NCBI GenBank assembly: GCA_964236545.1
Contig: CAXSCE010000021.1
Coordinates: forward strand, 5,121 to 69,120
DNA length: 64,000 bases
Direction of reading: 5' to 3'
From: an uncultured Bryocella sp.
GTDB taxonomy: Bacteria > Acidobacteriota > Terriglobia > Terriglobales > Acidobacteriaceae
Part shown: piece after piece, positions 1 to 64,000 of the stretch
Layout of the letters: the number at the start of each line of letters is the position of its first letter
Position numbering within the stretch: the first letter of the stretch is position 1
The notes under the pieces: generated by a model
Database searches by the model: none
Told to the model about the DNA's origin: nothing
Seen by the model: only the letters and a program-made list of their open reading frames with translations
Made by a program: the position numbers and the translations under genes

Positions 1-1075
1 CGGCTATGTCGAAGGTCTGCTCCTGGCCTTCCTGGAGGTCCTTGTTGTAGGCGAGCGGCAGGCCTTTGATGAGGGTCGAGAGGGCTGTGGAGGCGCCGAG
101 CAGGCGGGCGGCCTTGCCGCGGGCAAGTTCGGTGAGGTCTGGATTTTTCTTTTGCGGCATGGCGCTGGAGCCGGTGGAAAAGGCCTCCGGCAAGTCTACA
201 AAACCGAACTCGGCGGTGGCATACAACGTTAGTTCTTCAGCAAAGCGCGAGATGTGCAGGCCGAGTGTGCTGGCGGCCTGGGCGAAGTCGAGGAGGAAGT
301 CGCGGTCTGAGGTGGCGTCCATGGAGTTGCGCGTGGGGGCGTCGAAACCGAGGGCGTGAGCTGCTAGGGTGCGGTCGAGTTTGAGCGTAGCGCCAGCGAT
401 GGCGCCGCTGCCGAGCGGGCAAAGGTTCATGCGGGTGCGGGCGTCGGCAAAGCGGCTAAGGTCGCGCTCGAGCATGGAGGCGTAGGCGAGCAGCCAGTGC
501 GCGAGCAGAACGGGTTCGGCGCGCTGGAGGTGCGTGTAACCGGGCATGACCGTGGCGGTGTGGTCCTCAGCCAGGTCTAAAAGAGCGGTGAGCCACGAGT
601 GAAGACCGAGCAGTGAGGCATCGATGGCGTCGCGCACGAAGAGGCGCATGTCGGTGGCGATCTGCTCGTTGCGGCTGCGTCCGGTGTGGAGTTTCAGCGC
701 GAGGGTGCCGATTTCTTTGGTGAGTTCGAGCTCGACGAAGTGGTGGATGTCTTCGGCCTGCGGGGCGCTGGCTACGATGGCGGCGCCGATTTGGGAGTTC
801 GAGGTTTCGTAGTCAATTTGGCCTGAGGTGGCTGAGATGCGGTGAGCCCAGTTCAGGGCTCGTTCGCCTACGCGGTCGAGGCCTTCGAGGGTTTGCTGGA
901 GTTCGTCGGGGGTGAGGATGCCGGCGGCGGCGATGGTGCGGGCGTGGGCCTTCGAGGCGGCGACCTCGTGGGGTAGGAGGCGCCAGTCGAAGGGGAAGCT
1001 GCGCTGCCATTGCTCGAAGGTGCGGTTGAGGGGCTCGCGGAAGCGGCCTGACCACATTTTTGTGGGTTCATTCAT
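1..1075 (-). CDS. argH: Argininosuccinate lyase, partial (3' end runs off the window)
   Basis: Hand translation of the minus strand from ATG 1075 (or 1057): MNEPTKMWSGRFREPLNRTFEQWQRSFPFDWRLL. Later IHHFVELEL, KLHTGRSRNEQIATDMRLF and MPGYTHLQRAEPV motifs. Missing from the ORF track because it is open at the edge. Confidence 0.95.
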   Translation of the reverse strand, partial: MNEPTKMWSGRFREPLNRTFEQWQRSFPFDWRLLPHEVAASKAHARTIAAAGILTPDELQQTLEGLDRVGERALNWAHRISATSGQIDYETSNSQIGAAIVASAPQAEDIHHFVELELTKEIGTLALKLHTGRSRNEQIATDMRLFVRDAIDASLLGLHSWLTALLDLAEDHTATVMPGYTHLQRAEPVLLAHWLLAYASMLERDLSRFADARTRMNLCPLGSGAIAGATLKLDRTLAAHALGFDAPTRNSMDATSDRDFLLDFAQAASTLGLHISRFAEELTLYATAEFGFVDLPEAFSTGSSAMPQKKNPDLTELARGKAARLLGASTALSTLIKGLPLAYNKDLQEGQEQTFDIA

Positions 1076-1193
1076 TGTGAGTCTCGTTTACCTTCATTTG
1101 AGATCGGCTAGCAGCAAAGGGTCTGAGACTTTCTTAACGCAATGGGCCGCTTTGACCGGTGATTTAGGCGTGATTACTCAATAGAGCTGTGCG

Positions 1194-2135
1194 ATGAAAG
1201 GATCGGAGCTGAAGTTTATGAGGATGAGGTCTGTTTCGACTGCCGTTAGTGTCGGTTTAGCACTTGTAGCTGCTGCTAAAGGTCAGCATAGTGAATGGAT
1301 CGATCAAATGACCGCAGGTTCCGATTTAACTGGACCTTCGGGCTTTATCCGTGGCCCGTTTGGGAGGCCAGCGGCCGTGCTTGATGAATTCGGAACTCTT
1401 CGAACTCCGATCCAGGTTTTTAAAGATGCAGGCGTTGAAGAATACGTTCCGGATGTCACTGACCCTCATTCGATGAAGCTGGGTATTTTTTTTGAATGCC
1501 ATGAGTACATGACGATCTTGTATGTTTACGAAAAACAGAGCGAAAGAGTCGAGCGTTACACCGTAGCAGTGGATGTGCCCTCTAGAACCGTGACAGTTGC
1601 GCAAGGAGTGGGCTTTACCGAAGTGCCAAAGCGATATGCGTTGCAATCAGCACCGACTAGGATCGCAACTCCTATAACTACCGTTACGGCCATTCTCATT
1701 AAGGAAACTAGCAACCCCAGTGTTGAGCAGCTACTGGACTGGAAAGGAACTGCGAGAGATGGCTGCCTCCCCCTCGTTCCATCGCCAGAAAAAGCGGTAA
1801 AGAACGGAACAAGATCAAACACCGAACAGCCGAACGTTTCAGGAAAAGTGTACGAGATCAAAGAAGGCGTTGTAGCCCCACAAATTCTAGCCTATGTCGA
1901 CCCGATATACCCTCCAATGGCCAGAGAAAGAAAACTGAGTGGTCAAGTGGTTGTCTCGGCGGTTATTGGTGTGGACGGAGTTCCTCGCGAACTTCGGGTC
2001 GAGCAACCAATTGGGAACGGATTTGACGAACGAGCTCTAGAAGCAGTCACAAAGTACCGCTTTTCGCCGGCTACGCGGAATGGCATTCCAGTCATTGTGC
2101 GACTCCAAGTTTCAGTCAATTTCCAAGTGTTTTGA
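1194..2135 (+). CDS. Energy transducer TonB family protein (signal-like N-terminus, unknown middle domain, TonB C-terminal domain)
   Basis: C-terminal PQILAYVDPIYPPMARERKLSGQVVVSAVIGVDGVPRELRV...FDERALEAVTKYRFSPA is a typical TonB_C pattern. Visibly more AT-rich than the flanking arg genes. Confidence 0.8.
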   Translation: MKGSELKFMRMRSVSTAVSVGLALVAAAKGQHSEWIDQMTAGSDLTGPSGFIRGPFGRPAAVLDEFGTLRTPIQVFKDAGVEEYVPDVTDPHSMKLGIFFECHEYMTILYVYEKQSERVERYTVAVDVPSRTVTVAQGVGFTEVPKRYALQSAPTRIATPITTVTAILIKETSNPSVEQLLDWKGTARDGCLPLVPSPEKAVKNGTRSNTEQPNVSGKVYEIKEGVVAPQILAYVDPIYPPMARERKLSGQVVVSAVIGVDGVPRELRVEQPIGNGFDERALEAVTKYRFSPATRNGIPVIVRLQVSVNFQVF

Positions 2136-2154
2136 ATTGACCGCTAAACTTTGG

Positions 2155-3817
<1,663 letters not shown>

Positions 3818-3835
3818 TGATTATCCCGATCGATC

Positions 3836-4135
3836 TCAACCTTTTGAAAGCGTGTAACGCTTGAATGAGCAACCGAAAAATCCGTCCTCCGGCTCCACAA
3901 CATCGGCGGTAAAGAAACCTTTATTTCCAGATACGCTAGCAAGTATGTCGGCCCTGTTGTGGTTGGAGAGTACATCGTCCTCGACTACGTCGATTGCGGA
4001 TCCGATTGAAGCAAAGTCTCTGACCCAGAACACTCTTCCGTCCTCTTGCCGAATAACCACAAGTGCATGCCTGTCTGGTCCGTGGCTTATATAAAGGCCG
4101 TCACGTGTCATTTGATCTCCCGTATCAGTGGGCAC
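3836..4135 (-). CDS. Hypothetical protein (about 91-99 aa)
   Basis: Co-oriented ORF with globular-looking composition (GLYISHGPDRHALVVIRQEDGRVFWVRDF) in the same lower-GC insert. Confidence 0.45.
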   Translation of the reverse strand: MPTDTGDQMTRDGLYISHGPDRHALVVIRQEDGRVFWVRDFASIGSAIDVVEDDVLSNHNRADILASVSGNKGFFTADVVEPEDGFFGCSFKRYTLSKG

Positions 4136-4156
4136 CCTGGGCGCTCCGGGCTAACA

Positions 4157-4180
4157 GCAGATCCCCTTCGGGAGTGACAA
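4157..4180 (-). repeat. REP-like palindrome (TGTCA-tagged variant)
   Basis: Minus strand reads TTGTCACTCCCGAAGGGGATCTGC, a short CCC-GAA-GGG hairpin tagged by TGTCA, just downstream of the argF stop. Confidence 0.55.
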
Positions 4181-4207
4181 CAAAGGAAGTTAGCGGCAGA
4201 ACGGAAG

Positions 4208-5287
4208 CTAGCGGCGGCCTTTAGGGGCTCGGTTGTTGCCTCGGTTGGGGATGCGTTTGGCGCCGCCGAGCAGCATTAAGGTGATGGCTTTTTGGGCGTG
4301 AAGGCGGTTTTCTGCCTGGTCGAAGACTAAGGATTGGGGGCCGTCGAGGACCGCGTCGGTGACTTCGGCGTTGCGGTGGGCGGGGAGGCAGTGCATGAAG
4401 ACGGCCGAGGGCTGGGCCTTGGCCATGAGCTCCTCGTTGACCTGGAACGGCTTGAAGAGGGGGGCGCGGCGGGCGGCTTCGTGCTCCTGGCCCATGGAGG
4501 TGCAGATGTCGGTGTAGACGGCGTCGGCGCCTTCAGCGGCCTTGCCCGCGTCGTGGGTGAGGGTGATGGTGCCGCCGGTCGATTCGGCAATTTCGATGGC
4601 CTTGTGAATGATGTCCAGGTCCGGTTCGAAACCCTTGGGCGTGGCCACGGTAACGTGTGCGCCGAGCAGGGCGCCAGCCAGCATGAGGGAGTGGCAAACG
4701 TTGTTGCCGTCGCCGACGTAGGTGAACTTGAGGCCTTCGACGGTGCCGAACCGCTCTTCGAGAGTCATGAAGTCGGCCAGCGCCTGGCAGGGGTGTTCGA
4801 GGTCGGAAAGCGCGTTGATGACGGGGACGCCCGCGTGGGCAGCCATTTCGGTGACGGTTTCGTGCGCGAAGGTGCGGAGCACGATGACCTGCATCCAGCG
4901 CTCGAGGTTGTGAGCCACATCGGGGATTGCCTCGCGCTCGCCCAGCGGGGATTTGGTCTGGTCGACGAAGATCGCGTTACCGCCCAGGGTGTTCATCGCC
5001 GCTTCAAAGGTGAGGCGCGTGCGGAGCGAGGCCTTTTCAAAGAACATGACCATCTGCTTGGCGTCGAGCGCGTGGCGGAAGTCTTCGGGCTGCGCTTTCA
5101 CGGCGTGGGCGAGTTCGAGCACGGCGGCAATTTCAGAGACGCCGAGGTCGGCAACCGAGGTGAGATCGCGGCCGATGAGGCCTTTAGCGGTTTCGGTGAA
5201 GGCGGTATCGGACTGGATGCCGAGCGAGGCCTTCGAGAGGCCGTTGCCGTTCGGGCGCGGGTTCATCATGACGGTTTTGTTATCCAT
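4208..5287 (-). CDS. argF: Ornithine carbamoyltransferase
   Basis: FEKASLRTR, HPCQALAD, YTDICTSMGQE and FMHCLPAHR motifs. Confidence 0.95.
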   Translation of the reverse strand: MDNKTVMMNPRPNGNGLSKASLGIQSDTAFTETAKGLIGRDLTSVADLGVSEIAAVLELAHAVKAQPEDFRHALDAKQMVMFFEKASLRTRLTFEAAMNTLGGNAIFVDQTKSPLGEREAIPDVAHNLERWMQVIVLRTFAHETVTEMAAHAGVPVINALSDLEHPCQALADFMTLEERFGTVEGLKFTYVGDGNNVCHSLMLAGALLGAHVTVATPKGFEPDLDIIHKAIEIAESTGGTITLTHDAGKAAEGADAVYTDICTSMGQEHEAARRAPLFKPFQVNEELMAKAQPSAVFMHCLPAHRNAEVTDAVLDGPQSLVFDQAENRLHAQKAITLMLLGGAKRIPNRGNNRAPKGRR

Positions 5288-5340
5288 GGTTTACTCCGGA
5301 TGTCTTCAGCATACGCGGAGCGGTTGTGGCGCTCCGGTCG

Positions 5341-5425
5341 GAATACAGGGGTCTCTCCGCTCCGTGGATGCGCCGCTCCGGTCGAGATGACGGGTTCTGT
5401 GAGGTTCGCTCCGGTCCAGATGACA
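5341..5425 (-). repeat. REP cluster: one full and one partial GTCATCTCGACCG-type copy
   Basis: GTCTCTCCGCTCCGTGGATGCGCCGCTCCGGTCGAGATGAC (5351-5391) plus CGCTCCGGTCCAGATGACA (5407-5425); the family recurs at 6846, 8932 and 55554. Confidence 0.8.
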
Positions 5426-5493
5426 GATTGCGCTGGGGGCGCTCCGGGTGGGAGGGCAGAGCCGAGCGTAGAGGAGAAGCGGAAGCACGCGGT

Positions 5494-6774
5494 TTAGTCA
5501 TTCACCACCTCCTCTGGCAGGGAGGCGTTCGCTGGCGAAGGGAGGTGATGCGCTGCGGCCTCTTCGAGAAGCTCGTCCATGGCGCTGATGGCACGGTCGA
5601 CGTGCTCGGTGATGATGAGGTAGGGCGGCAGGAGGCGAAGTACGTTTTCGTGGGTGCGGTTGAGGAGGATATGACGGTCCATCATGCCGGAGAGCAGGGA
5701 TTTCGCGATTTCAGGATCGGCGATTTCAACGCCGATCATGAGGCCCAGACCGCGCACATCCGTGATGAGTCCGGGATATTTCGATTGCAATGTGCGAAGT
5801 TGGCTGCGGAAGTAGCTACCCACTTGAGCGACGTGCGCCAGGAGGTGTTCGTTGCGCAGGGCGTCAATGACGGCGACCGCGACGGCGCAGGCGAGCGGAT
5901 TGCCGCCGAAGGTGGTGCCGTGCATGCCGGGGGTGATAGCGCGGGCGGCAGCTTCGGTGCAGAGCATGGCCCCGATCGGAATGCCGTTGGCTAGGGGTTT
6001 GGCCAGGGTCGTGACGTCGGGCTGGATGCCGAAATGCTGGTACGCCATCCAGTTCCCGGTGCGACCCACCCCGGATTGGATTTCATCGAGGATGAGCAGG
6101 GCGCCAGTGCGGTCGCACAGGGCTCTTGCTTGCGCGAGGAACTCAGCGCTGATCAGGTTGATGCCGCCTTCGCCCTGGAGGCACTCGAAGGCGATTGCGC
6201 AAAAGCCTTGCGGGTCGTTCTCGATGACAGTGCGCAGGGCTTCGGTGTCGTTGAAGGGGATAAATTCCACGTCGCCGATGAGGGGGGCGAAGGGCTGGCG
6301 GTAGGCGAGCTTGTGGGTGGTGGCGACCGAGCCCATGGTGCGGCCATGGAAACTGTGTTCCAGGCAAAGGATCTTGGTGCCGAGAGGCTTGCTTTCGGAA
6401 CGGAGCAGGCCGGCGTGGGCGCGGGCGAGCTTGAGCGCGGCCTCCCAGGCTTCGGTACCGGAGTTACAGAAGAAGGCGCGATCGAGACCGGTAATCTCGG
6501 TGAGGCGGAGGGCGAGCTCGGCGGTGTGTTGGTGATAGAAGAGATTGCTGGTGTGCAGCAGAGCCGGGGCCTGGGCCGTAATGGCCGCGGTGACGGCGGG
6601 GTGATTGTAGCCAAGTGCGCAGACGCCGATGCCGGAGAGCAGATCGAGGTAGGGTGTGTCGTTTTCGTCGAAGAGCTCGACGCCTTCGCCGCGGGTGAAG
6701 AGGATGGGGTTGCGGGCGTAGGTGTTGAGCAGGAGCTTGGCTTCGGCGGCCTGGAGCTGCGGGAGGTTAGGCAT
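5494..6774 (-). CDS. argD: Acetylornithine aminotransferase (class III PLP)
   Basis: FFCNSGTEAWEAALK, SFHGRT, LILDEIQSGVGRTG, TLAKPLANG, HGTTFGGNPLA. Confidence 0.95.
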   Translation of the reverse strand: MPNLPQLQAAEAKLLLNTYARNPILFTRGEGVELFDENDTPYLDLLSGIGVCALGYNHPAVTAAITAQAPALLHTSNLFYHQHTAELALRLTEITGLDRAFFCNSGTEAWEAALKLARAHAGLLRSESKPLGTKILCLEHSFHGRTMGSVATTHKLAYRQPFAPLIGDVEFIPFNDTEALRTVIENDPQGFCAIAFECLQGEGGINLISAEFLAQARALCDRTGALLILDEIQSGVGRTGNWMAYQHFGIQPDVTTLAKPLANGIPIGAMLCTEAAARAITPGMHGTTFGGNPLACAVAVAVIDALRNEHLLAHVAQVGSYFRSQLRTLQSKYPGLITDVRGLGLMIGVEIADPEIAKSLLSGMMDRHILLNRTHENVLRLLPPYLIITEHVDRAISAMDELLEEAAAHHLPSPANASLPEEVVND

Positions 6775-6845
6775 GGGCGGTCTCCTTGGGGGTCTTTGGC
6801 GGCGTATCCGGGAAGTTCGTGGCGCTCGCGACGGAAGGCAGGGGG

Positions 6846-6885
6846 CTCTCCGCTCTGCGGCTTCGCCGCTCCGGTCGAGAGGACA
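6846..6885 (-). repeat. REP copy (GTCATCTCGACCG family)
   Basis: CTCTCCGCTCTGCGGCTTCGCCGCTCCGGTCGAGAGGACA in the argB-argD gap. Confidence 0.8.
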
Positions 6886-6903
6886 GGGTTTGGGAGAGGC
6901 TTG

Positions 6904-7686
6904 TCATGCGACCATGACCTCCGTGCCGTCGTTGACGCGAGAGCTTAGGAGGTCGGGCAGGAGCTCGGCGGAGGTGGCGGGGAGGATGCGAACGCGTTTG
7001 ACGCCGCCCTGCAGAGCCTCGCGGCAGGCGTTGAGTTTGGGGAGCATGCCCCCGGAGACGACGGCCTGCCGTTCGAGGGCGGGAATCTCGGGGAGTTTGA
7101 GCCAGCGCATAATGGCGCCGTCGGCGCCTTTAACGCCGGGAACGTCGGTGAGGAAGACGAGGGCGTCGGCGTGGGTGGCTATGGCGCAGGCGGAGGCCAT
7201 CTCGTCGGCGTTGATGTTGTAGTACTCGCCGTCGAAGCCGAGCGCGATGCTGGAGATGACGGGGACGGCGCCCATGGTCCAGATGGCGTCGAGCCATTTG
7301 GGGTCGGTGGCGGCGATTTCGCCGACGAAGCCGAGATCGTGCTCGGTGATCTTTTTGCGGGCGCGGAAGACGTGGCCGTCACCGCCGGTGAGGCCCATCG
7401 CGGACTGGCCGCAACCATCGAGCGCGGCGACGAGCGCTTTGTTGACGCGACCGCCGAGAACCATGAGGGCGGCGTCACGGGTTTCGGCGTCAGTGATGCG
7501 GAGGCCGGCGATGAATTCCGACTGCTTGCCCATCTGCTTGAGCAGGCGGGTCAACTGCACGCCGCCGCCGTGGACCAAGGCGACGCGGTGGCCGTCTCGG
7601 GCGAGGTCGGCGATCGCGCGGGCGCAGCGGGTGAGCAGGGCGGGGTCTTCAAGGGCGGCTCCGCCAAGTTTTACGACGAACTTCAT
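6904..7686 (-). CDS. argB: Acetylglutamate kinase
   Basis: VVKLGG, VHGGGVQ, GLRITD, YNINAD, SGGMLPKL. Confidence 0.96.
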   Translation of the reverse strand: MKFVVKLGGAALEDPALLTRCARAIADLARDGHRVALVHGGGVQLTRLLKQMGKQSEFIAGLRITDAETRDAALMVLGGRVNKALVAALDGCGQSAMGLTGGDGHVFRARKKITEHDLGFVGEIAATDPKWLDAIWTMGAVPVISSIALGFDGEYYNINADEMASACAIATHADALVFLTDVPGVKGADGAIMRWLKLPEIPALERQAVVSGGMLPKLNACREALQGGVKRVRILPATSAELLPDLLSSRVNDGTEVMVA

Positions 7687-7786
7687 GAACGGGGCTCCGG
7701 TTGGGTGGCTGGGCGGATAAAAGCAGAACGCAGAGGACGCGGAGCTTGTGGCCGGGTGGCATGGCCAAGCCCTGTTGCGCAGAGGG

Positions 7787-8899
7787 TCATAGCAGGCCTT
7801 CGGTTTCGGGCAGACCGAGCATGAGATTCATGTTCTGGACGGCCTGGGAGGCGGCGCCTTTAAGCAGGTTGTCGAGGCAGCTGACGATGACCAGCTTCTT
7901 GCCGTCAGGGGAGAGTTCGAAGCCGATGTCAGCAAAGGCATTGCGGAGCACGTGCTGGATCTGCGGCAGCGACGGGGTGCGATGGATGCGAACGAGCGGG
8001 GCGTCACGGTAGGAGTCGTCGAAGAGGGCCTGAATGACGGCGGCGGTGCAGGGTTCGGTGAGCCTGACATACACCGTGCTTAGGATGCCGCGCGGGATGG
8101 GCAGGAGGTGTGGGGTGAACTGGATTTGATCGTCGGTTAACTTGAGCTGTTCAAGCAGTTCGCCGGTGTGGCGGTGGCCGAAAACGGCGTAGGCGGAGAG
8201 ATTGTCCGCCGCGTACATGAAATGGGTGGTAGCGGTGGCCTTTTTGCCCGCGCCGCTGACGCCGGATTTGGCGTCGCAGATGATGCCGCATCCGAGGTCG
8301 GCGAGGTTGGCCCGGACAATGGGAGCAAGGGCCAGAATGACCGAGGTGGCATAGCAGCCGGGATTGGCGACCAGGCGGGCGGTGGTGATTGCGGGGCCAT
8401 TTAGTTCGGGGGAGCCGTAGACGGCCTCGGCCTGTGTGCGCTCGGCGAGCGCGGGATCGGGGTCCTCGAAGCGGTAGACGGCACGGTTGGCGGGATCGTG
8501 CAGCCGCCAGGCCCCGGAAAGGTCGATAACGCGAAGGCCACGGGCGAGGGCAGTCGGGGCCCAGGCGCGGGACTGCTCGTGCGGCGTGGCGAGCAAGAGG
8601 ACACTGATGTTTTCGCGCTGGAGGTCGTCCCAGGTCCAGGAGTGAACGCTGAGTTGGGCGGCGTGGGGCAGACCGGCGAGTTGGGGGTGGAGCTCGGTGA
8701 GGGGTATTGATCTTTCAAGCGCGAGCTCACCGGCGGTCTGAAGGTGGCCGAGGAGCATCGGCGGATTGCCCGCCAGGGCAGGGTGACGAAGCAGCAGGCG
8801 CACGAGCTCGGCGCCGGCGTAGCCGCTGACGCCGGCGACCGCGATTCGGGCCTGTGTTGTTTCGCGGTCTGGATCTTCTTGGTTAAGCACAGGGCTCAT
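7787..8899 (-). CDS. argC: N-acetyl-gamma-glutamyl-phosphate reductase
   Basis: GVSGYAG, VANPGCYAT, SGVSGAGK, HRHTGE, DNLLKGAASQAVQNMN. Confidence 0.96.
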   Translation of the reverse strand: MSPVLNQEDPDRETTQARIAVAGVSGYAGAELVRLLLRHPALAGNPPMLLGHLQTAGELALERSIPLTELHPQLAGLPHAAQLSVHSWTWDDLQRENISVLLLATPHEQSRAWAPTALARGLRVIDLSGAWRLHDPANRAVYRFEDPDPALAERTQAEAVYGSPELNGPAITTARLVANPGCYATSVILALAPIVRANLADLGCGIICDAKSGVSGAGKKATATTHFMYAADNLSAYAVFGHRHTGELLEQLKLTDDQIQFTPHLLPIPRGILSTVYVRLTEPCTAAVIQALFDDSYRDAPLVRIHRTPSLPQIQHVLRNAFADIGFELSPDGKKLVIVSCLDNLLKGAASQAVQNMNLMLGLPETEGLL

Positions 8900-8931
8900 G
8901 GGGTGGACCTTGCGCTGTGAGCGAAGACAGA

Positions 8932-8974
8932 GGTCTCTCCGCTCCGCGGCTGCGCCGCTTCGGTCGAGATGACA
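8932..8974 (-). repeat. REP copy (GTCATCTCGACCG family)
   Basis: GGTCTCTCCGCTCCGCGGCTGCGCCGCTTCGGTCGAGATGACA in the argR-argC gap. Confidence 0.8.
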
Positions 8975-9088
8975 GGTTGTTGGGGGCGGGAAGCTTGCCC
9001 TCCGAAACGTGGTTGGGGTGGCAGGGAATCTTGCTCTCTGACAGATTGTTGGCTTGAACGGAGCTGTGCCGCGTGAGCTCTCCAGGGG

Positions 9089-9544
9089 TCAGCCAACGTA
9101 GACCTCCAGCCGGCCTCGCAGGGCGGTGGCTGCGGCTTCGGTGGCGCAGACGATGAGGATCGTATTGTCGCCGGCGACGGTGCCGAGCGACTCCGGGAAC
9201 TCCTCGTCGTCAATCCCGGCGGCGACGGGGCCGGCTGCGCCTTTGGCGGTGAGCAGGATGAGCTGATTGGCTGCCTGGCGGATCTCCAGGCCGAAGCTGG
9301 AGAGCATCTCGGCCACGGCGGGCAGGGCGTCGTCGAAATCGACATCTGCGGCCGGAGGGTCGGCGTCAGGAAGTGCGTAGCCGTCCGGGCCCTTGAGTAA
9401 TTTCAGCTCGCGGATGTCGCGGGAAAGCGTGGCCTGGGTGACGTGAATGCCGGCCCCGGCCAGTTTGCGGCGCAGATCGTCCTGATTGGAGACGACGGTG
9501 CGAATGAGGAGTTCTCGAATGACGGATTGGCGCTGCGTCTTCAA
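9089..9544 (-). CDS. argR: Arginine repressor
   Basis: RQSVIRELL...NQDDL...VTQATLSRDIREL (winged HTH) and LGTVAGDNTILI (arginine-binding domain); TTG start. Confidence 0.95.
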   Translation of the reverse strand: MKTQRQSVIRELLIRTVVSNQDDLRRKLAGAGIHVTQATLSRDIRELKLLKGPDGYALPDADPPAADVDFDDALPAVAEMLSSFGLEIRQAANQLILLTAKGAAGPVAAGIDDEEFPESLGTVAGDNTILIVCATEAAATALRGRLEVYVG

Positions 9545-9624
9545 CGAAACCTCATTCGCTCAAGGGCCGGGTTCACCGGGCGGGAAAAGGTGACGCGGTT
9601 CCGGAGGACGATCCGTAGCGCAAC

Positions 9625-9663
9625 AATGCATAAACATGCACACACGATGTATAAGTATGCATA
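9625..9663. promoter_or_regulatory. Tandem ARG boxes (ArgR operator)
   Basis: Two 18-bp imperfect palindromes, AATGCATAAACATGCACA (9625-9642) and GATGTATAAGTATGCATA (9646-9663), separated by 3 bp, the canonical ArgR operator layout. Confidence 0.85.
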
Positions 9664-9782
9664 GACCGATTGTCAAGCACTATTGCGCCTGCGCCTTTTC
9701 GGGCCGACGCGACATTGGGTCTTCAGCTTCGGAAACTCAATTCAAAAGAACTGGCGTCGCTTTCTGCGACGTATAGTGGACT

Positions 9783-12700
9783 ATGGCCCCCTGTTTACCC
9801 ATCCCCAGCAAGCGGGATGCCGAGCTCATGCGGAGCACGTCTTCTCCGAGCCACATTGGCGCGATGCCCCCTGCGTCGGGCGCCCCTTTCCCTGATTCCT
9901 TGTTAGACCCGCGTTTCGAGCATGATTCCTGTGGTGTGGGATTTGTGGCGACCCTGACCGGGCACGCCAGCCACGACATCGTGGAGAAAGCCCTGACGGC
10001 GCTGGCGCGACTAGCCCATCGGGGCGCGGTGGCAGCCGACGGGCTCTCCAGCGACGGTGTCGGATTGATGACGGCGATACCGCGCGCTCTGGTGTTGGGG
10101 CAAACGGGAGCCGTGTTGCCGGCGGGGGAAAAGCTGGCCGTGGGCGTGGTGTTTTTGCCGCCCGACGCCCGGCAGGCGGAAGCCGTTCTGGAACGTGCGC
10201 TCGGGGCCAATGGGACACGCGTACTGGGGTGGCGTGATGTGCCGGTGCGGACGGAGGTGCTGGGCCCGCTTGCGCGGAGCACGATGCCGGCCATCCGTCA
10301 GGTGCTGGTGGCGGACGCTGCTGAGGGGTCGGCCTCGGGTGGTTCTTTGGAGCGCCGGTTGTACCTGGCGCGCAAGGTCTTTGAGCGGGCGGTGGCGGCA
10401 GGTGAAACAACAGGGTACGTGTGTTCGCTTTCGGCGGAGGTGGTGGTCTATAAGGCAATGTGCCTGGGGCGGCTGCTGCCGGAATTCTTCCCCGATCTGC
10501 AGGACCCGGCCTATGTGACGCGATTTGCTGTATTTCATCAGCGCTACGCGACCAATACGATGCCGGCGTGGCATCGCGCGCAGCCAGGACGCAAGCTGGC
10601 GCACAACGGCGAGATCAACACGGTTTGGGGTAACCGGGCACGGATGGATGCGCGCGAGGCGACGCTACCGGAGGAGTGCAAACCGATCCTGACGGCGGAT
10701 GGAACGGATTCGACGAGCCTGGATGAAGCGTCCGAACTGATTTCGCAAAATGGGCGGACGCTGGCGGAAAGTGTGCGGATGCTGTTGCCGCCGGCAACGG
10801 CGAACCGGGTGTCACCGTTTCTGCGATACCACGCGGATTGCTGCGAGCCGTGGGATGGACCGGCAGCGATCGCATTTGCAGACGGGCATGTGGTCGGCGC
10901 GGCACTGGACCGGAACGGTTTGCGGCCCTCCCGGTATGCGCGGACAGAGGGTGGGCTGATCGTGGCCGGTTCCGAGGCCGGGTTGGTGGATCTGGATCCG
11001 GAGCAGGTGGTGGAGAGCGGACGGCTGGGGCCGGGGCAGATGCTCGTGGTGGACCTGGAGGCCGGGCGTTTGCTGCACAACGAGGAACTGCTGGATGCCT
11101 TCGACGCCAACGCGACCTATGCGACCTTGCTTGAGGATGCAACGCTGCTGCCGTTGGCGGCAGCGACCGCTGATGAGTATCGAGCTGTAAGCGGTGGAGC
11201 TTCGATTGGGGCCGGCGACGTAACAGCGCTGCAGCGGGGGTTCGGGTACACGAAGGAAGATCTGAACCTGATCCTAAAGCCGATGGCGGCCGGCGGCAAA
11301 GATGCGGTGTGGTCGATGGGGGATGATACCCCGCTGGCGTTTCTGGCGAAGAGTCCGCGGCCGCTATACCACTACTTTCGGCAGCGGTTTGCGCAGGTGA
11401 CGAACCCGGCGATCGATCCGCTTCGCGAGGCGGTGGTGGTTTCGCTGCATACGCGACTGGGGCCGTGGCCGCACCTGCTGAACACGCATGCGCCGCTGCC
11501 GGGCATCAGTCTGCCTTCGCCGTTTCTATCGCTGGGGCAGATGGAGGCTTTGCGGGCGGGGGCATACCCCCATGCGGATACCTTGGCGTTTGCAGAGGTA
11601 GCCTGTTTGTTCGACGCGGCAGAGACGCTGGAAGAGGCGATCGCGGCACTTGGCGAGCGGGCAAAGGCGGCGGTTATGGCGGGGACCAAGCTCCTGCTGT
11701 TGACCGATCGCGGGGCCAGCGCGACGACGTTGCCGATCCCCATGGCGATGGCCGTGGGCGCGGTGAATGCGGCGTTGACGGTCGCCGGGTTGCGCACGCG
11801 TTGCGGGCTGGCGGTCGAGGCGGGGGATTGCCGCGATCTGCACCATGCAGCGGTGCTGATCGGGTATGGCGCGGGGGCGGTCTGCCCGTGGCTGATGTTT
11901 GAGACGGCAAAAACGCTGGAGCCGGAGGGGGCGGACGGCGAAGCGATGACTGTGAAGGCGCTGGAGGCGGGGCTGGCCAAGGTGATGTCCAAAATGGGCA
12001 TCAGCGTGGTGGATAGCTACCGTTCGGCGCACCTGTTTGACGTTCTGGGGCTGCATGCTTCCGTGGTGGATCGCTGTTTTCCGGGCACACCGGCGCCGTT
12101 ATCGGGTATCGGTTTCGCGGAGATCGAGCGGAGGGTGCGGGCGAGCTGGGAGGCGGCTGTTGCGCCAGCTGCAGGCGAGGCTGTGGTGACACAGAAGGTG
12201 GATTTACCTGACTTTGGGTGGGTGCGTTTTCGGAAGTCGGATGGCAGCGAACCGCACCAGTGGCAGCCGCCGACGGTGAAGGCGCTGCAGACAACAGTGG
12301 GAAGTGCCCGCAACATTGCCAATGCGGTCGATCCGGCGGCGGGGTTTGCGATCTTTTCGCGAGATACCGACGTACACGAGCCGGTGCGTCTGCGGGACCT
12401 TTTGGAGGTTCGTCCCGCCGCGGCCGAACTGCACGTGGTGGAGCCGGTGGATTCACTGGTTAAGCGGTTTGTGGCGAGTGCGATGTCGCTCGGATCGCTT
12501 AGTCCGGAGGCGCACCAGACTGTGACGGCGGCGATGAACATGATGGGCGCGCGATCGAATACGGGTGAAGGCGGAGAGGATCCGGCGGTGTATCGGCCGG
12601 CTGAGGTCCAGGGCTTCCGGATGCCGGCGGATGGCGGTGGGGAGATGTCTGCGGCCTATGCGGGCAGCGCAGCTGCGACGGCGGTGGCCGAGATCACCAG

Positions 12701-14408
12701 TGCGCCGGCGGTGCATGTAAGCCTGAACAACAAGATCAAGCAGGTGGCTTCGGGTCGGTTCGGGGTAACGGCGGAGTACCTGGCGCACGCCGAGGAGATC
12801 GAGATCAAGGTGGCGCAGGGGGCCAAGCCCGGCGAGGGCGGGCAGTTGCCAGGGCACAAGGTCACCGGGCTGATTGCGCGGCTGCGCCATGCGCAGCCGG
12901 GGGTGAGTTTGATTTCGCCTCCGCCGCACCATGACATTTACTCGATTGAGGACCTGGCGCAGCTGATCTATGACCTGAAACGGGTGAATCCGCGGGCGCC
13001 AGTGGGCGTAAAGCTGGTGTCGAGCTTCGGCGTGGGAACCGTGGCGGCAGGTGTGGCGAAGGCGTATGCGGATTATGTGGTCATCGCGGGAAATTCGGGC
13101 GGCACGGGCGCGGCGGCGTTGAGTTCGATCAAATATGTGGGGTCGCCTTGGGAGCTGGGCGTGGCGGAGGCGCAACAGGCGCTGCGCGCCAATGGGATGC
13201 GCGGACGGGTGCGGCTGCGGGCCGATGGCGGCCTGGCCACGGCGCGCGATGTGCTGATCGCGGCGCTGCTGGGAGCTGATGAGTTCGGCTTTGGGACGGC
13301 GGTGCTGGTAAGCCTGGGCTGTGACATGGCGCGACAATGCCACCTGAACACGTGTCCGGTGGGTATTGCGACGCAGAAGCCGGAGTTGCGGGCCAAGTTT
13401 CGCGGCAGGCCGGAACATGTGGTGATTTTCTTCCGGGAGTTGGCGGCGGATCTGCAGCGGCTGCTGGCCAAATTCGGTCTACCGTCGCTGGAGTCGGCGA
13501 TCGGGCGTGTGGATCTGCTGGAGCAGGTGCGCGCAGGCGGCGATCTGGATTTGACGCCCATGCTGGCGGGCGTTGGGGAGGGTCCGCGGCACTGGATGGG
13601 CGAACGCAACAACCGGCCGGGCGAAGATGACCGATTGGACGAAGGGTGGACCGAACCCGCGATGGCGGCAGTGCGGGCCGGCAAGGCTTATTCGGTGAAG
13701 TCGACGATTGCGAATGCGCACCGGTCGGTGGGGGCGCGGTTGTCGGGTGAGCTAGCGGTGGCGCGGGCGGCGGGTCTGGTGGACGACACCGATGTGCGGT
13801 TTGAGCTCGAGGGCGTGGCGGGGCAGTCGTTTGGGGCTTTTGCGAGTGCGGGGATGACGCTGCAACTTTCCGGGCTGGCGAATGACTTTGTCGGCAAGGG
13901 GCTGTGCGGGGCGGATCTGGTGCTGCGCGCGGTGGGCCGGGCGGCGCGGAACAGCCAGGAACATTCTCTGCTGGGCAATGTAGCGTTGTACGGAGCCACG
14001 GCTGGACGGCTGTTTGCGGCGGGGCGCGCGGGCGAGCGGTTTGCGGTGCGAAACTCGGGTGCGACGGCGGTGGTGGAAGGTATCGGTGACCATGGGTGCG
14101 AGTACATGACGGGCGGCACGGTGATTATTCTGGGCGAGATCGGCATTAATTTCGGCGCCGGCATGACGGGCGGCACGGCGTGGGTCTTCGACGAGGACGG
14201 CGATGTGCTCGGGCGGCAGCGATACCACGCGGAGTTTTTGGAGGCGACGCCCTTCGAGGACTGCACGGCAGAGCAGAGAGCCGACCTTTGCGGGCTGTTG
14301 GAAACGCACGTGCAGCTGGCAGAGAGTCAGCGCGCCGCGTGGATGCTGGGGGACTGGGCCAGGCTGGCGGAGCGCTTTGTGTTGTTCACGCCGAAGCCTC
14401 AGGCTTGA
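9783..14408 (+). CDS. gltB: Glutamate synthase large subunit (start uncertain: 9783, 9828 or 9864)
   Basis: EHDSCGVGF (Ntn cysteine), HQRYATNT, NTGEGGE, IKQVASGRFGV, QGAKPGEGGQL, CDMARQCHLNTCPVG (3Fe-4S) and C-terminal GXGXG repeats. Confidence 0.97.
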   Translation: MAPCLPIPSKRDAELMRSTSSPSHIGAMPPASGAPFPDSLLDPRFEHDSCGVGFVATLTGHASHDIVEKALTALARLAHRGAVAADGLSSDGVGLMTAIPRALVLGQTGAVLPAGEKLAVGVVFLPPDARQAEAVLERALGANGTRVLGWRDVPVRTEVLGPLARSTMPAIRQVLVADAAEGSASGGSLERRLYLARKVFERAVAAGETTGYVCSLSAEVVVYKAMCLGRLLPEFFPDLQDPAYVTRFAVFHQRYATNTMPAWHRAQPGRKLAHNGEINTVWGNRARMDAREATLPEECKPILTADGTDSTSLDEASELISQNGRTLAESVRMLLPPATANRVSPFLRYHADCCEPWDGPAAIAFADGHVVGAALDRNGLRPSRYARTEGGLIVAGSEAGLVDLDPEQVVESGRLGPGQMLVVDLEAGRLLHNEELLDAFDANATYATLLEDATLLPLAAATADEYRAVSGGASIGAGDVTALQRGFGYTKEDLNLILKPMAAGGKDAVWSMGDDTPLAFLAKSPRPLYHYFRQRFAQVTNPAIDPLREAVVVSLHTRLGPWPHLLNTHAPLPGISLPSPFLSLGQMEALRAGAYPHADTLAFAEVACLFDAAETLEEAIAALGERAKAAVMAGTKLLLLTDRGASATTLPIPMAMAVGAVNAALTVAGLRTRCGLAVEAGDCRDLHHAAVLIGYGAGAVCPWLMFETAKTLEPEGADGEAMTVKALEAGLAKVMSKMGISVVDSYRSAHLFDVLGLHASVVDRCFPGTPAPLSGIGFAEIERRVRASWEAAVAPAAGEAVVTQKVDLPDFGWVRFRKSDGSEPHQWQPPTVKALQTTVGSARNIANAVDPAAGFAIFSRDTDVHEPVRLRDLLEVRPAAAELHVVEPVDSLVKRFVASAMSLGSLSPEAHQTVTAAMNMMGARSNTGEGGEDPAVYRPAEVQGFRMPADGGGEMSAAYAGSAAATAVAEITSAPAVHVSLNNKIKQVASGRFGVTAEYLAHAEEIEIKVAQGAKPGEGGQLPGHKVTGLIARLRHAQPGVSLISPPPHHDIYSIEDLAQLIYDLKRVNPRAPVGVKLVSSFGVGTVAAGVAKAYADYVVIAGNSGGTGAAALSSIKYVGSPWELGVAEAQQALRANGMRGRVRLRADGGLATARDVLIAALLGADEFGFGTAVLVSLGCDMARQCHLNTCPVGIATQKPELRAKFRGRPEHVVIFFRELAADLQRLLAKFGLPSLESAIGRVDLLEQVRAGGDLDLTPMLAGVGEGPRHWMGERNNRPGEDDRLDEGWTEPAMAAVRAGKAYSVKSTIANAHRSVGARLSGELAVARAAGLVDDTDVRFELEGVAGQSFGAFASAGMTLQLSGLANDFVGKGLCGADLVLRAVGRAARNSQEHSLLGNVALYGATAGRLFAAGRAGERFAVRNSGATAVVEGIGDHGCEYMTGGTVIILGEIGINFGAGMTGGTAWVFDEDGDVLGRQRYHAEFLEATPFEDCTAEQRADLCGLLETHVQLAESQRAAWMLGDWARLAERFVLFTPKPQA

Positions 14409-14544
14409 GTGCTTCATTTTGAAACAGAACAACGAGCGCCATGCAACGCGGGTGGGAGGGTCTTCGCCCTTCTAACCCGTGTAGCATGGGGCTGTCGTTG
14501 CGAGAGGCTGCTTTTGAGTGCGGGGATTCTGAGTGCGGGGACCG

Positions 14545-15543
14545 ATGCCTAGACCCATCATTGTGACTGGCGCGGCTGGCTTTATCGGCCGGAATACGGT
14601 GGCTGAGTTAAACCGCCGGGGTGAAGACGAGTTGATCCTTGTCGATGAGCTGGGCAAAGAGGAAAAGTGGAAAAATCTGATCGGCCTGCGCTACGAGGAC
14701 ATCGTTTCACCTGAAGAGTTTCTGGGACTGATCGAGGATGGGACCTTTGCCGAGGCGCGCGCGGTCATTCATCTGGGCGCGTGCAGTGCAACCACCGAGC
14801 GGGATGCGAATTTTCTGCTGCGGAACAACTACCAGTACACGAGGGTGCTCTGTAATTGGGCGCTCGGCAATGGAGTGCGGTGTGTATATGCCTCCAGTGC
14901 GGCGACCTATGGCGATGGTGCCGAGGGCTACCACGATGATGACGCGGTCACGCCCACGCTGAAGCCGTTGAATATGTACGGGTACTCAAAACACATGTTC
15001 GATCTTTGGGCATTGAAGCATCAGCTGTTTGATGGGGGCGAAGGCGGCAACATCGTTGGGCTGAAGTATTTCAATGTATTTGGGCCATACGAGGATCACA
15101 AGGGCGATATGCGCTCGGTGGTGGCGAAAAGCTTTGAGCAGATCCGTGACACGGGAAAGGTGCAGCTTTTCAAAAGCTATCGGCCGGAGTTTGCCGATGG
15201 CGGCCAGAAGCGGGATTTTATCTCCGTGGGTGATGCCGTGGATGTTACCTTGCACTTCGCCCTGCAGGAGGCCGAAGCGCCGGGTGGCTTGTTCAACTGC
15301 GGAACGGGGCAGGCGCATACCTGGGTGGAGTTGGTAACACCCGTCTTTGAAGCCATGGGAGTTTCCCCGACAATCGACTTTATCGAGATGCCTGAAACCT
15401 TGCGGGGAAAATACCAGTACTTTACCGAGAGTAATGTGGAGAAGCTTCGTACGGCAGGGTATACAACGCCGTTCACTCCGCTGGCTGCGGCAGTGAAGGA
15501 GTATGTGACGGAGTACCTGTTGCCACGGGCGAGGCTGCCCTGA
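14545..15543 (+). CDS. hldD: ADP-L-glycero-D-manno-heptose 6-epimerase
   Basis: IIVTGAAGFIG, HLGACSATTE, YASSAATYG, YGYSK, LKYFNVFGPYEDHKGDMRSVV. Confidence 0.93.
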   Translation: MPRPIIVTGAAGFIGRNTVAELNRRGEDELILVDELGKEEKWKNLIGLRYEDIVSPEEFLGLIEDGTFAEARAVIHLGACSATTERDANFLLRNNYQYTRVLCNWALGNGVRCVYASSAATYGDGAEGYHDDDAVTPTLKPLNMYGYSKHMFDLWALKHQLFDGGEGGNIVGLKYFNVFGPYEDHKGDMRSVVAKSFEQIRDTGKVQLFKSYRPEFADGGQKRDFISVGDAVDVTLHFALQEAEAPGGLFNCGTGQAHTWVELVTPVFEAMGVSPTIDFIEMPETLRGKYQYFTESNVEKLRTAGYTTPFTPLAAAVKEYVTEYLLPRARLP

Positions 15544-15771
15544 GTGTCATAACTGCGCATCGCGTGGAAAGATGCGCATTGTGTAGAACCGCAAGCTGCT
15601 AGGGATTTGACGTGCGAGCAGATTAGAAGCGTGCAGTCGCAGGTGCATTGAGCCAAGGAGTTAGGGGTTCTGGCGTCCGTGCTGCTCGGTTAGGGTGTCT
15701 GTATGGGGGCTCCGGATGTCGCTGTCGCGACTGGCACAGCACCGGAGATGAAGGCGCGTATGCTGGAATCG

Positions 15772-16308
15772 ATGTCTTCGCTGGTTGTAATCTACCCGGG
15801 CAGCTTCGATCCGTTGACGAATGGTCATCTAGACCTGATCGCGCGCGGAGCCAAGCTGGCCGACGAGTTGGTGATCGCGGTGTTGCGGAATACAGCCAAG
15901 CCGGATCCGTTGTTCAGCGTGGGGGAGCGGGAAGAGATGTTGCGCGAAGCCACGGAGAAATGGAACAACGTATTCGTCGCCTCGTTTGATGGACTGTTGG
16001 TGGACTTCGCGCGAGCACGGCAGGCACGGGCGGTGCTGCGGGGCATTCGGGCAATTTCGGATTACGAATATGAGCTGCAGATGGCGATGATGAATCGCAA
16101 GCTGGCCCCGGAGATTGAGACGGTGTTCCTGATGCCGGCAGAGAAGTACACCTATGTGAGCTCACGGCTGATCAAGGGGGTGGCCAAGCTGGGTGGCGAT
16201 GTGCGAGATTTGGTGCCGCCCAACGTGCATGCACGGCTCATGGAGCGGACGGAGCGGAACACAACAGCTTCCGTGCCCGAACCGACATCTGCGACACTGA
16301 ACGCATGA
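15772..16308 (+). CDS. coaD: Phosphopantetheine adenylyltransferase (start could be up to 15703)
   Basis: IYPGSFDPLTNGHLDLI, RGIRAISDYEYE, YVSSRLIK. Confidence 0.96.
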   Translation: MSSLVVIYPGSFDPLTNGHLDLIARGAKLADELVIAVLRNTAKPDPLFSVGEREEMLREATEKWNNVFVASFDGLLVDFARARQARAVLRGIRAISDYEYELQMAMMNRKLAPEIETVFLMPAEKYTYVSSRLIKGVAKLGGDVRDLVPPNVHARLMERTERNTTASVPEPTSATLNA

Positions 16309-17498
16309 GCTTCCCAGGCAAAAAGATATTTTCCGACAGGATTAACCGCATCGAGGTTTCGGCCACGATGGCGATCACGGCGGAGTCGCTGAAAATGAAG
16401 GCTGCCGGTATCGACATGGCCGATTTTGGCGCGGGCGAGCCGCATTTTTCAACCCCGCAGCACATCAAGGACGCAGCTATCGCAGCGATCCAGAACAACA
16501 TTACACGCTACACAGCGGTGGCAGGTGTGCCGCAGATCCGGCAGGCCATCGTGGACCGGCACGCGGCGGATTTCGGATCTGCTTATGCAGCGGATGAGTG
16601 CGTGTTCACCACCGGTGGCAAGCTGGCCCTGTTCAATGCGATGGAGGTCTTGGTCGATCACGGCGACGAGGTCATCCTGCCGGTACCGTATTGGGTAAGT
16701 TACAAGGACATCATTCAGTATGCCGGGGGCACGCCGGTGTATGTCCAGACTAATGAGGCGGAGAACTTCCGTTTGACGGCGGCCATGGTGGAGGCGGCGA
16801 TCACGCCAAAGACGAAGGCGATTGTGATGAATACACCGTCGAATCCATCGGGCGCGGTCATGAGCGCGGCGGATCTTGAAGCGATCGTGCGCATGGCGCA
16901 TCAACGCGGGATCTATCTGCTGCTGGATGAGTGCTATGTATATCTGACCTTTGCGGGGCAGCCGATCAGTGCGGGTTCATTTACAGACTGCAAGGAGCAC
17001 ATGATCATCCTGGGTTCGCTCTCGAAGACGTATGCGATGACGGGTTGGCGCGCGGGATTTGCCTTGGGACCAAGGCCCATCATTGCGGCGATGGGCAAAC
17101 TGCAATCGCAGTCGACATCGAATACGGCGAGCATGGTGCAGCAGGCGTCCATTGCAGCCGTGACGGGATCCCAGGCGTGTGTGGCGGCGATGAACGCGGA
17201 TTACCAGGGCCTGCGCGACCGGGTGCTGGAGGGATTCAAAACGATACCGGGGCTGACCTGCACGGTGCCGGAAGGTGCATTTTATGTGTACCCGAACGTA
17301 AAGGCATTTCTGGGTAAGAGCGGGATCGGCACGCCAACGGCTCTCGCGGCGAAGCTGCTGACGGAGGCGCACGTGGTGACCGTGCCGGGCGAAGCGTTTG
17401 GCACAGCGGAACACATCCGGCTGTCATATGCGGTGGCGCCGGAGGTGATCGACAAGGGAATAGAGCGGCTGCGGGCCTTTCTGACGCCCTTGGGTTAG
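16305..17498 (+). CDS. Class I/II PLP aminotransferase (aspartate aminotransferase-like)
   Basis: GAGEPHF, NTPSNPSG, LDECY, SLSKTYAMTGWRAG; ATGA overlap with coaD. Confidence 0.92.
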   Translation: MSFPGKKIFSDRINRIEVSATMAITAESLKMKAAGIDMADFGAGEPHFSTPQHIKDAAIAAIQNNITRYTAVAGVPQIRQAIVDRHAADFGSAYAADECVFTTGGKLALFNAMEVLVDHGDEVILPVPYWVSYKDIIQYAGGTPVYVQTNEAENFRLTAAMVEAAITPKTKAIVMNTPSNPSGAVMSAADLEAIVRMAHQRGIYLLLDECYVYLTFAGQPISAGSFTDCKEHMIILGSLSKTYAMTGWRAGFALGPRPIIAAMGKLQSQSTSNTASMVQQASIAAVTGSQACVAAMNADYQGLRDRVLEGFKTIPGLTCTVPEGAFYVYPNVKAFLGKSGIGTPTALAAKLLTEAHVVTVPGEAFGTAEHIRLSYAVAPEVIDKGIERLRAFLTPLG

Positions 17499-17615
17499 GG
17501 ATGGCAGGCTGTCTCGTATCGGGCAGGGCCGTGCGGGTACCGTGGCTTTCGTTACCCAAGGGAGTTACCTGGGAGACCTTGGCACGGCGTCGCAAACCGT
17601 TAAGATAGGGGACAT

Positions 17616-18764
17616 ATGCCAGTACAGGAAAACCCGAAGCCGCCGTCGTTCGCCGCCATCGTACTGGCTGGGGGAAGTGGAACACGTTTTTGGCCCCGCA
17701 GCCGCCGGGCGCGCGCCAAACAGGTGCTACAGCTGGATGGCGAAGGCACGATGATTCAAAGCACACTGGCCCGGCTGGAGGGTTTAGCCGGCGGAGAGAA
17801 TGTGTGGGTCATCAGCAATGATCTACTGGCAGCTACCATCGCCGAGCAATTGCCCGATGTGCTGCAAGAGAGACTGCTACGTGAACCCGCGGCGCGCAAC
17901 ACGGCGCCGGCGTGCGCACTGGTGGCATTCTTGCTGGAAAAAAGGGCGCCCGAGACTGTGTTGGGGGTGTTTCCCTCCGATCATGTCATCGGCGACCCGG
18001 AGCGTTTCCGTTTAGTACTGCGTGCAGGGGTGCAGGTGGCCTCGAGCGGGCCGCGGATGGTGGTCATCGGCGTCCCGCCAACACGGCCGGAGACGGGTTA
18101 CGGCTATATCGAGTTGGGCGCCGCGTCGGCCCCGGTACGGGTAGGGCCGGAGTGCATCTCGTTGTGGCGGGTCCGCCGTTTTACCGAAAAGCCTGACCAG
18201 CAACGGGCAAAGCACTTTGTTCGTGCGGGAAATTACGTTTGGAACAGCGGTATGTTCCTTTGGAGTGCGGCGACCCTGGCGGGGGCCATCCGGGAGCACA
18301 AGCCGGAGATGGCTGAGTTACTTGAAGAGATTGCGGAGGCGTGGGAGACACCGGCGTTTGAAGAAGTTTTTGCACGGCTATACCCGCAGTGCGAATCGGT
18401 TTCAATTGATTATGCGGTTCTTGAGCCACGGTCGGCAAAGGGCGAAGCTGATTCGCAGTTGTTCTGTCTGCCGGGTGATTTTGCGTGGAACGATCTGGGA
18501 TCGTGGGCGGCGCTCTACGAGCACATGGCCGAGGATGGCCTGGTGCAGAAGAGCAACGTGATGGAGTCAGATCACGGCGTGGAGATCACCTCGTCGGGCT
18601 GCTACGTGTATGCGCCGGGTAAGGCGGTAGCGCTGGTGGGTGTAAAGGACTTGGTCGTGGTGCAAACCGAGGATGCTCTGCTGATCACCACGCGTGATGG
18701 ATCGCAGGATGTGGGGAAGGTTGTGGCTGAACTGAAGAAAGCTGGACGGGAAGACCTGATCTGA
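17616..18764 (+). CDS. manC: Mannose-1-phosphate guanylyltransferase (no cupin isomerase domain)
   Basis: LAGGSGTRFWPRSR, EPAARNTAPA, PSDH, FTEKP, WNSGMF, WNDLGSW. Confidence 0.92.
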   Translation: MPVQENPKPPSFAAIVLAGGSGTRFWPRSRRARAKQVLQLDGEGTMIQSTLARLEGLAGGENVWVISNDLLAATIAEQLPDVLQERLLREPAARNTAPACALVAFLLEKRAPETVLGVFPSDHVIGDPERFRLVLRAGVQVASSGPRMVVIGVPPTRPETGYGYIELGAASAPVRVGPECISLWRVRRFTEKPDQQRAKHFVRAGNYVWNSGMFLWSAATLAGAIREHKPEMAELLEEIAEAWETPAFEEVFARLYPQCESVSIDYAVLEPRSAKGEADSQLFCLPGDFAWNDLGSWAALYEHMAEDGLVQKSNVMESDHGVEITSSGCYVYAPGKAVALVGVKDLVVVQTEDALLITTRDGSQDVGKVVAELKKAGREDLI

Positions 18765-20257
18765 TGAGCGATGCCACTATGAGTGCACAAGCTGCTGTCG
18801 CCGGCGCCGGCCTTGTAAGATTCGGAACCGATGGATGGCGCGGTATTATCGCCGACGACTTCACTTATGAGAATGTGCGCGTGGCGGCACGTGCCATCGC
18901 GCAATACGTGTTGACGGAAGAGAAGCCGGAAGCAGGGGTATGCATTGGGTATGACACCCGGTTCGGTTCGCGATCTTTCGCACGCCTCGTCGCAGAGGTT
19001 GTGTCCGAGGCGGGTATACCCGTCTTTTTTGCGAGCAGGGTAACGCCCACGCCGGAGCTTTCATATGCAGTGCGCGAGCGCGGGGCCGCAGGCGGTGTCA
19101 TGATCACCTCCAGTCATAATCCTGCCGAATGGAATGGCGTCAAATACAAAGCCCATTATGGCGGCTCAGGCAAGCCTTCCATTATTGCGAAGATCGAGAC
19201 AAACCTTTACAAGCCATTGAAAAAAGCGGTATCACCCGGACGTATCGAAGAGGTGGATTTTGCTCCTGCGTATGTGGCGGCATTGAAAAACTTTGTCGAC
19301 CTGCAGGCGATCAAAGCTTCGGGCTTTCGATTCCTTATTGACAGCATGTACGGAGCGGGCCAGGGATATCTTGCGGCCATCTTCGATGAGGCGGGGATCC
19401 CTTACGTGGCCATTCGAAACGAGGTGAACCCGGCCTTTCCGGGTATTAATCCGGAACCGATTCTGCCGCACATTGCCCTGAGCCAGAAGATGGTCGTGGA
19501 GTGTCATTGTGACGCGGGCATGATCACGGATGGAGACGCCGATCGCATTGGTGCCGTGGATGAGCACGGCAATGTGGTGGACGCACACAAGATCTTCGCG
19601 ATTCTGCTGCAATGGCTTTTAACCCGTAAGAATTGGCCGGGTGGCGTCACGCGCGCGTTCAATACGACGAAGATGCTGGACCGGATCGCCGCAAAGTACG
19701 GGCGCACGCTGCACGAGCACGGGATCGGTTTCAAATACGTGTGTGACTTAATGTTGGAGCAAGACATCCTCATCGGGGGCGAAGAGTCGGGCGGGGTTGG
19801 CATCAGCCGTCATCTGCCGGAGCGTGATGGGTTGTTGAACAGCCTGCTGCTGGGCAATGTGATGGCCGACGAGGGAAAGACGCTGGGCCAGTTGGTGGCG
19901 GCGCTACAGCAGGAGTACGGTGAACACCAGTATGGACGCATCGATATGCACATTACGGAAGAGTTAAAACAGGGAGCAATTACACGAGCGAGCAGCGGCA
20001 TAACCGAGATTGCGGGGCGACGCGTGTTGCGGACCGAAAACCTAGACGGTATCAAGTTCTATCTTGAAGAGAAGACGTGTACGGATAAGGTGCATGCGGC
20101 CGAAACCTGGCTGCTCCTACGCGCGAGCGGAACGGAGCCGCTCTTACGCGTCTACTGTGAAAGCTGCAGCGTGGAGAGTGTGGAATCTATCCTGGCTGGG
20201 GCGAGGGACTTTGTTCTGGCAGGCGAGAGAAGTTCGACAAGTGAGCTCCATGGATGA
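18764..20257 (+). CDS. Phosphoglucomutase/phosphomannomutase family protein
   Basis: FGTDGWRG, ITSSHNP, DGDADR, GGEESGG, RASGTEP. Confidence 0.93.
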   Translation: MSDATMSAQAAVAGAGLVRFGTDGWRGIIADDFTYENVRVAARAIAQYVLTEEKPEAGVCIGYDTRFGSRSFARLVAEVVSEAGIPVFFASRVTPTPELSYAVRERGAAGGVMITSSHNPAEWNGVKYKAHYGGSGKPSIIAKIETNLYKPLKKAVSPGRIEEVDFAPAYVAALKNFVDLQAIKASGFRFLIDSMYGAGQGYLAAIFDEAGIPYVAIRNEVNPAFPGINPEPILPHIALSQKMVVECHCDAGMITDGDADRIGAVDEHGNVVDAHKIFAILLQWLLTRKNWPGGVTRAFNTTKMLDRIAAKYGRTLHEHGIGFKYVCDLMLEQDILIGGEESGGVGISRHLPERDGLLNSLLLGNVMADEGKTLGQLVAALQQEYGEHQYGRIDMHITEELKQGAITRASSGITEIAGRRVLRTENLDGIKFYLEEKTCTDKVHAAETWLLLRASGTEPLLRVYCESCSVESVESILAGARDFVLAGERSSTSELHG

Positions 20258-20918
20258 GGTCACGATTGAAACCGGGGGTGTCCTGTTCGATATGGACGGC
20301 GTCTTGGTGAGCTCAATTGAAAGTGTGCGGCGGTGTTGGCGCACCTGGGCCGAGCACTACGGCGTAGAGGACCCGGGAGCCGTTGAGATTCCGCATGGAA
20401 CGAGAGCGGTCGATGTGATGCAGATGTTGAAGCCGGGGGCGGATCTCGTAGAGGGTCTGCGCTTCATCGAAGCGCTTGAGGTGGCCGATGTGGCTGATAC
20501 CCGTGTGCTTGCCGGGGTGCGAGATTTACTGGAGAGCTTACCGGCTCACCGATGGACAGTGGTTACCTCGGCTACGCGTCCATTGGTGGTGAGTCGTCTG
20601 GGTGCTGCCGGGTTGAAGGTGCCAGATCGCCTGGTAACAGCGGAGATGGTGGAGCGGGGCAAACCCGATCCCGAGCCGTACCGAAGAGGGGCAGAGGAGT
20701 TGGGTCTTTCCCCCGCGGACTGTGTGGTGGTGGAAGACGCGGTGACCGGCGTCAAGGCGGGTGTGGCTGCTGGCTGTCGCGTACTCTGCGTGGAGGGTAC
20801 GTATCCAGCTGAGGCGTTGCGCGAGGTGGGCGCTACTTGGGTGGTGCCTTCGCTACGTGAAGTTTCCATTTTGAGCCATGGTGCAGGTATTCGTCTGCAG
20901 CTCAGGCGAGCCAGCTAA
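20250..20918 (+). CDS. HAD-superfamily hydrolase (sugar-phosphate phosphatase-like)
   Basis: LFDMDGVL, VVTSA, GKPDPEPY, VVEDAVTG; start set at ATG 20250, overlapping the pgm stop. Confidence 0.9.
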   Translation: MDEVTIETGGVLFDMDGVLVSSIESVRRCWRTWAEHYGVEDPGAVEIPHGTRAVDVMQMLKPGADLVEGLRFIEALEVADVADTRVLAGVRDLLESLPAHRWTVVTSATRPLVVSRLGAAGLKVPDRLVTAEMVERGKPDPEPYRRGAEELGLSPADCVVVEDAVTGVKAGVAAGCRVLCVEGTYPAEALREVGATWVVPSLREVSILSHGAGIRLQLRRAS

Positions 20919-21098
20919 ACTAGGTATTTTTCCCTCAGACATTTCTGAATACATACGCGCAAATCTTTTGAGGATGATCTGCGATCGCGCTCCATGCGAA
21001 TAGCCGAAAGTTTCGGTTATAGTCTCGAACGCTGTAGCGATGCTGTGCGAATGTAGGAGTAGGTCGCCCGAACCTACTTAGGATGGACGTTACCCACC

Positions 21099-21963
21099 AT
21101 GAGACGCCTGGTTTCTTGCGTTGCTTTATCCCTCTTTGCAGCCACTATGACGTCTTCGATGAGCCTTGCTCAGACTGGAGGAGAGAGATTGCCTCTTCCA
21201 TCGGCGGGGTCGACGAAAACGCCCATCCCGTGGGAGGTGGTATCCATACACCCGCACGATCCGAGCGATACGAATATGAGTTGGGGTGCAGTACCAGACG
21301 GCATCGGGATGAAAGGGGATCGATCTACGCGTACTGCTGAGCCAAGCTTGTGCCTTTGCAGAACCCACCCTGCGGGACGATGAACTCGTTGGAATGCCTG
21401 GTTGGACAAAGAAGGCACGCTATGACGTAGTTGCTCGCGTCGCTTCTGACGACGTTCCTGCATATCAGAAATCTTTAGAGATGAGCATGGAAGAGTCGAT
21501 CAGACATTTGGTCCACTACCAAGCGACACCCGATATGCTGATGGTGAGAAGCCTGCTCGAGGAGCGGTTTGGACTGAAGGCCCACTACGAAACCAGAGTG
21601 CAACCGGTATACAGACTTCGCGTGAGTAAGGAAGGCGCGAAGCTCAAGCGTGCGGCTGATACTGATCATACAAGCGCGAACTGGAGTGCTGGTCTGCTCA
21701 AAGGTACAGGCGTCCCCTCACAGTTCCTGGCAATGATGCTCAGCATACCTTTGGAAAGAAACGTAGTCGATACAACGGATCTATCCGGTCACTTCGACAT
21801 CGAGCTGCACTTTTTGCCCAGGAACTCGCCTCCGAAAGCTGACAGCGATGATCCTGATCTCTTCACCGCCGTTCGTGAGCAACTTGGGCTGCGGTTAGAG
21901 GCTTGGAAAGCGCCAGTACTTGTTTTGGTAATTGACCAGATCCGTGAGCCTACGCCGAATTAA
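21099..21963 (+). pseudogene. TIGR03435-type Acidobacteria-associated protein with a +1 frameshift
   Basis: The N-terminal ORF (signal peptide, WEVVSIHP) joins the C-terminal ORF (RYDVVA, LLEERFGLKAHYETR, VVDTTDLSGHFD, LFTAVREQLGLRL, VIDQIREPTPN) if one G of GGGG 21315-21318 is removed. Confidence 0.8.
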
Positions 21964-22112
21964 TCGGAACTGCACTTAGATTATGTGTGCTGTGATACCA
22001 ACCCCACAGAGCATGGCAGAGGCACTGGGATATCGTGCCAGGCTTTAGCCAGGGACGAAGCAGGTGACCTGTAGGGTTACCGCTACTCGCCAAGTAGCTG
22101 GAATGCAACAAA

Positions 22113-23720
22113 CTAACGGGCAGCTGTTTGTGTTGCTTTGGTCTGATCGGGCAGTTTGTGTTCTTCCAGTGCCAGCGCCTCGGGCATAAAAGTAAGCGCC
22201 TTTTCTATCTGTGGATCGTACTCAGCCCGAACCTTCATGCCGGCGGTCAGGCCGAACTGCGAGGTCAGCAACTCGGATTTGATGGACATCTTGATCCAGG
22301 GCAGGTTGTCGTTGAAGTCCTTGTCGGAAATATCGATTTTTTGGTCTCGTAAGAAGGTTTTAAAGTCCGACAGCATGGCATCGTCGACCGCCATATCCCG
22401 TGTGACGGTGTGATTGGCTAGGTAGTGCTTGGTGAAGTTGAAGAAAATGTAGTGGATCAGAAGCGTATCTTCGGTGCGATTGTCCTTGATCTCGGCAATC
22501 TTCTCGTCAGGTGTGATCCCTCCGCCGCCGTAGACGGTGCGTCCGGAGTCGGTCAGCTTCACCTCTTTGTTGGAGGTGTTCGCCGGCAGCGCGTCGTTGC
22601 GTACATAGTAGTAATCGTAAAGAGAGACGCCGTTGTAGTTTCGTTGGATCAACCGACCCGAAGGCGTGTAGTAGTGATAGGTGGTTAGCGCAAGGCCCGT
22701 GTTTTCGGAGACAGGAAACACGGTCTGCACGAGACCCTTGCCAAAGGTCGTCTCGCCGACGACCAGGGCGCGATCGTGATCCTGCAGGGCGCCCGAGACG
22801 ATCTCGGCTGCCGAGGCCGTGTTGCGGTTCACAAGAATCACAACGGGGTATTTAGCATCCGAACCCTTGGGAGCGCGGTATACCTGATCCTGAAAAGCCC
22901 GGCCGTGCTGCGAAACGACGATCTGGCCCTTCTGGAGGAACTTGTCGGAGACCGCGACGGCTTCATTCAGCAGGCCGCCTGGATTGCCGCGCAGGTCGAT
23001 GAGGAGTCCTTGCAGGTCAGGGCCGAACTTGTCGAGCGCTTCCTGCAGATCGCGTGAGGTCGTTTCCTGAAACTGGGTGATATGGACGTAGCCGATACCA
23101 GGCTTAATCAGGAAGGCCAAATCGATGGACGAACGGTTCACCTCATCGCGTACCAGATCAAAGCTCAGTGGCTTGGCTGAGCCCTCGCGCGCCATTGTGA
23201 CGATGACGTGGGTTCCGCGCGGCCCCTTCAATAGCGTGGCCACGGCTGCCGAGTCCATATTCTCCACCTGCTTGCCATCAACCGAGACGATCGTATCGCC
23301 GGGCCGGATGCCTGCCTTGTAGGAGGGGGTGCCTTCAAAGGGCGTTACGACGATGATCTTGTTGCCTTCAGGCCGGATTTGCATCCCGACGCCGTAATAG
23401 TGGCCGCTCTGGTCCTCGCGCATTTGCGCATAGGCCTTGGGATCGTAGAAGTTCGAGTGCGGATCCAGCACGTGGAGCATGCCGGGGATCGCACCATCGT
23501 AGATGGCCTTGTCCGTGCGCTCGGTATTCATCTTATCGGCGTAGTTGGCTTCGACAAGGGCGTAGACATCGGTAAAGGACCGCATGGAATCGCGAAGGTT
23601 CGATTCATCCGTCGCGGATTGTGCGGCCACCTTGCCACCGACCACGGAACCGGCAAAACCGCAGACCGCCAAGAAGACCGTTGCTGAAAAGAGAGCGCGG
23701 CGTGTGGAGGGGTTCATCAA
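22113..23720 (-). CDS. ctpA: S41 family carboxy-terminal processing protease (PDZ plus catalytic domain)
   Basis: LDPHSNF, DLRGNPGGLL, TASAAEIVSGALQDHDRA, TFGKGLVQ. Confidence 0.93.
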   Translation of the reverse strand: MMNPSTRRALFSATVFLAVCGFAGSVVGGKVAAQSATDESNLRDSMRSFTDVYALVEANYADKMNTERTDKAIYDGAIPGMLHVLDPHSNFYDPKAYAQMREDQSGHYYGVGMQIRPEGNKIIVVTPFEGTPSYKAGIRPGDTIVSVDGKQVENMDSAAVATLLKGPRGTHVIVTMAREGSAKPLSFDLVRDEVNRSSIDLAFLIKPGIGYVHITQFQETTSRDLQEALDKFGPDLQGLLIDLRGNPGGLLNEAVAVSDKFLQKGQIVVSQHGRAFQDQVYRAPKGSDAKYPVVILVNRNTASAAEIVSGALQDHDRALVVGETTFGKGLVQTVFPVSENTGLALTTYHYYTPSGRLIQRNYNGVSLYDYYYVRNDALPANTSNKEVKLTDSGRTVYGGGGITPDEKIAEIKDNRTEDTLLIHYIFFNFTKHYLANHTVTRDMAVDDAMLSDFKTFLRDQKIDISDKDFNDNLPWIKMSIKSELLTSQFGLTAGMKVRAEYDPQIEKALTFMPEALALEEHKLPDQTKATQTAAR

Positions 23721-24006
23721 ACGAAGTGACCTCTAGAAGAATTGCCGATAAGGGTAGACAGCCCTACTCAATTGGACGGAGTATAGCATCCGGGGTAAGC
23801 CGGATTGCGGCCGTAATCTGCCCCTGTTCACGCAGCGCAGGCTCCCGGTCGGGGGTGGGCGTGGGTACAATAAAGTGGATCGCATGAGCGGCGGCAGGTG
23901 CTCAGACGGTCTAAACGTTGCGCCCTCTCTCTAAATGCGCCCATGCAGAGCGCGGGTGGGGCGGAGCGCGTGGCGGGCTGTGGCGAAGCGGAAGTGGTGA
24001 GCAGAA

Positions 24007-26100
24007 ATGAGACTGGTGCGATACAGGGACGCGTTGGCGGTGTTGGTGGTTACGGCAGCAACCACGCTGGGAACTTCAGCCGGAGCGCAGACCGCGACCC
24101 AAAGCGCGGATGCGAACGCGAACCAAAGTGGAACTCAAACTGGAAGCCAGGCAGGGGCGGAGCGATCGTTTCCGGTGCCCGGCGGTGGCTTTACCTCGGG
24201 GGCCTCGCCCTTTCAGGTGCCGCCGGTGCCGCCCGCCACGCCCATCAGCCCGGACGGCACGGTGGTGGAAGACGCGATTGCCCGTGTGAACGACCAGGTG
24301 ATCACTCGCACGGAGTACCAGCGCTCCCAGGAGGGCCTGGTTGCCGAGGCCAAGCAGGACAACTGGACGCCGGCCGAGTTCGAGGACAAGGAACATAATC
24401 TGCTGCGCGACATGATCGATCAGCAGTTGCTGCTTGCCAAAGGCAAGGAGCTCGGGATTACTGGCGACGCCGAAACCGTCCGGCAGCTGGATGAGATACG
24501 CAAGCGCGCCAACCTGCCCGACATGGAAGCCCTGCAAAAGGCGGCCGAGCAGCAAAATGTCTCTTTCGAAGACTTCAAGCAGAACATCCGCAACCAGGCC
24601 ATCACGCAGCAGGTAGTCCGAGAGGATGTCGGCCGGCGCATCAGTCTGACCCCGGCAGAGGAGCAGACCTACTACGAGGCGCATAGGGCGGATTTTGAAC
24701 AGCCCGAGCAGGTGCACCTCAGCGAGATCCTGATCCCTACGCCGGATAGCGCGACCGATGCGCAAATTACGACCGCACAGACCAAGGCCGACACCGTTGA
24801 GGCCAAGCTGAAGGCTGGCGCCAACTTCGCGGCAACGGCCAAAAGTGATTCTGGCGGCCCGACTAACTCGGCGGGTGGCGATCTGGGCGACTTCAAGCGT
24901 GGAACCCTGGGCGACGTTCTGGAAAAGGCGACGTTTTCGCTACCGGTGAGCCAGTTTACCGAGCCCATTCGCACCCGCCAGGGATTTGTCATTCTGCGCG
25001 TGGACAGCCACCAAGCCGCCGGCACGCCGCCGCTGCAGCAGGTGGAGCCGCAGGTGCAGGAAGGCCTGTACATGAGCAAGCTGCAGCCCGCGCTGCGGAC
25101 CTACCTGACCCAGGCCCGGCAGGACGCCTACTACGAGTGCAAGCTGTGTGGGGTGAACGGCTACGCGGACACCGGGGCGACCCGCGAGGAGAGCCGCGTC
25201 AAGTTCACGGCGTACGTGCCGCCTCCGGTGAAGAAGCGGGTCGTCAAGAAGCAACAGGCGGAGCAGGAGCGGGCGGAAAAAGCGGAAAAGCAACTCGCCG
25301 AGGCGCGCGCCAAGCTTTCGGTCAAGCAGCAGGCCAAGGCTGCGGCGAGCGGCGGCACTGGCGGTCTGCGCACCGCGGCTGCTTCCGGCAAGCCGAAGAA
25401 GGTGCGCCGCGAAAAGGTGCGGTACGGGCAGGCGCCCCGCAACGCGCTTCCGGCGGGCTCGCTCGATGTAGCGGCAGTTCCGTCGCTTGGTGCGGCGACG
25501 CCTGAGGAAGCAAACAAAGCTCTGGGCGGCGAGGCCCCGGGTGCGGCCATGGGTTCACCCACCCAGTCCATCACCAGCATTTCCACAGGAACCGGCGTCG
25601 AGGAAGCTCAAAATGATGTTCTGACGCCCAAGGCTGGCCCGGAGCGCAAGACGCGCTTCGCCTCCCGCGAGGTGGATTCCGAGGAGAAGCGGGCCCAGGT
25701 GAAGCTGACGTCAGCGGAGGTCAAGGCCACCAAGCGCCCGATAGCCCCCACGGCCGAGGAAAGCGCCGATGAGAAGGTGCAGGCTGCGCCACTCGGCCTG
25801 GCTGACAAGAATGTCAAAACGGCGAAGAAGCACAAGCGGGCGAAGGACGAGCCTAAAGAACGCCTGCAGGAAAAGGTAAAAGCCCCGGAGCAGCCCCAGG
25901 TCATCGCGCCCACGGCGAATTCAACGCTGGGAAGCTCGGCGACCGGTACCGGCGTTCCGGCCCCGCGCAGCGCCGACCGGACCACCCTGCCTCCGGCCAC
26001 GCCAACGCCCGCGAACCCGGCCGCGCCCGGCCAGCCCATTCCGTCCGTGACCTCGGCGTCACCGAACGCGCCCAATACCACGGCGCAGCCTCCCCAGTAA
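24007..26100 (+). CDS. SurA/PrsA-like parvulin peptidyl-prolyl isomerase with a long Lys/Ala/Pro-rich C-terminal extension
   Basis: Signal peptide, IARVNDQVIT, VHLSEILI, GGDLGDF, EPIRTRQGFVILRV. Confidence 0.85.
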   Translation: MRLVRYRDALAVLVVTAATTLGTSAGAQTATQSADANANQSGTQTGSQAGAERSFPVPGGGFTSGASPFQVPPVPPATPISPDGTVVEDAIARVNDQVITRTEYQRSQEGLVAEAKQDNWTPAEFEDKEHNLLRDMIDQQLLLAKGKELGITGDAETVRQLDEIRKRANLPDMEALQKAAEQQNVSFEDFKQNIRNQAITQQVVREDVGRRISLTPAEEQTYYEAHRADFEQPEQVHLSEILIPTPDSATDAQITTAQTKADTVEAKLKAGANFAATAKSDSGGPTNSAGGDLGDFKRGTLGDVLEKATFSLPVSQFTEPIRTRQGFVILRVDSHQAAGTPPLQQVEPQVQEGLYMSKLQPALRTYLTQARQDAYYECKLCGVNGYADTGATREESRVKFTAYVPPPVKKRVVKKQQAEQERAEKAEKQLAEARAKLSVKQQAKAAASGGTGGLRTAAASGKPKKVRREKVRYGQAPRNALPAGSLDVAAVPSLGAATPEEANKALGGEAPGAAMGSPTQSITSISTGTGVEEAQNDVLTPKAGPERKTRFASREVDSEEKRAQVKLTSAEVKATKRPIAPTAEESADEKVQAAPLGLADKNVKTAKKHKRAKDEPKERLQEKVKAPEQPQVIAPTANSTLGSSATGTGVPAPRSADRTTLPPATPTPANPAAPGQPIPSVTSASPNAPNTTAQPPQ

Positions 26101-26103
26101 GCG

Positions 26104-27279
26104 ATGAAGGACTTCTTCATCGCGGACGCGCCGCGCTTTGAGAATCAGACGATTACGACCTACTTCTGCCTGTCCTCGCTCAGTGTGCGCGAACGGAAGG
26201 GCGGCGGTGGGAAGTACCTGGCACTGGTGCTGGCCGACCGCACCGGTCAGTTCGACGCCCGCATGTGGGAGGAGTTCACCGACGTGCTCGGCAGCTGCGC
26301 CGAAGGCTGCTACGTCAAGGTGCAGGGCCAGATTTCGCGCTATGGGGGCAAGTTTCAGATCACTCTGAACCGCATGCGCTCCGCCGCGGAGGCCGAGGTC
26401 GAACCCGGAGACTTCGTGCCGACCACCCGGTTTGACGTGGAGGGCATGCATGCCGAGCTGCGCGGTTATGTCCAGGCGTTTGTAAACCAATGGCTGCGCC
26501 GCCTGGTGCTCAGTTTTCTGGATGATCCGCAGGTGGGGCCGCTGTTCCGCACCGCACCCGCCGCCAAGCGGCTGCACCATGCCTGGATCGGCGGCCTGCT
26601 GGAGCATGTGCTGCACCTGGTGCGCATCTGCCGCGCTGCAGCGCCGTTCTACCCGGAAGTAAACCCCGATCTGCTGATCGCGGGCGCGGTCCTGCACGAT
26701 ATCGGCAAGATTCGCGAGCTGGCCTGGGGCACCGACTTCCGCTACACGCTGGAGGGCCAGCTCATCGGGCACATCTCCATCGGACAACGCATGCTGGCCG
26801 ACCGGATCACGGCAATGAATGCCGAAATTGCAGGGCAGGCCGGCGAGGATGGGGACTCCCCCGAGCTCTTTCCCGAGCCCCTGCGTCTGCTGCTGGAGCA
26901 CCTGCTGCTGGCTCACCACGGCAAGCTGGAGTTCGGCTCCCCCAAGCTGCCGATGACCCCTGAGGCGCTGCTGCTGAGCACGCTGGATGATTTGGAGGCC
27001 AAGTTCGAGACCATGCGCGGGGAGTTTGCGGCTGGCATCACCGCGGGCCGAGCGCCGGACCAGCCCACGGAGTGGGTTCGGTCGATGGATCGGGCGTTGT
27101 TTGATTCGCGCCGCTACCTCCAGGCTTCCGAAGCACCAAAACCGGGTGCGCCAGACCTGCCCGCAGATCTGGTAGAAGAAACGGAAGTTCCCGCCGAGTC
27201 GCCGGCCCCACCTGAGTCAACGCAGAGACAGGAACCCACGGCAGAGGCGCCGCTCTTTGCCGGCATGGATCGGGAGTAG
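26104..27279 (+). CDS. yhaM: OB-fold plus HD-domain 3'-5' exoribonuclease (YhaM-like)
   Basis: YLALVLADRTGQFDARMW, PAAKRLHHAWIGGLLEH, LHDIGK, GQLIGHI, HHGKLEFGSPKLP. Confidence 0.85.
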   Translation: MKDFFIADAPRFENQTITTYFCLSSLSVRERKGGGGKYLALVLADRTGQFDARMWEEFTDVLGSCAEGCYVKVQGQISRYGGKFQITLNRMRSAAEAEVEPGDFVPTTRFDVEGMHAELRGYVQAFVNQWLRRLVLSFLDDPQVGPLFRTAPAAKRLHHAWIGGLLEHVLHLVRICRAAAPFYPEVNPDLLIAGAVLHDIGKIRELAWGTDFRYTLEGQLIGHISIGQRMLADRITAMNAEIAGQAGEDGDSPELFPEPLRLLLEHLLLAHHGKLEFGSPKLPMTPEALLLSTLDDLEAKFETMRGEFAAGITAGRAPDQPTEWVRSMDRALFDSRRYLQASEAPKPGAPDLPADLVEETEVPAESPAPPESTQRQEPTAEAPLFAGMDRE

Positions 27280-27352
27280 GCTGTCTGCGCATGAGGGTTC
27301 CACACGGATCACGACCTCTCCAGCTGCTCAGCCTTGGTATGATCAAGAACTT

Positions 27353-28552
27353 ATGTTGAGGTTTTCAACCGCGGGGGAGAGTCACGGCGAGGCGCTGGTC
27401 GCGCTCGTCAGCGGTCTGCCCGCGGGTATTCCGTATGACGGCGATTTCCTGAACCGAGAGCTCTGGCGCAGGCAGCAAGGCTATGGCCGTGGCGGCCGGA
27501 TGCGCATTGAGCAGGACACCGCGCACGTGCTGTCCGGGGTGCGGCACGGTCAAACGATCGGCTCTCCCGTGGCGATGACGCTGGCCAACCGCGACTGGAA
27601 GAACTGGGAGGAGCTGCTGCCGGTGGAAGCCGGCGATCCGGCCAAGCACAAGGCCGTCGCGAGCCCACGGCCCGGCCACGCCGATCTGGCCGGAGCCTTA
27701 AAGTATGACTTCAAGGACGCCCGCTATGTGCTGGAGCGAGCGAGTGCAAGGGAGTCCGCGGCGAGGGTAGCCTGCGGTGCGCTGGCCAAGATGCTGTTGC
27801 GTGCGCTGGGGGTTGAGGTCGCCAGTCATGTGACGCGCGTGGGGACCGCCGAGCTGGAAAGGGCTGCCTCCTGGGAGGAGATCGCCGGCCTGTCTGCCCG
27901 CGAGACGGTTCTGCTCAGCTGTGTCGACCCGGAGGCCGAAGTGCGGATGAAATCGCAGGTGGATGCCGCTCTGCGCTCCGGCGACACGGTCGGTGGTGTC
28001 TTTGAGGTGGTGGTGCATGGACTGCCGCCGGGCATTGGCACCCATGTGAACTGGGATGAGCGCCTGGACGGCCTTCTGGCGCAGGCACTGATGAGTTTGC
28101 AGGCGGTGAAGGCCGTGGAGCTCGGGCGAGGGGTCACGGCGGCCGGCTCACCTGGGTCGTCCGTGCACGACGCAATCAGCTATAACGGTCAGCGCGCCGC
28201 GGACGCTGCGGAGAACGGCGACGGCTTTACGCGCTTTACCCGCGAAGGCAACAACGCCGGCGGTGTGGAAGGCGGCATGTCGAACGGGGAAGATGTGGTC
28301 GTGCGGGGGTATCTTAAGCCGATTTCGACTCTGCGTCGGCCTCTGGGCTCAGTCTCGTTTGCGACGCGCGAGGAGACCAAGGCATCGTATGAGCGGTCGG
28401 ATGTCTGCGTCGTGCCCGCGGCCGGTGTCGCGGGCGAGGCGATGGTGGCGCTGACGATCGCGCGTCTGGTGTTGGAGAAGTTCGGCGGCGACTCCCTCCG
28501 GGAGCTGCAGCGCAACTTCGCCGGGTACCGTGAACAGATCCGGGCCTACTGA
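27353..28552 (+). CDS. aroC: Chorismate synthase
   Basis: MLRFSTAGESHG, RRQQGYGRGGRM, PRPGHAD, ERASARE, RSDVC. Confidence 0.97.
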   Translation: MLRFSTAGESHGEALVALVSGLPAGIPYDGDFLNRELWRRQQGYGRGGRMRIEQDTAHVLSGVRHGQTIGSPVAMTLANRDWKNWEELLPVEAGDPAKHKAVASPRPGHADLAGALKYDFKDARYVLERASARESAARVACGALAKMLLRALGVEVASHVTRVGTAELERAASWEEIAGLSARETVLLSCVDPEAEVRMKSQVDAALRSGDTVGGVFEVVVHGLPPGIGTHVNWDERLDGLLAQALMSLQAVKAVELGRGVTAAGSPGSSVHDAISYNGQRAADAAENGDGFTRFTREGNNAGGVEGGMSNGEDVVVRGYLKPISTLRRPLGSVSFATREETKASYERSDVCVVPAAGVAGEAMVALTIARLVLEKFGGDSLRELQRNFAGYREQIRAY

Positions 28553-28563
28553 AGAGGGTGAGT

Positions 28564-29103
28564 ATGTCGACAGTAACGGCCGAAGCGCCGCGCAAGGTGT
28601 ACGAGGTAGTGAAGTATCCCGATCCCGTGCTGGCGCGTGAAGGCGACCGAGTGCGGGAGTTTGGGCCAGATCTGGCTGAATTTGTGGCGGATATGTTCGA
28701 AAGCATGTACGCCGCGCACGGCATCGGCCTGGCGGCGCCGCAGATCGGGGTTTCGCGGCAGATCACGGTCATCGATGTCAGCTTTAAGAAGAATCCCGAG
28801 GACAAGCTCGTGCTGATCAACCCGGAGATCATCGCGCGGCGGGGCGAGCAGTACGAGGAAGAGGGCTGCTTGAGCCTGCCCGAGATCCGGGACAAGGTGA
28901 AACGGTCGGCCTGGGTGAAGGTGCGTGCCCAGGATGTGACCGGCGCGTGGTTTGAGGTGGAGGGCGAAGAGCTGCTGTCTCGTGCGCTGCAGCATGAGAT
29001 TGATCACCTGCACGGCAAATTGTTCATCGACCGCCTGAGCCGGTTGAAACGCGACCTGGTGGGCCGGCGCATCCGCAAGCTGCAAAAGCAGGGCGAATGG
29101 TAG
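28564..29103 (+). CDS. def: Peptide deformylase
   Basis: GIGLAAPQIG, EGCLS, QHEIDHLHG. Confidence 0.97.
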   Translation: MSTVTAEAPRKVYEVVKYPDPVLAREGDRVREFGPDLAEFVADMFESMYAAHGIGLAAPQIGVSRQITVIDVSFKKNPEDKLVLINPEIIARRGEQYEEEGCLSLPEIRDKVKRSAWVKVRAQDVTGAWFEVEGEELLSRALQHEIDHLHGKLFIDRLSRLKRDLVGRRIRKLQKQGEW

Positions 29104-29113
29104 GCCGCAGCCG

Positions 29114-30052
29114 GTGAAGCTGGTATTTTGCGGCACCCCCGCGTTCGCCGTGCCGACACTCCGTGCGGTTCTGGCTGCCGGACACGAGGTCCCACTGGTG
29201 CTGACGCAGCCCGACCGCCCTGCCGGCCGCAAGCTCGAAACACAGGCTCCGCCCGTGAAGCAACTGGCGCTGGAGCACGGTCTGGAGGTACTGCAGCCGG
29301 AACGCATCAAGCGGAACGATGACCTGCGCCGGCAGCTCGAAGCAGCCAAGCCCGACGCGATTTTGGTTGTAGCCTATGGCCGCATCATCCCGGACTGGAT
29401 GCTGACCCTGCCGCGGTTTGGCAACCTGAACCTGCACGGCTCGTTGCTGCCGAAATATCGCGGTGCAGCACCGATTCAGTGGGCCGTGGCCAATGGGGAA
29501 GGCGAGACCGGCGTGACCACCATGCGGCTCGACGCCGGGCTGGATACGGGCGATGTGCTTTTGGAGGAACGCCTGCCCATCGGCCCCGAAACCACCGCCG
29601 GCGAGCTGTTTGGTCAGTTGGCAGAGGTGGGAGCCGGGCTGATGTTGCGCACTCTGGACGGGCTGGCGGCGGGTACATTGACGGCAAAGCCGCAGGATCA
29701 CGCGAGGGCAACACTCGCGCCTATTCTCACCCGTGAAGATGGGCGGCTGGCGTTGCCCGAGCACGGGGCGCAGCAGGCCTACGATCGCTGGCGGGGCTTC
29801 TATCCCTGGCCGGGCGCCTGGGCGACCTTCCGGGGCAAACGATTTCTGGTGCACAGCTTGCGGCCGGTTGCTGCTCCCGTCGAGGGCCTGCCTCCTGGCG
29901 AGCTCCGGTTCAGCGAAGGCCGGCTGCTGGCAGGCGCTGCGGACGGGGGCGCGCTGCATCTGCTGGATGTGCAGCTCGAAGGCAAGCCGCGCCTGGCCGG
30001 CTCGGCCTTCCCTCGCGACTTCCAGCTGCGGGTGGGAGAACGGCTTGAGTAA
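29114..30052 (+). CDS. fmt: Methionyl-tRNA formyltransferase
   Basis: FCGTPAFA, TQPDRPAGR, NLHGSLLPKYRGAAPIQWA, LDTGD; GTG start. Confidence 0.97.
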   Translation: MKLVFCGTPAFAVPTLRAVLAAGHEVPLVLTQPDRPAGRKLETQAPPVKQLALEHGLEVLQPERIKRNDDLRRQLEAAKPDAILVVAYGRIIPDWMLTLPRFGNLNLHGSLLPKYRGAAPIQWAVANGEGETGVTTMRLDAGLDTGDVLLEERLPIGPETTAGELFGQLAEVGAGLMLRTLDGLAAGTLTAKPQDHARATLAPILTREDGRLALPEHGAQQAYDRWRGFYPWPGAWATFRGKRFLVHSLRPVAAPVEGLPPGELRFSEGRLLAGAADGGALHLLDVQLEGKPRLAGSAFPRDFQLRVGERLE

Positions 30053-30092
30053 ATCTCCCTCACCACCACGGGCGTCCACCGGACCGATCAGC

Positions 30093-31361
30093 ATGCCGGT
30101 GAAGATCGGCCCTGCACGGTTGGCCGCGGCGGAGATCCTGGAAGAGATCGGCGCTACGGGTGCGCACAGCGATGATTTGCTGCACGGCCCCCGTCTGCGC
30201 GGCCTGTCGCAGGTTGATCGCGATCTCACCACGGCGCTTGTACTGGGTGTACTTCGCTGGCAGATAGCGCTCGATGCCACGGTCCGGCCACTCTTGAGCC
30301 GGCCTGATCTCAAGCTCGCGGCACCGGTCGAGATCGTTCTGCGTCTGGGAGCCTTCCAGATTCTGCACCTCGAGCGAATCCCGGCTCATGCGGCACTGAA
30401 CGAGAGCGTGGAGCTGGTCCGCTTTGCCGGGCATCCGCACGCGGCCGGTATGGTCAATGCGGTCCTGCGCAAGCTGGTCAACGCCCCGGCGCGACGGCGG
30501 CCGCTGGTCGAAACAGCAGGAGCCCTGGCCGAGCGACTAGGTCATCCGCTGTGGCTGGTCGAGCGTTGGACGGAGGCTTACGGCCGTCCCGCTGCGGAGG
30601 CGATCTGCACCTTCGATCAGGCCCAGCCGCCCTGTCCGGCGTTGTTCCAGGTTCACGAAGGGGACGCGCCTTACCCGTCCATGGACGCCGGTTCCCGCCT
30701 CGTGGCGGAGCTGGCCGCGGCCAGCCAGCCCGGCGCCGGGCGCGTGTGGGACTGCTGCGCCGCTCCGGGCGGTAAGACGATGGTGCTCGCGCGGGGTCTG
30801 CCTGGGGCCGATCTGCTGGCGACCGATCTCAGCCCCGTGCGGCTGAAGCGGCTTGGCGAGCGGTTGGCGCGTGAGGCTTCTGGGGCGCGCATCCGCGTGC
30901 AAGCCGCCGATGCGGCAGCTCCTTCCGGGCTCGACGCCGACGGGGAAGCCTTCGATTTGATCCTTTGCGACGTGCCCTGCAGCGGCACAGGCACGCTGGC
31001 GCGCAATCCGGAGATTCGCCACCGTCTGCAGCCGGGTGACCTCCGTCGCCAGGCCGAGCGGCAGATTCGCATCCTGCAGGGAGCTTCGCGGCGGCTTGCG
31101 ACGGGCGGACGGCTGCTGTACTCGACCTGCTCGCTCGAGCCGGAGGAGAATGAGGCCGTTGTCGGAGCGCTGCTCGGGGCCGGAGAGGGGTGGAAGCTGG
31201 TTCCGATAGGACCGATTCTGCAGGAGATGCGCCGCCGAGGTCTGCTGCAGGCCAGCGCCGAAACTCTCGATCGGCTTACCCGGGGGGAATATCTGCGCAC
31301 ACTGCCGGGCTACCCCTTCGAAGGCGACGGGTTCTTTGCCGCTCTCCTGGAGCGCAGCTGA
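30093..31361 (+). CDS. rsmB: 16S rRNA m5C methyltransferase RsmB/Sun (NusB-like N-terminus); start could be TTG 30045
   Basis: DCCAAPGGKT, DVPCSGTGT, RNPEIR, YSTCSLEPEENE; follows def-fmt as in the conserved operon. Confidence 0.9.
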   Translation: MPVKIGPARLAAAEILEEIGATGAHSDDLLHGPRLRGLSQVDRDLTTALVLGVLRWQIALDATVRPLLSRPDLKLAAPVEIVLRLGAFQILHLERIPAHAALNESVELVRFAGHPHAAGMVNAVLRKLVNAPARRRPLVETAGALAERLGHPLWLVERWTEAYGRPAAEAICTFDQAQPPCPALFQVHEGDAPYPSMDAGSRLVAELAAASQPGAGRVWDCCAAPGGKTMVLARGLPGADLLATDLSPVRLKRLGERLAREASGARIRVQAADAAAPSGLDADGEAFDLILCDVPCSGTGTLARNPEIRHRLQPGDLRRQAERQIRILQGASRRLATGGRLLYSTCSLEPEENEAVVGALLGAGEGWKLVPIGPILQEMRRRGLLQASAETLDRLTRGEYLRTLPGYPFEGDGFFAALLERS

Positions 31362-31367
31362 ATCGGT

Positions 31368-32231
31368 TTACCGTGGCGGCGGAGCAGTTGTCTGGCTTGC
31401 GGGCACCGCGACCGACCCTGGGGCGACGGCGACCGAGGCAGTGGGACGGTAGAAGTAGAGCCGAATCGTCTGTCCATCGTGTCCGCGGAAGCCCGCCTCG
31501 GGAGTTTGTGAAAGTACGGGACCGACCGGCGTTGCAGGAACAGGGGGTGCGGCGACGGTTGTCTCCACGGGTTGACCCGCGGCGTTCAGGCTCGTAATCG
31601 ATGTCGGAGGCGGTGGTGTGGGGATACCGCCGATCGCGGCAACACGCAGACCGAGCGCGATGGCGGCGCGGTTGGCTGCCGGGAAGCCCATTCCCACAAA
31701 CGACGGCATAACGAAACCCGCCGCGGTCTCTGATGCGGTCGAGCTGAGCAGCAGGTTGATTCTGGGCTGATCGATGCCGGCATCCGGCGGCGGCGTCTGC
31801 GCCAGCACAAAATCCGGGGACCCTGGTGCGTCAAGATGGATCACCGTACCCAGATCCAGCTGATCGCGGCGCAGATCCATGGTGGCCCCGTGCGTCGGTT
31901 CGCCCACCACATTGGGAATGTTGACCTGCTGCGGCCCCAGGCTTTCCACCACCCGCACCTGCCAGCCCTGCCTCACTTCGGCACCGGGTGCGGGCGACTG
32001 CGACAGGATGCGGCCCGCAGGAACTGTCGTGGAGTAGAGCTTGTTTTCAATGTTGAGGTCGAGACTGCCGCGCAGCGCCGCATCGGAGGCTTCGGCCACC
32101 GTGAGTCCCGAAAGTTCAGGGATGCGCGTCTCGCCCGTGTGCAAGGCGAGCCGCAACGTGACGCCCGCGGCAACCAACATGACCAGGATCATCGCCAGGA
32201 TACCCACGGCGGCCTTCAGGGAACGAAGCAT
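31368..32231 (-). CDS. PASTA domain-containing membrane protein
   Basis: N-terminal TM helix, then repeated IPELSG/IPNVVG/MPSFVG and ILSQSPAPG/VLAQTPPP/VLSQTPEAG PASTA patterns. Confidence 0.85.
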   Translation of the reverse strand: MLRSLKAAVGILAMILVMLVAAGVTLRLALHTGETRIPELSGLTVAEASDAALRGSLDLNIENKLYSTTVPAGRILSQSPAPGAEVRQGWQVRVVESLGPQQVNIPNVVGEPTHGATMDLRRDQLDLGTVIHLDAPGSPDFVLAQTPPPDAGIDQPRINLLLSSTASETAAGFVMPSFVGMGFPAANRAAIALGLRVAAIGGIPTPPPPTSITSLNAAGQPVETTVAAPPVPATPVGPVLSQTPEAGFRGHDGQTIRLYFYRPTASVAVAPGSVAVPASQTTAPPPR

Positions 32232-32311
32232 AACGCCCTTCAGAATACATGCGCGCTTCAGGCTTCAGGGTTAGGCTCCAAAAGCTCTCTGGCGCGGAGC
32301 CGCACCGGGCC

Positions 32312-33787
32312 TTAACGGCGATTGTCGGTCGCAGGCTCAGGGTGGATCAGTACGCGGGAGACGTGCGGGTGCTGCAGTCTGAATTCGCTCTCCAAATCTG
32401 TAATGACCTCGTGCACGCGCGACATGGGCAGATCGTCGGGCAGGGTGCAGTGGCAGTTCACTTGCACGGTGAGCGCCGCGCCGCCATGCCCGCGGGTGAG
32501 CGTGATCTCGTGCACATCCAGGATGTCTGGGAAGGTCCGCGCCGTCTCCCGCAACTGGATCTCCAGATTGGCGCTGACCCCCAACAGGGCTGTGGGCGCA
32601 ATCGTGACGGGCTCGCTTTCGATATGGGTCAGCAACGTTGCGATGCCGGGGACCTCGCGCCGGATCGAGCCCTCCAGTTGCGTGGCCAGGGTGTGCGCCT
32701 CGCGAAGCTTCATCGTCTCCGGCACCTCCAGGTGCTGTTCCACCGCCAGCCGGCCATCGCGGTCCTGCACGCTGACATCGTGCAAGGCCAGGTTGGCCGC
32801 CGCGGCCACTGCCCGTATCCGCTCAAAGACGCTTTCGGCCGAGCCGGCCACCGGCACGGTGTGGATGACGACATCGGCGCCCGGCAGGTGCCGCGTAACC
32901 GCCTTCGTGGCCGCAGAGGTTACCTGCTCGGATCGCTGAAAGGTCAGATTGCGCGGCAGGCCCAGCGTTAGATCGACGAAGTAGTCCGACCCCGAACGGC
33001 GCACCCGCATGCGCTCGGCCTTCAGCACATCCGGGATCGCCTCGATCTCTGGAATCACGGTATTACCCAGCTGCTCCCGGAGCTCCGGCGGCGTCGCGTC
33101 CAGTAGGGCATCGAGCGTACGGCGCGCGAGGCCGACAGCCACGTATCCGATCACGCCCGTGACCAGCAGCGCGGCAAGGGGGTCGGCCAGCTCCAAAAAG
33201 CCAAGGTGAAAACGCTCGCCCAGATAGCTGGCCAGCAATCCAAGCAGAACCGCCGCCGCTGACCAGATGTCCGTGCCAAAGTGCGCCGCATCTGCCTGCA
33301 AAGCCTCGCTGCGCTGTTCATCGGCCACGCGCTGCAGACTGCGGGAGCGTGTGCGGTCCACTGCAATTGAAAGCAGCAGAACAATAAAGGGCCAGATTGA
33401 AAAACGCAGCGCCAGGTGCTGCCGGTGCAGGATGCGCCCGATGGCCTCCCAACCCACCCACACAGCCGAGGCGCTCATGAGCAGGATTTCAATGCCGGCG
33501 GAGATGTTCTCCAGCTTGCCGTGACCGTAGTTATGCTCGGCATCGGCGGGCAGGTCGGACACGCGCACGGTAAAGAGCGTGATGGTGGCGGCGATCAGAT
33601 CGATACCGGAATGGGCCGCTTCACTCAGCATTCCCAGCGAGCCGGTGAACACTCCCGTGATCAGCTTGAGCAGCGTGATCCCGAACGCCGCCAGCACGGA
33701 GCTCAGCGCGGCGGAGCTTTTGGCGGCGCTGCGCTGCACTTGCTCCGGCGAAGGGTCGGCGGGGAGGAGGCGTTCTTGGCTGTACAT
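32312..33787 (-). CDS. Cation diffusion facilitator with three tandem C-terminal dimerisation domains
   Basis: EAAHSGID, HNYGHGKLE, DAAHFGTD, then three repeats ending VVIHTVP, LLTHIES and VLIHPEP. Confidence 0.9.
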   Translation of the reverse strand: MYSQERLLPADPSPEQVQRSAAKSSAALSSVLAAFGITLLKLITGVFTGSLGMLSEAAHSGIDLIAATITLFTVRVSDLPADAEHNYGHGKLENISAGIEILLMSASAVWVGWEAIGRILHRQHLALRFSIWPFIVLLLSIAVDRTRSRSLQRVADEQRSEALQADAAHFGTDIWSAAAVLLGLLASYLGERFHLGFLELADPLAALLVTGVIGYVAVGLARRTLDALLDATPPELREQLGNTVIPEIEAIPDVLKAERMRVRRSGSDYFVDLTLGLPRNLTFQRSEQVTSAATKAVTRHLPGADVVIHTVPVAGSAESVFERIRAVAAAANLALHDVSVQDRDGRLAVEQHLEVPETMKLREAHTLATQLEGSIRREVPGIATLLTHIESEPVTIAPTALLGVSANLEIQLRETARTFPDILDVHEITLTRGHGGAALTVQVNCHCTLPDDLPMSRVHEVITDLESEFRLQHPHVSRVLIHPEPATDNRR

Positions 33788-33838
33788 GGCAATCCGGTCT
33801 TGTGCGGGGAACGGGTTTTACGGCTTAACCATATGATT

Positions 33839-34609
33839 CTACGGTCTAACCGCATGATAGAGGCCCGCGGCGTGGAGCAGGTAGCCATCCCAGCCGGCCT
33901 GCGAAAATCCGGCTTCGGCCAGCATGCGCAGCATCTGCGGCGGCCGTGGAAAGCGAGCCACGGAGGCCGGGAGGTAGCGGTAGGCCGCACGATCACCCGA
34001 AAGCGTTCCGCCCACCACCGGCAGGATATGGTGAAAGTACAGATTGTAAAGCGCGCCGTTTAGGCCGTCCGGCTGATTGCACTCCAGGATGCCAATCTGC
34101 CCGCCTGGACGCAGTACCCGCGCGATCTCGCGCAGACCGCCGGCGTAGTCCGTGAGGTTGCGGAAGCCAAAGGCCGCGGTGACCAGGTCGAGGCTCGCAT
34201 CCGGAAAGGGCAGGTGCATCGCATCGCCTTCTACCCACCGGACCTGGGCCGAGGCATATTTCTGGCGGGCACGGGTCAACATCTGCGGCGAGAAATCCAG
34301 CCCGGTGACGGGCTCGCCGCTGGCCGGACGCCGCCGCAGCAAGGCCGCGGTCATATCACCCGTGCCGCAGCAGATGTCCAACACCCGGGCCTCGGGCCGG
34401 CTTAGGACCTTGGCAAACCGGTTGGAAGCCTTGCGCCACCAGTGCCGGTCCAAGCCGAACGAAAGCAGGTGATTCAACCGGTCGTAGGAAGGCGCAATGG
34501 AATCGAAGAGCGAACGAACGTGGTCGGCTGCATCGGCCTCAGTACTTTCAGCGGAGGGGCGCGCTCCCGGATTGATCTTTGCCTTGTCGCTCACAATCCG
34601 CTCACTCAT
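33839..34609 (-). CDS. menG: UbiE/MenG quinone C-methyltransferase
   Basis: [54 protein letters not shown]. Confidence 0.9.
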
Positions 34610-35736
34610 GACGGGAACACACGCTCGGCCATGGAGCAGATTGCCGCCGCGGCCTCCAGAAGTTCGGCCTCGGTCACGTCGTGGACCACCGTCGCATTCC
34701 CAATGCCAAGCGGCAACACAAAGGACCGGATGCTGCCGCGATTCTTTTTGTCCCGTGCCGTCAGCGCCACGAGCTGCTCTGGCGCTACCCGAAATGTTGG
34801 CAAAGGACCGTACGCGCGGATCACCTCGCCCATCCGCAGCCCATCCCCTGCATCCACCAGCCCCCGCCCCATCGCGATATGGAGCGCCGCGAGCATGCCC
34901 CAGCCGACGGCTTCGCCATGCAGCAGATCTGTATAGCCGGTGGCCGCTTCAATGGCATGGCCCAGCGTGTGCCCGAGGTTCAGAATCATGCGTAAGCCGC
35001 CCTCGCGTTCATCCGCACTCACCACCTCGGCTTTTACGCGAACGCTGCGAGCGATGACCTCCCCGAGGGTCTCAGGATCGCCCGCCAGCACCGCCGCACG
35101 GTGCCGGTCGAGCAGATCGAACAGCGCACGATCACGAATGATCCCGGCCTTTACCGCTTCCTGCAGCCCCGCACGCAGCTCGGCAGGGGGTAGCGTGCTC
35201 AAGGTATCGGTGTCCGCATAGACCGCCACTGGATGATGGAAGGAGCCGACCAAGTTCTTGCCGGCCGCGAGATTTGCCCCTGTTTTACCCCCGACCGAGC
35301 TGTCCACCTGCGCCAGCAGTGTGGTGGGTAGCTGCACATAGCGGATCCCGCGCATGTAGATCGCTGCCAGGAAGCCGGCCAGATCGCCGAGAACGCCACC
35401 TCCCAGCGCCAGCAGCACCGAATCGCGGTCTGCCCCGAGCGCCGCGAGTTCCTCGGCCAGCCGTTCCACCGTGGGGAGCCGTTTTTGCGCCTCACCCGGC
35501 TCGATCAGCAGGACCGGAGGCATTGCAGGGGAGACCGTCTGCAGTCCTCGTCGCAGAGCGCCGCCCCAAAGTGAGTCGATCTCCGGAGAAGTAATGATGA
35601 ACAGCCGCACCTCACCCCGCGCGAGCCTGCCTCCCAGCAGCGCGTTCAGCCGCTCGCCCACCTGCGGAAGCAGGCCCGGGCCGATCACGACCTCATACGC
35701 CGCCGTGGAAGTCTGCACCGCGACCGTTGTTTCCAT
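34606..35736 (-). CDS. aroB: 3-dehydroquinate synthase (start could be 35760)
   Basis: [51 protein letters not shown]. Confidence 0.96.
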
Positions 35737-35787
35737 CACGTCTGTGCCGGGAAAAGGCATCCTCTGAGAATACGCCCGCCCGGGTCT

Positions 35788-36714
35788 CTACAGCTGAGCC
35801 GCTTCGCCTTCGTGCCTCGCTGGCCGCAGCAGCGAAGCCGCGATCGTGACTGCCAACGTGACGGCGATCACCCCAAGCGAAACGAGCGGCCCCACAACGA
35901 ACCAGTGTTCGGTCAGGATCTTGAAGCCGGCAAAGCCCAGTACGCCCGCCAGACCGTAATGGAGGAAGCGCAGGCGGCTCAGCATGGCAGCGAGCAGGAT
36001 GTACAGCGAGCGTAGCCCCATCACCGCCATGATGTTGGAGGTGTATGCCAGAAATGGCGTGCGCGTGATGCTGAGCACCGCCGGGATGGAGTCCAGTGCA
36101 AAAACCACATCGGCCAGTTCTACCGCCACCAGCGCGAGCAGCAGCACTGTCGGCAGCAGTCGACCGTTTTCGCGGGCAAAAAAGCTGGCATTGCTGGGAC
36201 TCACGGGCGAAACCCGGGTCAGCCAACGCACCCAGCCCGGCGGCTTGGAGGATTCCTTCGTTTCGGGTTTCAACAGCCGTACCGCGGCTACCAGGAGCAG
36301 CGCCCCAAAAGCGTAATCGATCCAGGCGAACTGTCTCAGCAGCGTCAAGCCGCCCGCGATGAAAAGCCCCCGCAGAACGATCGCTCCACCTACCCCCCAG
36401 AACAGCACCTTGCCCTGCCGGTTTTCGGGCACCTGGAACAGCCGGAACAGCAGCAGAAAGACGAAAAGATTGTCGACGGAGAGCGCCTCCTCCATCGCGT
36501 AGCCAGCGATGTACTGCAGCGCCGGATTGTTCCCCCACACTCGCCAGATCAGGCCGAACAGGATGAGGGAGGCAGCTGTCCAAAGCACCGTGGCATACGT
36601 AGCCCGGCGGCGCGGGGTGGGTATCCACCGCCGCATCAGGCTCTCGGCCGTCAGCAAAACAAGCAGTGCGGCATGGAAGGCGATCCACGGCAGAAATCGC
36701 GAAGGGAGGGCCAT
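35788..36714 (-). CDS. TerC/Alx family membrane protein
   Basis: EEALSVDNLFVF, VLFWGVGGAIVLR, DVVFALDSIPA, SNIMAVMGLRSLY. Confidence 0.92.
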   Translation of the reverse strand: MALPSRFLPWIAFHAALLVLLTAESLMRRWIPTPRRRATYATVLWTAASLILFGLIWRVWGNNPALQYIAGYAMEEALSVDNLFVFLLLFRLFQVPENRQGKVLFWGVGGAIVLRGLFIAGGLTLLRQFAWIDYAFGALLLVAAVRLLKPETKESSKPPGWVRWLTRVSPVSPSNASFFARENGRLLPTVLLLALVAVELADVVFALDSIPAVLSITRTPFLAYTSNIMAVMGLRSLYILLAAMLSRLRFLHYGLAGVLGFAGFKILTEHWFVVGPLVSLGVIAVTLAVTIAASLLRPARHEGEAAQL

Positions 36715-36873
36715 CGGTGAGCTAGCGGCCCTGGTGGATCAGCTTGGGCATTAGGGAAAGGTTGTCGGCCGAGACTCCGGCGCCACTGCATCCGTGGAGC
36801 TCTGCCTCGCGGGGAAGTGAGCCGTGAACACCGGGCAGAAAAGCGGGGGAGATGTGAAGGCGGGTGGCGGGTT

Positions 36874-37662
36874 TCAGACTGCCCCCTTCAGCTTGCGGTT
36901 GCGTCGAGCCGGATGCACCAGAAAGGCAACGGCAATTCCGAGAAAGTAGAGCGCCAGCATCGGTGTGGCGAACAGACACATGCCGATGGGGTCCGGCGTC
37001 GGGCAGATTACCGCAGCGATTACAAAGATCGCCAGCACAGCGTAGCGAAAATTCTTCAACAGGAACTTGGCATCCACGATGCCAAATAACGCGAGAAAGA
37101 AGATCAGAACCGGCAGCTCAAAGGTCACACCCAGGCCAAGAATGACGGCCAGAAAAAAGCCCGTGTAGTCCTCGATGGTCAGGATGGGGTGAAAGGCTTT
37201 GCCGAAATCAAGCACCAGGACCTTGATCGCCCCGGGCAGTACCCAGCGGTAGCCAAACCACGCACCCCCCAGAAAAAGGGCGATGGTGGCGAACATGAAG
37301 GGCCACACATACTTCTTCTCGTTCGCGTACATGCCCGGCGAGATGAAGAGCCAGATCTGGTACAGGATGAACGGCGAGGCCAGAATCGCGCCGCCCACGA
37401 AAGAGGTCTTCAGATAGAGGTTCAGCCCGTCGGTGGGGTGCGTGAAGTTCAGCTTCAGCCCCAGATCGGTCACCGGCTTCTGCACGTAGTCATACAAGCG
37501 GACATGGAAGATATAGGCGACAGCGAAGCCCGCAAGGAGGAAGCCGACGCACCAGAGAAGCCGCGAACGCAGCTCTTCCAGGTGTTCCATCAGGCTCATG
37601 CCGGGCAACTCGGCACGATCGTGCACAGCCGCGCGAGCGCGGTCCACCAGCTCAGTCGCCAT
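36874..37662 (-). CDS. tatC: Twin-arginine translocase subunit TatC
   Basis: MSLMEHLEELRSRL, YQIWLFISPGMY, FELPV, PTPDP. Confidence 0.96.
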   Translation of the reverse strand: MATELVDRARAAVHDRAELPGMSLMEHLEELRSRLLWCVGFLLAGFAVAYIFHVRLYDYVQKPVTDLGLKLNFTHPTDGLNLYLKTSFVGGAILASPFILYQIWLFISPGMYANEKKYVWPFMFATIALFLGGAWFGYRWVLPGAIKVLVLDFGKAFHPILTIEDYTGFFLAVILGLGVTFELPVLIFFLALFGIVDAKFLLKNFRYAVLAIFVIAAVICPTPDPIGMCLFATPMLALYFLGIAVAFLVHPARRNRKLKGAV

Positions 37663-38302
37663 GCGCGGTGGTCTCCTGCCCTATGGTTTGTCCCGCTTTT
37701 TGCCGCAACGGCTGGTTCGACTCCAGATTTGACTCGGGAATCGCGTCCAGCAGGCAGCCGCCGAGCGGGTTCGCACCCCGGCGGCGCGGGGTGGGAAGAC
37801 CCGTGGCCGGGGGATTCATCTGCAGCTCACCGGAGGTGGCGATAGGAAGCGGGTGTGCGCTGTCAGTGATCTCATCATGCATCTCCTGATGAGCTTTAAC
37901 GGCAGAGCTACCAGAATCATTAGCGGCTGGATGGGAACTTTGAGTTAGATCTGAGCTTTTCGGGAAGCTGCCGTCGCCCGCACCCTCTTGGAGGGGCTCC
38001 GTCAGGGGTGGAGGTGTCGCCTTTACGCTCCGCGAGGGCCGAAGATGCGGATGCTCTTCCTCGGGCTCCCCGAGCGGCGGCGGAATCGGGGCAGCCGCTT
38101 CCATGGAGGCGATCTGCTTCTGCCGCTCGGCTTGCTCGGAGGCGCGCAGCTCATCTTCCATCTGCATCTTGAACTCATTGGAGGCACGGCGAAACTCGCC
38201 GACCCACTTGCCCAGCTCGCGCGCCAATACCGGCAGCTTCTTGGGGCCAAAGAGAAGAAGCGCCAACACGAAAAGGAAGATGCTGTCGGCAAAGCTTGGC
38301 AT
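37652..38302 (-). CDS. tatB: Twin-arginine translocase TatA/TatB-family subunit with a long tail
   Basis: LALLLFGPKKLPVLARELGKWVGEFRRA; overlaps the tatC start. Confidence 0.85.
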   Translation of the reverse strand: MPSFADSIFLFVLALLLFGPKKLPVLARELGKWVGEFRRASNEFKMQMEDELRASEQAERQKQIASMEAAAPIPPPLGEPEEEHPHLRPSRSVKATPPPLTEPLQEGAGDGSFPKSSDLTQSSHPAANDSGSSAVKAHQEMHDEITDSAHPLPIATSGELQMNPPATGLPTPRRRGANPLGGCLLDAIPESNLESNQPLRQKAGQTIGQETTAHGD

Positions 38303-38526
38303 ACAAACTCCCATGATACGGCCTGCGCCCGAAAGGCACCACGGCGTCCCCGCCTACGCTACGCCTCCTACCGGCGAATCCGCCGAAACGCTTTCCTCTT
38401 TCGTACGTCCTAGTTTCTGTCAGTAAAAGTTCTGTGCATCAAAAACTCGATGGTCGGCTCGGCGCCTTCTGCACCTCCAGCCCACCACGCAGACCGTAGC
38501 GAAGACCAGGAGGCGGAGATTCCGCT

Positions 38527-39801
38527 GTGAGAGCGAGGGAGAGCCAGGAGGACGCCGGCATGGGAAGGTGGGCCACAAAGAGCGGCGCAAAGACCTCGTG
38601 GGCGAGCGCGATCCTGCGTGCGGCAACTCACGCGCGCGCCGCCGCACACTTGTCTGCCATCCAGACTTTGTTGCCCATAACGGCTCTGTTGTTTTCGCTG
38701 GGTGGCTGCACCGGCTTCTTTGTGAAACCGACCACGACGACCACGACCACGACAGGCTCCACCCCCACCACCACGGGCGACTACGCTTACGTAGCCAACA
38801 GCAGCGCCGGCAACACCTTCCTGTCTGCGTACAACGTCAGCAGCGGCAGCCTCACCTCGATCGGAACGATCAATCTGGGATACGTGCCCGTCGCCCTGGC
38901 CGTGGCGCCGACAAACAGCTTCCTCTACGTAGCCTCCGCTCCCGGCGCCACAGACCCCGGTGTCTACCTGTACAGCATCGGGGCTACGGGTGGCGCGCTG
39001 GCGGTGGCCAACGGAGGCAATGTCCTGGCAACCGACACGGTGGCCGCCATGACGGTTTCACCCGACGGGAACTGGCTCTACACCGTGAACAGCGACGGCA
39101 TCACGATGAACGAGTACCAGGTAAACACGGCGACGGGCGTGATCACGCTGGCTTCGACCATCACCCTGCCGGGAACGGAATGCCTGCTTGGCTCCGGGAC
39201 GCCAGCCAGCCAGACCTGTTCCGTTGCCGTGTCCCCTTCAGAGAATTATGTGGTGGTAGCGCTGGGTACGGCAGGCGACGCCATCTTTACATACAGCAGC
39301 AATTCCGGCATTACCGGTTCAAGCTTTACCACGATCTCCTCCGGCATTGCCGCCAGTGGAGATTTTTCCGTCGCACTGGATGCAAACGATCACGCCTATA
39401 TTGCCCGCACCAGCTCCCTGGGCGTGTATAGCCTTGGGTCCACGGTTACGAACGCCGGCAACCTGAACTACACCGCCGGCACCGTGCCCCGCGGTATCAC
39501 CCTAAACAAGACGAATACCTACCTCTTCACTGCAAATGAAGGTACGGGCGACATTTCCAGCTTGGGCCTAGGTAGCGGGGGTACGTTGCCCACTGTCACC
39601 CCTTCATCGTCTCCGGGGCCGGCGCATGTTTCGGCGCTGGGCGTGGACAACACGGGGGGCTACCTTGTGGCTGTCGGCTATGACGCCAGCGCGGGCGTGC
39701 GCCTTTACTCCCTTTCCTCCACGGGGGTGCTCACGCAGGTGGCCACTGCTGGTTCCGGGACGGATACCGTGCTGCCGGCGCTGGTGGCCATGACACACTA
39801 G
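38527..39801 (+). CDS. Lactonase-family (6-phosphogluconolactonase-like) beta-propeller lipoprotein; start uncertain
   Basis: Lipobox-like FSLGGC, a poly-Thr linker, then blade repeats YAYVAN, PTNSFLYVA, PDGNWLYTVN, YLFTANEG. Confidence 0.75.
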   Translation: MRARESQEDAGMGRWATKSGAKTSWASAILRAATHARAAAHLSAIQTLLPITALLFSLGGCTGFFVKPTTTTTTTTGSTPTTTGDYAYVANSSAGNTFLSAYNVSSGSLTSIGTINLGYVPVALAVAPTNSFLYVASAPGATDPGVYLYSIGATGGALAVANGGNVLATDTVAAMTVSPDGNWLYTVNSDGITMNEYQVNTATGVITLASTITLPGTECLLGSGTPASQTCSVAVSPSENYVVVALGTAGDAIFTYSSNSGITGSSFTTISSGIAASGDFSVALDANDHAYIARTSSLGVYSLGSTVTNAGNLNYTAGTVPRGITLNKTNTYLFTANEGTGDISSLGLGSGGTLPTVTPSSSPGPAHVSALGVDNTGGYLVAVGYDASAGVRLYSLSSTGVLTQVATAGSGTDTVLPALVAMTH

Positions 39802-39848
39802 GAATCGCGGGAGGCCAGCCCCCGCAAACTGGAGGCGCTACCCGCATC

Positions 39849-41120
39849 ATGCAATCTCGTTCCACCCTCGGCCGTCCCACTCCGGAAGGCGCTACCCGAC
39901 AAACTCTTTCCCCTCGCTCGTCTTCCGTTGCCTCAATCTCACTTGCCTGCGCCGCACTGGCCCTCGGCGGGTGCAGGGAGGTGCGCAAGGCCGTAGTCAG
40001 CGAGGACGTTTATGTGACGGCCAAGCAGGCCTACCTGCGGGATCGTATCGCGGCCGTCAGCAACCGCACGGGCGAGGTCGGCAATGGGGAAAAGCTGCAG
40101 GTTCTGGGTCACCAGCGCCGCTTTCTCAAGGTGCGCACACCGTCCGGCGCAGAGGGCTGGATCGAGGAAAAACTCACCGCCGACCAGGGCGTGGCTGACC
40201 AGTTCGATACGCTGCACCAGGAGCATCTCCACGACGGTGTCGTGGCTACAGCCGTCACCCGCGATGAGGTCTACCTGCACCTCACCCCCGGGCGCGAGAC
40301 AATGCACTTCTTTCGCCTGCCGGAGAGCGAGCCGCTCAGCCTGCTGGAGCGCGCTTCCGTGCCCAAGGCCGCCGCTCCGGGTGCCGTCGCCGATGTCGGC
40401 AAGCCTGCCGCGGCCAAACTGCCCGTGCGCGACAGCGGCACAGGCCAGCAGGCGCAGGAGGCCGCCGCCGCTGCCGAAGCTGCCGGGCCGCCTCAGCCCG
40501 TCATGGAAGACTGGTGGCTGGTGCGGGACAAGGAGGGGCAGACCGGCTGGATCTACGCCCGCATGATCGATGTGAGCGAGCCCGACACCCTGGCCCGCTA
40601 CGCCGAAGGGCAACGCATCGTCGGTGCCTATGTGCTGACCTATGTCGACGATCCAGAGTCCAACATCGTCAACAACGGCCAGCCGGTCACACGCATCCCG
40701 GAGTACGTCACCGTGCTTTCACCCTTCAAAGCGGGCCTGCCTTATGACTTCGACCAGCTTCGCGTCTTTATTTGGAACGTCAAGAAACATCGCTATGAGA
40801 CGGCCTACCGCGAGCACAATATTGCCGGCTACCTACCTGTCGGTATCGGCATGAAGACAGATCCTTACAACAAGGATGCGCACTTCGTCGGAGCCCTGCC
40901 CACCTTCACCGTCCGCGTGCTGCCGGCCGACGCCACCCTTCCAACGCCGGACCCGGTCACCGGTCTGGTTCATCCCAAGGGCACCATCGATGATTCCATT
41001 CGGCTGGTGGGTAACATCTGCCGCCGCATCGCCCCGCCCAACGCGCCGCCGCTTGCCCTTCTGCACCCGAATCCCGAACCGGTAAAGGAAGACAAATTGA
41101 AGGGACACCGTCACCGCTAG
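39849..41120 (+). CDS. SH3 domain-containing exported lipoprotein
   Basis: LALGGC lipobox; GEKLQVL...FLKVRTPSGAEGWIEE and WWLVRDKEGQTGWIYARM resemble bacterial SH3 domains. Confidence 0.65.
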   Translation: MQSRSTLGRPTPEGATRQTLSPRSSSVASISLACAALALGGCREVRKAVVSEDVYVTAKQAYLRDRIAAVSNRTGEVGNGEKLQVLGHQRRFLKVRTPSGAEGWIEEKLTADQGVADQFDTLHQEHLHDGVVATAVTRDEVYLHLTPGRETMHFFRLPESEPLSLLERASVPKAAAPGAVADVGKPAAAKLPVRDSGTGQQAQEAAAAAEAAGPPQPVMEDWWLVRDKEGQTGWIYARMIDVSEPDTLARYAEGQRIVGAYVLTYVDDPESNIVNNGQPVTRIPEYVTVLSPFKAGLPYDFDQLRVFIWNVKKHRYETAYREHNIAGYLPVGIGMKTDPYNKDAHFVGALPTFTVRVLPADATLPTPDPVTGLVHPKGTIDDSIRLVGNICRRIAPPNAPPLALLHPNPEPVKEDKLKGHRHR

Positions 41121-41150
41121 AAAGGGGTGACCGCACCGGCGTCCGCTCGC

Positions 41151-42338
41151 TCAGCCCCCACCGCTGTAGAAATCAGCGATAGCATTCACCACGGTCTCCA
41201 CCTCATCCTCCCGCAACTCCGGAAAGATTGGCAGCGCCAGAACCTCGCCGGCCGCTCGCTCGGCCTCCGGAAATTCGCCGGATCGGTAGCCGAGCGGCAG
41301 GAGGCTCTCCTGCAGATGCAGCGGCAGGGGATAGTACACCTCAGTGCCGATGCCGCGCCCGGTGAGCGACGCCCGCAGAGCCTCCCGCCGAGAAACTCGC
41401 AGAACGTACTGGTGAAAGACGGGTTCGGCGCGTTGATCCACAAAGGGCAACACCACGCCGGACTCCACCGAAGCCGCGACCAACCCGGCCGCCGTGAACT
41501 TTGCGTCGTACATAGCCGCGAGCTCACGGCGTTTGGCATTGCCCGGCGGCAGGCGTCGCAGCTTCACCTCTAGAACCGCCGCCTGAATGCCGTCCAGCCG
41601 CGAATTCCAGCCAATTTCTTCGTGGTAATACCGGCGGCGCATGCCATGGTTGCGCAGCGAGCGTGCGCGTTCCCCGACAGCCTCGTCCCGCGTGGTCACC
41701 AGACCCGCATCGCCAAAGGCGCTGAGATTCTTCGTGGGATAGAAGCTGAAGGCGGCCGTGTCTCCCAGCGAGCCCGCAGGCCGGCCGTTCCAGCGGGCGC
41801 CGAAGGCCTGCGCCGCGTCCTCAATTATCCGTAGATTGTGGCGGGCCGCCAATGCGCCCAGGCCATCCATGTCCGCCGCCTGTCCGTAGAGGTGCACCGG
41901 CAGCACGGCCTTCACGGCAAGATGCCGCGCCGCGGCTTGTCTCAGCGTGTCTTCCACCGCCTCGGGGGAAAGATTGAACGTGCGCTCGTCGATATCGGCC
42001 AGCAGCGGCGTAGCCCCCACCCGCAGAATGGCGCTGACGGTCGCAAAGAAGCTGAACGGGGTCGTGATCACCGCATCGCCGGGGCCGATACCGAGCGCCG
42101 CCATGGCCAGCCAAAGGGCATCGGTGCCGCTCGCGCAGCCGACGCCCGCGGCCGCTCCGCACGTTGCCGCCGCGGCCGCCTCAAACCGCGCGGCTGCTGG
42201 TCCCAGGATGAAGTGCTGGCCGTCGCACACCGCAGCGATGGCTTCGAGCACCTCCTCCCGGATCGCCGCATACTCGCGGCTAAGGTCAAGCAGTGGCACA
42301 GAGAGTTGGCCGGGAAGGGAAGCGGTCGCCATCCCCAC
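41151..42338 (-). CDS. DegT/DnrJ/EryC1/StrS family sugar aminotransferase
   Basis: [47 protein letters not shown]. Confidence 0.93.
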
Positions 42339-42550
42339 AGAATATCTTGAGAGCTCGAAGCGTTTTGTGTGCGTCCGGCCTCAGGGAGAAAGTGCAGGGG
42401 AAGGGAGGCAGGGCTTCTGCCGCCCCTGGCTTGTGCCTCCCTGAGAAAATCTGTAGGGTGGTGTCGGCGAGGCGAGCATTTTTGCATGGATGTAACCCAG
42501 CATCTTTCCTTCGGGAACGGCCCGCAATAGCAGAACAGGAGATCGGCCAT

Positions 42551-42847
42551 ATGGACATCAAGCCGGCGCAGAACATCCAGGACACGTTTCTGAATACGGT
42601 CCGTAAAGACAAGAGTCCCATCACGATCTACCTGGTAAGCGGCGTCAAGCTGACCGGCAAGATCCGCTCCTTCGACAAGTACTCCGTGCTGCTTGAAAAC
42701 AACGCTCAGGAGCAACTGATCTTTAAACATGCCATCTCCACCGTGGTGAGCGGGCGCCTGCCCCACAGCGAGGGCCGCCCTGAACCACGGCTGAGCGCGG
42801 CGGAGAACGGTATCCCTGCCGCGGCCAGCACTCCGGCGGTACGGTAG
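42551..42847 (+). CDS. hfq: RNA chaperone Hfq
   Basis: [32 protein letters not shown]. Confidence 0.97.
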
Positions 42848-42861
42848 AGCGTTCCGGCCGG

Positions 42862-44346
42862 ATGCAGGGGCGGGAACACCCATTGGGGCAACCTGCGCTG
42901 GAGGGGCAGACGCTTCTTCAGTCACGGCGTCACGCCTCGGGTGAGCGCGCGGTGTTGGTAGCTGTTGACTTTACAGGGCTGCGGCCCTCGCCTCCACCCG
43001 CTGCGTTGCAGGCCCGTCGCGCCGCGCAAATCAGCCTGGCTGAATCCACAAACCACTCGCTCCTCGCCGAGCCCCCCGGCGAACTCACGCCGCGCTCGTC
43101 TGCGGGAAGCCTCGACATGGACTTTGACGCTTCCCTGGCCGAATTTCAGGAGCTTGCCCGCTCTGCCGGCGCCGACATTGCCGCGCTTCTGATCCAGCGA
43201 CGTGCCAAGCCCGATCCGGCCACACTGATCGGCGGCGGCAAACTGGCGGAGGTAGAGGCCACGGTGCGCTCCACCTCCGCCAGTCTGGTCCTCTTTGACC
43301 ACGATCTGTCGCCGTCGCAGCTGCGCAACCTGGAGGATCGCCTGCCCTGCCGCGTGATCGACCGCACGCAGCTGATCCTGGACATCTTCGCCCGCCACGC
43401 CCGCACCCGCGAAGGCCAGCTCCAGGTCGAGCTCGCCCAGTTGGACTACCAGCTTCCGCGGCTCAGCGGGCGCGGCCGGGCGATGTCGCAGACCGGCGGC
43501 GGCATTGGCACGCGTGGCCCGGGCGAAACGCAGCTTGAAACCGATCGTCGCAAGATTCGCCTGCGCATCAGCCGGATCGAGGGGCAGCTGGAAGCCGTGC
43601 GCCGTATTCGGCGGCAGCAGCGTGGCCGCCGCGAGGCCGTCCCCGTGCCGACCGTTGCCCTGGTCGGCTATACCAATGCCGGCAAGTCCACGCTCTTCAA
43701 CGCCCTCACCGGCGCCGGGGTCGTGGAATCGGAGCGGATGTTCGCCACGCTGGATCCCAAGCTCCGTCAGCTCACCTTGCCGTCCCGCCGCCGCGTTCTG
43801 CTGGCCGATACCGTGGGATTTGTGCGCAATCTGCCCCATGCCCTCGTCACCAGCTTTCGCGCGACGCTGGAAGAGGTTGAACGCGCCGAGCTCCTGATCC
43901 ATGTCCGGGACGCCGCCAGCCCTACGCTGGAGGAGCAGAAAGGTCAGGTCGAAGCCGTGCTTGCCGAACTGGAAGTGCGCGAAACGGCCACACTGCAGGT
44001 GCTGAACAAGGCGGATCTGCTGCCGGGGGGCACGCCGGTTGCCGCAGGCGAGCTGCTGGTCTCAGCGCGTACCGGCGCGGGACTCGGAGCCCTGCTGGCG
44101 GCCATGGATGAAGCGCTTACCGCCGATCCGCTGACCGAAGCCGATTTCCGCATTCCGCAGGCGGACGGTCGGGTGCTGGCGGCCCTGGAGCGCGGCGCGA
44201 CCCTGTCCGGCCAGCGTTTCGTCGGCAATCTGCTCTACGTGCATGCCGTCGGCCCGGCCTCCCTCATCGGCCGCTACCAGCGCTACCAGCTTCGCAATCC
44301 AACAGACGGGCCGCCGCCGGTGCCCGAAGCCGACCTTACGCCATAG
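42862..44346 (+). CDS. hflX: Ribosome-splitting GTPase HflX
   Basis: [39 protein letters not shown]; directly follows hfq. Confidence 0.96.
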
Positions 44347-44435
44347 CGAAGTAGATCCTTTGAAAAGAAGTGGTTCCCCTTTCCGCGGCGGCGACGACAC
44401 CGTTGATGGGAATTACGCCATCCCACAGCTTTGCT

Positions 44436-44465
44436 TTGACTCCCCCTTCCCAGCTTTGCTACAAA
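44436..44465 (+). promoter_or_regulatory. Possible sigma70-type promoter for the atp genes
   Basis: TTGACT-N18-TACAAA about 95 nt upstream of atpF'; motif match only. Confidence 0.3.
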
Positions 44466-44559
44466 GAGATGAGACAAAAGTGTTTAGATCAAGCGAACAG
44501 CTGACGGCTCGCCGCCGGCAACCGCCTTCGTCACGCCGTTTGGCTCCAATAGCAGGTTC

Positions 44560-45024
44560 ATGGAAATTCTCAACCAACTGGGTTCACTGATCCTCGGCTC
44601 CGTGCCGACGATCATCCTGTTTATCCTCCTTGTGGTCGCCTATGACCTCCTGGTCCGCCGGCCGATGGAGCGCACCCTGGAGGAGCGTCGCGTCCGCACG
44701 TCGGGCGCGCTGGAGCAGGCGCGCGGTGCCATTGCGGCTGCCGAAGCTGAAACCGCCGTCTATGAAGATAAGTTACGGGGCGCCCGCGCTGATCTGCTCG
44801 CCGAGCGAGCCCGCCGGCTGAAAGAGCGGCAGGTCGAGCGTGAACGTACCCTGGCCATTGCCCGCGAGCAGGCAGCCGGGCGTGTTCGCGTGGCTACCGG
44901 CGACATCGAACGCTCGGCGGCTGAAGCGCGTCAGCAACTGGAAGCCTCCGTCGCCGAACTTGGGGAACGGATCGTGCAGGCTCTGCTTCCGTCGGGCATG
45001 GCAGGCAGTGGGGTGCAACGGTGA
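44560..45024 (+). CDS. atpF2: ATP synthase F0 subunit b'
   Basis: Single N-terminal TM helix plus a long Ala/Glu/Arg coiled coil; first gene of the atp cluster. Confidence 0.85.
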   Translation: MEILNQLGSLILGSVPTIILFILLVVAYDLLVRRPMERTLEERRVRTSGALEQARGAIAAAEAETAVYEDKLRGARADLLAERARRLKERQVERERTLAIAREQAAGRVRVATGDIERSAAEARQQLEASVAELGERIVQALLPSGMAGSGVQR

Positions 45025-45752
45025 TTCCTTTCCGCTTCCGGGCGCTTTCTCGGTTCACTCGTGCAGCGCTCTTTGGTCTGCTGCTAGCCAGCTGCCCGCA
45101 CCTTCCGCTGCACGCCCAGACCGACCCTGGTAACGTCGCCAGTATGGGGGAGCGCTCCACCCCGATGAGTGCCTCGCCTGAGAAGCGAGAGCAGGAGGTG
45201 GATGAGGATGATGCCTATCGCCACTCCAAGGCCGTCGCCAAACTGGGCTCTCTGCTCGGCATGAGCGCGGATCAGGCCGCGACCGCTTTCACCGTTCTGA
45301 ATTTTCTGGTGCTTGTTGGTTTGGTGGGCTATTTTGCGCTGAAGCTATTGCCGAAGAAGTTTCGTGAGCGCAGCTCAGCCATCCAGCGGGACCTGGTGGA
45401 GGCGCGGGGCGCGACCGAAGAGGCCAGCGCTCGCCTGAACGCGATTGAAGATCGCCTGGGCCGCCTGGATGGCGAGATCGCAGCTATGCGGCAGGGCATC
45501 GAGGCTGAGACCGAACGCGAGGAGCGTAAAATGAAGGCCTCGGCAGAAGAGGAGGCGGCCAAGATCGTCGCCGCCGCGGAGACCGAGATCGCCGCCGTGA
45601 CGGCCAATGCCCGCCGTGAGTTGCAAAAGCATGCCGCGGAGCTCGCCATCCAACACGCCGCAAGCCGCCTTGTGGTGACGGCGGAAACAGATCGCCTGTT
45701 GATCCAGAGCTTTGCTCAGCGGCTGGCGGGCGAAAAGGGAGCCAGTAACTAA
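45021..45752 (+). CDS. atpF: ATP synthase F0 subunit b with an N-terminal extension
   Basis: LNFLVLVGLVGYFA...RERSSAIQRDLVEAR...; position between b' and delta. Confidence 0.85.
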   Translation: MIPFRFRALSRFTRAALFGLLLASCPHLPLHAQTDPGNVASMGERSTPMSASPEKREQEVDEDDAYRHSKAVAKLGSLLGMSADQAATAFTVLNFLVLVGLVGYFALKLLPKKFRERSSAIQRDLVEARGATEEASARLNAIEDRLGRLDGEIAAMRQGIEAETEREERKMKASAEEEAAKIVAAAETEIAAVTANARRELQKHAAELAIQHAASRLVVTAETDRLLIQSFAQRLAGEKGASN

Positions 45753-46300
45753 TGGCAGTCGTCGATCTACGCTATGCGCGCGCCCTCGACGAGGTTGTTC
45801 GCGAGAAAGGTCTGTCCCGCGACGATGTTCAGCGGCAGCTGAACGATTTTTTGCACACCTTTGCCGACAGCCGGGAGCTCCGCGAGGCGCTGGAAAATCC
45901 CTCTATTACCGAGGAGCAAAAGCTGCGGGTGCTTGATGCCATCGCCACGCGCTCGGGCATGAACTCCACCGTCCGTAATTTTCTCGCCGTGGTGGCACAT
46001 CATCTGCGCCTGGGGGAGTTGCCGGAGATCGTGGCCGCTTATCTGAAGCGGGCCGACACGACGGGCGGCGTGGCCGACGTCCAAATTACCACGGCCCGGC
46101 CTGTGGACAACGCCGAGCGCAGGGTGCTCGAGGAGAGCGTTCTGCATCTCTCAGGAGGCACCTCGGTGCGCGCCACCTTCCATGAAGATCCAGCTTTGCT
46201 GGGTGGTGCCGTGATCCGGCTCGGTTCCACCGTCTACGACGGGTCCGTCCGCGGGCAGTTGGAACAGATGCGTCAACGGATGTTGGCGGCAACCGTGTAA
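45752..46300 (+). CDS. atpH: ATP synthase F1 delta subunit
   Basis: RYARAL, LENPSI, VRNFL, DPALLGGAVIRLGSTVYDGSVRGQL. Confidence 0.95.
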   Translation: MAVVDLRYARALDEVVREKGLSRDDVQRQLNDFLHTFADSRELREALENPSITEEQKLRVLDAIATRSGMNSTVRNFLAVVAHHLRLGELPEIVAAYLKRADTTGGVADVQITTARPVDNAERRVLEESVLHLSGGTSVRATFHEDPALLGGAVIRLGSTVYDGSVRGQLEQMRQRMLAATV

Positions 46301-46384
46301 GATTTGGCCTGCCGGACCGCCAGGGCCGCGAGTACATCGCGAATACACAAAGATCTGCAGTTTTTTTGGAGCGGGAAGAGAACC

Positions 46385-47926
<1,542 letters not shown>

Positions 47927-47929
47927 GTT

Positions 47930-49027
47930 ATGGCCAACGTACTGGATCTTCGGCGACGCATCCGCAGCGTCAAGAACACGCGCCAGATCACCCGCGCGAT
48001 GAAGATGGTGTCGGCTGCCAAGCTGCGCCGGGCGCAGGACCGCGCCATGCATGCGCGGCCCTATGCGCAGATGCTGACCAATGTCCTGCTTTCCTTAGTC
48101 CGCCGCACGGATTTGTTGGATGAAACCACCGGCGAGGTACGGCACCCGCTCCTGGTGGAGCGCGAAGAAAAAAGCGTCTTGCTGGTGGTGATTGCCGGCG
48201 ACAAGGGCTTTGCCGGCGGCTTCAACTCCAATATCGGGAAGGCTGCCGCGCGTTTTATCGAGGAGCGCCGGGGTCGCGGGCAAAACATCGATCTTGAACC
48301 AGTGGGAAAGAAGGCGATTTCGATGTACAAGCGCCGCTTTCCCGCGGCGGTGTACGAGCACAAGGAAGAGCGTTATGACAACGATCTTTCCGTGCACTTT
48401 GAAGACAATCGCCGTCGAGCCGTTCAGATCGAGGTCGCGGCGGAGCATCCTGATCTGCTGCTTCGCGCCAATGTGGAAGACGTCTCCGCTATGGCGAATG
48501 CCATCATCGCCCGCTACGAAAAGGCGGAGATCGATGCGGTTTACCTGGTCTACAACGAATTTAAGTCGGTCCTGCAGCAGCGCGTCGTCACGGAGAAGCT
48601 GCTGCCGATCCGCAAGCTGGGGGAGCACGAGATCAGCGCCGCCGAGGTGATGACGGAGGAGCAGAAAGAGACCGCAGCCAAAGCCGCGGCGGACGCCGGC
48701 ATCTCGGTGAAGGAACCTGAGGAGACGGAGGTTGAGGCCGAAGCCAAGAAGTTTGGCACCGCGGATGTCGATTACCTTTACGATCAAGAGCCGGAGCGTC
48801 TGTTCCGGCATCTGATGCCGCGCTACGTCGCCACACAAATCCTGCACGCCGTGTTCGAGTCCATCGCAGCCGAGCACGCCGCCCGCATGACGGCGACCGA
48901 TGCGGCAAGCAAGAACGCGGGCGATCTGATCGATAAGCTGTCCTTGACCATGAACCGCGTACGCCAGGCGGCCATTACAAAAGAAATTATTGAGATCGTT
49001 AGCGGTGCCGCGGCGATCTCCGGTTAG
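47930..49027 (+). CDS. atpG: ATP synthase F1 gamma subunit with two internal insertions (365 aa)
   Basis: IRSVKNTRQITRAMKMVSAAKL, DKGFAGGFN, RVRQAAITKEIIEIVSGA. Confidence 0.96.
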   Translation: MANVLDLRRRIRSVKNTRQITRAMKMVSAAKLRRAQDRAMHARPYAQMLTNVLLSLVRRTDLLDETTGEVRHPLLVEREEKSVLLVVIAGDKGFAGGFNSNIGKAAARFIEERRGRGQNIDLEPVGKKAISMYKRRFPAAVYEHKEERYDNDLSVHFEDNRRRAVQIEVAAEHPDLLLRANVEDVSAMANAIIARYEKAEIDAVYLVYNEFKSVLQQRVVTEKLLPIRKLGEHEISAAEVMTEEQKETAAKAAADAGISVKEPEETEVEAEAKKFGTADVDYLYDQEPERLFRHLMPRYVATQILHAVFESIAAEHAARMTATDAASKNAGDLIDKLSLTMNRVRQAAITKEIIEIVSGAAAISG

Positions 49028-49035
49028 CCGCCTGA

Positions 49036-50532
<1,497 letters not shown>

Positions 50533-50544
50533 CCGACAGGAAGA

Positions 50545-50578
50545 GCCGTGGTCCGTGGGAGGTAACCCGGACCACGGC
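50545..50578 (+). other. Perfect 11-bp intergenic hairpin between atpD and atpC
   Basis: GCCGTGGTCCG-TGGGAGGTAACC-CGGACCACGGC; no U-tract follows. Confidence 0.6.
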
Positions 50579-50591
50579 GCGAGTGAGTGGT

Positions 50592-51035
50592 ATGGCAGAC
50601 GCAGAAAATAGGTCAGGACTGCTGCAGGTACGGCTGGTCACCCCCGATCAGGTTTTGCTCGACACTACGGCGACGGCCGTCGAACTGCCGGCGATGACCG
50701 GCTACCTGGAGGCGCTTTACGGCGCCGCTCCTCTGCTGGCGGAGCTGGGTGCCGGCGAGGTCCGTCTCTCTGGCGGCGCTTCTGGAGAGGGTGGTGGGCA
50801 GCAAACATTTTTTGTAGCCTGGGGGTTTGTCGAGGTGCTGCCCGAACGCGTTACGATCCTGGCGGAGCAGGCGCTTCGGCCCAGCGAGATCGACGTGGAC
50901 GCGGCGCATGGGGAAGAGCGGCATGCCCAGGAGCTTTGGAATGCGGCCGGCGATGACGGCGCCAAGTACGACGAGGCCAACGCGGTGTCACGCGTTGCAG
51001 AAGAGAAGCTGGCTTCCGCCGCTCACAAGGGGTAA
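50592..51035 (+). CDS. atpC: ATP synthase F1 epsilon subunit
   Basis: LQVRLVTPDQVL, GEVRL, GFVEVLPERVTILAE. Confidence 0.93.
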   Translation: MADAENRSGLLQVRLVTPDQVLLDTTATAVELPAMTGYLEALYGAAPLLAELGAGEVRLSGGASGEGGGQQTFFVAWGFVEVLPERVTILAEQALRPSEIDVDAAHGEERHAQELWNAAGDDGAKYDEANAVSRVAEEKLASAAHKG

Positions 51036-51136
51036 GCCCTTGGTCTGTCGCTCCGGCCTGCCGTCCTGAGCAGCCCAGTGCAAAGGGTGCCTCGCGTCAA
51101 CCGCCGGGTCGCGCTCGATGGCCGTATACTACAAGT

Positions 51137-51634
51137 ATGTCTATTCTTGGCAATGCAGCGGCGATCGCGAAGGGCATGGGCATCACGCTTCGCGAGACCT
51201 TTCAGCCCACCGAGGTGGAGAACTACCCTGATGGTAAAGGCCCGTTGCGCGGGGCGGTGTTTCAGGAGCGATTTCGCGGAAAGCATCAGCTGCAGCGGGA
51301 TGAGAACGGCTTGGAAAAGTGCGTCGCCTGCTACCTGTGTGCGGCGGCCTGCCCGGCTAATTGTATCTACATTGAAGCCGCGGAGAATACTGAAGAGGTA
51401 CGTGTCTCCTCGGCCGAGCGCTACGCGAAAGTCTACAACATTGACTATAACCGCTGTATTTTCTGCGGTTACTGCGTGGAAGCCTGCCCCACCGACGCGA
51501 TCACTCACGGACATGGTTTCGAGCTGGCCAGCTTAAACGCTACCAATATGGTCATGCGCAAGGAAGACCTGCTGGTACCTGTACCAACAGCGCTGCCGCA
51601 CTCGCCGCATGAAGAGGTAGAGGTATTGCGGTAA
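51137..51634 (+). CDS. nuoI: NADH-quinone oxidoreductase subunit I (2x[4Fe-4S]), isolated from other nuo genes
   Basis: RFRGKH, CVACYLCAAACP, CIFCGYCVEACPTDAI. Confidence 0.93.
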   Translation: MSILGNAAAIAKGMGITLRETFQPTEVENYPDGKGPLRGAVFQERFRGKHQLQRDENGLEKCVACYLCAAACPANCIYIEAAENTEEVRVSSAERYAKVYNIDYNRCIFCGYCVEACPTDAITHGHGFELASLNATNMVMRKEDLLVPVPTALPHSPHEEVEVLR

Positions 51635-51644
51635 GGCGCTTCGC

Positions 51645-52739
51645 ATGGCTCTCCTAACGCCCCATCCCCTGCAAGAGATCCTGAAACATCGCATCGCCAT
51701 CATCGACGGCGCCATGGGCACAACCATCCGTACCTACGGCATGGCAGAGGCGGACATTCGCCGGGGCCGCTTCGAGGACGCCGGCAAAGACCTGCTTAAC
51801 AATGGTGACCTCTTTTCGCTCACGCAGCCGAAGATGATTTGCGACATCCATCGTCGTTTCCTTGAAGCCGGCGCGGATATTATCGAGACCAATACCTTCG
51901 GCGCGACGAATATTTCACAGAGCGAGTTTTTCGTGGATGACCCGCGCGAACGGGGCGGCCGCAAAGATCCCGAGTTCTATCAGAAGATTCTCGAAGATGC
52001 GGCCCTAAACAATCTCGCTTGGGATATTAATGAGCAGTCTGCCCGGCAATGCCGTGAGTGGGCCGATCGTGTCGGCAATGACACCGGCCGGCAGCGTTTC
52101 GTCGCAGGCGCGATCGGACCGCTGACGGTTTCGCTGTCCAACTCTCCTGATGCGGACGATCCCGGCTTTCGCGTGGTGACGTTTGATCAGGTGAAGAGTG
52201 CGTACGTGCACCAGGTAAAAGCCCTGATCGCCGGCGGTTCCGACCTGCTGCTGGTGGAGACCATCTTCGATTCCCTGAACGCCAAGGCCGCGCTGGTTGC
52301 CATCCGTGAGGTCTTCGACGAGGGCGGCAGGGAATTGCCGGTGATGATTTCTGCCGCTGTGGGCCGCGGCGGCGAAACCATGATCTCCGCCCAGACCATT
52401 GAGGCATTCTGGAATGCCGTGGAGCACGTTAACCCATTGTCGATCGGGCTTAACTGCTCGCTCGGCCCGGATCTGATGTACCCCTTTCTGGCGGAGCTGT
52501 CGCAAAAAGCCGGGGTTGCCGTCTCGTGCTATCCCAATGCCGGCCTGCCCAATCCGCTGTCGCCAACTGGTTTTGACCTCGATCCCGCCGACATGGCACG
52601 TTACCTCGGCGAGTTTGCCATCGGCGGTCTGATCAACATCGCCGGCGGTTGCTGCGGGAATACACCGGAGCACATCGCGGCGATTGCCAAGGCGCTGGAC
52701 GGCCGTGATCCCCGGCCCATTCCGGAGGTGGCGGCATGA
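51645..52739 (+). CDS. metH: Cobalamin-dependent methionine synthase, stand-alone homocysteine-binding domain
   Basis: [57 protein letters not shown]. Confidence 0.93.
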
Positions 52740-55501
52740 GCGGTGCGGAACAGCAGATTCCCTTGGGAGACAGCGGTACAAAAGGCCAAAGCGAAGCGAG
52801 CGTTAAGCCGCTGCGCCTCTCGGGTTCGCAGCCGTTCACCCAACAACCGGGCATCTTCATCATGCTCGGCGAGCGCACCAACGTTGCCGGCTCTCCAAAG
52901 TTCGCCCGCCTGATTAAGGAGGGCAACTACGAAGAGGCCGTGAGCGTTGCGCGCCAGCAGGTGGAAAACGGCGCCAACGTGCTCGACATCTGCATGGACG
53001 AGGGCATGATCGACGGGGTGGCCGCCATGAGCCGCTACCTGCAACTGCTTGCCTCCGAGCCGGAAGTCGCCAAGGTGCCCTTCATGGTGGATTCATCCAA
53101 ATGGGAGGTCATCGAGGCTGGTCTGAAATGCCTGCAGGGCAAAGGCATCGTCAACTCCATCTCGCTGAAGGAAGGCGAGGAGAAGTTCCGTAGGAACGCC
53201 GCGATCGTGCGCAAGTATGGCGCCGCCGTGGTCGTGATGGCCTTCGACGAGCAGGGCCAGGCGGCCACGTACGAGGACAAGATCCGCATCTGCGGGCGTG
53301 CCTACCGCATCCTCGTCGATGAGGTCCGTTTCCCGCCCGAAGACATCATTTTCGACCCCAACATCCTCACCGTAGCCACCGGCATGGAGGAGCACAATAA
53401 CTACGCCCTCGACTTCATCAATGCCACGCGCTGGATTAAAGCCAACCTGCGCCATGCGAAGGTCTCGGGCGGGGTGTCCAACATCAGCTTCAGTTTTCGC
53501 GGCAACAACAAGGTCCGCGAGGCGATGCACTCGGCCTTTTTGTACCACGCCATCGCTGCCGGCATAGATATGGGCATCGTCAACGCCGGGATGCTCGAGG
53601 TCTACGAGGATATCGAGCCCGAGCTCAAGGTTCTAGTCGAAGACGTCCTGCTCAACCGCCGACCCGATGCCACCGAGCGCCTCGTAGACCACGGCGAAGC
53701 GCTCAAGGCCGCAGGCTCCGGCGGGACGGCCGCCGCCGAAAAGAAGGCGGAGGAGTGGCGAAACGGTACCGTGGAAGAGCGTCTCTCCTATGCCCTTGTG
53801 CGCGGCATTGACAGCTATATTGATGCGGACACCGAGGAGGCGCGCGCCAAGCTCGGCCGTCCTCTGCTCGTCATTGAAGGCCCGCTGATGTCCGGGATGA
53901 GCGTGGTTGGCGACCTGTTCGGCTCGGGCAAGATGTTTTTGCCGCAGGTGGTCAAATCCGCGCGCGTCATGAAGAAGTCGGTCGCTTACCTGACGCCATT
54001 CATGGAGGCCGAAAAGGCCGAGATGGCCGCCGCCGGCGAGGCCGTGCGCACGCAGGGCAAGATCGTGCTCGCCACCGTCAAGGGCGATGTGCACGATATC
54101 GGCAAAAATATCGTCGGCGTGGTGCTCGCGTGCAATAACTACGAGGTCATCGACATGGGCGTCATGGTGCCTGCGGAGAAGATCCTTGCCCGCGCGAAGG
54201 AAGTCAAGGCGGACATCATCGGCCTCAGCGGGCTGATCACGCCCTCGCTCGACGAGATGGTGCACGTGGCGCGCGAGATGGACCGGCAGGGTTTCAGCAT
54301 CCCCCTGCTGGTCGGCGGCGCCACTACCAGCCGCGCGCACACGGCTATCAAAATCGCCCCGCACTACCGCCAGCCCGTCATCCATGTCACCGACGCCAGC
54401 CGCGCCGTACCCGTCACCACCAGCCTGCTTAGCGATGAGGGCCGGGAGCAGTTCGTGGAGCAGCACCAAGCCGAGTATGAGGCATTACGCAAGGCCCACC
54501 AGGCGCCGAAGCAGGCTCTCACCCCGATCAAGCAGGCCCGCGCGCGCCGCACACCCATCGAGTGGCGCCCCGAGGACATCCCTGCGCCCTCCTTTACCGG
54601 CGTGCGCGTTCTCCAAGATTTCCCACTCGCCACCCTTTGCGAGTTCATTGACTGGTCGCCGCTTTTCCATGCCTGGGGCCTCAAAGGCATCTACCCGCGC
54701 ATCCTTGAGGATGAACGCCAGGGCGAACAGGCCCGCTCGGTCTTTTCCGATGCCAAGGTCATGCTCAACCGCATTGTTTCCGAGAACCTGCTCACCGCGC
54801 GCGGTGTCTACGGCCTGTTCCCGGCCAACGCCGTCGGCGATGATGTGGAGCTCTACACGGACGGAACCCGCACACAAAGCAGCGAGAAGTTCCACTTCCT
54901 TCGGCAGCAGGCCAACCGCGAAGGCGCCGAACCCTGCCGCTCGCTGGCCGACTTCATTGCGCCGAAAGAGACTGGCCTGCCCGATCACATCGGCGCTTTC
55001 GCCGTGACCACAGGCCTTGGTCTCAAGGAACTCGGCAATCACTTCAAAGCGCAACACGATGACTACAGCGCCATCATGGCTGAGGCGCTCGCCGACCGGC
55101 TGGCTGAAGCCTTTGCCGAGTGCCTGCACAAGCTGGTCCGCGACGAGTGGGGCTATGGCTGCGCGGAGGCCTTTACCCCCGTCGAACTTATCGCAGAAAA
55201 GTATCGCGGCATCCGCCCCGCGCCCGGCTATCCGGCCTGCCCTGATCACACGGAAAAGGGTACGATCTGGCGGCTGCTCGACGTGCAGGCCAACACGGGC
55301 ATGGAAATCACTGAGAGCTTCGCTATCTGGCCAGGCTCCAGCGTTAGCGGCATCTACTTCGCGCATCCGGAGTCGCGCTTTTTCTCGCTGGGTAAGATCG
55401 ATCGCGATCAGGTTGCCGACTACCAGCGCCGCAAAGGCATGCACCTCGCCGAGGTAGAGCGCTGGCTCGGGCCCAACCTGAGCTACGATCCTGAGGCTTA
55501 A
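52736..55501 (+). CDS. metH: Cobalamin-dependent methionine synthase: pterin-binding, B12-binding and reactivation domains
   Basis: [55 protein letters not shown]; ATGA overlap with the upstream half. Confidence 0.95.
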
Positions 55502-55553
55502 GTTAAATCGTGAAGCCTTAGCCAAGTAGCACTCATGAGTGCAACCCCATAAG

Positions 55554-55600
55554 GTCATCTCGACCAGAGGTCGTATGACGGAGCTTAGAGACTCTGTATT
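55554..55600 (+). repeat. Degenerate REP copy (GTCATCTCGACC family), opposite orientation to the arg copies
   Basis: GTCATCTCGACCAGAGG...GGAGCTTAGAGACTCTGTATT resembles the reverse complement of 5341-5391. Confidence 0.6.
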
Positions 55601-55757
55601 TCCACAGCGCCTTCACCACTCCACGAAGCGCCCAGCCTTCGCGGCCATCGCTTTGCGCGGTGTCATCGCGAAACAAGCAACGTAACAACCCGATCAAAGC
55701 TCGCGCCGAGCCACGTTCTGACACAGCGCATCACAAGCTGACATTACGAGGTTCACG

Positions 55758-56384
55758 ATGGCTACGAAGAAAGCTGCAGCAAAGAAATCCGTGACCGAGA
55801 AAACGGTTACGGAGAAAGCGCCAGCGAAGAAGACCGCAGCAAAGAAAGCAGCAGCGAAGAAAACAGCTGCAAAAAAGACGGCGGCCTCTGCGCCGAAAAA
55901 GCAAGTCGCGCACGGCAACAACGACGACAACTACACGAAGCCTGAACTCCGCGAGCACATCAAGGAAGAAATAATGGCCGGCGACAAGGGGGGCAAGCCC
56001 GGCCAATGGAGCGCCCGGAAAGCGCAGCTGGTGGCGCACGAATACGTCGCTGAAGGTGGAGGCTACAAGCATCCTCGCAACGAAGCCCAGCAGCACCTGC
56101 AGCAATGGGGCGACGAGCATTGGCACACCGCCGACGGCAAACCCGCTATCCGCGACGACGGCCAAGGTGGCGAAGAAACGCATCGGTATCTGCCGGACGA
56201 AGCCTGGAAGGAGCTCTCACCCGCTGAGCGGAAAGCCACCGATGCTGAAAAGGTGCAGGGTTCGCACGAGGGCAAGCAGTTTGTACCCAACACGGACGTA
56301 GCCAGCGAGGCACGGCAGCACGCCACAGGAAGCCACTCAAAGCAGACCGACGCAACCGGAAACGCGAAGAAAAGCAACGCGTAG
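55758..56384 (+). CDS. Lys/Ala-rich (histone H1-like) tail fused to a DUF5872-like basic domain
   Basis: KKAAAKK repeats, then NYTKPELRE...GDKGGKPGQWSARKAQL...GGGYK...QWGDEHW...RYLPDEAW...GKQFV; family recognised from memory. Confidence 0.7.
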   Translation: MATKKAAAKKSVTEKTVTEKAPAKKTAAKKAAAKKTAAKKTAASAPKKQVAHGNNDDNYTKPELREHIKEEIMAGDKGGKPGQWSARKAQLVAHEYVAEGGGYKHPRNEAQQHLQQWGDEHWHTADGKPAIRDDGQGGEETHRYLPDEAWKELSPAERKATDAEKVQGSHEGKQFVPNTDVASEARQHATGSHSKQTDATGNAKKSNA

Positions 56385-56388
56385 TGAC

Positions 56389-56417
56389 TTGCAACGCGTC
56401 TATCTGCATGGTAAAAG
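56389..56417 (+). promoter_or_regulatory. Putative sigma70 promoter upstream of the SAM riboswitch
   Basis: TTGCAA-N17-TAAAAG about 35 nt upstream of the aptamer. Confidence 0.45.
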
Positions 56418-56450
56418 TAAACCATTCCACCCGTGATGAGCGGGTCGAAT

Positions 56451-56549
56451 TTCATGCAGAGTGGTTGAGGGACGAGCCCTGTGACGCCACGACAACCGGA
56501 CAGAATACAGTACCGGTGTCAACTCTCGCCTGGCAACAGGACACATGGG
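56451..56549 (+). ncRNA. SAM-I (S-box)-class riboswitch aptamer
   Basis: TTCATGCAGAGTGGTTGAGGGACGAGCCCTGTGACGCCACGACAACC...GGTGTCAACTC...ACATGGG matches the S-box pattern AUC-AGAG..GAGGGA..GCCC..UGA..GCAACC..GGUGC-AA..GAUG. Confidence 0.88.
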
Positions 56550-56663
56550 ATTCGGTGGAGCAGAGCTGTACCCAAGATCGTCCTGCCTCCACAGATCTCC
56601 GTACCCTGAACTCCGGCAAGAGCGGCCACAGCCAGCAGCACCCCTCACTCACCGGAGTGATCC

Positions 56664-57965
56664 ATGGAGTATTACTGTAGCGCCTACGAGCTACGCTGTA
56701 ATGAGTGTGGCAAAAGTTTTGGCAATCGCCCTCAGTCTGCCTGCGACGAATGCCTGGCACCCCTTGAGGTGCAGTACGATCTGAACCGGATGCGAGAGCG
56801 CGTTTCCCGGCAGAGCATAGCAGCCGGCCCAGCCAACATCTGGCGTTACAGCGAAATGCTTCCCATACCGAACGGCTTTGAGCCCGATTTGCCGGTTGGC
56901 TTTACACCTCTGGTGCGCGCGAAATCTCTGGGCAAGCGTCTTGGTGCCAGCCAACTTTACGTCAAAAATGATGCGGTTTGCTTTCCCACGCTGAGCTTCA
57001 AGGACCGGGTCGTCTCCGTGGCGCTCGCCAATGCGCAGGCCTTTGGCTTCGACGTCGTCGGTTGCTCCTCGACTGGCAATCTTGCAAACTCCGTGGCGGC
57101 GCAGGCTGCCCGCCTCGGTATGAAAGCTTGCATTCTGATCCCTGCTGATCTCGAACAGGCCAAAATTCTCAATACCCAGGTCTATGGCGCGCGCCTCGTT
57201 CGTATCGAAGGCAACTACGATCACGTCAACCGACTCTGCACTCTTATCGCTGACGAGTACAACTGGGGCTTCGTCAATGTGAACCTGCGGCCCTACTATG
57301 CGGAGGGGTCAAAGACCGTAGGTTATGAAATTGCCGAGCAACTCGGTTGGCGTCTGCCCGATAACGTCGTTGTGCCCATGGCCGGCGGCTCGCTCATCCG
57401 TAAAATTCGCAAGGCCTTCAAGGAGCTCGTACAGCTTGGCCTGGTCGATGACAAGCCCGTGCGCTTCTTCGGCGCGCAGGCCACAGGCTGCTCGCCCATC
57501 GCGCATGCGGTCAAGCAGGGCTGGGACTACATTGAGCCGCAGCGGCCCCACACCATCGCCCGTTCGCTTGCTATCGGCAACCCCGCCGACGGTCCGGCGG
57601 CTGCCAAGATGATCGCGGAATGCAATGGATATGCCGAAGATGTTTCCGATGTCGAAGTCGTCTCCGGCATTCTGGAGCTGGCGGAAACGGAAGGAATCTT
57701 CACCGAAACCGCCGGCGGCGTTACCACTGCGGTGACCGCGCGGCTCTACGCCGATGGCCGCATCGGCCCGAATGAACTTACCGTCGCCTGCATCACCGGC
57801 AACGGCCTGAAAACCCTGGATGTGCTGCAGGGCCGCTTCGACACTGCACAGCCTGTTAAGCCCAAGCTTGCCGCTTTCGACGAGTACATTCGCGCCGTCG
57901 ATGGCTCGCTCGTCGGACAACCGGTGGACACCGAAGAACTCGTGCTAGCAGGAGGTGGGCGGTGA
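56664..57965 (+). CDS. Threonine-synthase-like PLP enzyme (fold type II) with an N-terminal zinc ribbon; probably a sulfur-amino-acid synthase
   Basis: CNECG...CDEC zinc ribbon, FPTLSFKDR (PLP lysine), SSTGNLA, YYAEGSKT, VPMAGGSL, ITGNGLK. Confidence 0.85.
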   Translation: MEYYCSAYELRCNECGKSFGNRPQSACDECLAPLEVQYDLNRMRERVSRQSIAAGPANIWRYSEMLPIPNGFEPDLPVGFTPLVRAKSLGKRLGASQLYVKNDAVCFPTLSFKDRVVSVALANAQAFGFDVVGCSSTGNLANSVAAQAARLGMKACILIPADLEQAKILNTQVYGARLVRIEGNYDHVNRLCTLIADEYNWGFVNVNLRPYYAEGSKTVGYEIAEQLGWRLPDNVVVPMAGGSLIRKIRKAFKELVQLGLVDDKPVRFFGAQATGCSPIAHAVKQGWDYIEPQRPHTIARSLAIGNPADGPAAAKMIAECNGYAEDVSDVEVVSGILELAETEGIFTETAGGVTTAVTARLYADGRIGPNELTVACITGNGLKTLDVLQGRFDTAQPVKPKLAAFDEYIRAVDGSLVGQPVDTEELVLAGGGR

Positions 57966-58249
57966 GTGTAAAGGTAGTTTTGCCGACAGCCTTGGCGCGG
58001 CACACGGAAGGGCAAAAAAGCTTCGCGTCCGAAGCGAAAGATCTATCTGCACTGCTTTCGGAGATCGATGCCAGGTATCCAGCCCTGGCGCAGAATGTAA
58101 AAGATGACAAAGGCAAGCTGCGCCGCTTCATCAATGTCTACATCAACGATGAAGATATTCGCTTTCTTGGCGGCGAAACGCACCTCTTTGCCGATGGCGA
58201 TGAAGTAATGCTCATTCCTTCTATTGCCGGCGGATCTTTAAATCTGTAG
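57962..58249 (+). CDS. MoaD/ThiS/CysO-type ubiquitin-like sulfur carrier with a 4-residue extension after GG
   Basis: LPTAL...RRFINVYINDEDIRF...DGDEVMLIPSIAGG-SLNL; GTGA overlap with the upstream gene. Confidence 0.9.
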   Translation: MSVKVVLPTALARHTEGQKSFASEAKDLSALLSEIDARYPALAQNVKDDKGKLRRFINVYINDEDIRFLGGETHLFADGDEVMLIPSIAGGSLNL

Positions 58250-58399
58250 GCTATCGCCGAAATGGCCAAGCAGAAAGTGCACATGCTTCGCAGATTCAGG
58301 TGACGTTACTGGATCCAGGCAAGGTGTGGTGCGAAAGTGCTTGATGGATTCGCCGTGCGGCTGGAGTCATTCTCGGCATCCTAATCTGTGTGAACGACT

Positions 58400-58432
58400 A
58401 AATGGGCCTCAGTCGTGAGGCCCATTTGTTTT
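58400..58432 (+). terminator. Probable intrinsic terminator
   Basis: 12-bp stem AAATGGGCCTCA-GTCG-TGAGGCCCATTT followed by GTTTT. Confidence 0.7.
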
Positions 58433-58457
58433 CGACCACAGATGAAAGGATTATCCG

Positions 58458-59045
58458 ATGAGCTTACTTCATAACTTCAAAGGCACCCGCAGCAGGATTA
58501 GGTACGGCATTGCTTTCGGTTTTGCCCTCAGTACGTTTCCGCTGATGGCGCAACAGGTAAGTACTGACTATGACTACCACGCGGATTTCAGCAAACTCCA
58601 CACCTTCTCCATTTACAAATTGCAGGCGTCAGATCCGTTGGTGGGACAGCGGGTGAGGGATGACTTGACACAGGATTTGACGGCCCGTGGTCTTCAGATG
58701 GTGCCCCAGGGCGGTGATCTCGGCATCACAGCCGTTGACTCCCGCACGAATCAGAAGGAGTACAACAGCTTCTATGAGGGTCTGGGTGGTGGAGGGTACG
58801 GTTGGCGCGGTCGTGGCTTTGGGGGTTTTGGCGGAGGTTTCGGCGACGAGGGAGTCACAAACACCAGCGTCATCAATGTCCCAGTAGGCAGCCTGGTGGT
58901 CGACGCCTACGACACAAATCACCAACTGCTGTTCCGCGGCATGGCCAGCGACACCCTCTCCAACAATGCAGACAAGAACAGCAAGACGCTGGGTAAGGCC
59001 ATTAAGAAGATCGTGGCGAAGTTACCTGTACAAGGTGCCAAGTAA
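58458..59045 (+). CDS. DUF4136-like exported protein
   Basis: Signal peptide, VSTDYDYHADFSKLHTFSI, Gly-rich GWRGRGFGGFGGG insert, GSLVVDAYD...LLFRGMA. Confidence 0.75.
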   Translation: MSLLHNFKGTRSRIRYGIAFGFALSTFPLMAQQVSTDYDYHADFSKLHTFSIYKLQASDPLVGQRVRDDLTQDLTARGLQMVPQGGDLGITAVDSRTNQKEYNSFYEGLGGGGYGWRGRGFGGFGGGFGDEGVTNTSVINVPVGSLVVDAYDTNHQLLFRGMASDTLSNNADKNSKTLGKAIKKIVAKLPVQGAK

Positions 59046-59283
59046 CCTTGGCAGGTAGCGAACGTGCGGTGAGGTAGCATGCTCTAGAGATTCAACCTAG
59101 GGTTGATATTGGGAGCTTAGTCGCTAGGATACTTCCTGTAACGCTTAGGGAATGAGAATTGCAGAAGGCATTGCGGCCGATGTGTCCAAGGTGACATGTC
59201 GGCTCATCTCCCAATCGTTTGGTCCATGCATGACATGGCGATCGATTTTGCTTGCTGCGATTCGTTGACGCGCATAGATTGAA

Positions 59284-59760
59284 GTGGAACGTATGTTGCG
59301 CAAATATATTCTGCTGTTGACTATGCTCGGCGTAAGTCTGGTTCCTGTCCGGATGGCAGGACAAACAGCTCACCCCGCCGCAGTGCCCACTCCCGCGTCC
59401 AATCCCGCGGAAGACGGTGCCGATCTACCGGATGACGATTCAGACACGCCGGCCCGACCGCCGCATCTGCCTGAGCCCGGGATGAAGCCTCCTGTACTAA
59501 TCCATTCCGTCCAGCTGAAATATACAAAGTCGGCTCGAAAGCAGCACCTGACCGGTATTGTGAGGGTCGAGACGACGGTAGACACCACCGGTATGCCGCA
59601 GAACCTAAGCATCGAAAAAGGACTAGGGAATGAGCTGGATGATCTCGCTCTCCAGGCCGTGCGGCAATATAGGTTCAAACCCGCGACAAAGTACGGCCAA
59701 CCGGTGCCGGTGAAGCTCTACATCCAAGTCCAATTCGATATCAGGGATCGAGAAGAATAA
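59284..59760 (+). CDS. Energy transducer TonB family protein
   Basis: Signal peptide, Pro-rich linker, PPVLIHSVQLKYTKSARKQHLTGIV...GLGNELDDLALQAVRQYRFKPA. Confidence 0.85.
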   Translation: MERMLRKYILLLTMLGVSLVPVRMAGQTAHPAAVPTPASNPAEDGADLPDDDSDTPARPPHLPEPGMKPPVLIHSVQLKYTKSARKQHLTGIVRVETTVDTTGMPQNLSIEKGLGNELDDLALQAVRQYRFKPATKYGQPVPVKLYIQVQFDIRDREE

Positions 59761-59810
59761 GCCTATGAGGCTAAATCCTGGATTCGGTGCAGCCGCATCT
59801 CTTGAATGCC

Positions 59811-59889
59811 GAGATCGAAGATTCTTTGCGGCGGAGGACGATTCTACGGCGTCGAGGCTTGTGGGTTCATGGGGTTAGCTTGTCGGCTG
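59811..59889 (-). pseudogene. Decayed 5' fragment of the ACP-like gene at 61630-61959
   Basis: 59811-59855 aligns by hand with 61906-61952 at 42 of 47 positions with two 1-nt deletions; the upstream sequence is also related. Confidence 0.75.
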
Positions 59890-60276
59890 GCACGAAGGGT
59901 TGTGCATCACGGGGCAGCCGTGAAGGTCGTGACCGACCCCCATACTTCTTGAATTAAAGTATTAATTCTGGGCAGTTTAGTGGTGGACTTTGGTGCGAGT
60001 ACCCCCGACTGCTGATGTTTTGCTCTCCGAAGTGGCAAGTCTCTGGTGTTTACTGCCTGTAGTGTAGCCAGCGTGGCGAAATGTTGTGCAAGCCGTCAGT
60101 CTCTGCCTAGGTTGGCATTCATCAGGTCGTGTTGATTTATAGAGCGATTTGTACTCTTCTTTGTTCCCGGTGGATGTAGGCGTCGAGGCCCATGGGTTCA
60201 GGGTAGCGTGTCGGCTGATCCGACCCATGCGCGATGAGGTGTTCCCCAAAGGGAGCACCTGGCTTCCCCTGAAGTT

Positions 60277-60308
60277 GGGTGCCCCACGTCTCGCTTCTGA
60301 GACGTGGG
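60277..60308 (+). repeat. Left REP of the RAYT locus
   Basis: GGGTGC-CCCACGTCTC-GCTTCT-GAGACGTGGG: a perfect 10-bp hairpin 17 nt upstream of the RAYT start. Confidence 0.85.
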
Positions 60309-60324
60309 TTTATAGGATGTCTGC

Positions 60325-60884
60325 ATGACGCAGGGATTGGTGCGGTATCAGCAGACGGGCGACCTGCACTTCGTTACCTTCAGCTGTTTTCATAGACGCC
60401 CGTACCTCGAGATGGCGGAGGCTCGTGATGCCTTTAACGTGCGTTGGAGACGATGCGGGTGCGGTACGACTTCTTTGCCATTGGGTATGTGGTCATGCCG
60501 GAGCATGTGCATTTGTTGGTGAGTGAACCTCGGGAGGTGCTTTTAGCCAAGGCGCTGCAGGCGCTGAAGCTATCCGTGGCGGTAAAGCAGGAGAAGCGGC
60601 CGTTTTGGCAGGCCCGGTACTACGACTTCAATGTGTTCACAGCGGCGAAGCGGGTGGAGAAGCTGAACTACCTGCACGAGAACCCGGTGACTCGTGGGTT
60701 GGTTGGCTTTGCGGAGAACTGGGCGTGGTCGAGTGTGCGGCACTGGTTAACGGGTGCGCCGGGGGTGGTGGAGGTGGAGTCGAACTGGACGGCTTCGCGG
60801 AGGGATTGTGCCGCGGCGGAGGCCCAGGTCTTAGAAACGAGACCTGGGGCACCCACGTTGCCGCGGCGGAGGCCCAGGTCTTAG
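60325..60884 (+). pseudogene. REP-associated tyrosine transposase (RAYT/TnpA-REP, HUH Y1) with a 1-nt deletion near 60435
   Basis: MTQGLVRYQQTGDLHFVTFSCFHRRP in one frame; YVVMPEHVHLL (HUH), FWQARYYDFN, YLHENPV and WAWSS in the next. TTT-AA-CGT would be TTT-GAA-CGT (FER) in frame. Confidence 0.9.
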
Positions 60885-60907
60885 AAACGAGACCTGGGGC
60901 ACCCACG
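60809..60907 (-). repeat. Tandem duplication (period 50 bp) carrying two right-hand REPs
   Basis: TGCCGCGGCGGAGGCCCAGGTCTTAGAAACGAGACCTGGGGCACCCACG twice; inverted relative to the left REP. Confidence 0.92.
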
Positions 60908-60976
60908 GTGTTGAAGGGGTAAGATGTGGGCTACCCGCCGTGTGTCGGATCGGTCCAGGCATCGGTCCACCTCAAG

Positions 60977-61081
60977 TCACCTTCTGGGGGAAGGAGGTGG
61001 TGGAGGTGGTTTCGGGGGCGGCGGTGTGGGCCGGTGCATAGGAGGCTAACCCGCGCGGGTACTCTCTCCCGGGGGCGTCAT
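60977..61081 (-). CDS. Possible Pro-rich micro-ORF coupled to the 2TM gene; contains an internal TAG
   Basis: ATGA overlap with the upstream stop: MTPPGESTRAG*PPMHRPTPPPPKPPPPPPSPRR*; alternative ATG at 61039 gives a 20-aa peptide. Confidence 0.3.
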
Positions 61082-61557
61082 GCTGGGATCAGATGATGTT
61101 GCCGGAAGACCTGCTCCTGCCAGTAGTAGATCCGTTTTGGATCATTGGGCGCTTCTATTGACGCCTGACTGGACAGTTCGTTCTCTTTTGCGATCAGTGC
61201 GGCGTAGCGGGACGCGGCGTCTTCTGCGTAGGTGGTGTTCCAGAGCGCCTCATAGGCCGTCGCCAGTTCACTCCAGCCGAACTGGAGTTTGAACATGGTC
61301 CGGGTGGCACCGTCAAGGCCGCGAGCAATGGAATAAGCACTGAGCATCGCCGTGAAACAGGCCAGAACAATGGCCACCCACGTGGGGGCTTTGGCTATCA
61401 GCGTGGCGGCAGCGCCGCTGGCGAGGAAGAACGAGGCTCCGCTGATCCATTGCTTCTGGCGAGTGTACAGACTGGCGAACTCGGCAAAGTAGAGCGCGCG
61501 CACTTGCGCGGCGAGTTGCCGTTCCCACAGGCTCGTGATTTGCTCTTCTGTGAGCAT
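61078..61557 (-). CDS. Two-TM membrane protein, SLATT-like effector architecture
   Basis: N-terminal helix (LYFAEFASLYTRQKQW), two closely spaced hydrophobic segments, then a helical tail (KLQFGWSELATAYEALW); family call from architecture only. Confidence 0.55.
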   Translation of the reverse strand: MLTEEQITSLWERQLAAQVRALYFAEFASLYTRQKQWISGASFFLASGAAATLIAKAPTWVAIVLACFTAMLSAYSIARGLDGATRTMFKLQFGWSELATAYEALWNTTYAEDAASRYAALIAKENELSSQASIEAPNDPKRIYYWQEQVFRQHHLIPA

Positions 61558-61629
61558 GGCGTCTGTGGCGAGTATACGAGGATATGGGAAGGTAACTCAA
61601 CCTACAGGTGGGGCGGTCGACGTGCCGGG

Positions 61630-61959
61630 TCAGTCGATGCCGAGGTCTTCGCTGAGGCGGGCGGGGTAGCGAATGCGCTCGAGTTTCAGGCCCTGTTGAT
61701 CGACGAGGAGGGCTACGAAAGTGGTCCAGACGTCTTCGCGGGTCCAGTGTTTGGGGCCGGGCTTGATGGAAAGTCGGTCGCGCAGGTAGCTGGTGCCGGG
61801 GTGTTCGGGGGCGGCGGTGCTGTTGGGCAGGTGGAGTTTGGTGCAGAGGTGCTCGAAGAGATGGCCTACGGTGACGATCTGGCCTAAGTCCTTGTCTTCT
61901 AGACGGAGATCGAAGGTTTCTTCGCAGCGGAGGACGATGTCTACGGCGTCGATACCCAT
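61630..61959 (-). CDS. Circularly permuted acyl-carrier-protein-like protein lacking the phosphopantetheine serine
   Basis: Starts MGIDAVDIVLRCEETFDLRLEDKDLGQIVTVGHLFEHL (ACP helices II-IV) and ends EDVWTTFVALLVDQQGLKLERIRYPARLSEDLGID (ACP helix I plus loop). Confidence 0.7.
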   Translation of the reverse strand: MGIDAVDIVLRCEETFDLRLEDKDLGQIVTVGHLFEHLCTKLHLPNSTAAPEHPGTSYLRDRLSIKPGPKHWTREDVWTTFVALLVDQQGLKLERIRYPARLSEDLGID

Positions 61960-61980
61960 GGGTGCAGCGTAGCTGCCCAG

Positions 61981-62105
61981 TACATGCATGCGAACCCGGT
62001 CAGTCGTGGGGTCGTTTGGCTTCCCGGAGACTGGGCGTGGTCGAGTGTGCGGCACCGGTCGACGGATACGCCGGGGGTTAGTCGAGTTGGACGGCTGCGC
62101 GGAGA
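61981..62105 (+). pseudogene. Second, truncated RAYT 3' fragment
   Basis: YMHANPVSRGVVWLPGDWAWSSVRHRSTDTPGV versus YLHENPVTRGLVGFAENWAWSSVRHWLTGAPGV in the upstream RAYT. Confidence 0.85.
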
Positions 62106-62124
62106 GATCGTGATATCGCGGAAG

Positions 62125-62190
62125 CCCTGGCCTCAGAAGCGAGACCTGGGGCACCCAATGTGTTAGTGAGGTGAGATGTGGCCACCCGCC
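62125..62190 (-). repeat. REP plus downstream GATGTGGCCACCCGCC half-site
   Basis: CCCTGGCCTCAGAAGCGAGACCTGGGGCACCC (62125-62156), 18 nt, then GATGTGGCCACCCGCC; same layout as 60873-60939. Confidence 0.8.
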
Positions 62191-62198
62191 CCCAATAC

Positions 62199-63791
62199 TT
62201 AAGTTCGTTCAGGCGCTCGTTCTGGCGTGACAGGGGTCTCGAGGATGTTCTGGGTAAGGATGATTCGTCTAATACTCCGCTTATCGTCGAATGGCACAAC
62301 GTACTCACTGGAATCTCCATTCGCCAAGTCGAAACCAAGATCCGGTTTTTTGCTGGTATTCATCAGATCGACGTAAGTCCCGTAATCGAGAGCATAGATG
62401 TCGTACCGCACACCTGGAGTATCTTTGTCTGCATAGCCACGAGCCACAAGATGTAGAACCCTCAAATCGAAGAGCTGCTGGATGAGGGGATTTGACCGCA
62501 GTTCACGAGGGAGCAAAAATGATCTAGCCTTCCGCGTTCCAATTACTTCGTCTGTGATTCTTCTTAGCACTGAGCGCAATTCGTCGGTCAGGTTTCTTTC
62601 CTTGTCCTGCTCGAACCATTGACGGGCCGCTTCTAACACGGCTTCACGGTCCACCTTGTCCCTGTGCTTACGTTGAGCTATAAAGTAAGCTTTGCTGAAG
62701 ATGTTGATTAGATCACGAGCAACACCCTCTGCTGCCCGTACAAGCTCTTGAAAAACTTTTCTCTCAGTAAACAGTCGACTGGCCAATCTTTTCCCGTCGC
62801 TTATGCCTAATTCGACTAAACGTTCTGCTCCGAGGTCACTGGCTAAATGACGAACGAGTATGTCCGAGAAAGCATCTGTTATTCCTTCGGGATTCCGGTC
62901 GAAAACGTAATAATCGTCGATATCCAAGCTGGCTGAGATATCCGCGCCAATTTCAAAACCGAGGCTGCCGTTTTTCGTGTTGATCCCGAAATCAGAGCGA
63001 TGCTCAAGCGCCGCAATCTTCAGAGCAACATTTGGCAATGGCACGAATGAGCGTTTTATGAATTCGGCTCAATACGGCTGAACATCCAAAGGCAAGGATG
63101 ACCACTCGTCAATCAGCAAGTACAAATTTGCTTCATAGTAGCCGAGTATCTCGCGAAGAGAACCGCTTACAAATGGAAAAATTATCTTATCCGAGTACTC
63201 GAATTTGTAGGTGCGGGCGATTTCCGCTTCTGCAATGTCTTTCGCCGAACCGCCCAACTGGAGAGATGCTGAACTCGCGATCGTTGCACCAGCATTTAGA
63301 GTAGATTCCGAGTTGGTTTTATTTCGCTCAGTAACGCTGTCAAGGCGCTTGACCTCCGCAGGTTCTGTAGCGACCTCGCCAAAATTACTGAGGGCCTCCA
63401 AGGCAGCATCAGCGAAATCACCACCCTCGTTAACTACGAATGCGAGAAGAGAGTTGTAGATCTCCATTAACAGATCACGAAATAATGCTGTACAGCGTAA
63501 GACTATCGACAGGTTAGGATCAGCGAACTGGCTAGAGCTACCGAATGTTCGTGCGTCAACGTAACATACGCAGGTTCGTTTGTTCTTGGCTAACTCAGAC
63601 TCCAAAACTCGCAAAATGTGTGTCTTGCCAGTGCCACGACGCCCAAAGATTATTTGATTGTTAGTGTTTTCAAGTTGCGGAATGATCCCTGGATCTACGA
63701 AAGCCTCTACAAGCTTCTGGGTGTCTGTTTGTTTCTCCGATCGCTGCGGAATTCTTGCTACGGCCTTAGCTAAATCTTTGTCGAGAACCAT
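62199..63791 (-). pseudogene. P-loop ATPase (ORC1/CDC6-like or STAND-related), about 530 aa, interrupted by one in-frame TGA at 63069-63071
   Basis: Walker A IFGRRGTGKT and Walker B LYLLIDEW. The two track ORFs are in the same frame: QPY*AEFIKRSFVPLPNVALKIAA. Markedly AT-richer than the core genes. Confidence 0.8.
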
Positions 63792-63800
63792 AAGCTACTC

Positions 63801-64000
63801 CTACCGTCTGAATCTTTGCATACCGCCCATTTGGCTCATGAGGCGTTGTTGCATTTTTTGCATGCCTCCGCCGGAGCCCATCATTTTCATCATTTTGCTC
63901 ATCTAGGCGTGTTGTTTTAGGAGGTTGTTTACCTCCTGGACGGTGGTGCCGGAGCCAGGTGGCTATGCGTTCGCAATTGGTGATGACCAGTGAGTTCCGG
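63801..64000 (-). pseudogene. ffh: Degenerate 3' end of the signal recognition particle protein gene
   Basis: GSGTTVQEVNNLLKQHA*MSKMMKMMGSGGGMQKMQQRLMSQMGGMQRFRR* is an Ffh M-domain tail with an internal TAG (63903-63905) and a frameshift just upstream (RIAT in another frame). Confidence 0.8.

What the first reader, a model, noticed from the sequence alone, without database searches (positions are those of the whole stretch)
56451..58249. SAM riboswitch + ThrC-like enzyme + sulfur carrier beside metH: a candidate carrier-dependent homocysteine pathway
Seen: an S-box aptamer, a PLP fold-II enzyme with a zinc ribbon, and an overlapping MoaD-like protein, 1.2 kb downstream of metH. Established: SAM-I riboswitches control Met/Cys genes, not threonine synthesis; thiocarboxylated ubiquitin-like carriers donate sulfur to PLP enzymes (CysM/CysO in M. 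tuberculosis, HcyS in Wolinella). Inference: the enzyme eliminates phosphate from O-phosphohomoserine and adds carrier sulfur to give homocysteine for MetH. I recall a similar route reported in Streptomyces, which needs checking; automated annotation would mislabel this as thrC.
Basis: partly seen in the sequence, partly recalled or inferred. Interest (0 to 1): 0.75.

Follow-up and report, generated by a model that had tools for sequence, protein, structure and literature searches.

The report
SAM-riboswitch-controlled MetM/MetO homocysteine synthase operon
This is an acidobacterial copy of the recently described MetM/MetO route, in which a threonine-synthase look-alike and a small sulfur-carrier protein make homocysteine from O-phosphohomoserine under SAM-riboswitch control; it is a known pathway in a new phylum and is still mislabelled "threonine synthase" by standard annotation.

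Summary
A SAM-I aptamer lies at 56449-56551 (Rfam 67.2 bits, threshold 44.4). It is followed by a 433-aa ThrC-like PLP enzyme with an N-terminal four-Cys ribbon (56664-57965). A 95-aa ThiS/MoaD-type carrier (57962-58249) overlaps it by 4 nt, and a strong terminator hairpin closes the unit.

The same riboswitch, enzyme and carrier arrangement is found in about 25 Streptomyces genomes. In Streptomyces albulus this system was characterised in 2024 as MetM/MetO: O-phosphohomoserine plus MetO-thiocarboxylate gives homocysteine.

- The window enzyme is 53-55% identical to Streptomyces orthologues and 34-35% identical to solved threonine synthases.
- It shares the clade's active-site substitutions.
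- The SAM-I aptamer precedes the gene in 79 of 79 testable actinobacterial loci and 75 acidobacterial loci.

It is therefore a new member of a known kind. Two differences stand out. The acidobacterial carriers are almost always made with a C-terminal tail after the Gly-Gly (here SLNL), so they need proteolytic maturation. The riboswitch has no terminator in its expression platform.

Not testable here: enzyme activity, a separate thrC, other homocysteine routes, and the Mec and MoeZ helper genes.

The parts
56449..56551 (+). SAM-I (S-box) riboswitch aptamer
   Evidence: Rfam RF00162 at 67.2 bits (gathering score 44.4), E 1.7e-13, full-length match. It is 80-95% conserved upstream of the same gene in 75 acidobacterial loci.
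56444..56556 (+). Extended 13-bp P1 helix closing the aptamer (56444-56456 pairs with 56544-56556)
   Evidence: RNAalifold consensus over 25 leaders. The outermost pair covaries (GU 14, UA 8, CG 3).
56554..56592 (+). Hairpin directly after P1 (GGUGGAG...CCUCCAC). Its first 3 nt overlap the extended P1, and no U-tract follows it.
   Evidence: Read from the sequence and present in MFE folds. No terminator-like site was found on the + strand.
56597..56616 (+). Candidate anti-initiation segment. CUCCGU can pair with AUGGAG (start codon plus codon 2), and ACUCCGG can pair with the SD region CCGGAGU. Alternatively it pairs with the released P1 3' strand.
   Evidence: Two-state folding of the window leader: initiation-region unpaired probability 0.02 with P1 closed and 0.34 with the P1 3' strand free. 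The effect is not consistent across 62 related leaders, so this assignment is tentative.
56654..56657 (+). Shine-Dalgarno GGAG of the enzyme gene, 6 nt before the ATG
   Evidence: Direct reading.
56664..57965 (+). metM-like gene: ThrC-homologous PLP enzyme, 433 aa, predicted MetO-thiocarboxylate-dependent homocysteine synthase
   Evidence: PALP and TIGR00260 hits. 53-55% identity to Streptomyces riboswitch-linked orthologues against 34-35% to solved ThrCs. Shared clade-specific motifs. AlphaFold2 pLDDT 89.7 with Foldseek top hits to ThrC.
56697..56753 (+). Four-Cys ribbon (C12, C15, C27, C30) of the N-terminal extension that short ThrCs lack
   Evidence: Invariant or nearly invariant in alignments A1 and A3. 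Modelled as strands 8-12, 18-20 and 33-38 with pLDDT about 90.
57000..57002 (+). Codon of Lys113, the PLP Schiff-base lysine in SFKDR
   Evidence: Aligns with K61 of T. thermophilus ThrC and is invariant in all sequences.
57950..57955 (+). AGGAGG Shine-Dalgarno of the carrier gene, inside the 3' end of the enzyme gene
   Evidence: Direct reading.
57962..58249 (+). metO-like gene: ThiS/MoaD/CysO-type sulfur-carrier protein, 95 aa. Its GTG start overlaps the upstream stop (GTGA).
   Evidence: Pfam ThiS. M. tuberculosis CysO 3DWG_C at E 3.4e-23. 43% identity to Streptomyces MetO and 46% to Mtb CysO. The same gene follows the enzyme gene in every acidobacterial locus with enough downstream sequence.
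58229..58246 (+). Carrier C-terminus: Gly90-Gly91 followed by a 4-residue tail, SLNL, that must be removed to expose the Gly-Gly
   Evidence: Direct reading. 77 of 78 acidobacterial carriers have a 1-20 aa tail, whereas 39 of 50 actinobacterial ones end at GG.
58400..58436 (+). Intrinsic terminator closing the two-gene unit: 12-bp stem AAAUGGGCCUCA/UGAGGCCCAUUU followed by GUUUUC
   Evidence: Fold of -24 kcal/mol, z = -5.4, with 0 of 200 shuffles as stable.
51645..55501 (+). Context: cobalamin-dependent methionine synthase MetH, the consumer of homocysteine, split into a homocysteine-binding ORF (51645-52739) and a pterin/B12/activation ORF (52736-55501)
   Evidence: Pfam and NCBIfam hits. The same split and the same neighbourhood occur in close relative L082, but not in Granulicella mallensis L081.

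Best explanation
The unit is a two-gene, SAM-repressed operon for homocysteine synthesis by the MetM/MetO (protein-thiocarboxylate) route.

Inferred from the characterised Streptomyces system:
- The carrier (MetO-like) is first trimmed to expose its C-terminal Gly-Gly.
- It is then adenylated and converted to a thiocarboxylate by an E1-like/rhodanese enzyme (MoeZ-type) encoded elsewhere in the genome.
- The ThrC-like PLP enzyme (MetM-like) binds O-phosphohomoserine and eliminates phosphate as ThrC does. Instead of adding water at C-beta, it lets the carrier thiocarboxylate attack C-gamma.
- Release from the carrier gives homocysteine, which the neighbouring MetH methylates to methionine.

When SAM is high, the SAM-I aptamer closes its long P1 helix and expression falls. 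Because no terminator follows the aptamer, this most likely works by occluding the ribosome-binding and start region. That step is tentative.

Shown here: the three elements, their operon structure, orthology to the Streptomyces loci, and the universal riboswitch linkage. Inferred: substrate, product, sulfur donor, the maturation and activation steps, and the switch mechanism.
For: - Riboswitch: RF00162 at 67.2 bits. The same aptamer lies directly upstream of the orthologous gene in 79 of 80 actinobacterial loci; the remaining locus has no upstream sequence. It is also upstream in 75 of 82 acidobacterial loci; the other 7 lack upstream sequence or were not detected.
- Carrier: a ThiS-type gene follows immediately in the window, in all acidobacterial loci with room, and in about 50 actinobacterial loci including every Streptomyces.
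- Literature: MetM (a ThrC homologue), MetO, Mec and MoeZ convert O-phosphohomoserine to homocysteine in S. albulus, MetM is 'often misannotated' as threonine synthase, and metM has an upstream SAM riboswitch.
- Phylogeny: 53-55% identity to Streptomyces orthologues against 34-35% to B. subtilis, A. aeolicus, M. tuberculosis and T. thermophilus ThrC. A neighbour-joining clade of acidobacterial plus actinobacterial riboswitch-linked proteins (plus two metagenomic representatives) has 72% bootstrap support.
- Clade-specific substitutions shared by the window protein and the Streptomyces clade fall at ThrC positions T88, S155, R160 and N188 (T. thermophilus numbering), along with several other motifs.
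- Operon structure: 4-nt overlap, an internal AGGAGG, and a terminator after the carrier gene.
- Context: metH is adjacent in this lineage.
Against: - No biochemical or genetic test was possible.
- The S. albulus MetM sequence itself was not available. The primary paper is not held, and the genome scan returned other Streptomyces species. The link therefore runs through congeneric orthologues with identical architecture.
- A cyanobacterial homologue about 52% identical to MetM and next to a metO-like gene was reported to act as threonine synthase and deaminase in vitro, and not clearly as MetM (PMC12172450). That one lacks the riboswitch, but it shows that about 50% identity does not guarantee function.
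- The protein passes NCBI's thrC equivalog cutoff.
- Mec- and MoeZ-type genes are not in the 64 kb window.
- The carrier is as similar to CysO (46%) as to Streptomyces MetO (43%).
- The riboswitch OFF mechanism is not supported consistently across relatives.
Confidence: 0.8

Rival explanations
1. It is a genuine threonine synthase (a long form with a zinc ribbon) that happens to sit behind a SAM riboswitch, with the carrier gene serving some other pathway.
For: TIGR00260 thrC at 272 bits against a cutoff of 167. The best structural and sequence matches in the PDB are all ThrC. The PLP lysine and most PLP-site residues are kept. A cyanobacterial relative showed ThrC and deaminase activity in vitro.
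Against: - A SAM-OFF switch on ThrC would lower threonine synthesis exactly when methionine is plentiful. That is the reverse of the known logic at this branch point, where plant ThrC is activated by SAM (established knowledge).
- The riboswitch linkage holds in 79 of 79 testable actinobacterial loci and in 75 acidobacterial loci.
- The carrier gene is translationally coupled to the enzyme gene.
- ThrC's substrate-phosphate residues T88, S155, R160 and N188 are replaced.
- Identity to solved ThrCs is only 34-35%, including M. tuberculosis ThrC, which comes from the same phylum as the MetM clade.
Confidence: 0.05
2. It is a carrier-dependent cysteine-forming or other beta-replacement enzyme. 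It would work like CysM/CysO, or be cysteate-synthase-like and use O-phosphoserine, rather than being a homocysteine synthase.
For: The carrier's closest solved relative is M. tuberculosis CysO (E 3.4e-23, 46% identity). ThrC-derived cysteate synthases use O-phosphoserine, and the NCBIfam cysteate_syn model gives a weak hit that includes the N-terminal ribbon. Foldseek also finds the cysteate-synthase-like CapA2 structure 9k3c. SAM-I riboswitches also control some cysteine and sulfur genes (established knowledge).
Against: The cysteate_syn score is 44.6 against a cutoff of 324.9, and the cysteine synthase A score is 38.5 against 387. The enzyme is orthologous in sequence and architecture to the Streptomyces loci whose S. 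albulus member was shown to make homocysteine. It sits next to metH in this lineage.
Confidence: 0.05
3. The enzyme makes homocysteine from O-phosphohomoserine but uses free sulfide (direct sulfhydrylation). The carrier would be dispensable or would serve another acceptor.
For: In Micromonosporaceae and relatives, the riboswitch-linked enzyme gene has no adjacent carrier gene (loci L001-L026). This shows the pair can be separated.
Against: The carrier gene is adjacent, and usually overlapping, in every acidobacterial locus with enough sequence. Secondary sources describe the characterised system as MetO-thiocarboxylate-dependent.
Confidence: 0.07

Closest known systems
MetM/MetO of Streptomyces albulus (Hasebe et al. 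2024): thiocarboxylate-dependent homocysteine synthesis from O-phospho-L-homoserine
   Same: The architecture matches: a SAM-I riboswitch, a ThrC-homologous enzyme with a four-Cys N-terminus, and an immediately following carrier of about 91 aa ending in ...AGG. The clade-specific active-site motifs are shared. It is a two-gene unit with the helper genes (Mec, MoeZ) not adjacent; Streptomyces locus L074 also has unrelated neighbours.
   Different: - The phylum differs (Acidobacteriota, a Granulicella-like lineage from a lichen metagenome).
- Enzyme identity is about 54% and carrier identity about 43%.
- The carrier carries a 4-aa tail after GG, whereas Streptomyces carriers end at GG or GG-Cys.
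- The aptamer-to-start spacer is 112 nt and contains a hairpin, whereas the Streptomyces spacers are much shorter.
- The unit is next to a split metH.
CysM/CysO/Mec/MoeZ of Mycobacterium tuberculosis (protein-thiocarboxylate-dependent cysteine synthesis)
   Same: A CysO-type carrier (46% identical) donates sulfur to a fold-type II PLP enzyme acting on an O-phospho amino acid. The chemistry of activation and release is presumably shared.
   Different: The partner enzyme here is ThrC-like rather than CysK/CysM-like. The predicted reaction is a gamma-replacement on O-phosphohomoserine, not a beta-replacement on O-phosphoserine. The unit is riboswitch-controlled.
HcyS/HcyD/HcyF/MetY of Wolinella succinogenes
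   Same: A carrier-dependent homocysteine synthesis in which the carrier is made with extra C-terminal residues that a protease must remove.
   Different: The enzyme there is a fold-type I O-acetylhomoserine sulfhydrylase (MetY) acting on an acyl-homoserine, and the protease and E1 genes are clustered with it.
Threonine synthase ThrC (EC 4.2.3.1)
   Same: Same fold, same PLP lysine, the same predicted substrate, and the same first half-reaction (phosphate elimination).
   Different: An N-terminal Cys4 ribbon, a remodelled phosphate-binding loop, a sulfur nucleophile at C-gamma instead of water at C-beta, and methionine-type regulation.
Plant cystathionine gamma-synthase branch point
   Same: O-phosphohomoserine is the common precursor of threonine and methionine, with SAM as the regulatory signal.
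   Different: The enzyme family and the sulfur donor (cysteine) differ. SAM acts on ThrC allosterically and on CGS mRNA, not through a riboswitch.

Membership tests
MetM/MetO homocysteine synthase system | Enzyme is a ThrC-homologous fold-type II PLP protein with the catalytic lysine | tested here: met
   PALP at E 6.5e-65, TIGR00260 at 272 bits, and K113 in SFKDR aligned to ThrC K61. Foldseek top hits are ThrC.
MetM/MetO homocysteine synthase system | Enzyme groups with Streptomyces MetM rather than with canonical ThrC | tested here: met
   53-55% identity to Streptomyces riboswitch-linked orthologues against 34-35% to four solved ThrCs. The joint clade has 72% bootstrap support, and signature motifs are shared. 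Caveat: the S. albulus sequence itself was not available, so congeneric orthologues were used.
MetM/MetO homocysteine synthase system | Adjacent ThiS/MoaD-type carrier with a C-terminal Gly-Gly | tested here: met
   ThiS Pfam hit, CysO-like, overlapping the enzyme gene. The Gly-Gly is present but followed by SLNL, so maturation is required.
MetM/MetO homocysteine synthase system | SAM riboswitch upstream of metM | tested here: met
   RF00162 at 67.2 bits. The same holds in all Streptomyces loci examined. PMC12172450 states this for S. albulus.
MetM/MetO homocysteine synthase system | Carrier-activating MoeZ-type enzyme and Mec-type hydrolase present in the genome | not testable with these tools
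   Neither is encoded in the 64 kb window (Pfam scans), and the rest of the genome is not available. They are not adjacent in Streptomyces L074 or G. mallensis L081 either.
MetM/MetO homocysteine synthase system | Catalyses O-phosphohomoserine + carrier-thiocarboxylate -> homocysteine | not testable with these tools
   Needs an enzyme assay or complementation.
MetM/MetO homocysteine synthase system | Genome has a separate canonical thrC | not testable with these tools
   No second ThrC-like gene was found in the window or in any fetched locus.
Threonine synthase (ThrC, TIGR00260) | Scores above the family's curated HMM cutoff | tested here: met
   272.4 bits against a cutoff of 167.1. The Streptomyces orthologue L074 scores 275.7, so the model does not separate MetM from ThrC.
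Threonine synthase (ThrC, TIGR00260) | Conserved substrate-phosphate site (T88, S155, R160, N188 in T. thermophilus numbering; the roles of these residues are recalled from the ThrC structural literature) | tested here: not met
   T88 becomes L140, S155 becomes N207, R160 becomes Y212, and N188 becomes G241. The loops read VNVNLRPYYAEGSKT and PMAGGSL in place of VN-SVNPxRxEGQKT and PVGNAGN.
SAM-I riboswitch (RF00162) | Covariance-model score above the gathering threshold with a full-length four-helix aptamer | tested here: met
   67.2 bits against 44.4, model positions 1-108. P1-P4 are recovered by RNAalifold.
SAM-I riboswitch (RF00162) | Recognisable expression platform (terminator/antiterminator or SD sequestration) | tested here: inconclusive
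   There is no terminator on the + strand between the aptamer and the start codon. The window leader shows initiation-region sequestration in the P1-closed state (0.02 against 0.34), but no consistent effect appears over 62 relatives.
CysM/CysO cysteine synthase system | Partner enzyme is a CysK/CysM-type O-phosphoserine sulfhydrylase | tested here: not met
   The cysteine synthase A model scores 38.5 bits against a cutoff of 387, and the best models are ThrC.

The most novel reading that the evidence does not exclude
In Acidobacteriaceae, a dominant soil and lichen lineage, this operon may be the main or only route to homocysteine. O-phosphohomoserine would then be a plant-like branch point between threonine and methionine, gated by a SAM riboswitch. 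The carrier is made as a pro-protein whose variable C-terminal tail (1-20 aa; one conserved long class reads xCGQRR[FW]LTLPYDxSxL) would add a maturation or control step not described for the Streptomyces system.
Probability: 0.3. Interest if true: 0.45.

Novelty: new member of a known kind. Interest (0 to 1): 0.3.

Why it matters
It extends an experimentally defined but very recent methionine pathway (2024, Streptomyces) to Acidobacteriota. The linkage of SAM riboswitch, enzyme and carrier is essentially universal across two phyla. That gives a simple, checkable rule for re-annotating hundreds of "threonine synthase" genes: riboswitch upstream, ThiS-type gene downstream, and the motifs STGNL / NLRPYYAEG / IGNPADG. 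For metabolic reconstruction of acidobacteria, it changes which precursor and which sulfur donor feed methionine. It does not reveal a new kind of system.

Tried and rejected
- **Primary paper.** Reading Hasebe et al. by DOI and by PMC id failed because it is not held. I relied on three secondary sources.
- **S. albulus locus.** The single genome-collection scan returned 80 actinobacterial loci with about 25 Streptomyces species, but not S. albulus.
- **Separate thrC, metX/metY/metB, mec or moeZ.** None was found in the window or in any fetched locus. I found no way to read whole genomes with these tools.
- **Riboswitch mechanism.**
  - The terminator scan found nothing on the + strand.
  - The whole-leader fold was uninformative (z = -1.25).
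  - Three versions of a two-state accessibility calculation over 62 unique leaders showed no consistent change (mean SD and start accessibility about 0.3 in both states; Wilcoxon p 0.76 and 0.47).
  - The window's own leader does show the expected change, but I do not claim the mechanism.
- **Transcript evidence.** The only runs holding the sequence are DNA-type metagenome contigs, the best being a lichen metagenome.
- **Distinguishing MetO from CysO by sequence.** This is not possible, since the identities are 43% and 46%.
- **Zinc ribbon as a MetM marker.** Rejected, because more distant ThrC-like representatives at 33-37% identity with ThrC-like loops also have it.
Full report
**What is there**

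Rfam finds one RNA family in the whole window: a full-length SAM-I aptamer at 56449-56551 (+), scoring 67.2 bits against a gathering score of 44.4. A GGAG Shine-Dalgarno precedes the ATG at 56664, 112 nt downstream of the aptamer.

The ATG opens a 433-aa ORF (56664-57965). It matches Pfam PALP and passes NCBI's thrC equivalog model (272 bits, cutoff 167). Its first 55 residues have no counterpart in the solved short ThrCs. They carry CxxC-x11-CxxC (C12, C15, C27, C30), which is invariant or nearly invariant in alignments of 15 and 46 diverse homologues. AlphaFold2 folds this region as a small three-stranded unit with pLDDT about 90.

The TGA stop of this ORF overlaps the GTG start of a 95-aa ORF (57962-58249), with an AGGAGG 6 nt upstream. 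The second ORF is a ThiS/MoaD-family protein. Its closest solved relative is M. tuberculosis CysO (E 3.4e-23).

A 12-bp GC-rich hairpin followed by GUUUUC lies at 58400-58436 (-24 kcal/mol, z = -5.4) and closes the unit. Upstream, separated by a lysine/alanine-rich histone-like gene, lies cobalamin-dependent metH, split into two overlapping ORFs.

**Organism and source**

The closest proteins, at 80-94% identity, come from Granulicella and other Acidobacteriaceae. Every named one is called "threonine synthase". The sequence is held almost completely by one lichen-metagenome run.

**Is this a known system?**

Yes. [quoted passage not shown] 2024)". Its components are MetO (carrier), Mec (hydrolase), MoeZ (sulfur ligase) and MetM. 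[quoted passage not shown] PMC12172450 adds that S. albulus metM has an upstream SAM riboswitch and sits next to metO. A 2026 preprint cites the same route. I could not read the primary paper.

**Link to the Streptomyces system**

A search of 1.84 billion representatives gave diverse relatives. One of them, 51% identical, is from Micromonosporaceae. An alignment headed by it was used to scan one genome per species, and it returned 80 actinobacterial loci, about 25 of them Streptomyces.

In every locus from L027 onward for which a downstream gene could be called, except L028, L042 and L069, the next gene is a roughly 91-aa carrier ending IIPAVAGG or ...AGGC. Rfam found the SAM-I aptamer directly upstream in 19 of 19 loci tested. 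A covariance model built here found it in 79 of 80 loci; the exception has no upstream sequence. The Streptomyces unit is also a two-gene island with unrelated neighbours.

The window enzyme is 53-55% identical to these orthologues and 34-35% identical to B. subtilis, A. aeolicus, M. tuberculosis and T. thermophilus ThrC. In a neighbour-joining tree the acidobacterial and actinobacterial riboswitch-linked proteins, plus two metagenomic representatives, form a clade with 72% bootstrap support.

The window protein shares motifs with the Streptomyces clade that differ from ThrC:

| Window and Streptomyces clade | ThrC |
|---|---|
| STGNL | STGNT |
| VNVNLRPYYAEGSKT | VN-SVNPxRxEGQKT |
| PxA(G/S)GS | PVGNAGN |
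| IGNPADG | IGNPASW |
| ETAGGVT | EPASAAS |

In T. thermophilus numbering these changes include T88, S155, R160 and N188. I recall these from the ThrC structural literature as contacts of the substrate phosphate. That phosphate, once released, guides water addition in ThrC, so altering the site fits a different second half-reaction. This last point is inference.

NCBIfam gives the Streptomyces orthologue the same hits at the same level as the window protein. No current model separates the two functions. No MetM structure is in the PDB, and Foldseek returns ThrCs.

**Conservation in Acidobacteriota**

G. mallensis has the aptamer, enzyme and overlapping carrier in a different neighbourhood. A 92%-identical relative has the same neighbourhood as the window, running ATP synthase, ferredoxin, split metH, histone-like gene and then the unit.

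A metagenome scan gave 80 more acidobacterial loci. The aptamer is upstream in 75 of the 82 acidobacterial loci; the other 7 lack upstream sequence or were not detected. The carrier gene follows in every locus with room. The trio is therefore a conserved unit, while the metH adjacency is specific to this lineage.

**What differs from the described system**

1. *Carrier tails.* Of the actinobacterial carriers, 39 of 50 end at Gly-Gly and 9 of 50 at Gly-Gly-Cys. Of the acidobacterial carriers, 77 of 78 carry a tail of 1-20 residues after an invariant LIPSIAGG. The tails are SLNL in the window, SF in G. mallensis and C in the close relative. The Gly-Gly must be free to be adenylated, so these are pro-proteins. 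No JAMM-type peptidase or E1 is encoded in the window.
2. *Expression platform.*
   - The aptamer has a 13-bp P1 whose outermost pair covaries. It is followed by a hairpin that overlaps P1 by 3 nt and has no U-tract, and no terminator was detected.
   - The operon's own 3' end does have a classical terminator, so its absence in the leader is meaningful and points to translational control.
   - For the window leader, closing P1 lowers the unpaired probability of the start region from 0.34 to 0.02. In the predicted folds the segment 56597-56616 pairs either with the released P1 3' strand or with the SD and start region.
   - The same calculation over 62 related leaders shows no consistent effect. 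I regard the mechanism as unresolved.

**Rivals**

- *A true ThrC under SAM control.* This is contradicted by the regulatory logic, the coupled carrier, the altered phosphate site and the phylogeny.
- *A cysteine- or cysteate-type enzyme.* This is suggested by the CysO-like carrier (46% identity against 43% to Streptomyces MetO) but contradicted by orthology and by very low scores to those families.
- *Sulfide-dependent activity.* It cannot be excluded, and it is hinted at by Micromonosporaceae, which keep the riboswitch and enzyme but lack an adjacent carrier.
- *A caution from the literature.* A cyanobacterial relative about 52% identical to MetM, without a riboswitch, behaved as a threonine synthase and deaminase in vitro.

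**Verdict**

It describes a pathway published in 2024 and already included in GapMind. It is a new member of a known kind, with two modest peculiarities: pro-protein carriers and an unusual expression platform. Genome-level checks and biochemistry remain to be done.

Noticed in passing
window 51645-52739 and 52736-55501: MetH is encoded as two ORFs overlapping by 4 nt: a homocysteine S-methyltransferase domain alone (364 aa), then the pterin, B12 and activation domains (921 aa). The same split occurs in the 92%-identical relative L082 (5057-6160 and 6157-8892), so it is a genuine split gene and not a sequencing frameshift.
   Followed up: partly
window 55758-56384: A 208-aa protein lies between metH and the riboswitch, with an N-terminal KKAAAKK-type lysine/alanine repeat. 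It gives weak, sub-threshold matches to histone H1-like HC2 models. A 196-aa gene with no Pfam hit occupies the same position in L082.
   Followed up: partly
loci L083, L087, L089-L091, L097, L102, L104, L111, L122, L125, L128, L136, L139 (carrier gene 3' ends): A subset of acidobacterial carriers has a conserved 17-20 aa extension after Gly-Gly, with the pattern (R/H)CG(Q/A)RR(F/W)LT(L/V)PY(D/N)xSxL(EGC). Another class ends S(C/F)A(D/H)(G/S)E. Over half of all tails (43 of 78) contain Cys. The function is unknown.
   Followed up: partly
loci L001-L026, L028, L037 (Micromonosporaceae, Jatrophihabitans, Blastococcus and relatives): These actinobacteria keep the SAM-I riboswitch and the MetM-like gene, but no carrier gene was found within 6 kb. 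The carrier may be encoded elsewhere, or a different sulfur donor may be used.
   Followed up: partly
window 60276-60905 and 61981-62158: An IS200-like Y1 transposase fragment (60444-60884, weak Pfam hit) is flanked by inverted copies of a 33-nt palindromic unit, TGGGTGCCCCACGTCTCGCTTCTGAGACGTGGG (60276-60308, against 60823-60855 and 60873-60905). A second, roughly 80%-identical partial copy of the 3' part lies at 61981-62157. It looks like a REP/RAYT-type element with a degenerate duplicate.
   Followed up: partly
window 62199-63791 (- strand): An ORC/CDC6-like AAA ATPase (63069-63791) is followed by a 281-aa protein with no Pfam hit (62199-63044), next to the repeat element. It may be a mobile or defence-type module.
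   Followed up: no
window 2-9544 (- strand): An arginine biosynthesis cluster: argH-like lyase, argininosuccinate synthase, ornithine carbamoyltransferase, acetylornithine aminotransferase, acetylglutamate kinase and a semialdehyde dehydrogenase, with an ArgR repressor gene at 9089-9544. The glutamate synthase large subunit follows at 9783-14408.
   Followed up: no
window 42293-42847: The Hfq domain occupies residues 95-154 of a 184-aa ORF. Either the protein has a long N-terminal extension or the ORF start is over-called.
   Followed up: no
L027 810-876: An Rfam 'Transposase-2 RNA' (RF03015, 70 bits) lies in the Streptosporangium locus, unrelated to the operon.
   Followed up: no

What the first reader, a model, noticed from the sequence alone, without database searches (positions are those of the whole stretch)
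61630..61959. Circularly permuted ACP-like protein with Ala in place of the phosphopantetheine Ser
Seen: the N-terminus begins at the ACP signature (G-x-D-[S to A]-V) and runs through helices II-IV; after a linker, the C-terminus supplies helix I and ends DLGID, exactly where the signature would restart. It cannot be phosphopantetheinylated at the canonical site. Inference: an ACP mimic or decoy, or a domain-swapped oligomer. Since some toxins and immune proteins are known to use host ACP as a cofactor, a regulatory role beside the 2TM effector is plausible.
Basis: partly seen in the sequence, partly recalled or inferred. Interest (0 to 1): 0.7.

Follow-up and report, generated by a model that had tools for sequence, protein, structure and literature searches.

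The report
Circularly permuted acyl carrier protein
This small gene encodes an acyl carrier protein whose chain has been re-ordered so that its two ends sit exactly where the cofactor-bearing serine should be; it belongs to a large, unrecognised bacterial family that databases mislabel as ordinary carrier protein, and it is not tied to the neighbouring ATPase or membrane protein.

Summary
The permutation is real. The 109-aa ORF (61630-61959, minus strand) matches canonical ACPs in two swapped stretches: residues 84-109 match ACP 11-36 (ending DLGAD) and residues 3-42 match ACP 38-77. The one ACP residue left out is the phosphopantetheine Ser.

A5 is not the Ser equivalent. The chain break is, and Gly2 fills that column in 97% of relatives.

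The family is large: 866 clusters at 50% identity, across many phyla. It has three architectures: about 86 aa, 105-135 aa, and about 235 aa with a two-TM insert. It has no Pfam or NCBIfam model of its own and no solved structure. I found no paper on it.

AlphaFold (pLDDT 82) gives the four expected helices. The N-terminal half superposes on ACPs at about 1 Å.

The proposed link to the 2TM protein and the ATPase fails:
- The ATPase is absent from 80 other loci and is broken here by an in-frame TGA.
- The 2TM protein matches no SLATT model and occurs without the ACP-like gene.
- Both lie in a variable region downstream of ffh.

Function is inferred only. The most likely role is a cargo-less ACP that docks on ACP clients through its conserved helix II.

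The parts
61630..61959 (-). Whole gene for the circularly permuted ACP-like protein (109 aa; stop codon at 61630-61632)
   Evidence: ORF and translation. Family profile score 129 bits, the only copy in the window. The start at 61959 is preferred over the database gene codons upstream, because 187 of 235 relatives begin MGLD and the upstream ATG lies inside a repeated RAYT/REP fragment.
61834..61959 (-). N-segment, residues 1-42. Gly2 sits in the Ser column, followed by ACP helices II, III and IV.
   Evidence: Residues 3-42 align to ACP 38-77. AlphaFold helices at 3-16, 22-25 and 31-41. Foldseek superposes about 40 residues on ACPs at 0.8-1.6 Å.
61744..61833 (-). Linker, residues 43-72, Pro/Ala-rich. 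It joins the old C-terminus to the old N-terminus.
   Evidence: Variable in length and sequence across the family (alignment A2). It shrinks to about 6-8 residues in the 83-90 aa forms and is replaced by a roughly 150-aa insert with two TM helices in the long forms.
61633..61743 (-). C-segment, residues 73-109: ACP helix I plus the long loop, ending DLGID (= DLGAD of ACP)
   Evidence: Residues 73-109 and 84-109 align to ACP 3-39 and 11-36. NF003757 positions 3-39. AlphaFold helix 74-89 with pLDDT about 88.
61078..61557 (-). Context, not part of the feature: 159-aa protein with two hydrophobic helices, conserved in Acidobacteria
   Evidence: No Pfam or PADLOC hit. 97 relatives, mostly 157-169 aa, none with a Pfam domain on record. 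Found without an intact ACP-like gene in L099-L103.
62199..63791 (-). Context: ORC-CDC6-like P-loop ATPase, a single gene interrupted by an in-frame TGA at 63069-63071
   Evidence: The two ORFs are in one frame. The read-through scores 56 bits on PF24389, cut-off 27. No homologue in 80 other family loci.
63801..64000 (-). Context: 3' end of ffh (SRP54), the conserved anchor gene upstream of this clade of the family
   Evidence: The translation resembles the ffh tail of L015. ffh lies upstream of the family gene in L014, L015, L021, L026, L030, L081-L084 and L095-L096.
61981..62157 (+). Context: remnant of a RAYT transposase 3' end plus a REP-like repeat, directly upstream of the gene
   Evidence: 80-81% identical direct repeat of 60669-60855.
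60444..60884 (+). Context: RAYT (IS200-like Y1 transposase) flanked by inverted REP-like repeats
   Evidence: PF01797, 23.2 bits. Inverted repeats 60275-60311 against 60823-60905. RAYT genes also flank the family gene in L021, L026, L028, L030 and L034.

Best explanation
The gene encodes an intact member of a large, unrecognised family of naturally circularly permuted acyl carrier proteins.

Shown:
- The chain starts at the position of the phosphopantetheine Ser, now Gly.
- It runs through helices II-IV, crosses a variable linker, and then supplies helix I and the long loop.
- It stops on the Asp that precedes the Ser in ordinary ACP.
- With the initiator Met left off (its removal is inferred below), the sequence aligns as a gapless permutant cut between Asp35 and Ser36, so it cannot carry the cofactor at the canonical site.
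- It is a resident chromosomal gene. In this clade it lies downstream of ffh.
- The ATPase pseudogene and the 2TM gene beside it are contents of a variable, REP/RAYT-rich region, not partners.

Inferred:
- The initiator Met is removed, because residue 2 is almost always Gly, Ser or Ala.
- The two termini pack against each other at the head of helix II.
- The acidic 'recognition helix' II is kept almost unchanged, so the protein most likely works as a cargo-less ACP. It would dock on one or more ACP-client proteins as a competitor, regulator or scaffold, much as unmodified apo-ACP does when it accumulates.
- In the long forms this domain is held at the membrane by a TM hairpin.
For: Permutation:
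- Swapped two-stretch matches to ACPs.
- The re-joined construct hits ACPs at E = 3e-8.
- A tandem copy of the protein passes the Pfam PP-binding cut-off across the junction, 22.0 against 20.8 bits.
- In 158 of 235 relatives the break falls exactly on the Ser column.
- In 230 of 232 Met-less re-joined relatives there is no insertion at that column.

Fold:
- AlphaFold pLDDT 81.9, pTM 0.74, with the four expected helices.
- The low-rmsd Foldseek matches are almost all ACPs.

Selection:
- 866 clusters at 50% identity, and 7402 proteins at E <= 1e-5 among the 8000 candidates scored.
- Nearly invariant positions, by E. coli AcpP numbering: D38 97%, E41 97%, E47 100%, E48 81%, F50 99%, and the TVG motif 92-96%.
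- Net charge is acidic, median -11.

Resident gene, not a system part:
- In L095 the gene starts 31 bp after ffh.
- The inserts between ffh and the gene differ from locus to locus.
- No conserved neighbour.

From memory, not tested here: apo-ACP is a potent growth inhibitor in E. coli (Keating, Carey and Cronan 1995).
Against: - No partner has been identified and no experiment exists.
- No RNA data were found. The only public run holding this sequence is a DNA run from a lichen metagenome.
- The placement of the C-segment in the helix I position rests on profile alignment and AlphaFold confidence.
- A plain Ser-to-Ala change would be enough to make a decoy. The strict conservation of both termini therefore hints at something more specific than docking.
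- The window protein is less acidic (net -5) than the family median.
- The gene has decayed in some genomes, for example the remnant in L099, so it is dispensable there.
Confidence: 0.5

Rival explanations
1. One reading: the protein is a regulatory subunit or decoy of a conflict system, made of the ORC/Cdc6-like ATPase upstream and the 2TM (SLATT-like) effector downstream.
For: - The three genes lie on one strand. The gap from the ACP-like gene to the 2TM gene is 72 bp.
- A 50%-identical 2TM homologue lies 1.2 kb downstream of the family gene in L015.
- A decayed family remnant sits next to the 2TM gene in L099.
- The ATPase gives weak hits to defence-associated models.
Against: - No ATPase homologue in the other 80 family loci.
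- The ATPase carries an in-frame TGA.
- A RAYT/REP remnant separates the ATPase from the ACP-like gene.
- The 2TM protein has no SLATT or PADLOC match and occurs with no intact family gene nearby in L099-L103.
- In the same clade the slot between ffh and the family gene is empty (L095) or holds unrelated inserts: a HEPN-like gene, RAYT, or GMT-wHTH + DUF5131 + ParE/Phd.
- The family is absent from 2.9 million viral contigs.
Confidence: 0.07
2. A domain-swapped oligomer: the N-segment of one chain pairs with the C-segment of another, giving dimers or head-to-tail chains of ACP-like lobes. In the long forms this would link membrane hairpins together.
For: - The long flexible linker in the 105-135 aa forms, and the roughly 150-aa insert in the long forms, would permit swapping.
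- 24 of 109 long forms have a weak extra helix-I-like segment straight after the N-segment, which could compete with the terminal C-segment.
Against: - The monomer prediction closes confidently, pTM 0.74.
- The 83-90 aa forms have linkers of only about 6-8 residues. That is roughly the length of the natural ACP termini joined end to end, which is what an intramolecular fold needs.
- No oligomer prediction could be run.
Confidence: 0.15
3. A new kind of carrier in which a chain terminus replaces the Ser as the attachment point: the free amine of Gly2, or the C-terminal Asp carboxylate. This would be analogous to C-terminal carriers such as LysW or ThiS/MoaD, built on an ACP scaffold.
For: - Both termini are fixed at the prosthetic-group site. 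Residue 2 is G/S/A in 232 of 235 relatives, all of which allow Met removal. The last residue is Asp in 168 of 235.
- There are no extensions beyond either end across phyla.
- A decoy alone would not need this precision.
Against: - No ligase, transferase or adenylating enzyme is conserved next to the gene in any clade.
- The last residue varies (G, E, S, N) in about 30% of members.
- Inference: an amine at a helix N-cap beside carboxylates would be protonated and a poor nucleophile.
Confidence: 0.1
4. An ordinary ACP, a gene-calling artefact, or a decaying fragment of a tandem ACP gene.
For: - JGI annotation calls many members 'acyl carrier protein'.
- A few relatives are frameshifted or truncated: P0002, P0018, P0021.
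Against: - The same start (MGLD) and end (DLGxD) recur in hundreds of diverged proteins from many phyla.
- The Ser column is Gly in 97%.
- The order of the segments is never canonical.
Confidence: 0.02

Closest known systems
Bacterial fatty-acid-synthesis acyl carrier protein (AcpP; Pfam PF00550 PP-binding, TIGR00517)
   Same: The same sequence family. Every helix and the long loop align, at about 30-40% identity to ACPs over each segment. The acidic helix II, the DLG motif, F50 and the TVG motif are conserved, and the net charge is acidic.
   Different: The order of the segments is permuted (II-III-IV, linker, I-loop). The chain is cut exactly between Asp35 and Ser36. The Ser is replaced by Gly, so there is no canonical attachment site. 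The linker is variable and can hold a two-TM insert. The gene is not in a fab or pls cluster.
Apo-ACP (unmodified AcpP) as an inhibitor of ACP-dependent enzymes
   Same: An ACP fold that presents helix II without the prosthetic group. This is the functional analogy behind the proposed docking or competitor role. It comes from my own knowledge of Keating, Carey and Cronan 1995 and was not tested here.
   Different: Apo-ACP is a transient precursor that AcpS converts to the holo form. This protein is permanently unmodifiable at that site and is a separate, conserved gene.
Tandem ACP domains joined by Ala/Pro-rich linkers (PUFA and polyketide synthases)
   Same: This is the likely evolutionary route: duplication, then loss of the outer halves. 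The Pro/Ala-rich linker here resembles inter-ACP linkers (recalled from memory). The shortest forms equal one ACP with its natural ends joined.
   Different: Those are complete, collinear, Ser-bearing domains within megasynthases. No tandem intermediate was identified here.
SLATT two-TM effectors with NTPase partners
   Same: A small protein with two hydrophobic helices lies next to a P-loop NTPase gene on the same strand.
   Different: No SLATT model matches the 2TM protein. The 2TM gene is a conserved, mostly 159-aa Acidobacteria gene found in other contexts. The ATPase is broken. The trio does not recur.

Membership tests
Acyl carrier protein / PP-binding (PF00550) | Sequence-profile match covering helices I-IV and the loop | tested here: met
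   Both halves match, but in swapped order. Native protein E = 1e-4; re-joined construct E = 3e-8; family profile E = 1e-19; P0015 against NF002148 E = 1.4e-15.
Acyl carrier protein / PP-binding (PF00550) | Collinear order helix I - loop - Ser - helices II-IV | tested here: not met
   The N-segment equals ACP 38-77 and the C-segment equals ACP 3/11-36.
Acyl carrier protein / PP-binding (PF00550) | Conserved Ser of the D-S-L motif, the phosphopantetheine attachment site | tested here: not met
   The Ser column falls at the chain break. It holds Gly in 97% of 232 members, Ser in 2% and Ala in 1%. In the window protein it is Gly2.
Acyl carrier protein / PP-binding (PF00550) | Pfam gathering score (20.8 bits) reached by the native protein | tested here: not met
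   The window protein scores 13.0 bits from its half-match only. Some relatives pass on the half-match alone (P0029, 32.3 bits), and an artificial tandem copy passes at 22.0 bits.
Acyl carrier protein / PP-binding (PF00550) | Four-helix ACP fold | tested here: inconclusive
   AlphaFold gives four helices in the expected places, pLDDT 81.9. Helices II-IV superpose on ACPs at 0.8-1.6 Å.
Acyl carrier protein / PP-binding (PF00550) | Modification by a phosphopantetheinyl transferase and carriage of acyl groups | not testable with these tools
   Needs mass spectrometry of the protein with and without AcpS or Sfp.
SLATT two-TM effector (claimed for the neighbour at 61078-61557) | Match to a SLATT profile | tested here: not met
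   No Pfam family at E <= 10. No PADLOC hit. None of 97 relatives has a Pfam domain on record.
ORC-CDC6-like ATPase (PF24389; neighbour at 62199-63791) | Profile match above the cut-off, and an intact reading frame | tested here: inconclusive
   The profile is met: 56 bits against a cut-off of 27 for the read-through. The frame is not intact: in-frame TGA at 63069-63071.
   Among 80 other family loci the ATPase is in none and the 2TM in one. The 2TM occurs with no intact family gene nearby in L099-L103.

The most novel reading that the evidence does not exclude
The family is a new class of carrier or switch built on the ACP scaffold. The precisely placed chain termini (the Gly2 amine and the C-terminal Asp carboxylate, sitting where the phosphopantetheine Ser was) would be the functional group, either as a covalent attachment point or as a reversible 'clasp'. 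In the membrane forms, opening and closing of that clasp would be coupled to the two-TM hairpin.
Probability: 0.08. Interest if true: 0.85.

Novelty: new variant of a known kind. Interest (0 to 1): 0.6.

Why it matters
ACP is one of the most studied small proteins. I found no description of a natural circular permutant of it:
- no Pfam or NCBIfam model of its own;
- no solved structure in the permuted order;
- no paper in the searches.

Here the cut falls exactly on the bond before the cofactor Ser, in a family with hundreds of diverged clusters across many phyla. About half of the members examined have a membrane hairpin inserted in the linker.

This matters in three ways.
1. Annotation. Many members are labelled 'acyl carrier protein' although they cannot carry the cofactor at the canonical site.
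2. Protein evolution. It is a textbook-clean case of permutation by duplication, with intermediates of different linker length.
3. Lipid-metabolism biology. A permanently 'apo' ACP that keeps the docking helix is a ready-made probe or regulator of ACP clients.

For this window in particular, it removes the gene from the supposed defence operon.

Tried and rejected
- First AlphaFold run, with 3 sequences: pLDDT 51, unusable. Repeated with 34 sequences.
- Foldseek against the PDB. It aligns only the N-half because it depends on residue order, so it cannot test the helix I position.
- All-against-all clustering of neighbouring ORFs in 80 loci. No neighbour family recurs in more than 7 loci. The largest cluster (11 loci) is the antisense ORF of the family gene itself, and the rest are low-complexity frames, histidine kinases, integrases or RAYT.
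- Same-strand close neighbours, including those of the short forms, are housekeeping genes of unrelated kinds.
- jackhmmer of the ATPase and the 2TM protein against all loci ORFs: only the 2TM homologue in L015.
- PADLOC: nothing for the ACP-like or 2TM proteins.
- Viral contigs: none.
- Plasmids: one megaplasmid only.
- Public sequencing runs: only DNA runs from a lichen metagenome, so no expression data.
- Literature searches for a permuted or Ser-less ACP: nothing relevant. Two searches on SLATT were swamped by unrelated words.
- Use of the upstream ATG from the database gene call (P0001) was considered and rejected.
- Covariation or contact analysis on about 230 sequences was considered but not run. 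It would be underpowered, and no reference coordinates were at hand.

Full report
WHAT IS THERE

On the minus strand, an ATG at 61959 opens a 109-codon frame that stops at 61630-61632. The protein reads MGIDAVDIVLRCEETFDLRLEDKDLGQIVTVGHLFEHLCTKL, then a Pro/Ala-rich linker, then TREDVWTTFVALLVDQQGLKLERIRYPARLSEDLGID.

Against Pfam the native protein gives only a sub-threshold half-match to PP-binding: residues 3-38 against profile positions 32-67, 13 bits against a cut-off of 20.8.

IS THE PERMUTATION REAL?

Yes.
- Searched against all PDB sequences, the native protein hits acyl carrier proteins in two stretches that are swapped relative to ACP. With 7e42_A, query 84-109 aligns to ACP 11-36 (ending DLGAD) and query 3-42 aligns to ACP 38-77 (starting LD). 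Residue 37, the phosphopantetheine Ser, is the only residue between the two aligned blocks that is left out.
- When I joined the C-terminal segment in front of the N-terminal one, the construct matched full-length ACPs end to end at E = 3e-8.
- A tandem copy of the protein passes Pfam's own cut-off across the junction, 22.0 bits.
- NCBIfam ACP models behave the same way for the window protein and its relatives. For example, P0015 scores E = 1.4e-15 in two swapped stretches.
- The family profile hits PDB ACPs at E = 1e-19, in two stretches for most of the best matches, and finds no solved structure in the permuted order.

REGISTER

That register needs a three-residue gap in helix II and scores lower (34.3 against 36.9 bits).

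I built an HMM from nine canonical ACPs and ran it on 235 family members.
- In 158 of them the N-segment starts with residue 3 on the column after the Ser, and the C-segment ends on the column before it.
- With the initiator Met removed, the re-joined sequences align with no inserted residue at the Ser column in 230 of 232 cases. That column holds Gly 97%, Ser 2%, Ala 1%.
- Residue 5 is variable: T, A, V, I, S, G.

So the mature protein is best described as a gapless permutant of ACP, cut between Asp35 and Ser36, with Ser36 changed to Gly. Residue 2 is G, S or A in 232 of 235 members. All three allow methionine removal; that rule is established knowledge, not something tested here.

FOLD

With three sequences AlphaFold failed, at pLDDT 51. 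With a 34-sequence alignment it gave pLDDT 81.9 and pTM 0.74, with helices at 3-16, 22-25, 31-41 and 74-89. These are the lengths and spacing of ACP helices II, III, IV and I.

In Foldseek against the PDB, the low-rmsd matches were almost all ACPs: about 40 residues at 0.8-1.6 Å. That aligner depends on residue order, so it can only see the N-half.

That step remains inferred from the profile alignment and the high local confidence (about 88).

THE FAMILY

- An exhaustive HMMER search found 866 representatives at 50% identity with E <= 0.001. A few are repeat-protein artefacts.
- A word-indexed search found 7402 proteins at E <= 1e-5 among the 8000 candidates scored. The weakest of these are ordinary ACPs.
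- JGI often labels members 'acyl carrier protein', and the one NCBI name shown is 'hypothetical protein'.
- No Pfam, NCBIfam or PADLOC model describes the family.
- My literature searches found no natural permuted ACP.

There are three architectures:
- about 83-96 aa, with a 6-8 residue linker;
- about 100-135 aa, like the window protein;
- about 220-250 aa, in which the linker holds a conserved Arg-rich segment and two TM helices.

All begin M-G-L-D and most end D-L-G-x-D. The shortest forms are about the length of one ACP with its natural ends joined. This fits an origin by tandem duplication followed by loss of the outer halves.

The genome loci found come from Acidobacteriota (most of the best 80), Planctomycetota, Pseudomonadota, Verrucomicrobiota, Bacteroidota, Cyanobacteria, Armatimonadota and Nitrospinota. 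Relatives are absent from 2.9 million viral contigs and nearly absent from plasmids.

CONSERVATION

Mapped onto ACP, using E. coli AcpP numbering, the family keeps these positions:
- D38 97%, V40 94%, E41 97%, E47 100%, E48 81%;
- F50 99%, D56 84%;
- the T-V-G motif 92-96%;
- D-L of the DLG motif 97-98%.

These include the acidic residues of helix II that ACP clients recognise (established knowledge). The short forms are acidic, with a median net charge of -11, against -14 to -17 for canonical ACPs. The window protein is at -5.

CONTEXT, AND THE PROPOSED LINK TO THE 2TM PROTEIN AND THE ATPASE

Reading along the minus strand, the window holds the following.
1. The 3' end of ffh (64000-63801).
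2. Nine bases later, an ORC-CDC6-like P-loop ATPase (63791-62199). The ORF list shows it as two ORFs, but it is one frame broken by a TGA at 63069-63071. The read-through scores 56 bits on PF24389.
3. A 177-bp remnant of a RAYT 3' end plus a REP-like repeat (61981-62157).
4. The ACP-like gene.
5. A 159-aa protein with two hydrophobic helices (61557-61078).
6. A RAYT gene with inverted REP-like repeats.

In the other 80 genomic loci carrying a family member:
- the ATPase has no homologue, by blastp and jackhmmer;
- the 2TM protein has one, in L015, 1.2 kb downstream with a small antitoxin-like gene (weak HicB match) in between.

The 2TM protein is a well-conserved Acidobacteria gene, mostly 159 aa. 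It matches no SLATT or other Pfam model. It lies downstream of ffh with no intact ACP-like gene nearby in L099-L102, and in another context without ffh in L103. L099 does carry a decayed remnant of the family's C-segment just after the 2TM gene.

In the window's clade, the family gene follows ffh directly in L095, with a 31-bp gap. Elsewhere the slot between the two genes holds different things:
- a HEPN-like gene in L015;
- RAYT in L021, L026 and L030;
- GMT-wHTH + DUF5131 + ParE/Phd in L081;
- the ATPase in the window.

The simplest reading is that ffh and the ACP-like gene are resident genes and the space around them is an insertion hotspot. The ATPase, now a pseudogene, is cargo.

Outside this clade the gene sits next to unrelated housekeeping genes: ABC transporter genes, xseA, rsmE, RNase PH, aconitase, tgt, a Nudix gene and others. 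There is no recurrent partner.

HOW IT MOST LIKELY WORKS

Shown: a conserved ACP-derived protein in permuted order, whose termini replace the Ser, which lacks the canonical modification site and keeps the helix II surface.

Inferred: it acts without cargo by docking on one or more ACP clients, as a competitor, regulator or scaffold. Apo-ACP is known to inhibit growth in E. coli (my own knowledge: Keating, Carey and Cronan 1995). In the long forms the same domain is tethered to the cytoplasmic face of the membrane, because the flanks of the hairpin are Arg-rich.

I put the structural identity at about 0.9 and this mechanism at about 0.3-0.4. The overall statement is at 0.5.

What the docking idea does not explain is why both termini are fixed so precisely. 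That leaves room for a domain-swapped assembly (0.15), or for a role of the terminal groups themselves (0.1).

NOVELTY AND SCORE

It is a new variant of a known kind: ACP superfamily, permuted, without the Ser. The function is open.

Interest is 0.6. It would surprise ACP and protein-evolution specialists and it corrects a widespread annotation. It does not yet open a long-standing question, and the defence-system angle that motivated the finding does not hold.

Noticed in passing
window 63069-63071 (minus strand), within 62199-63791: The ORC-CDC6-like ATPase is one reading frame interrupted by a single in-frame TGA (…LDVQPY*AEFIKRSF…). It is a pseudogene, a sequencing error, or a read-through. 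The ORF list shows it as two ORFs.
   Followed up: yes
window 63903-63905 (minus strand), in the ffh tail 63801-64000: An in-frame TAG sits where relatives have Gln (…LLKQHA*MSKMM… against L015 …LLRQYNQMSKMF…), about 33 codons before the normal ffh stop. It would remove the Met/Gly-rich C-terminal tail. This is a second nonsense codon within 1 kb, so assembly quality may be an issue.
   Followed up: partly
window 60669-60905 and 61981-62157; inverted repeats 60275-60311 / 60823-60905 / 62122-62158: The ACP-like and 2TM genes are bracketed by direct repeats (80-81% identical) of a RAYT 3' end plus a REP-like palindrome. RAYT genes also flank the family gene in L021, L026, L028, L030 and L034.
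   Followed up: partly
L099 about 6654-6760 (also L100): A decayed remnant of the permuted-ACP C-segment (…EPWTTPNVWANLKVIILDQLQVPEDE…) lies just downstream of the 2TM homologue. This shows that the family gene has been lost in some Acidobacteria.
   Followed up: partly
long family members, residues about 57-86 (e.g. P0087, P0134; L063): In 24 of 109 long (two-TM) forms, the segment right after the N-segment weakly resembles ACP helix I plus loop (E from 0.015 to 10). The long forms may therefore contain a second, degenerate helix-I-like element that could compete with the terminal one.
   Followed up: partly
L015 6431-7492: A 353-aa protein with an R-x4-H (HEPN-like) motif, RNNLVH, and weak Csx1/HEPN hits fills the slot between ffh and the family gene in a Granulicella genome. 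It is another sign that this slot collects defence-type cargo.
   Followed up: partly
window 56664-58249 (plus strand): A PLP-dependent enzyme (PALP, 220 bits, with an N-terminal Cys-rich motif) is followed, with a 4-nt overlap, by a ThiS/MoaD-like protein whose GG is followed by four more residues (…IAGGSLNL). This looks like a sulfur-carrier pair.
   Followed up: no
window 61571-61600 (minus strand): A promoter-like site (TTGAGT-18-TATACT) lies between the ACP-like stop and the 2TM start, so the 2TM gene may have its own promoter. The number of such sites is not above the shuffled expectation.
   Followed up: no
upstream of ffh in L081, L083, L095, L096, L099, L101: One or two tyrosine-recombinase (Phage_integrase) genes, two in tandem where the locus shows both, sit upstream of ffh in several Acidobacteria. 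This is conserved synteny next to the variable region.
   Followed up: no
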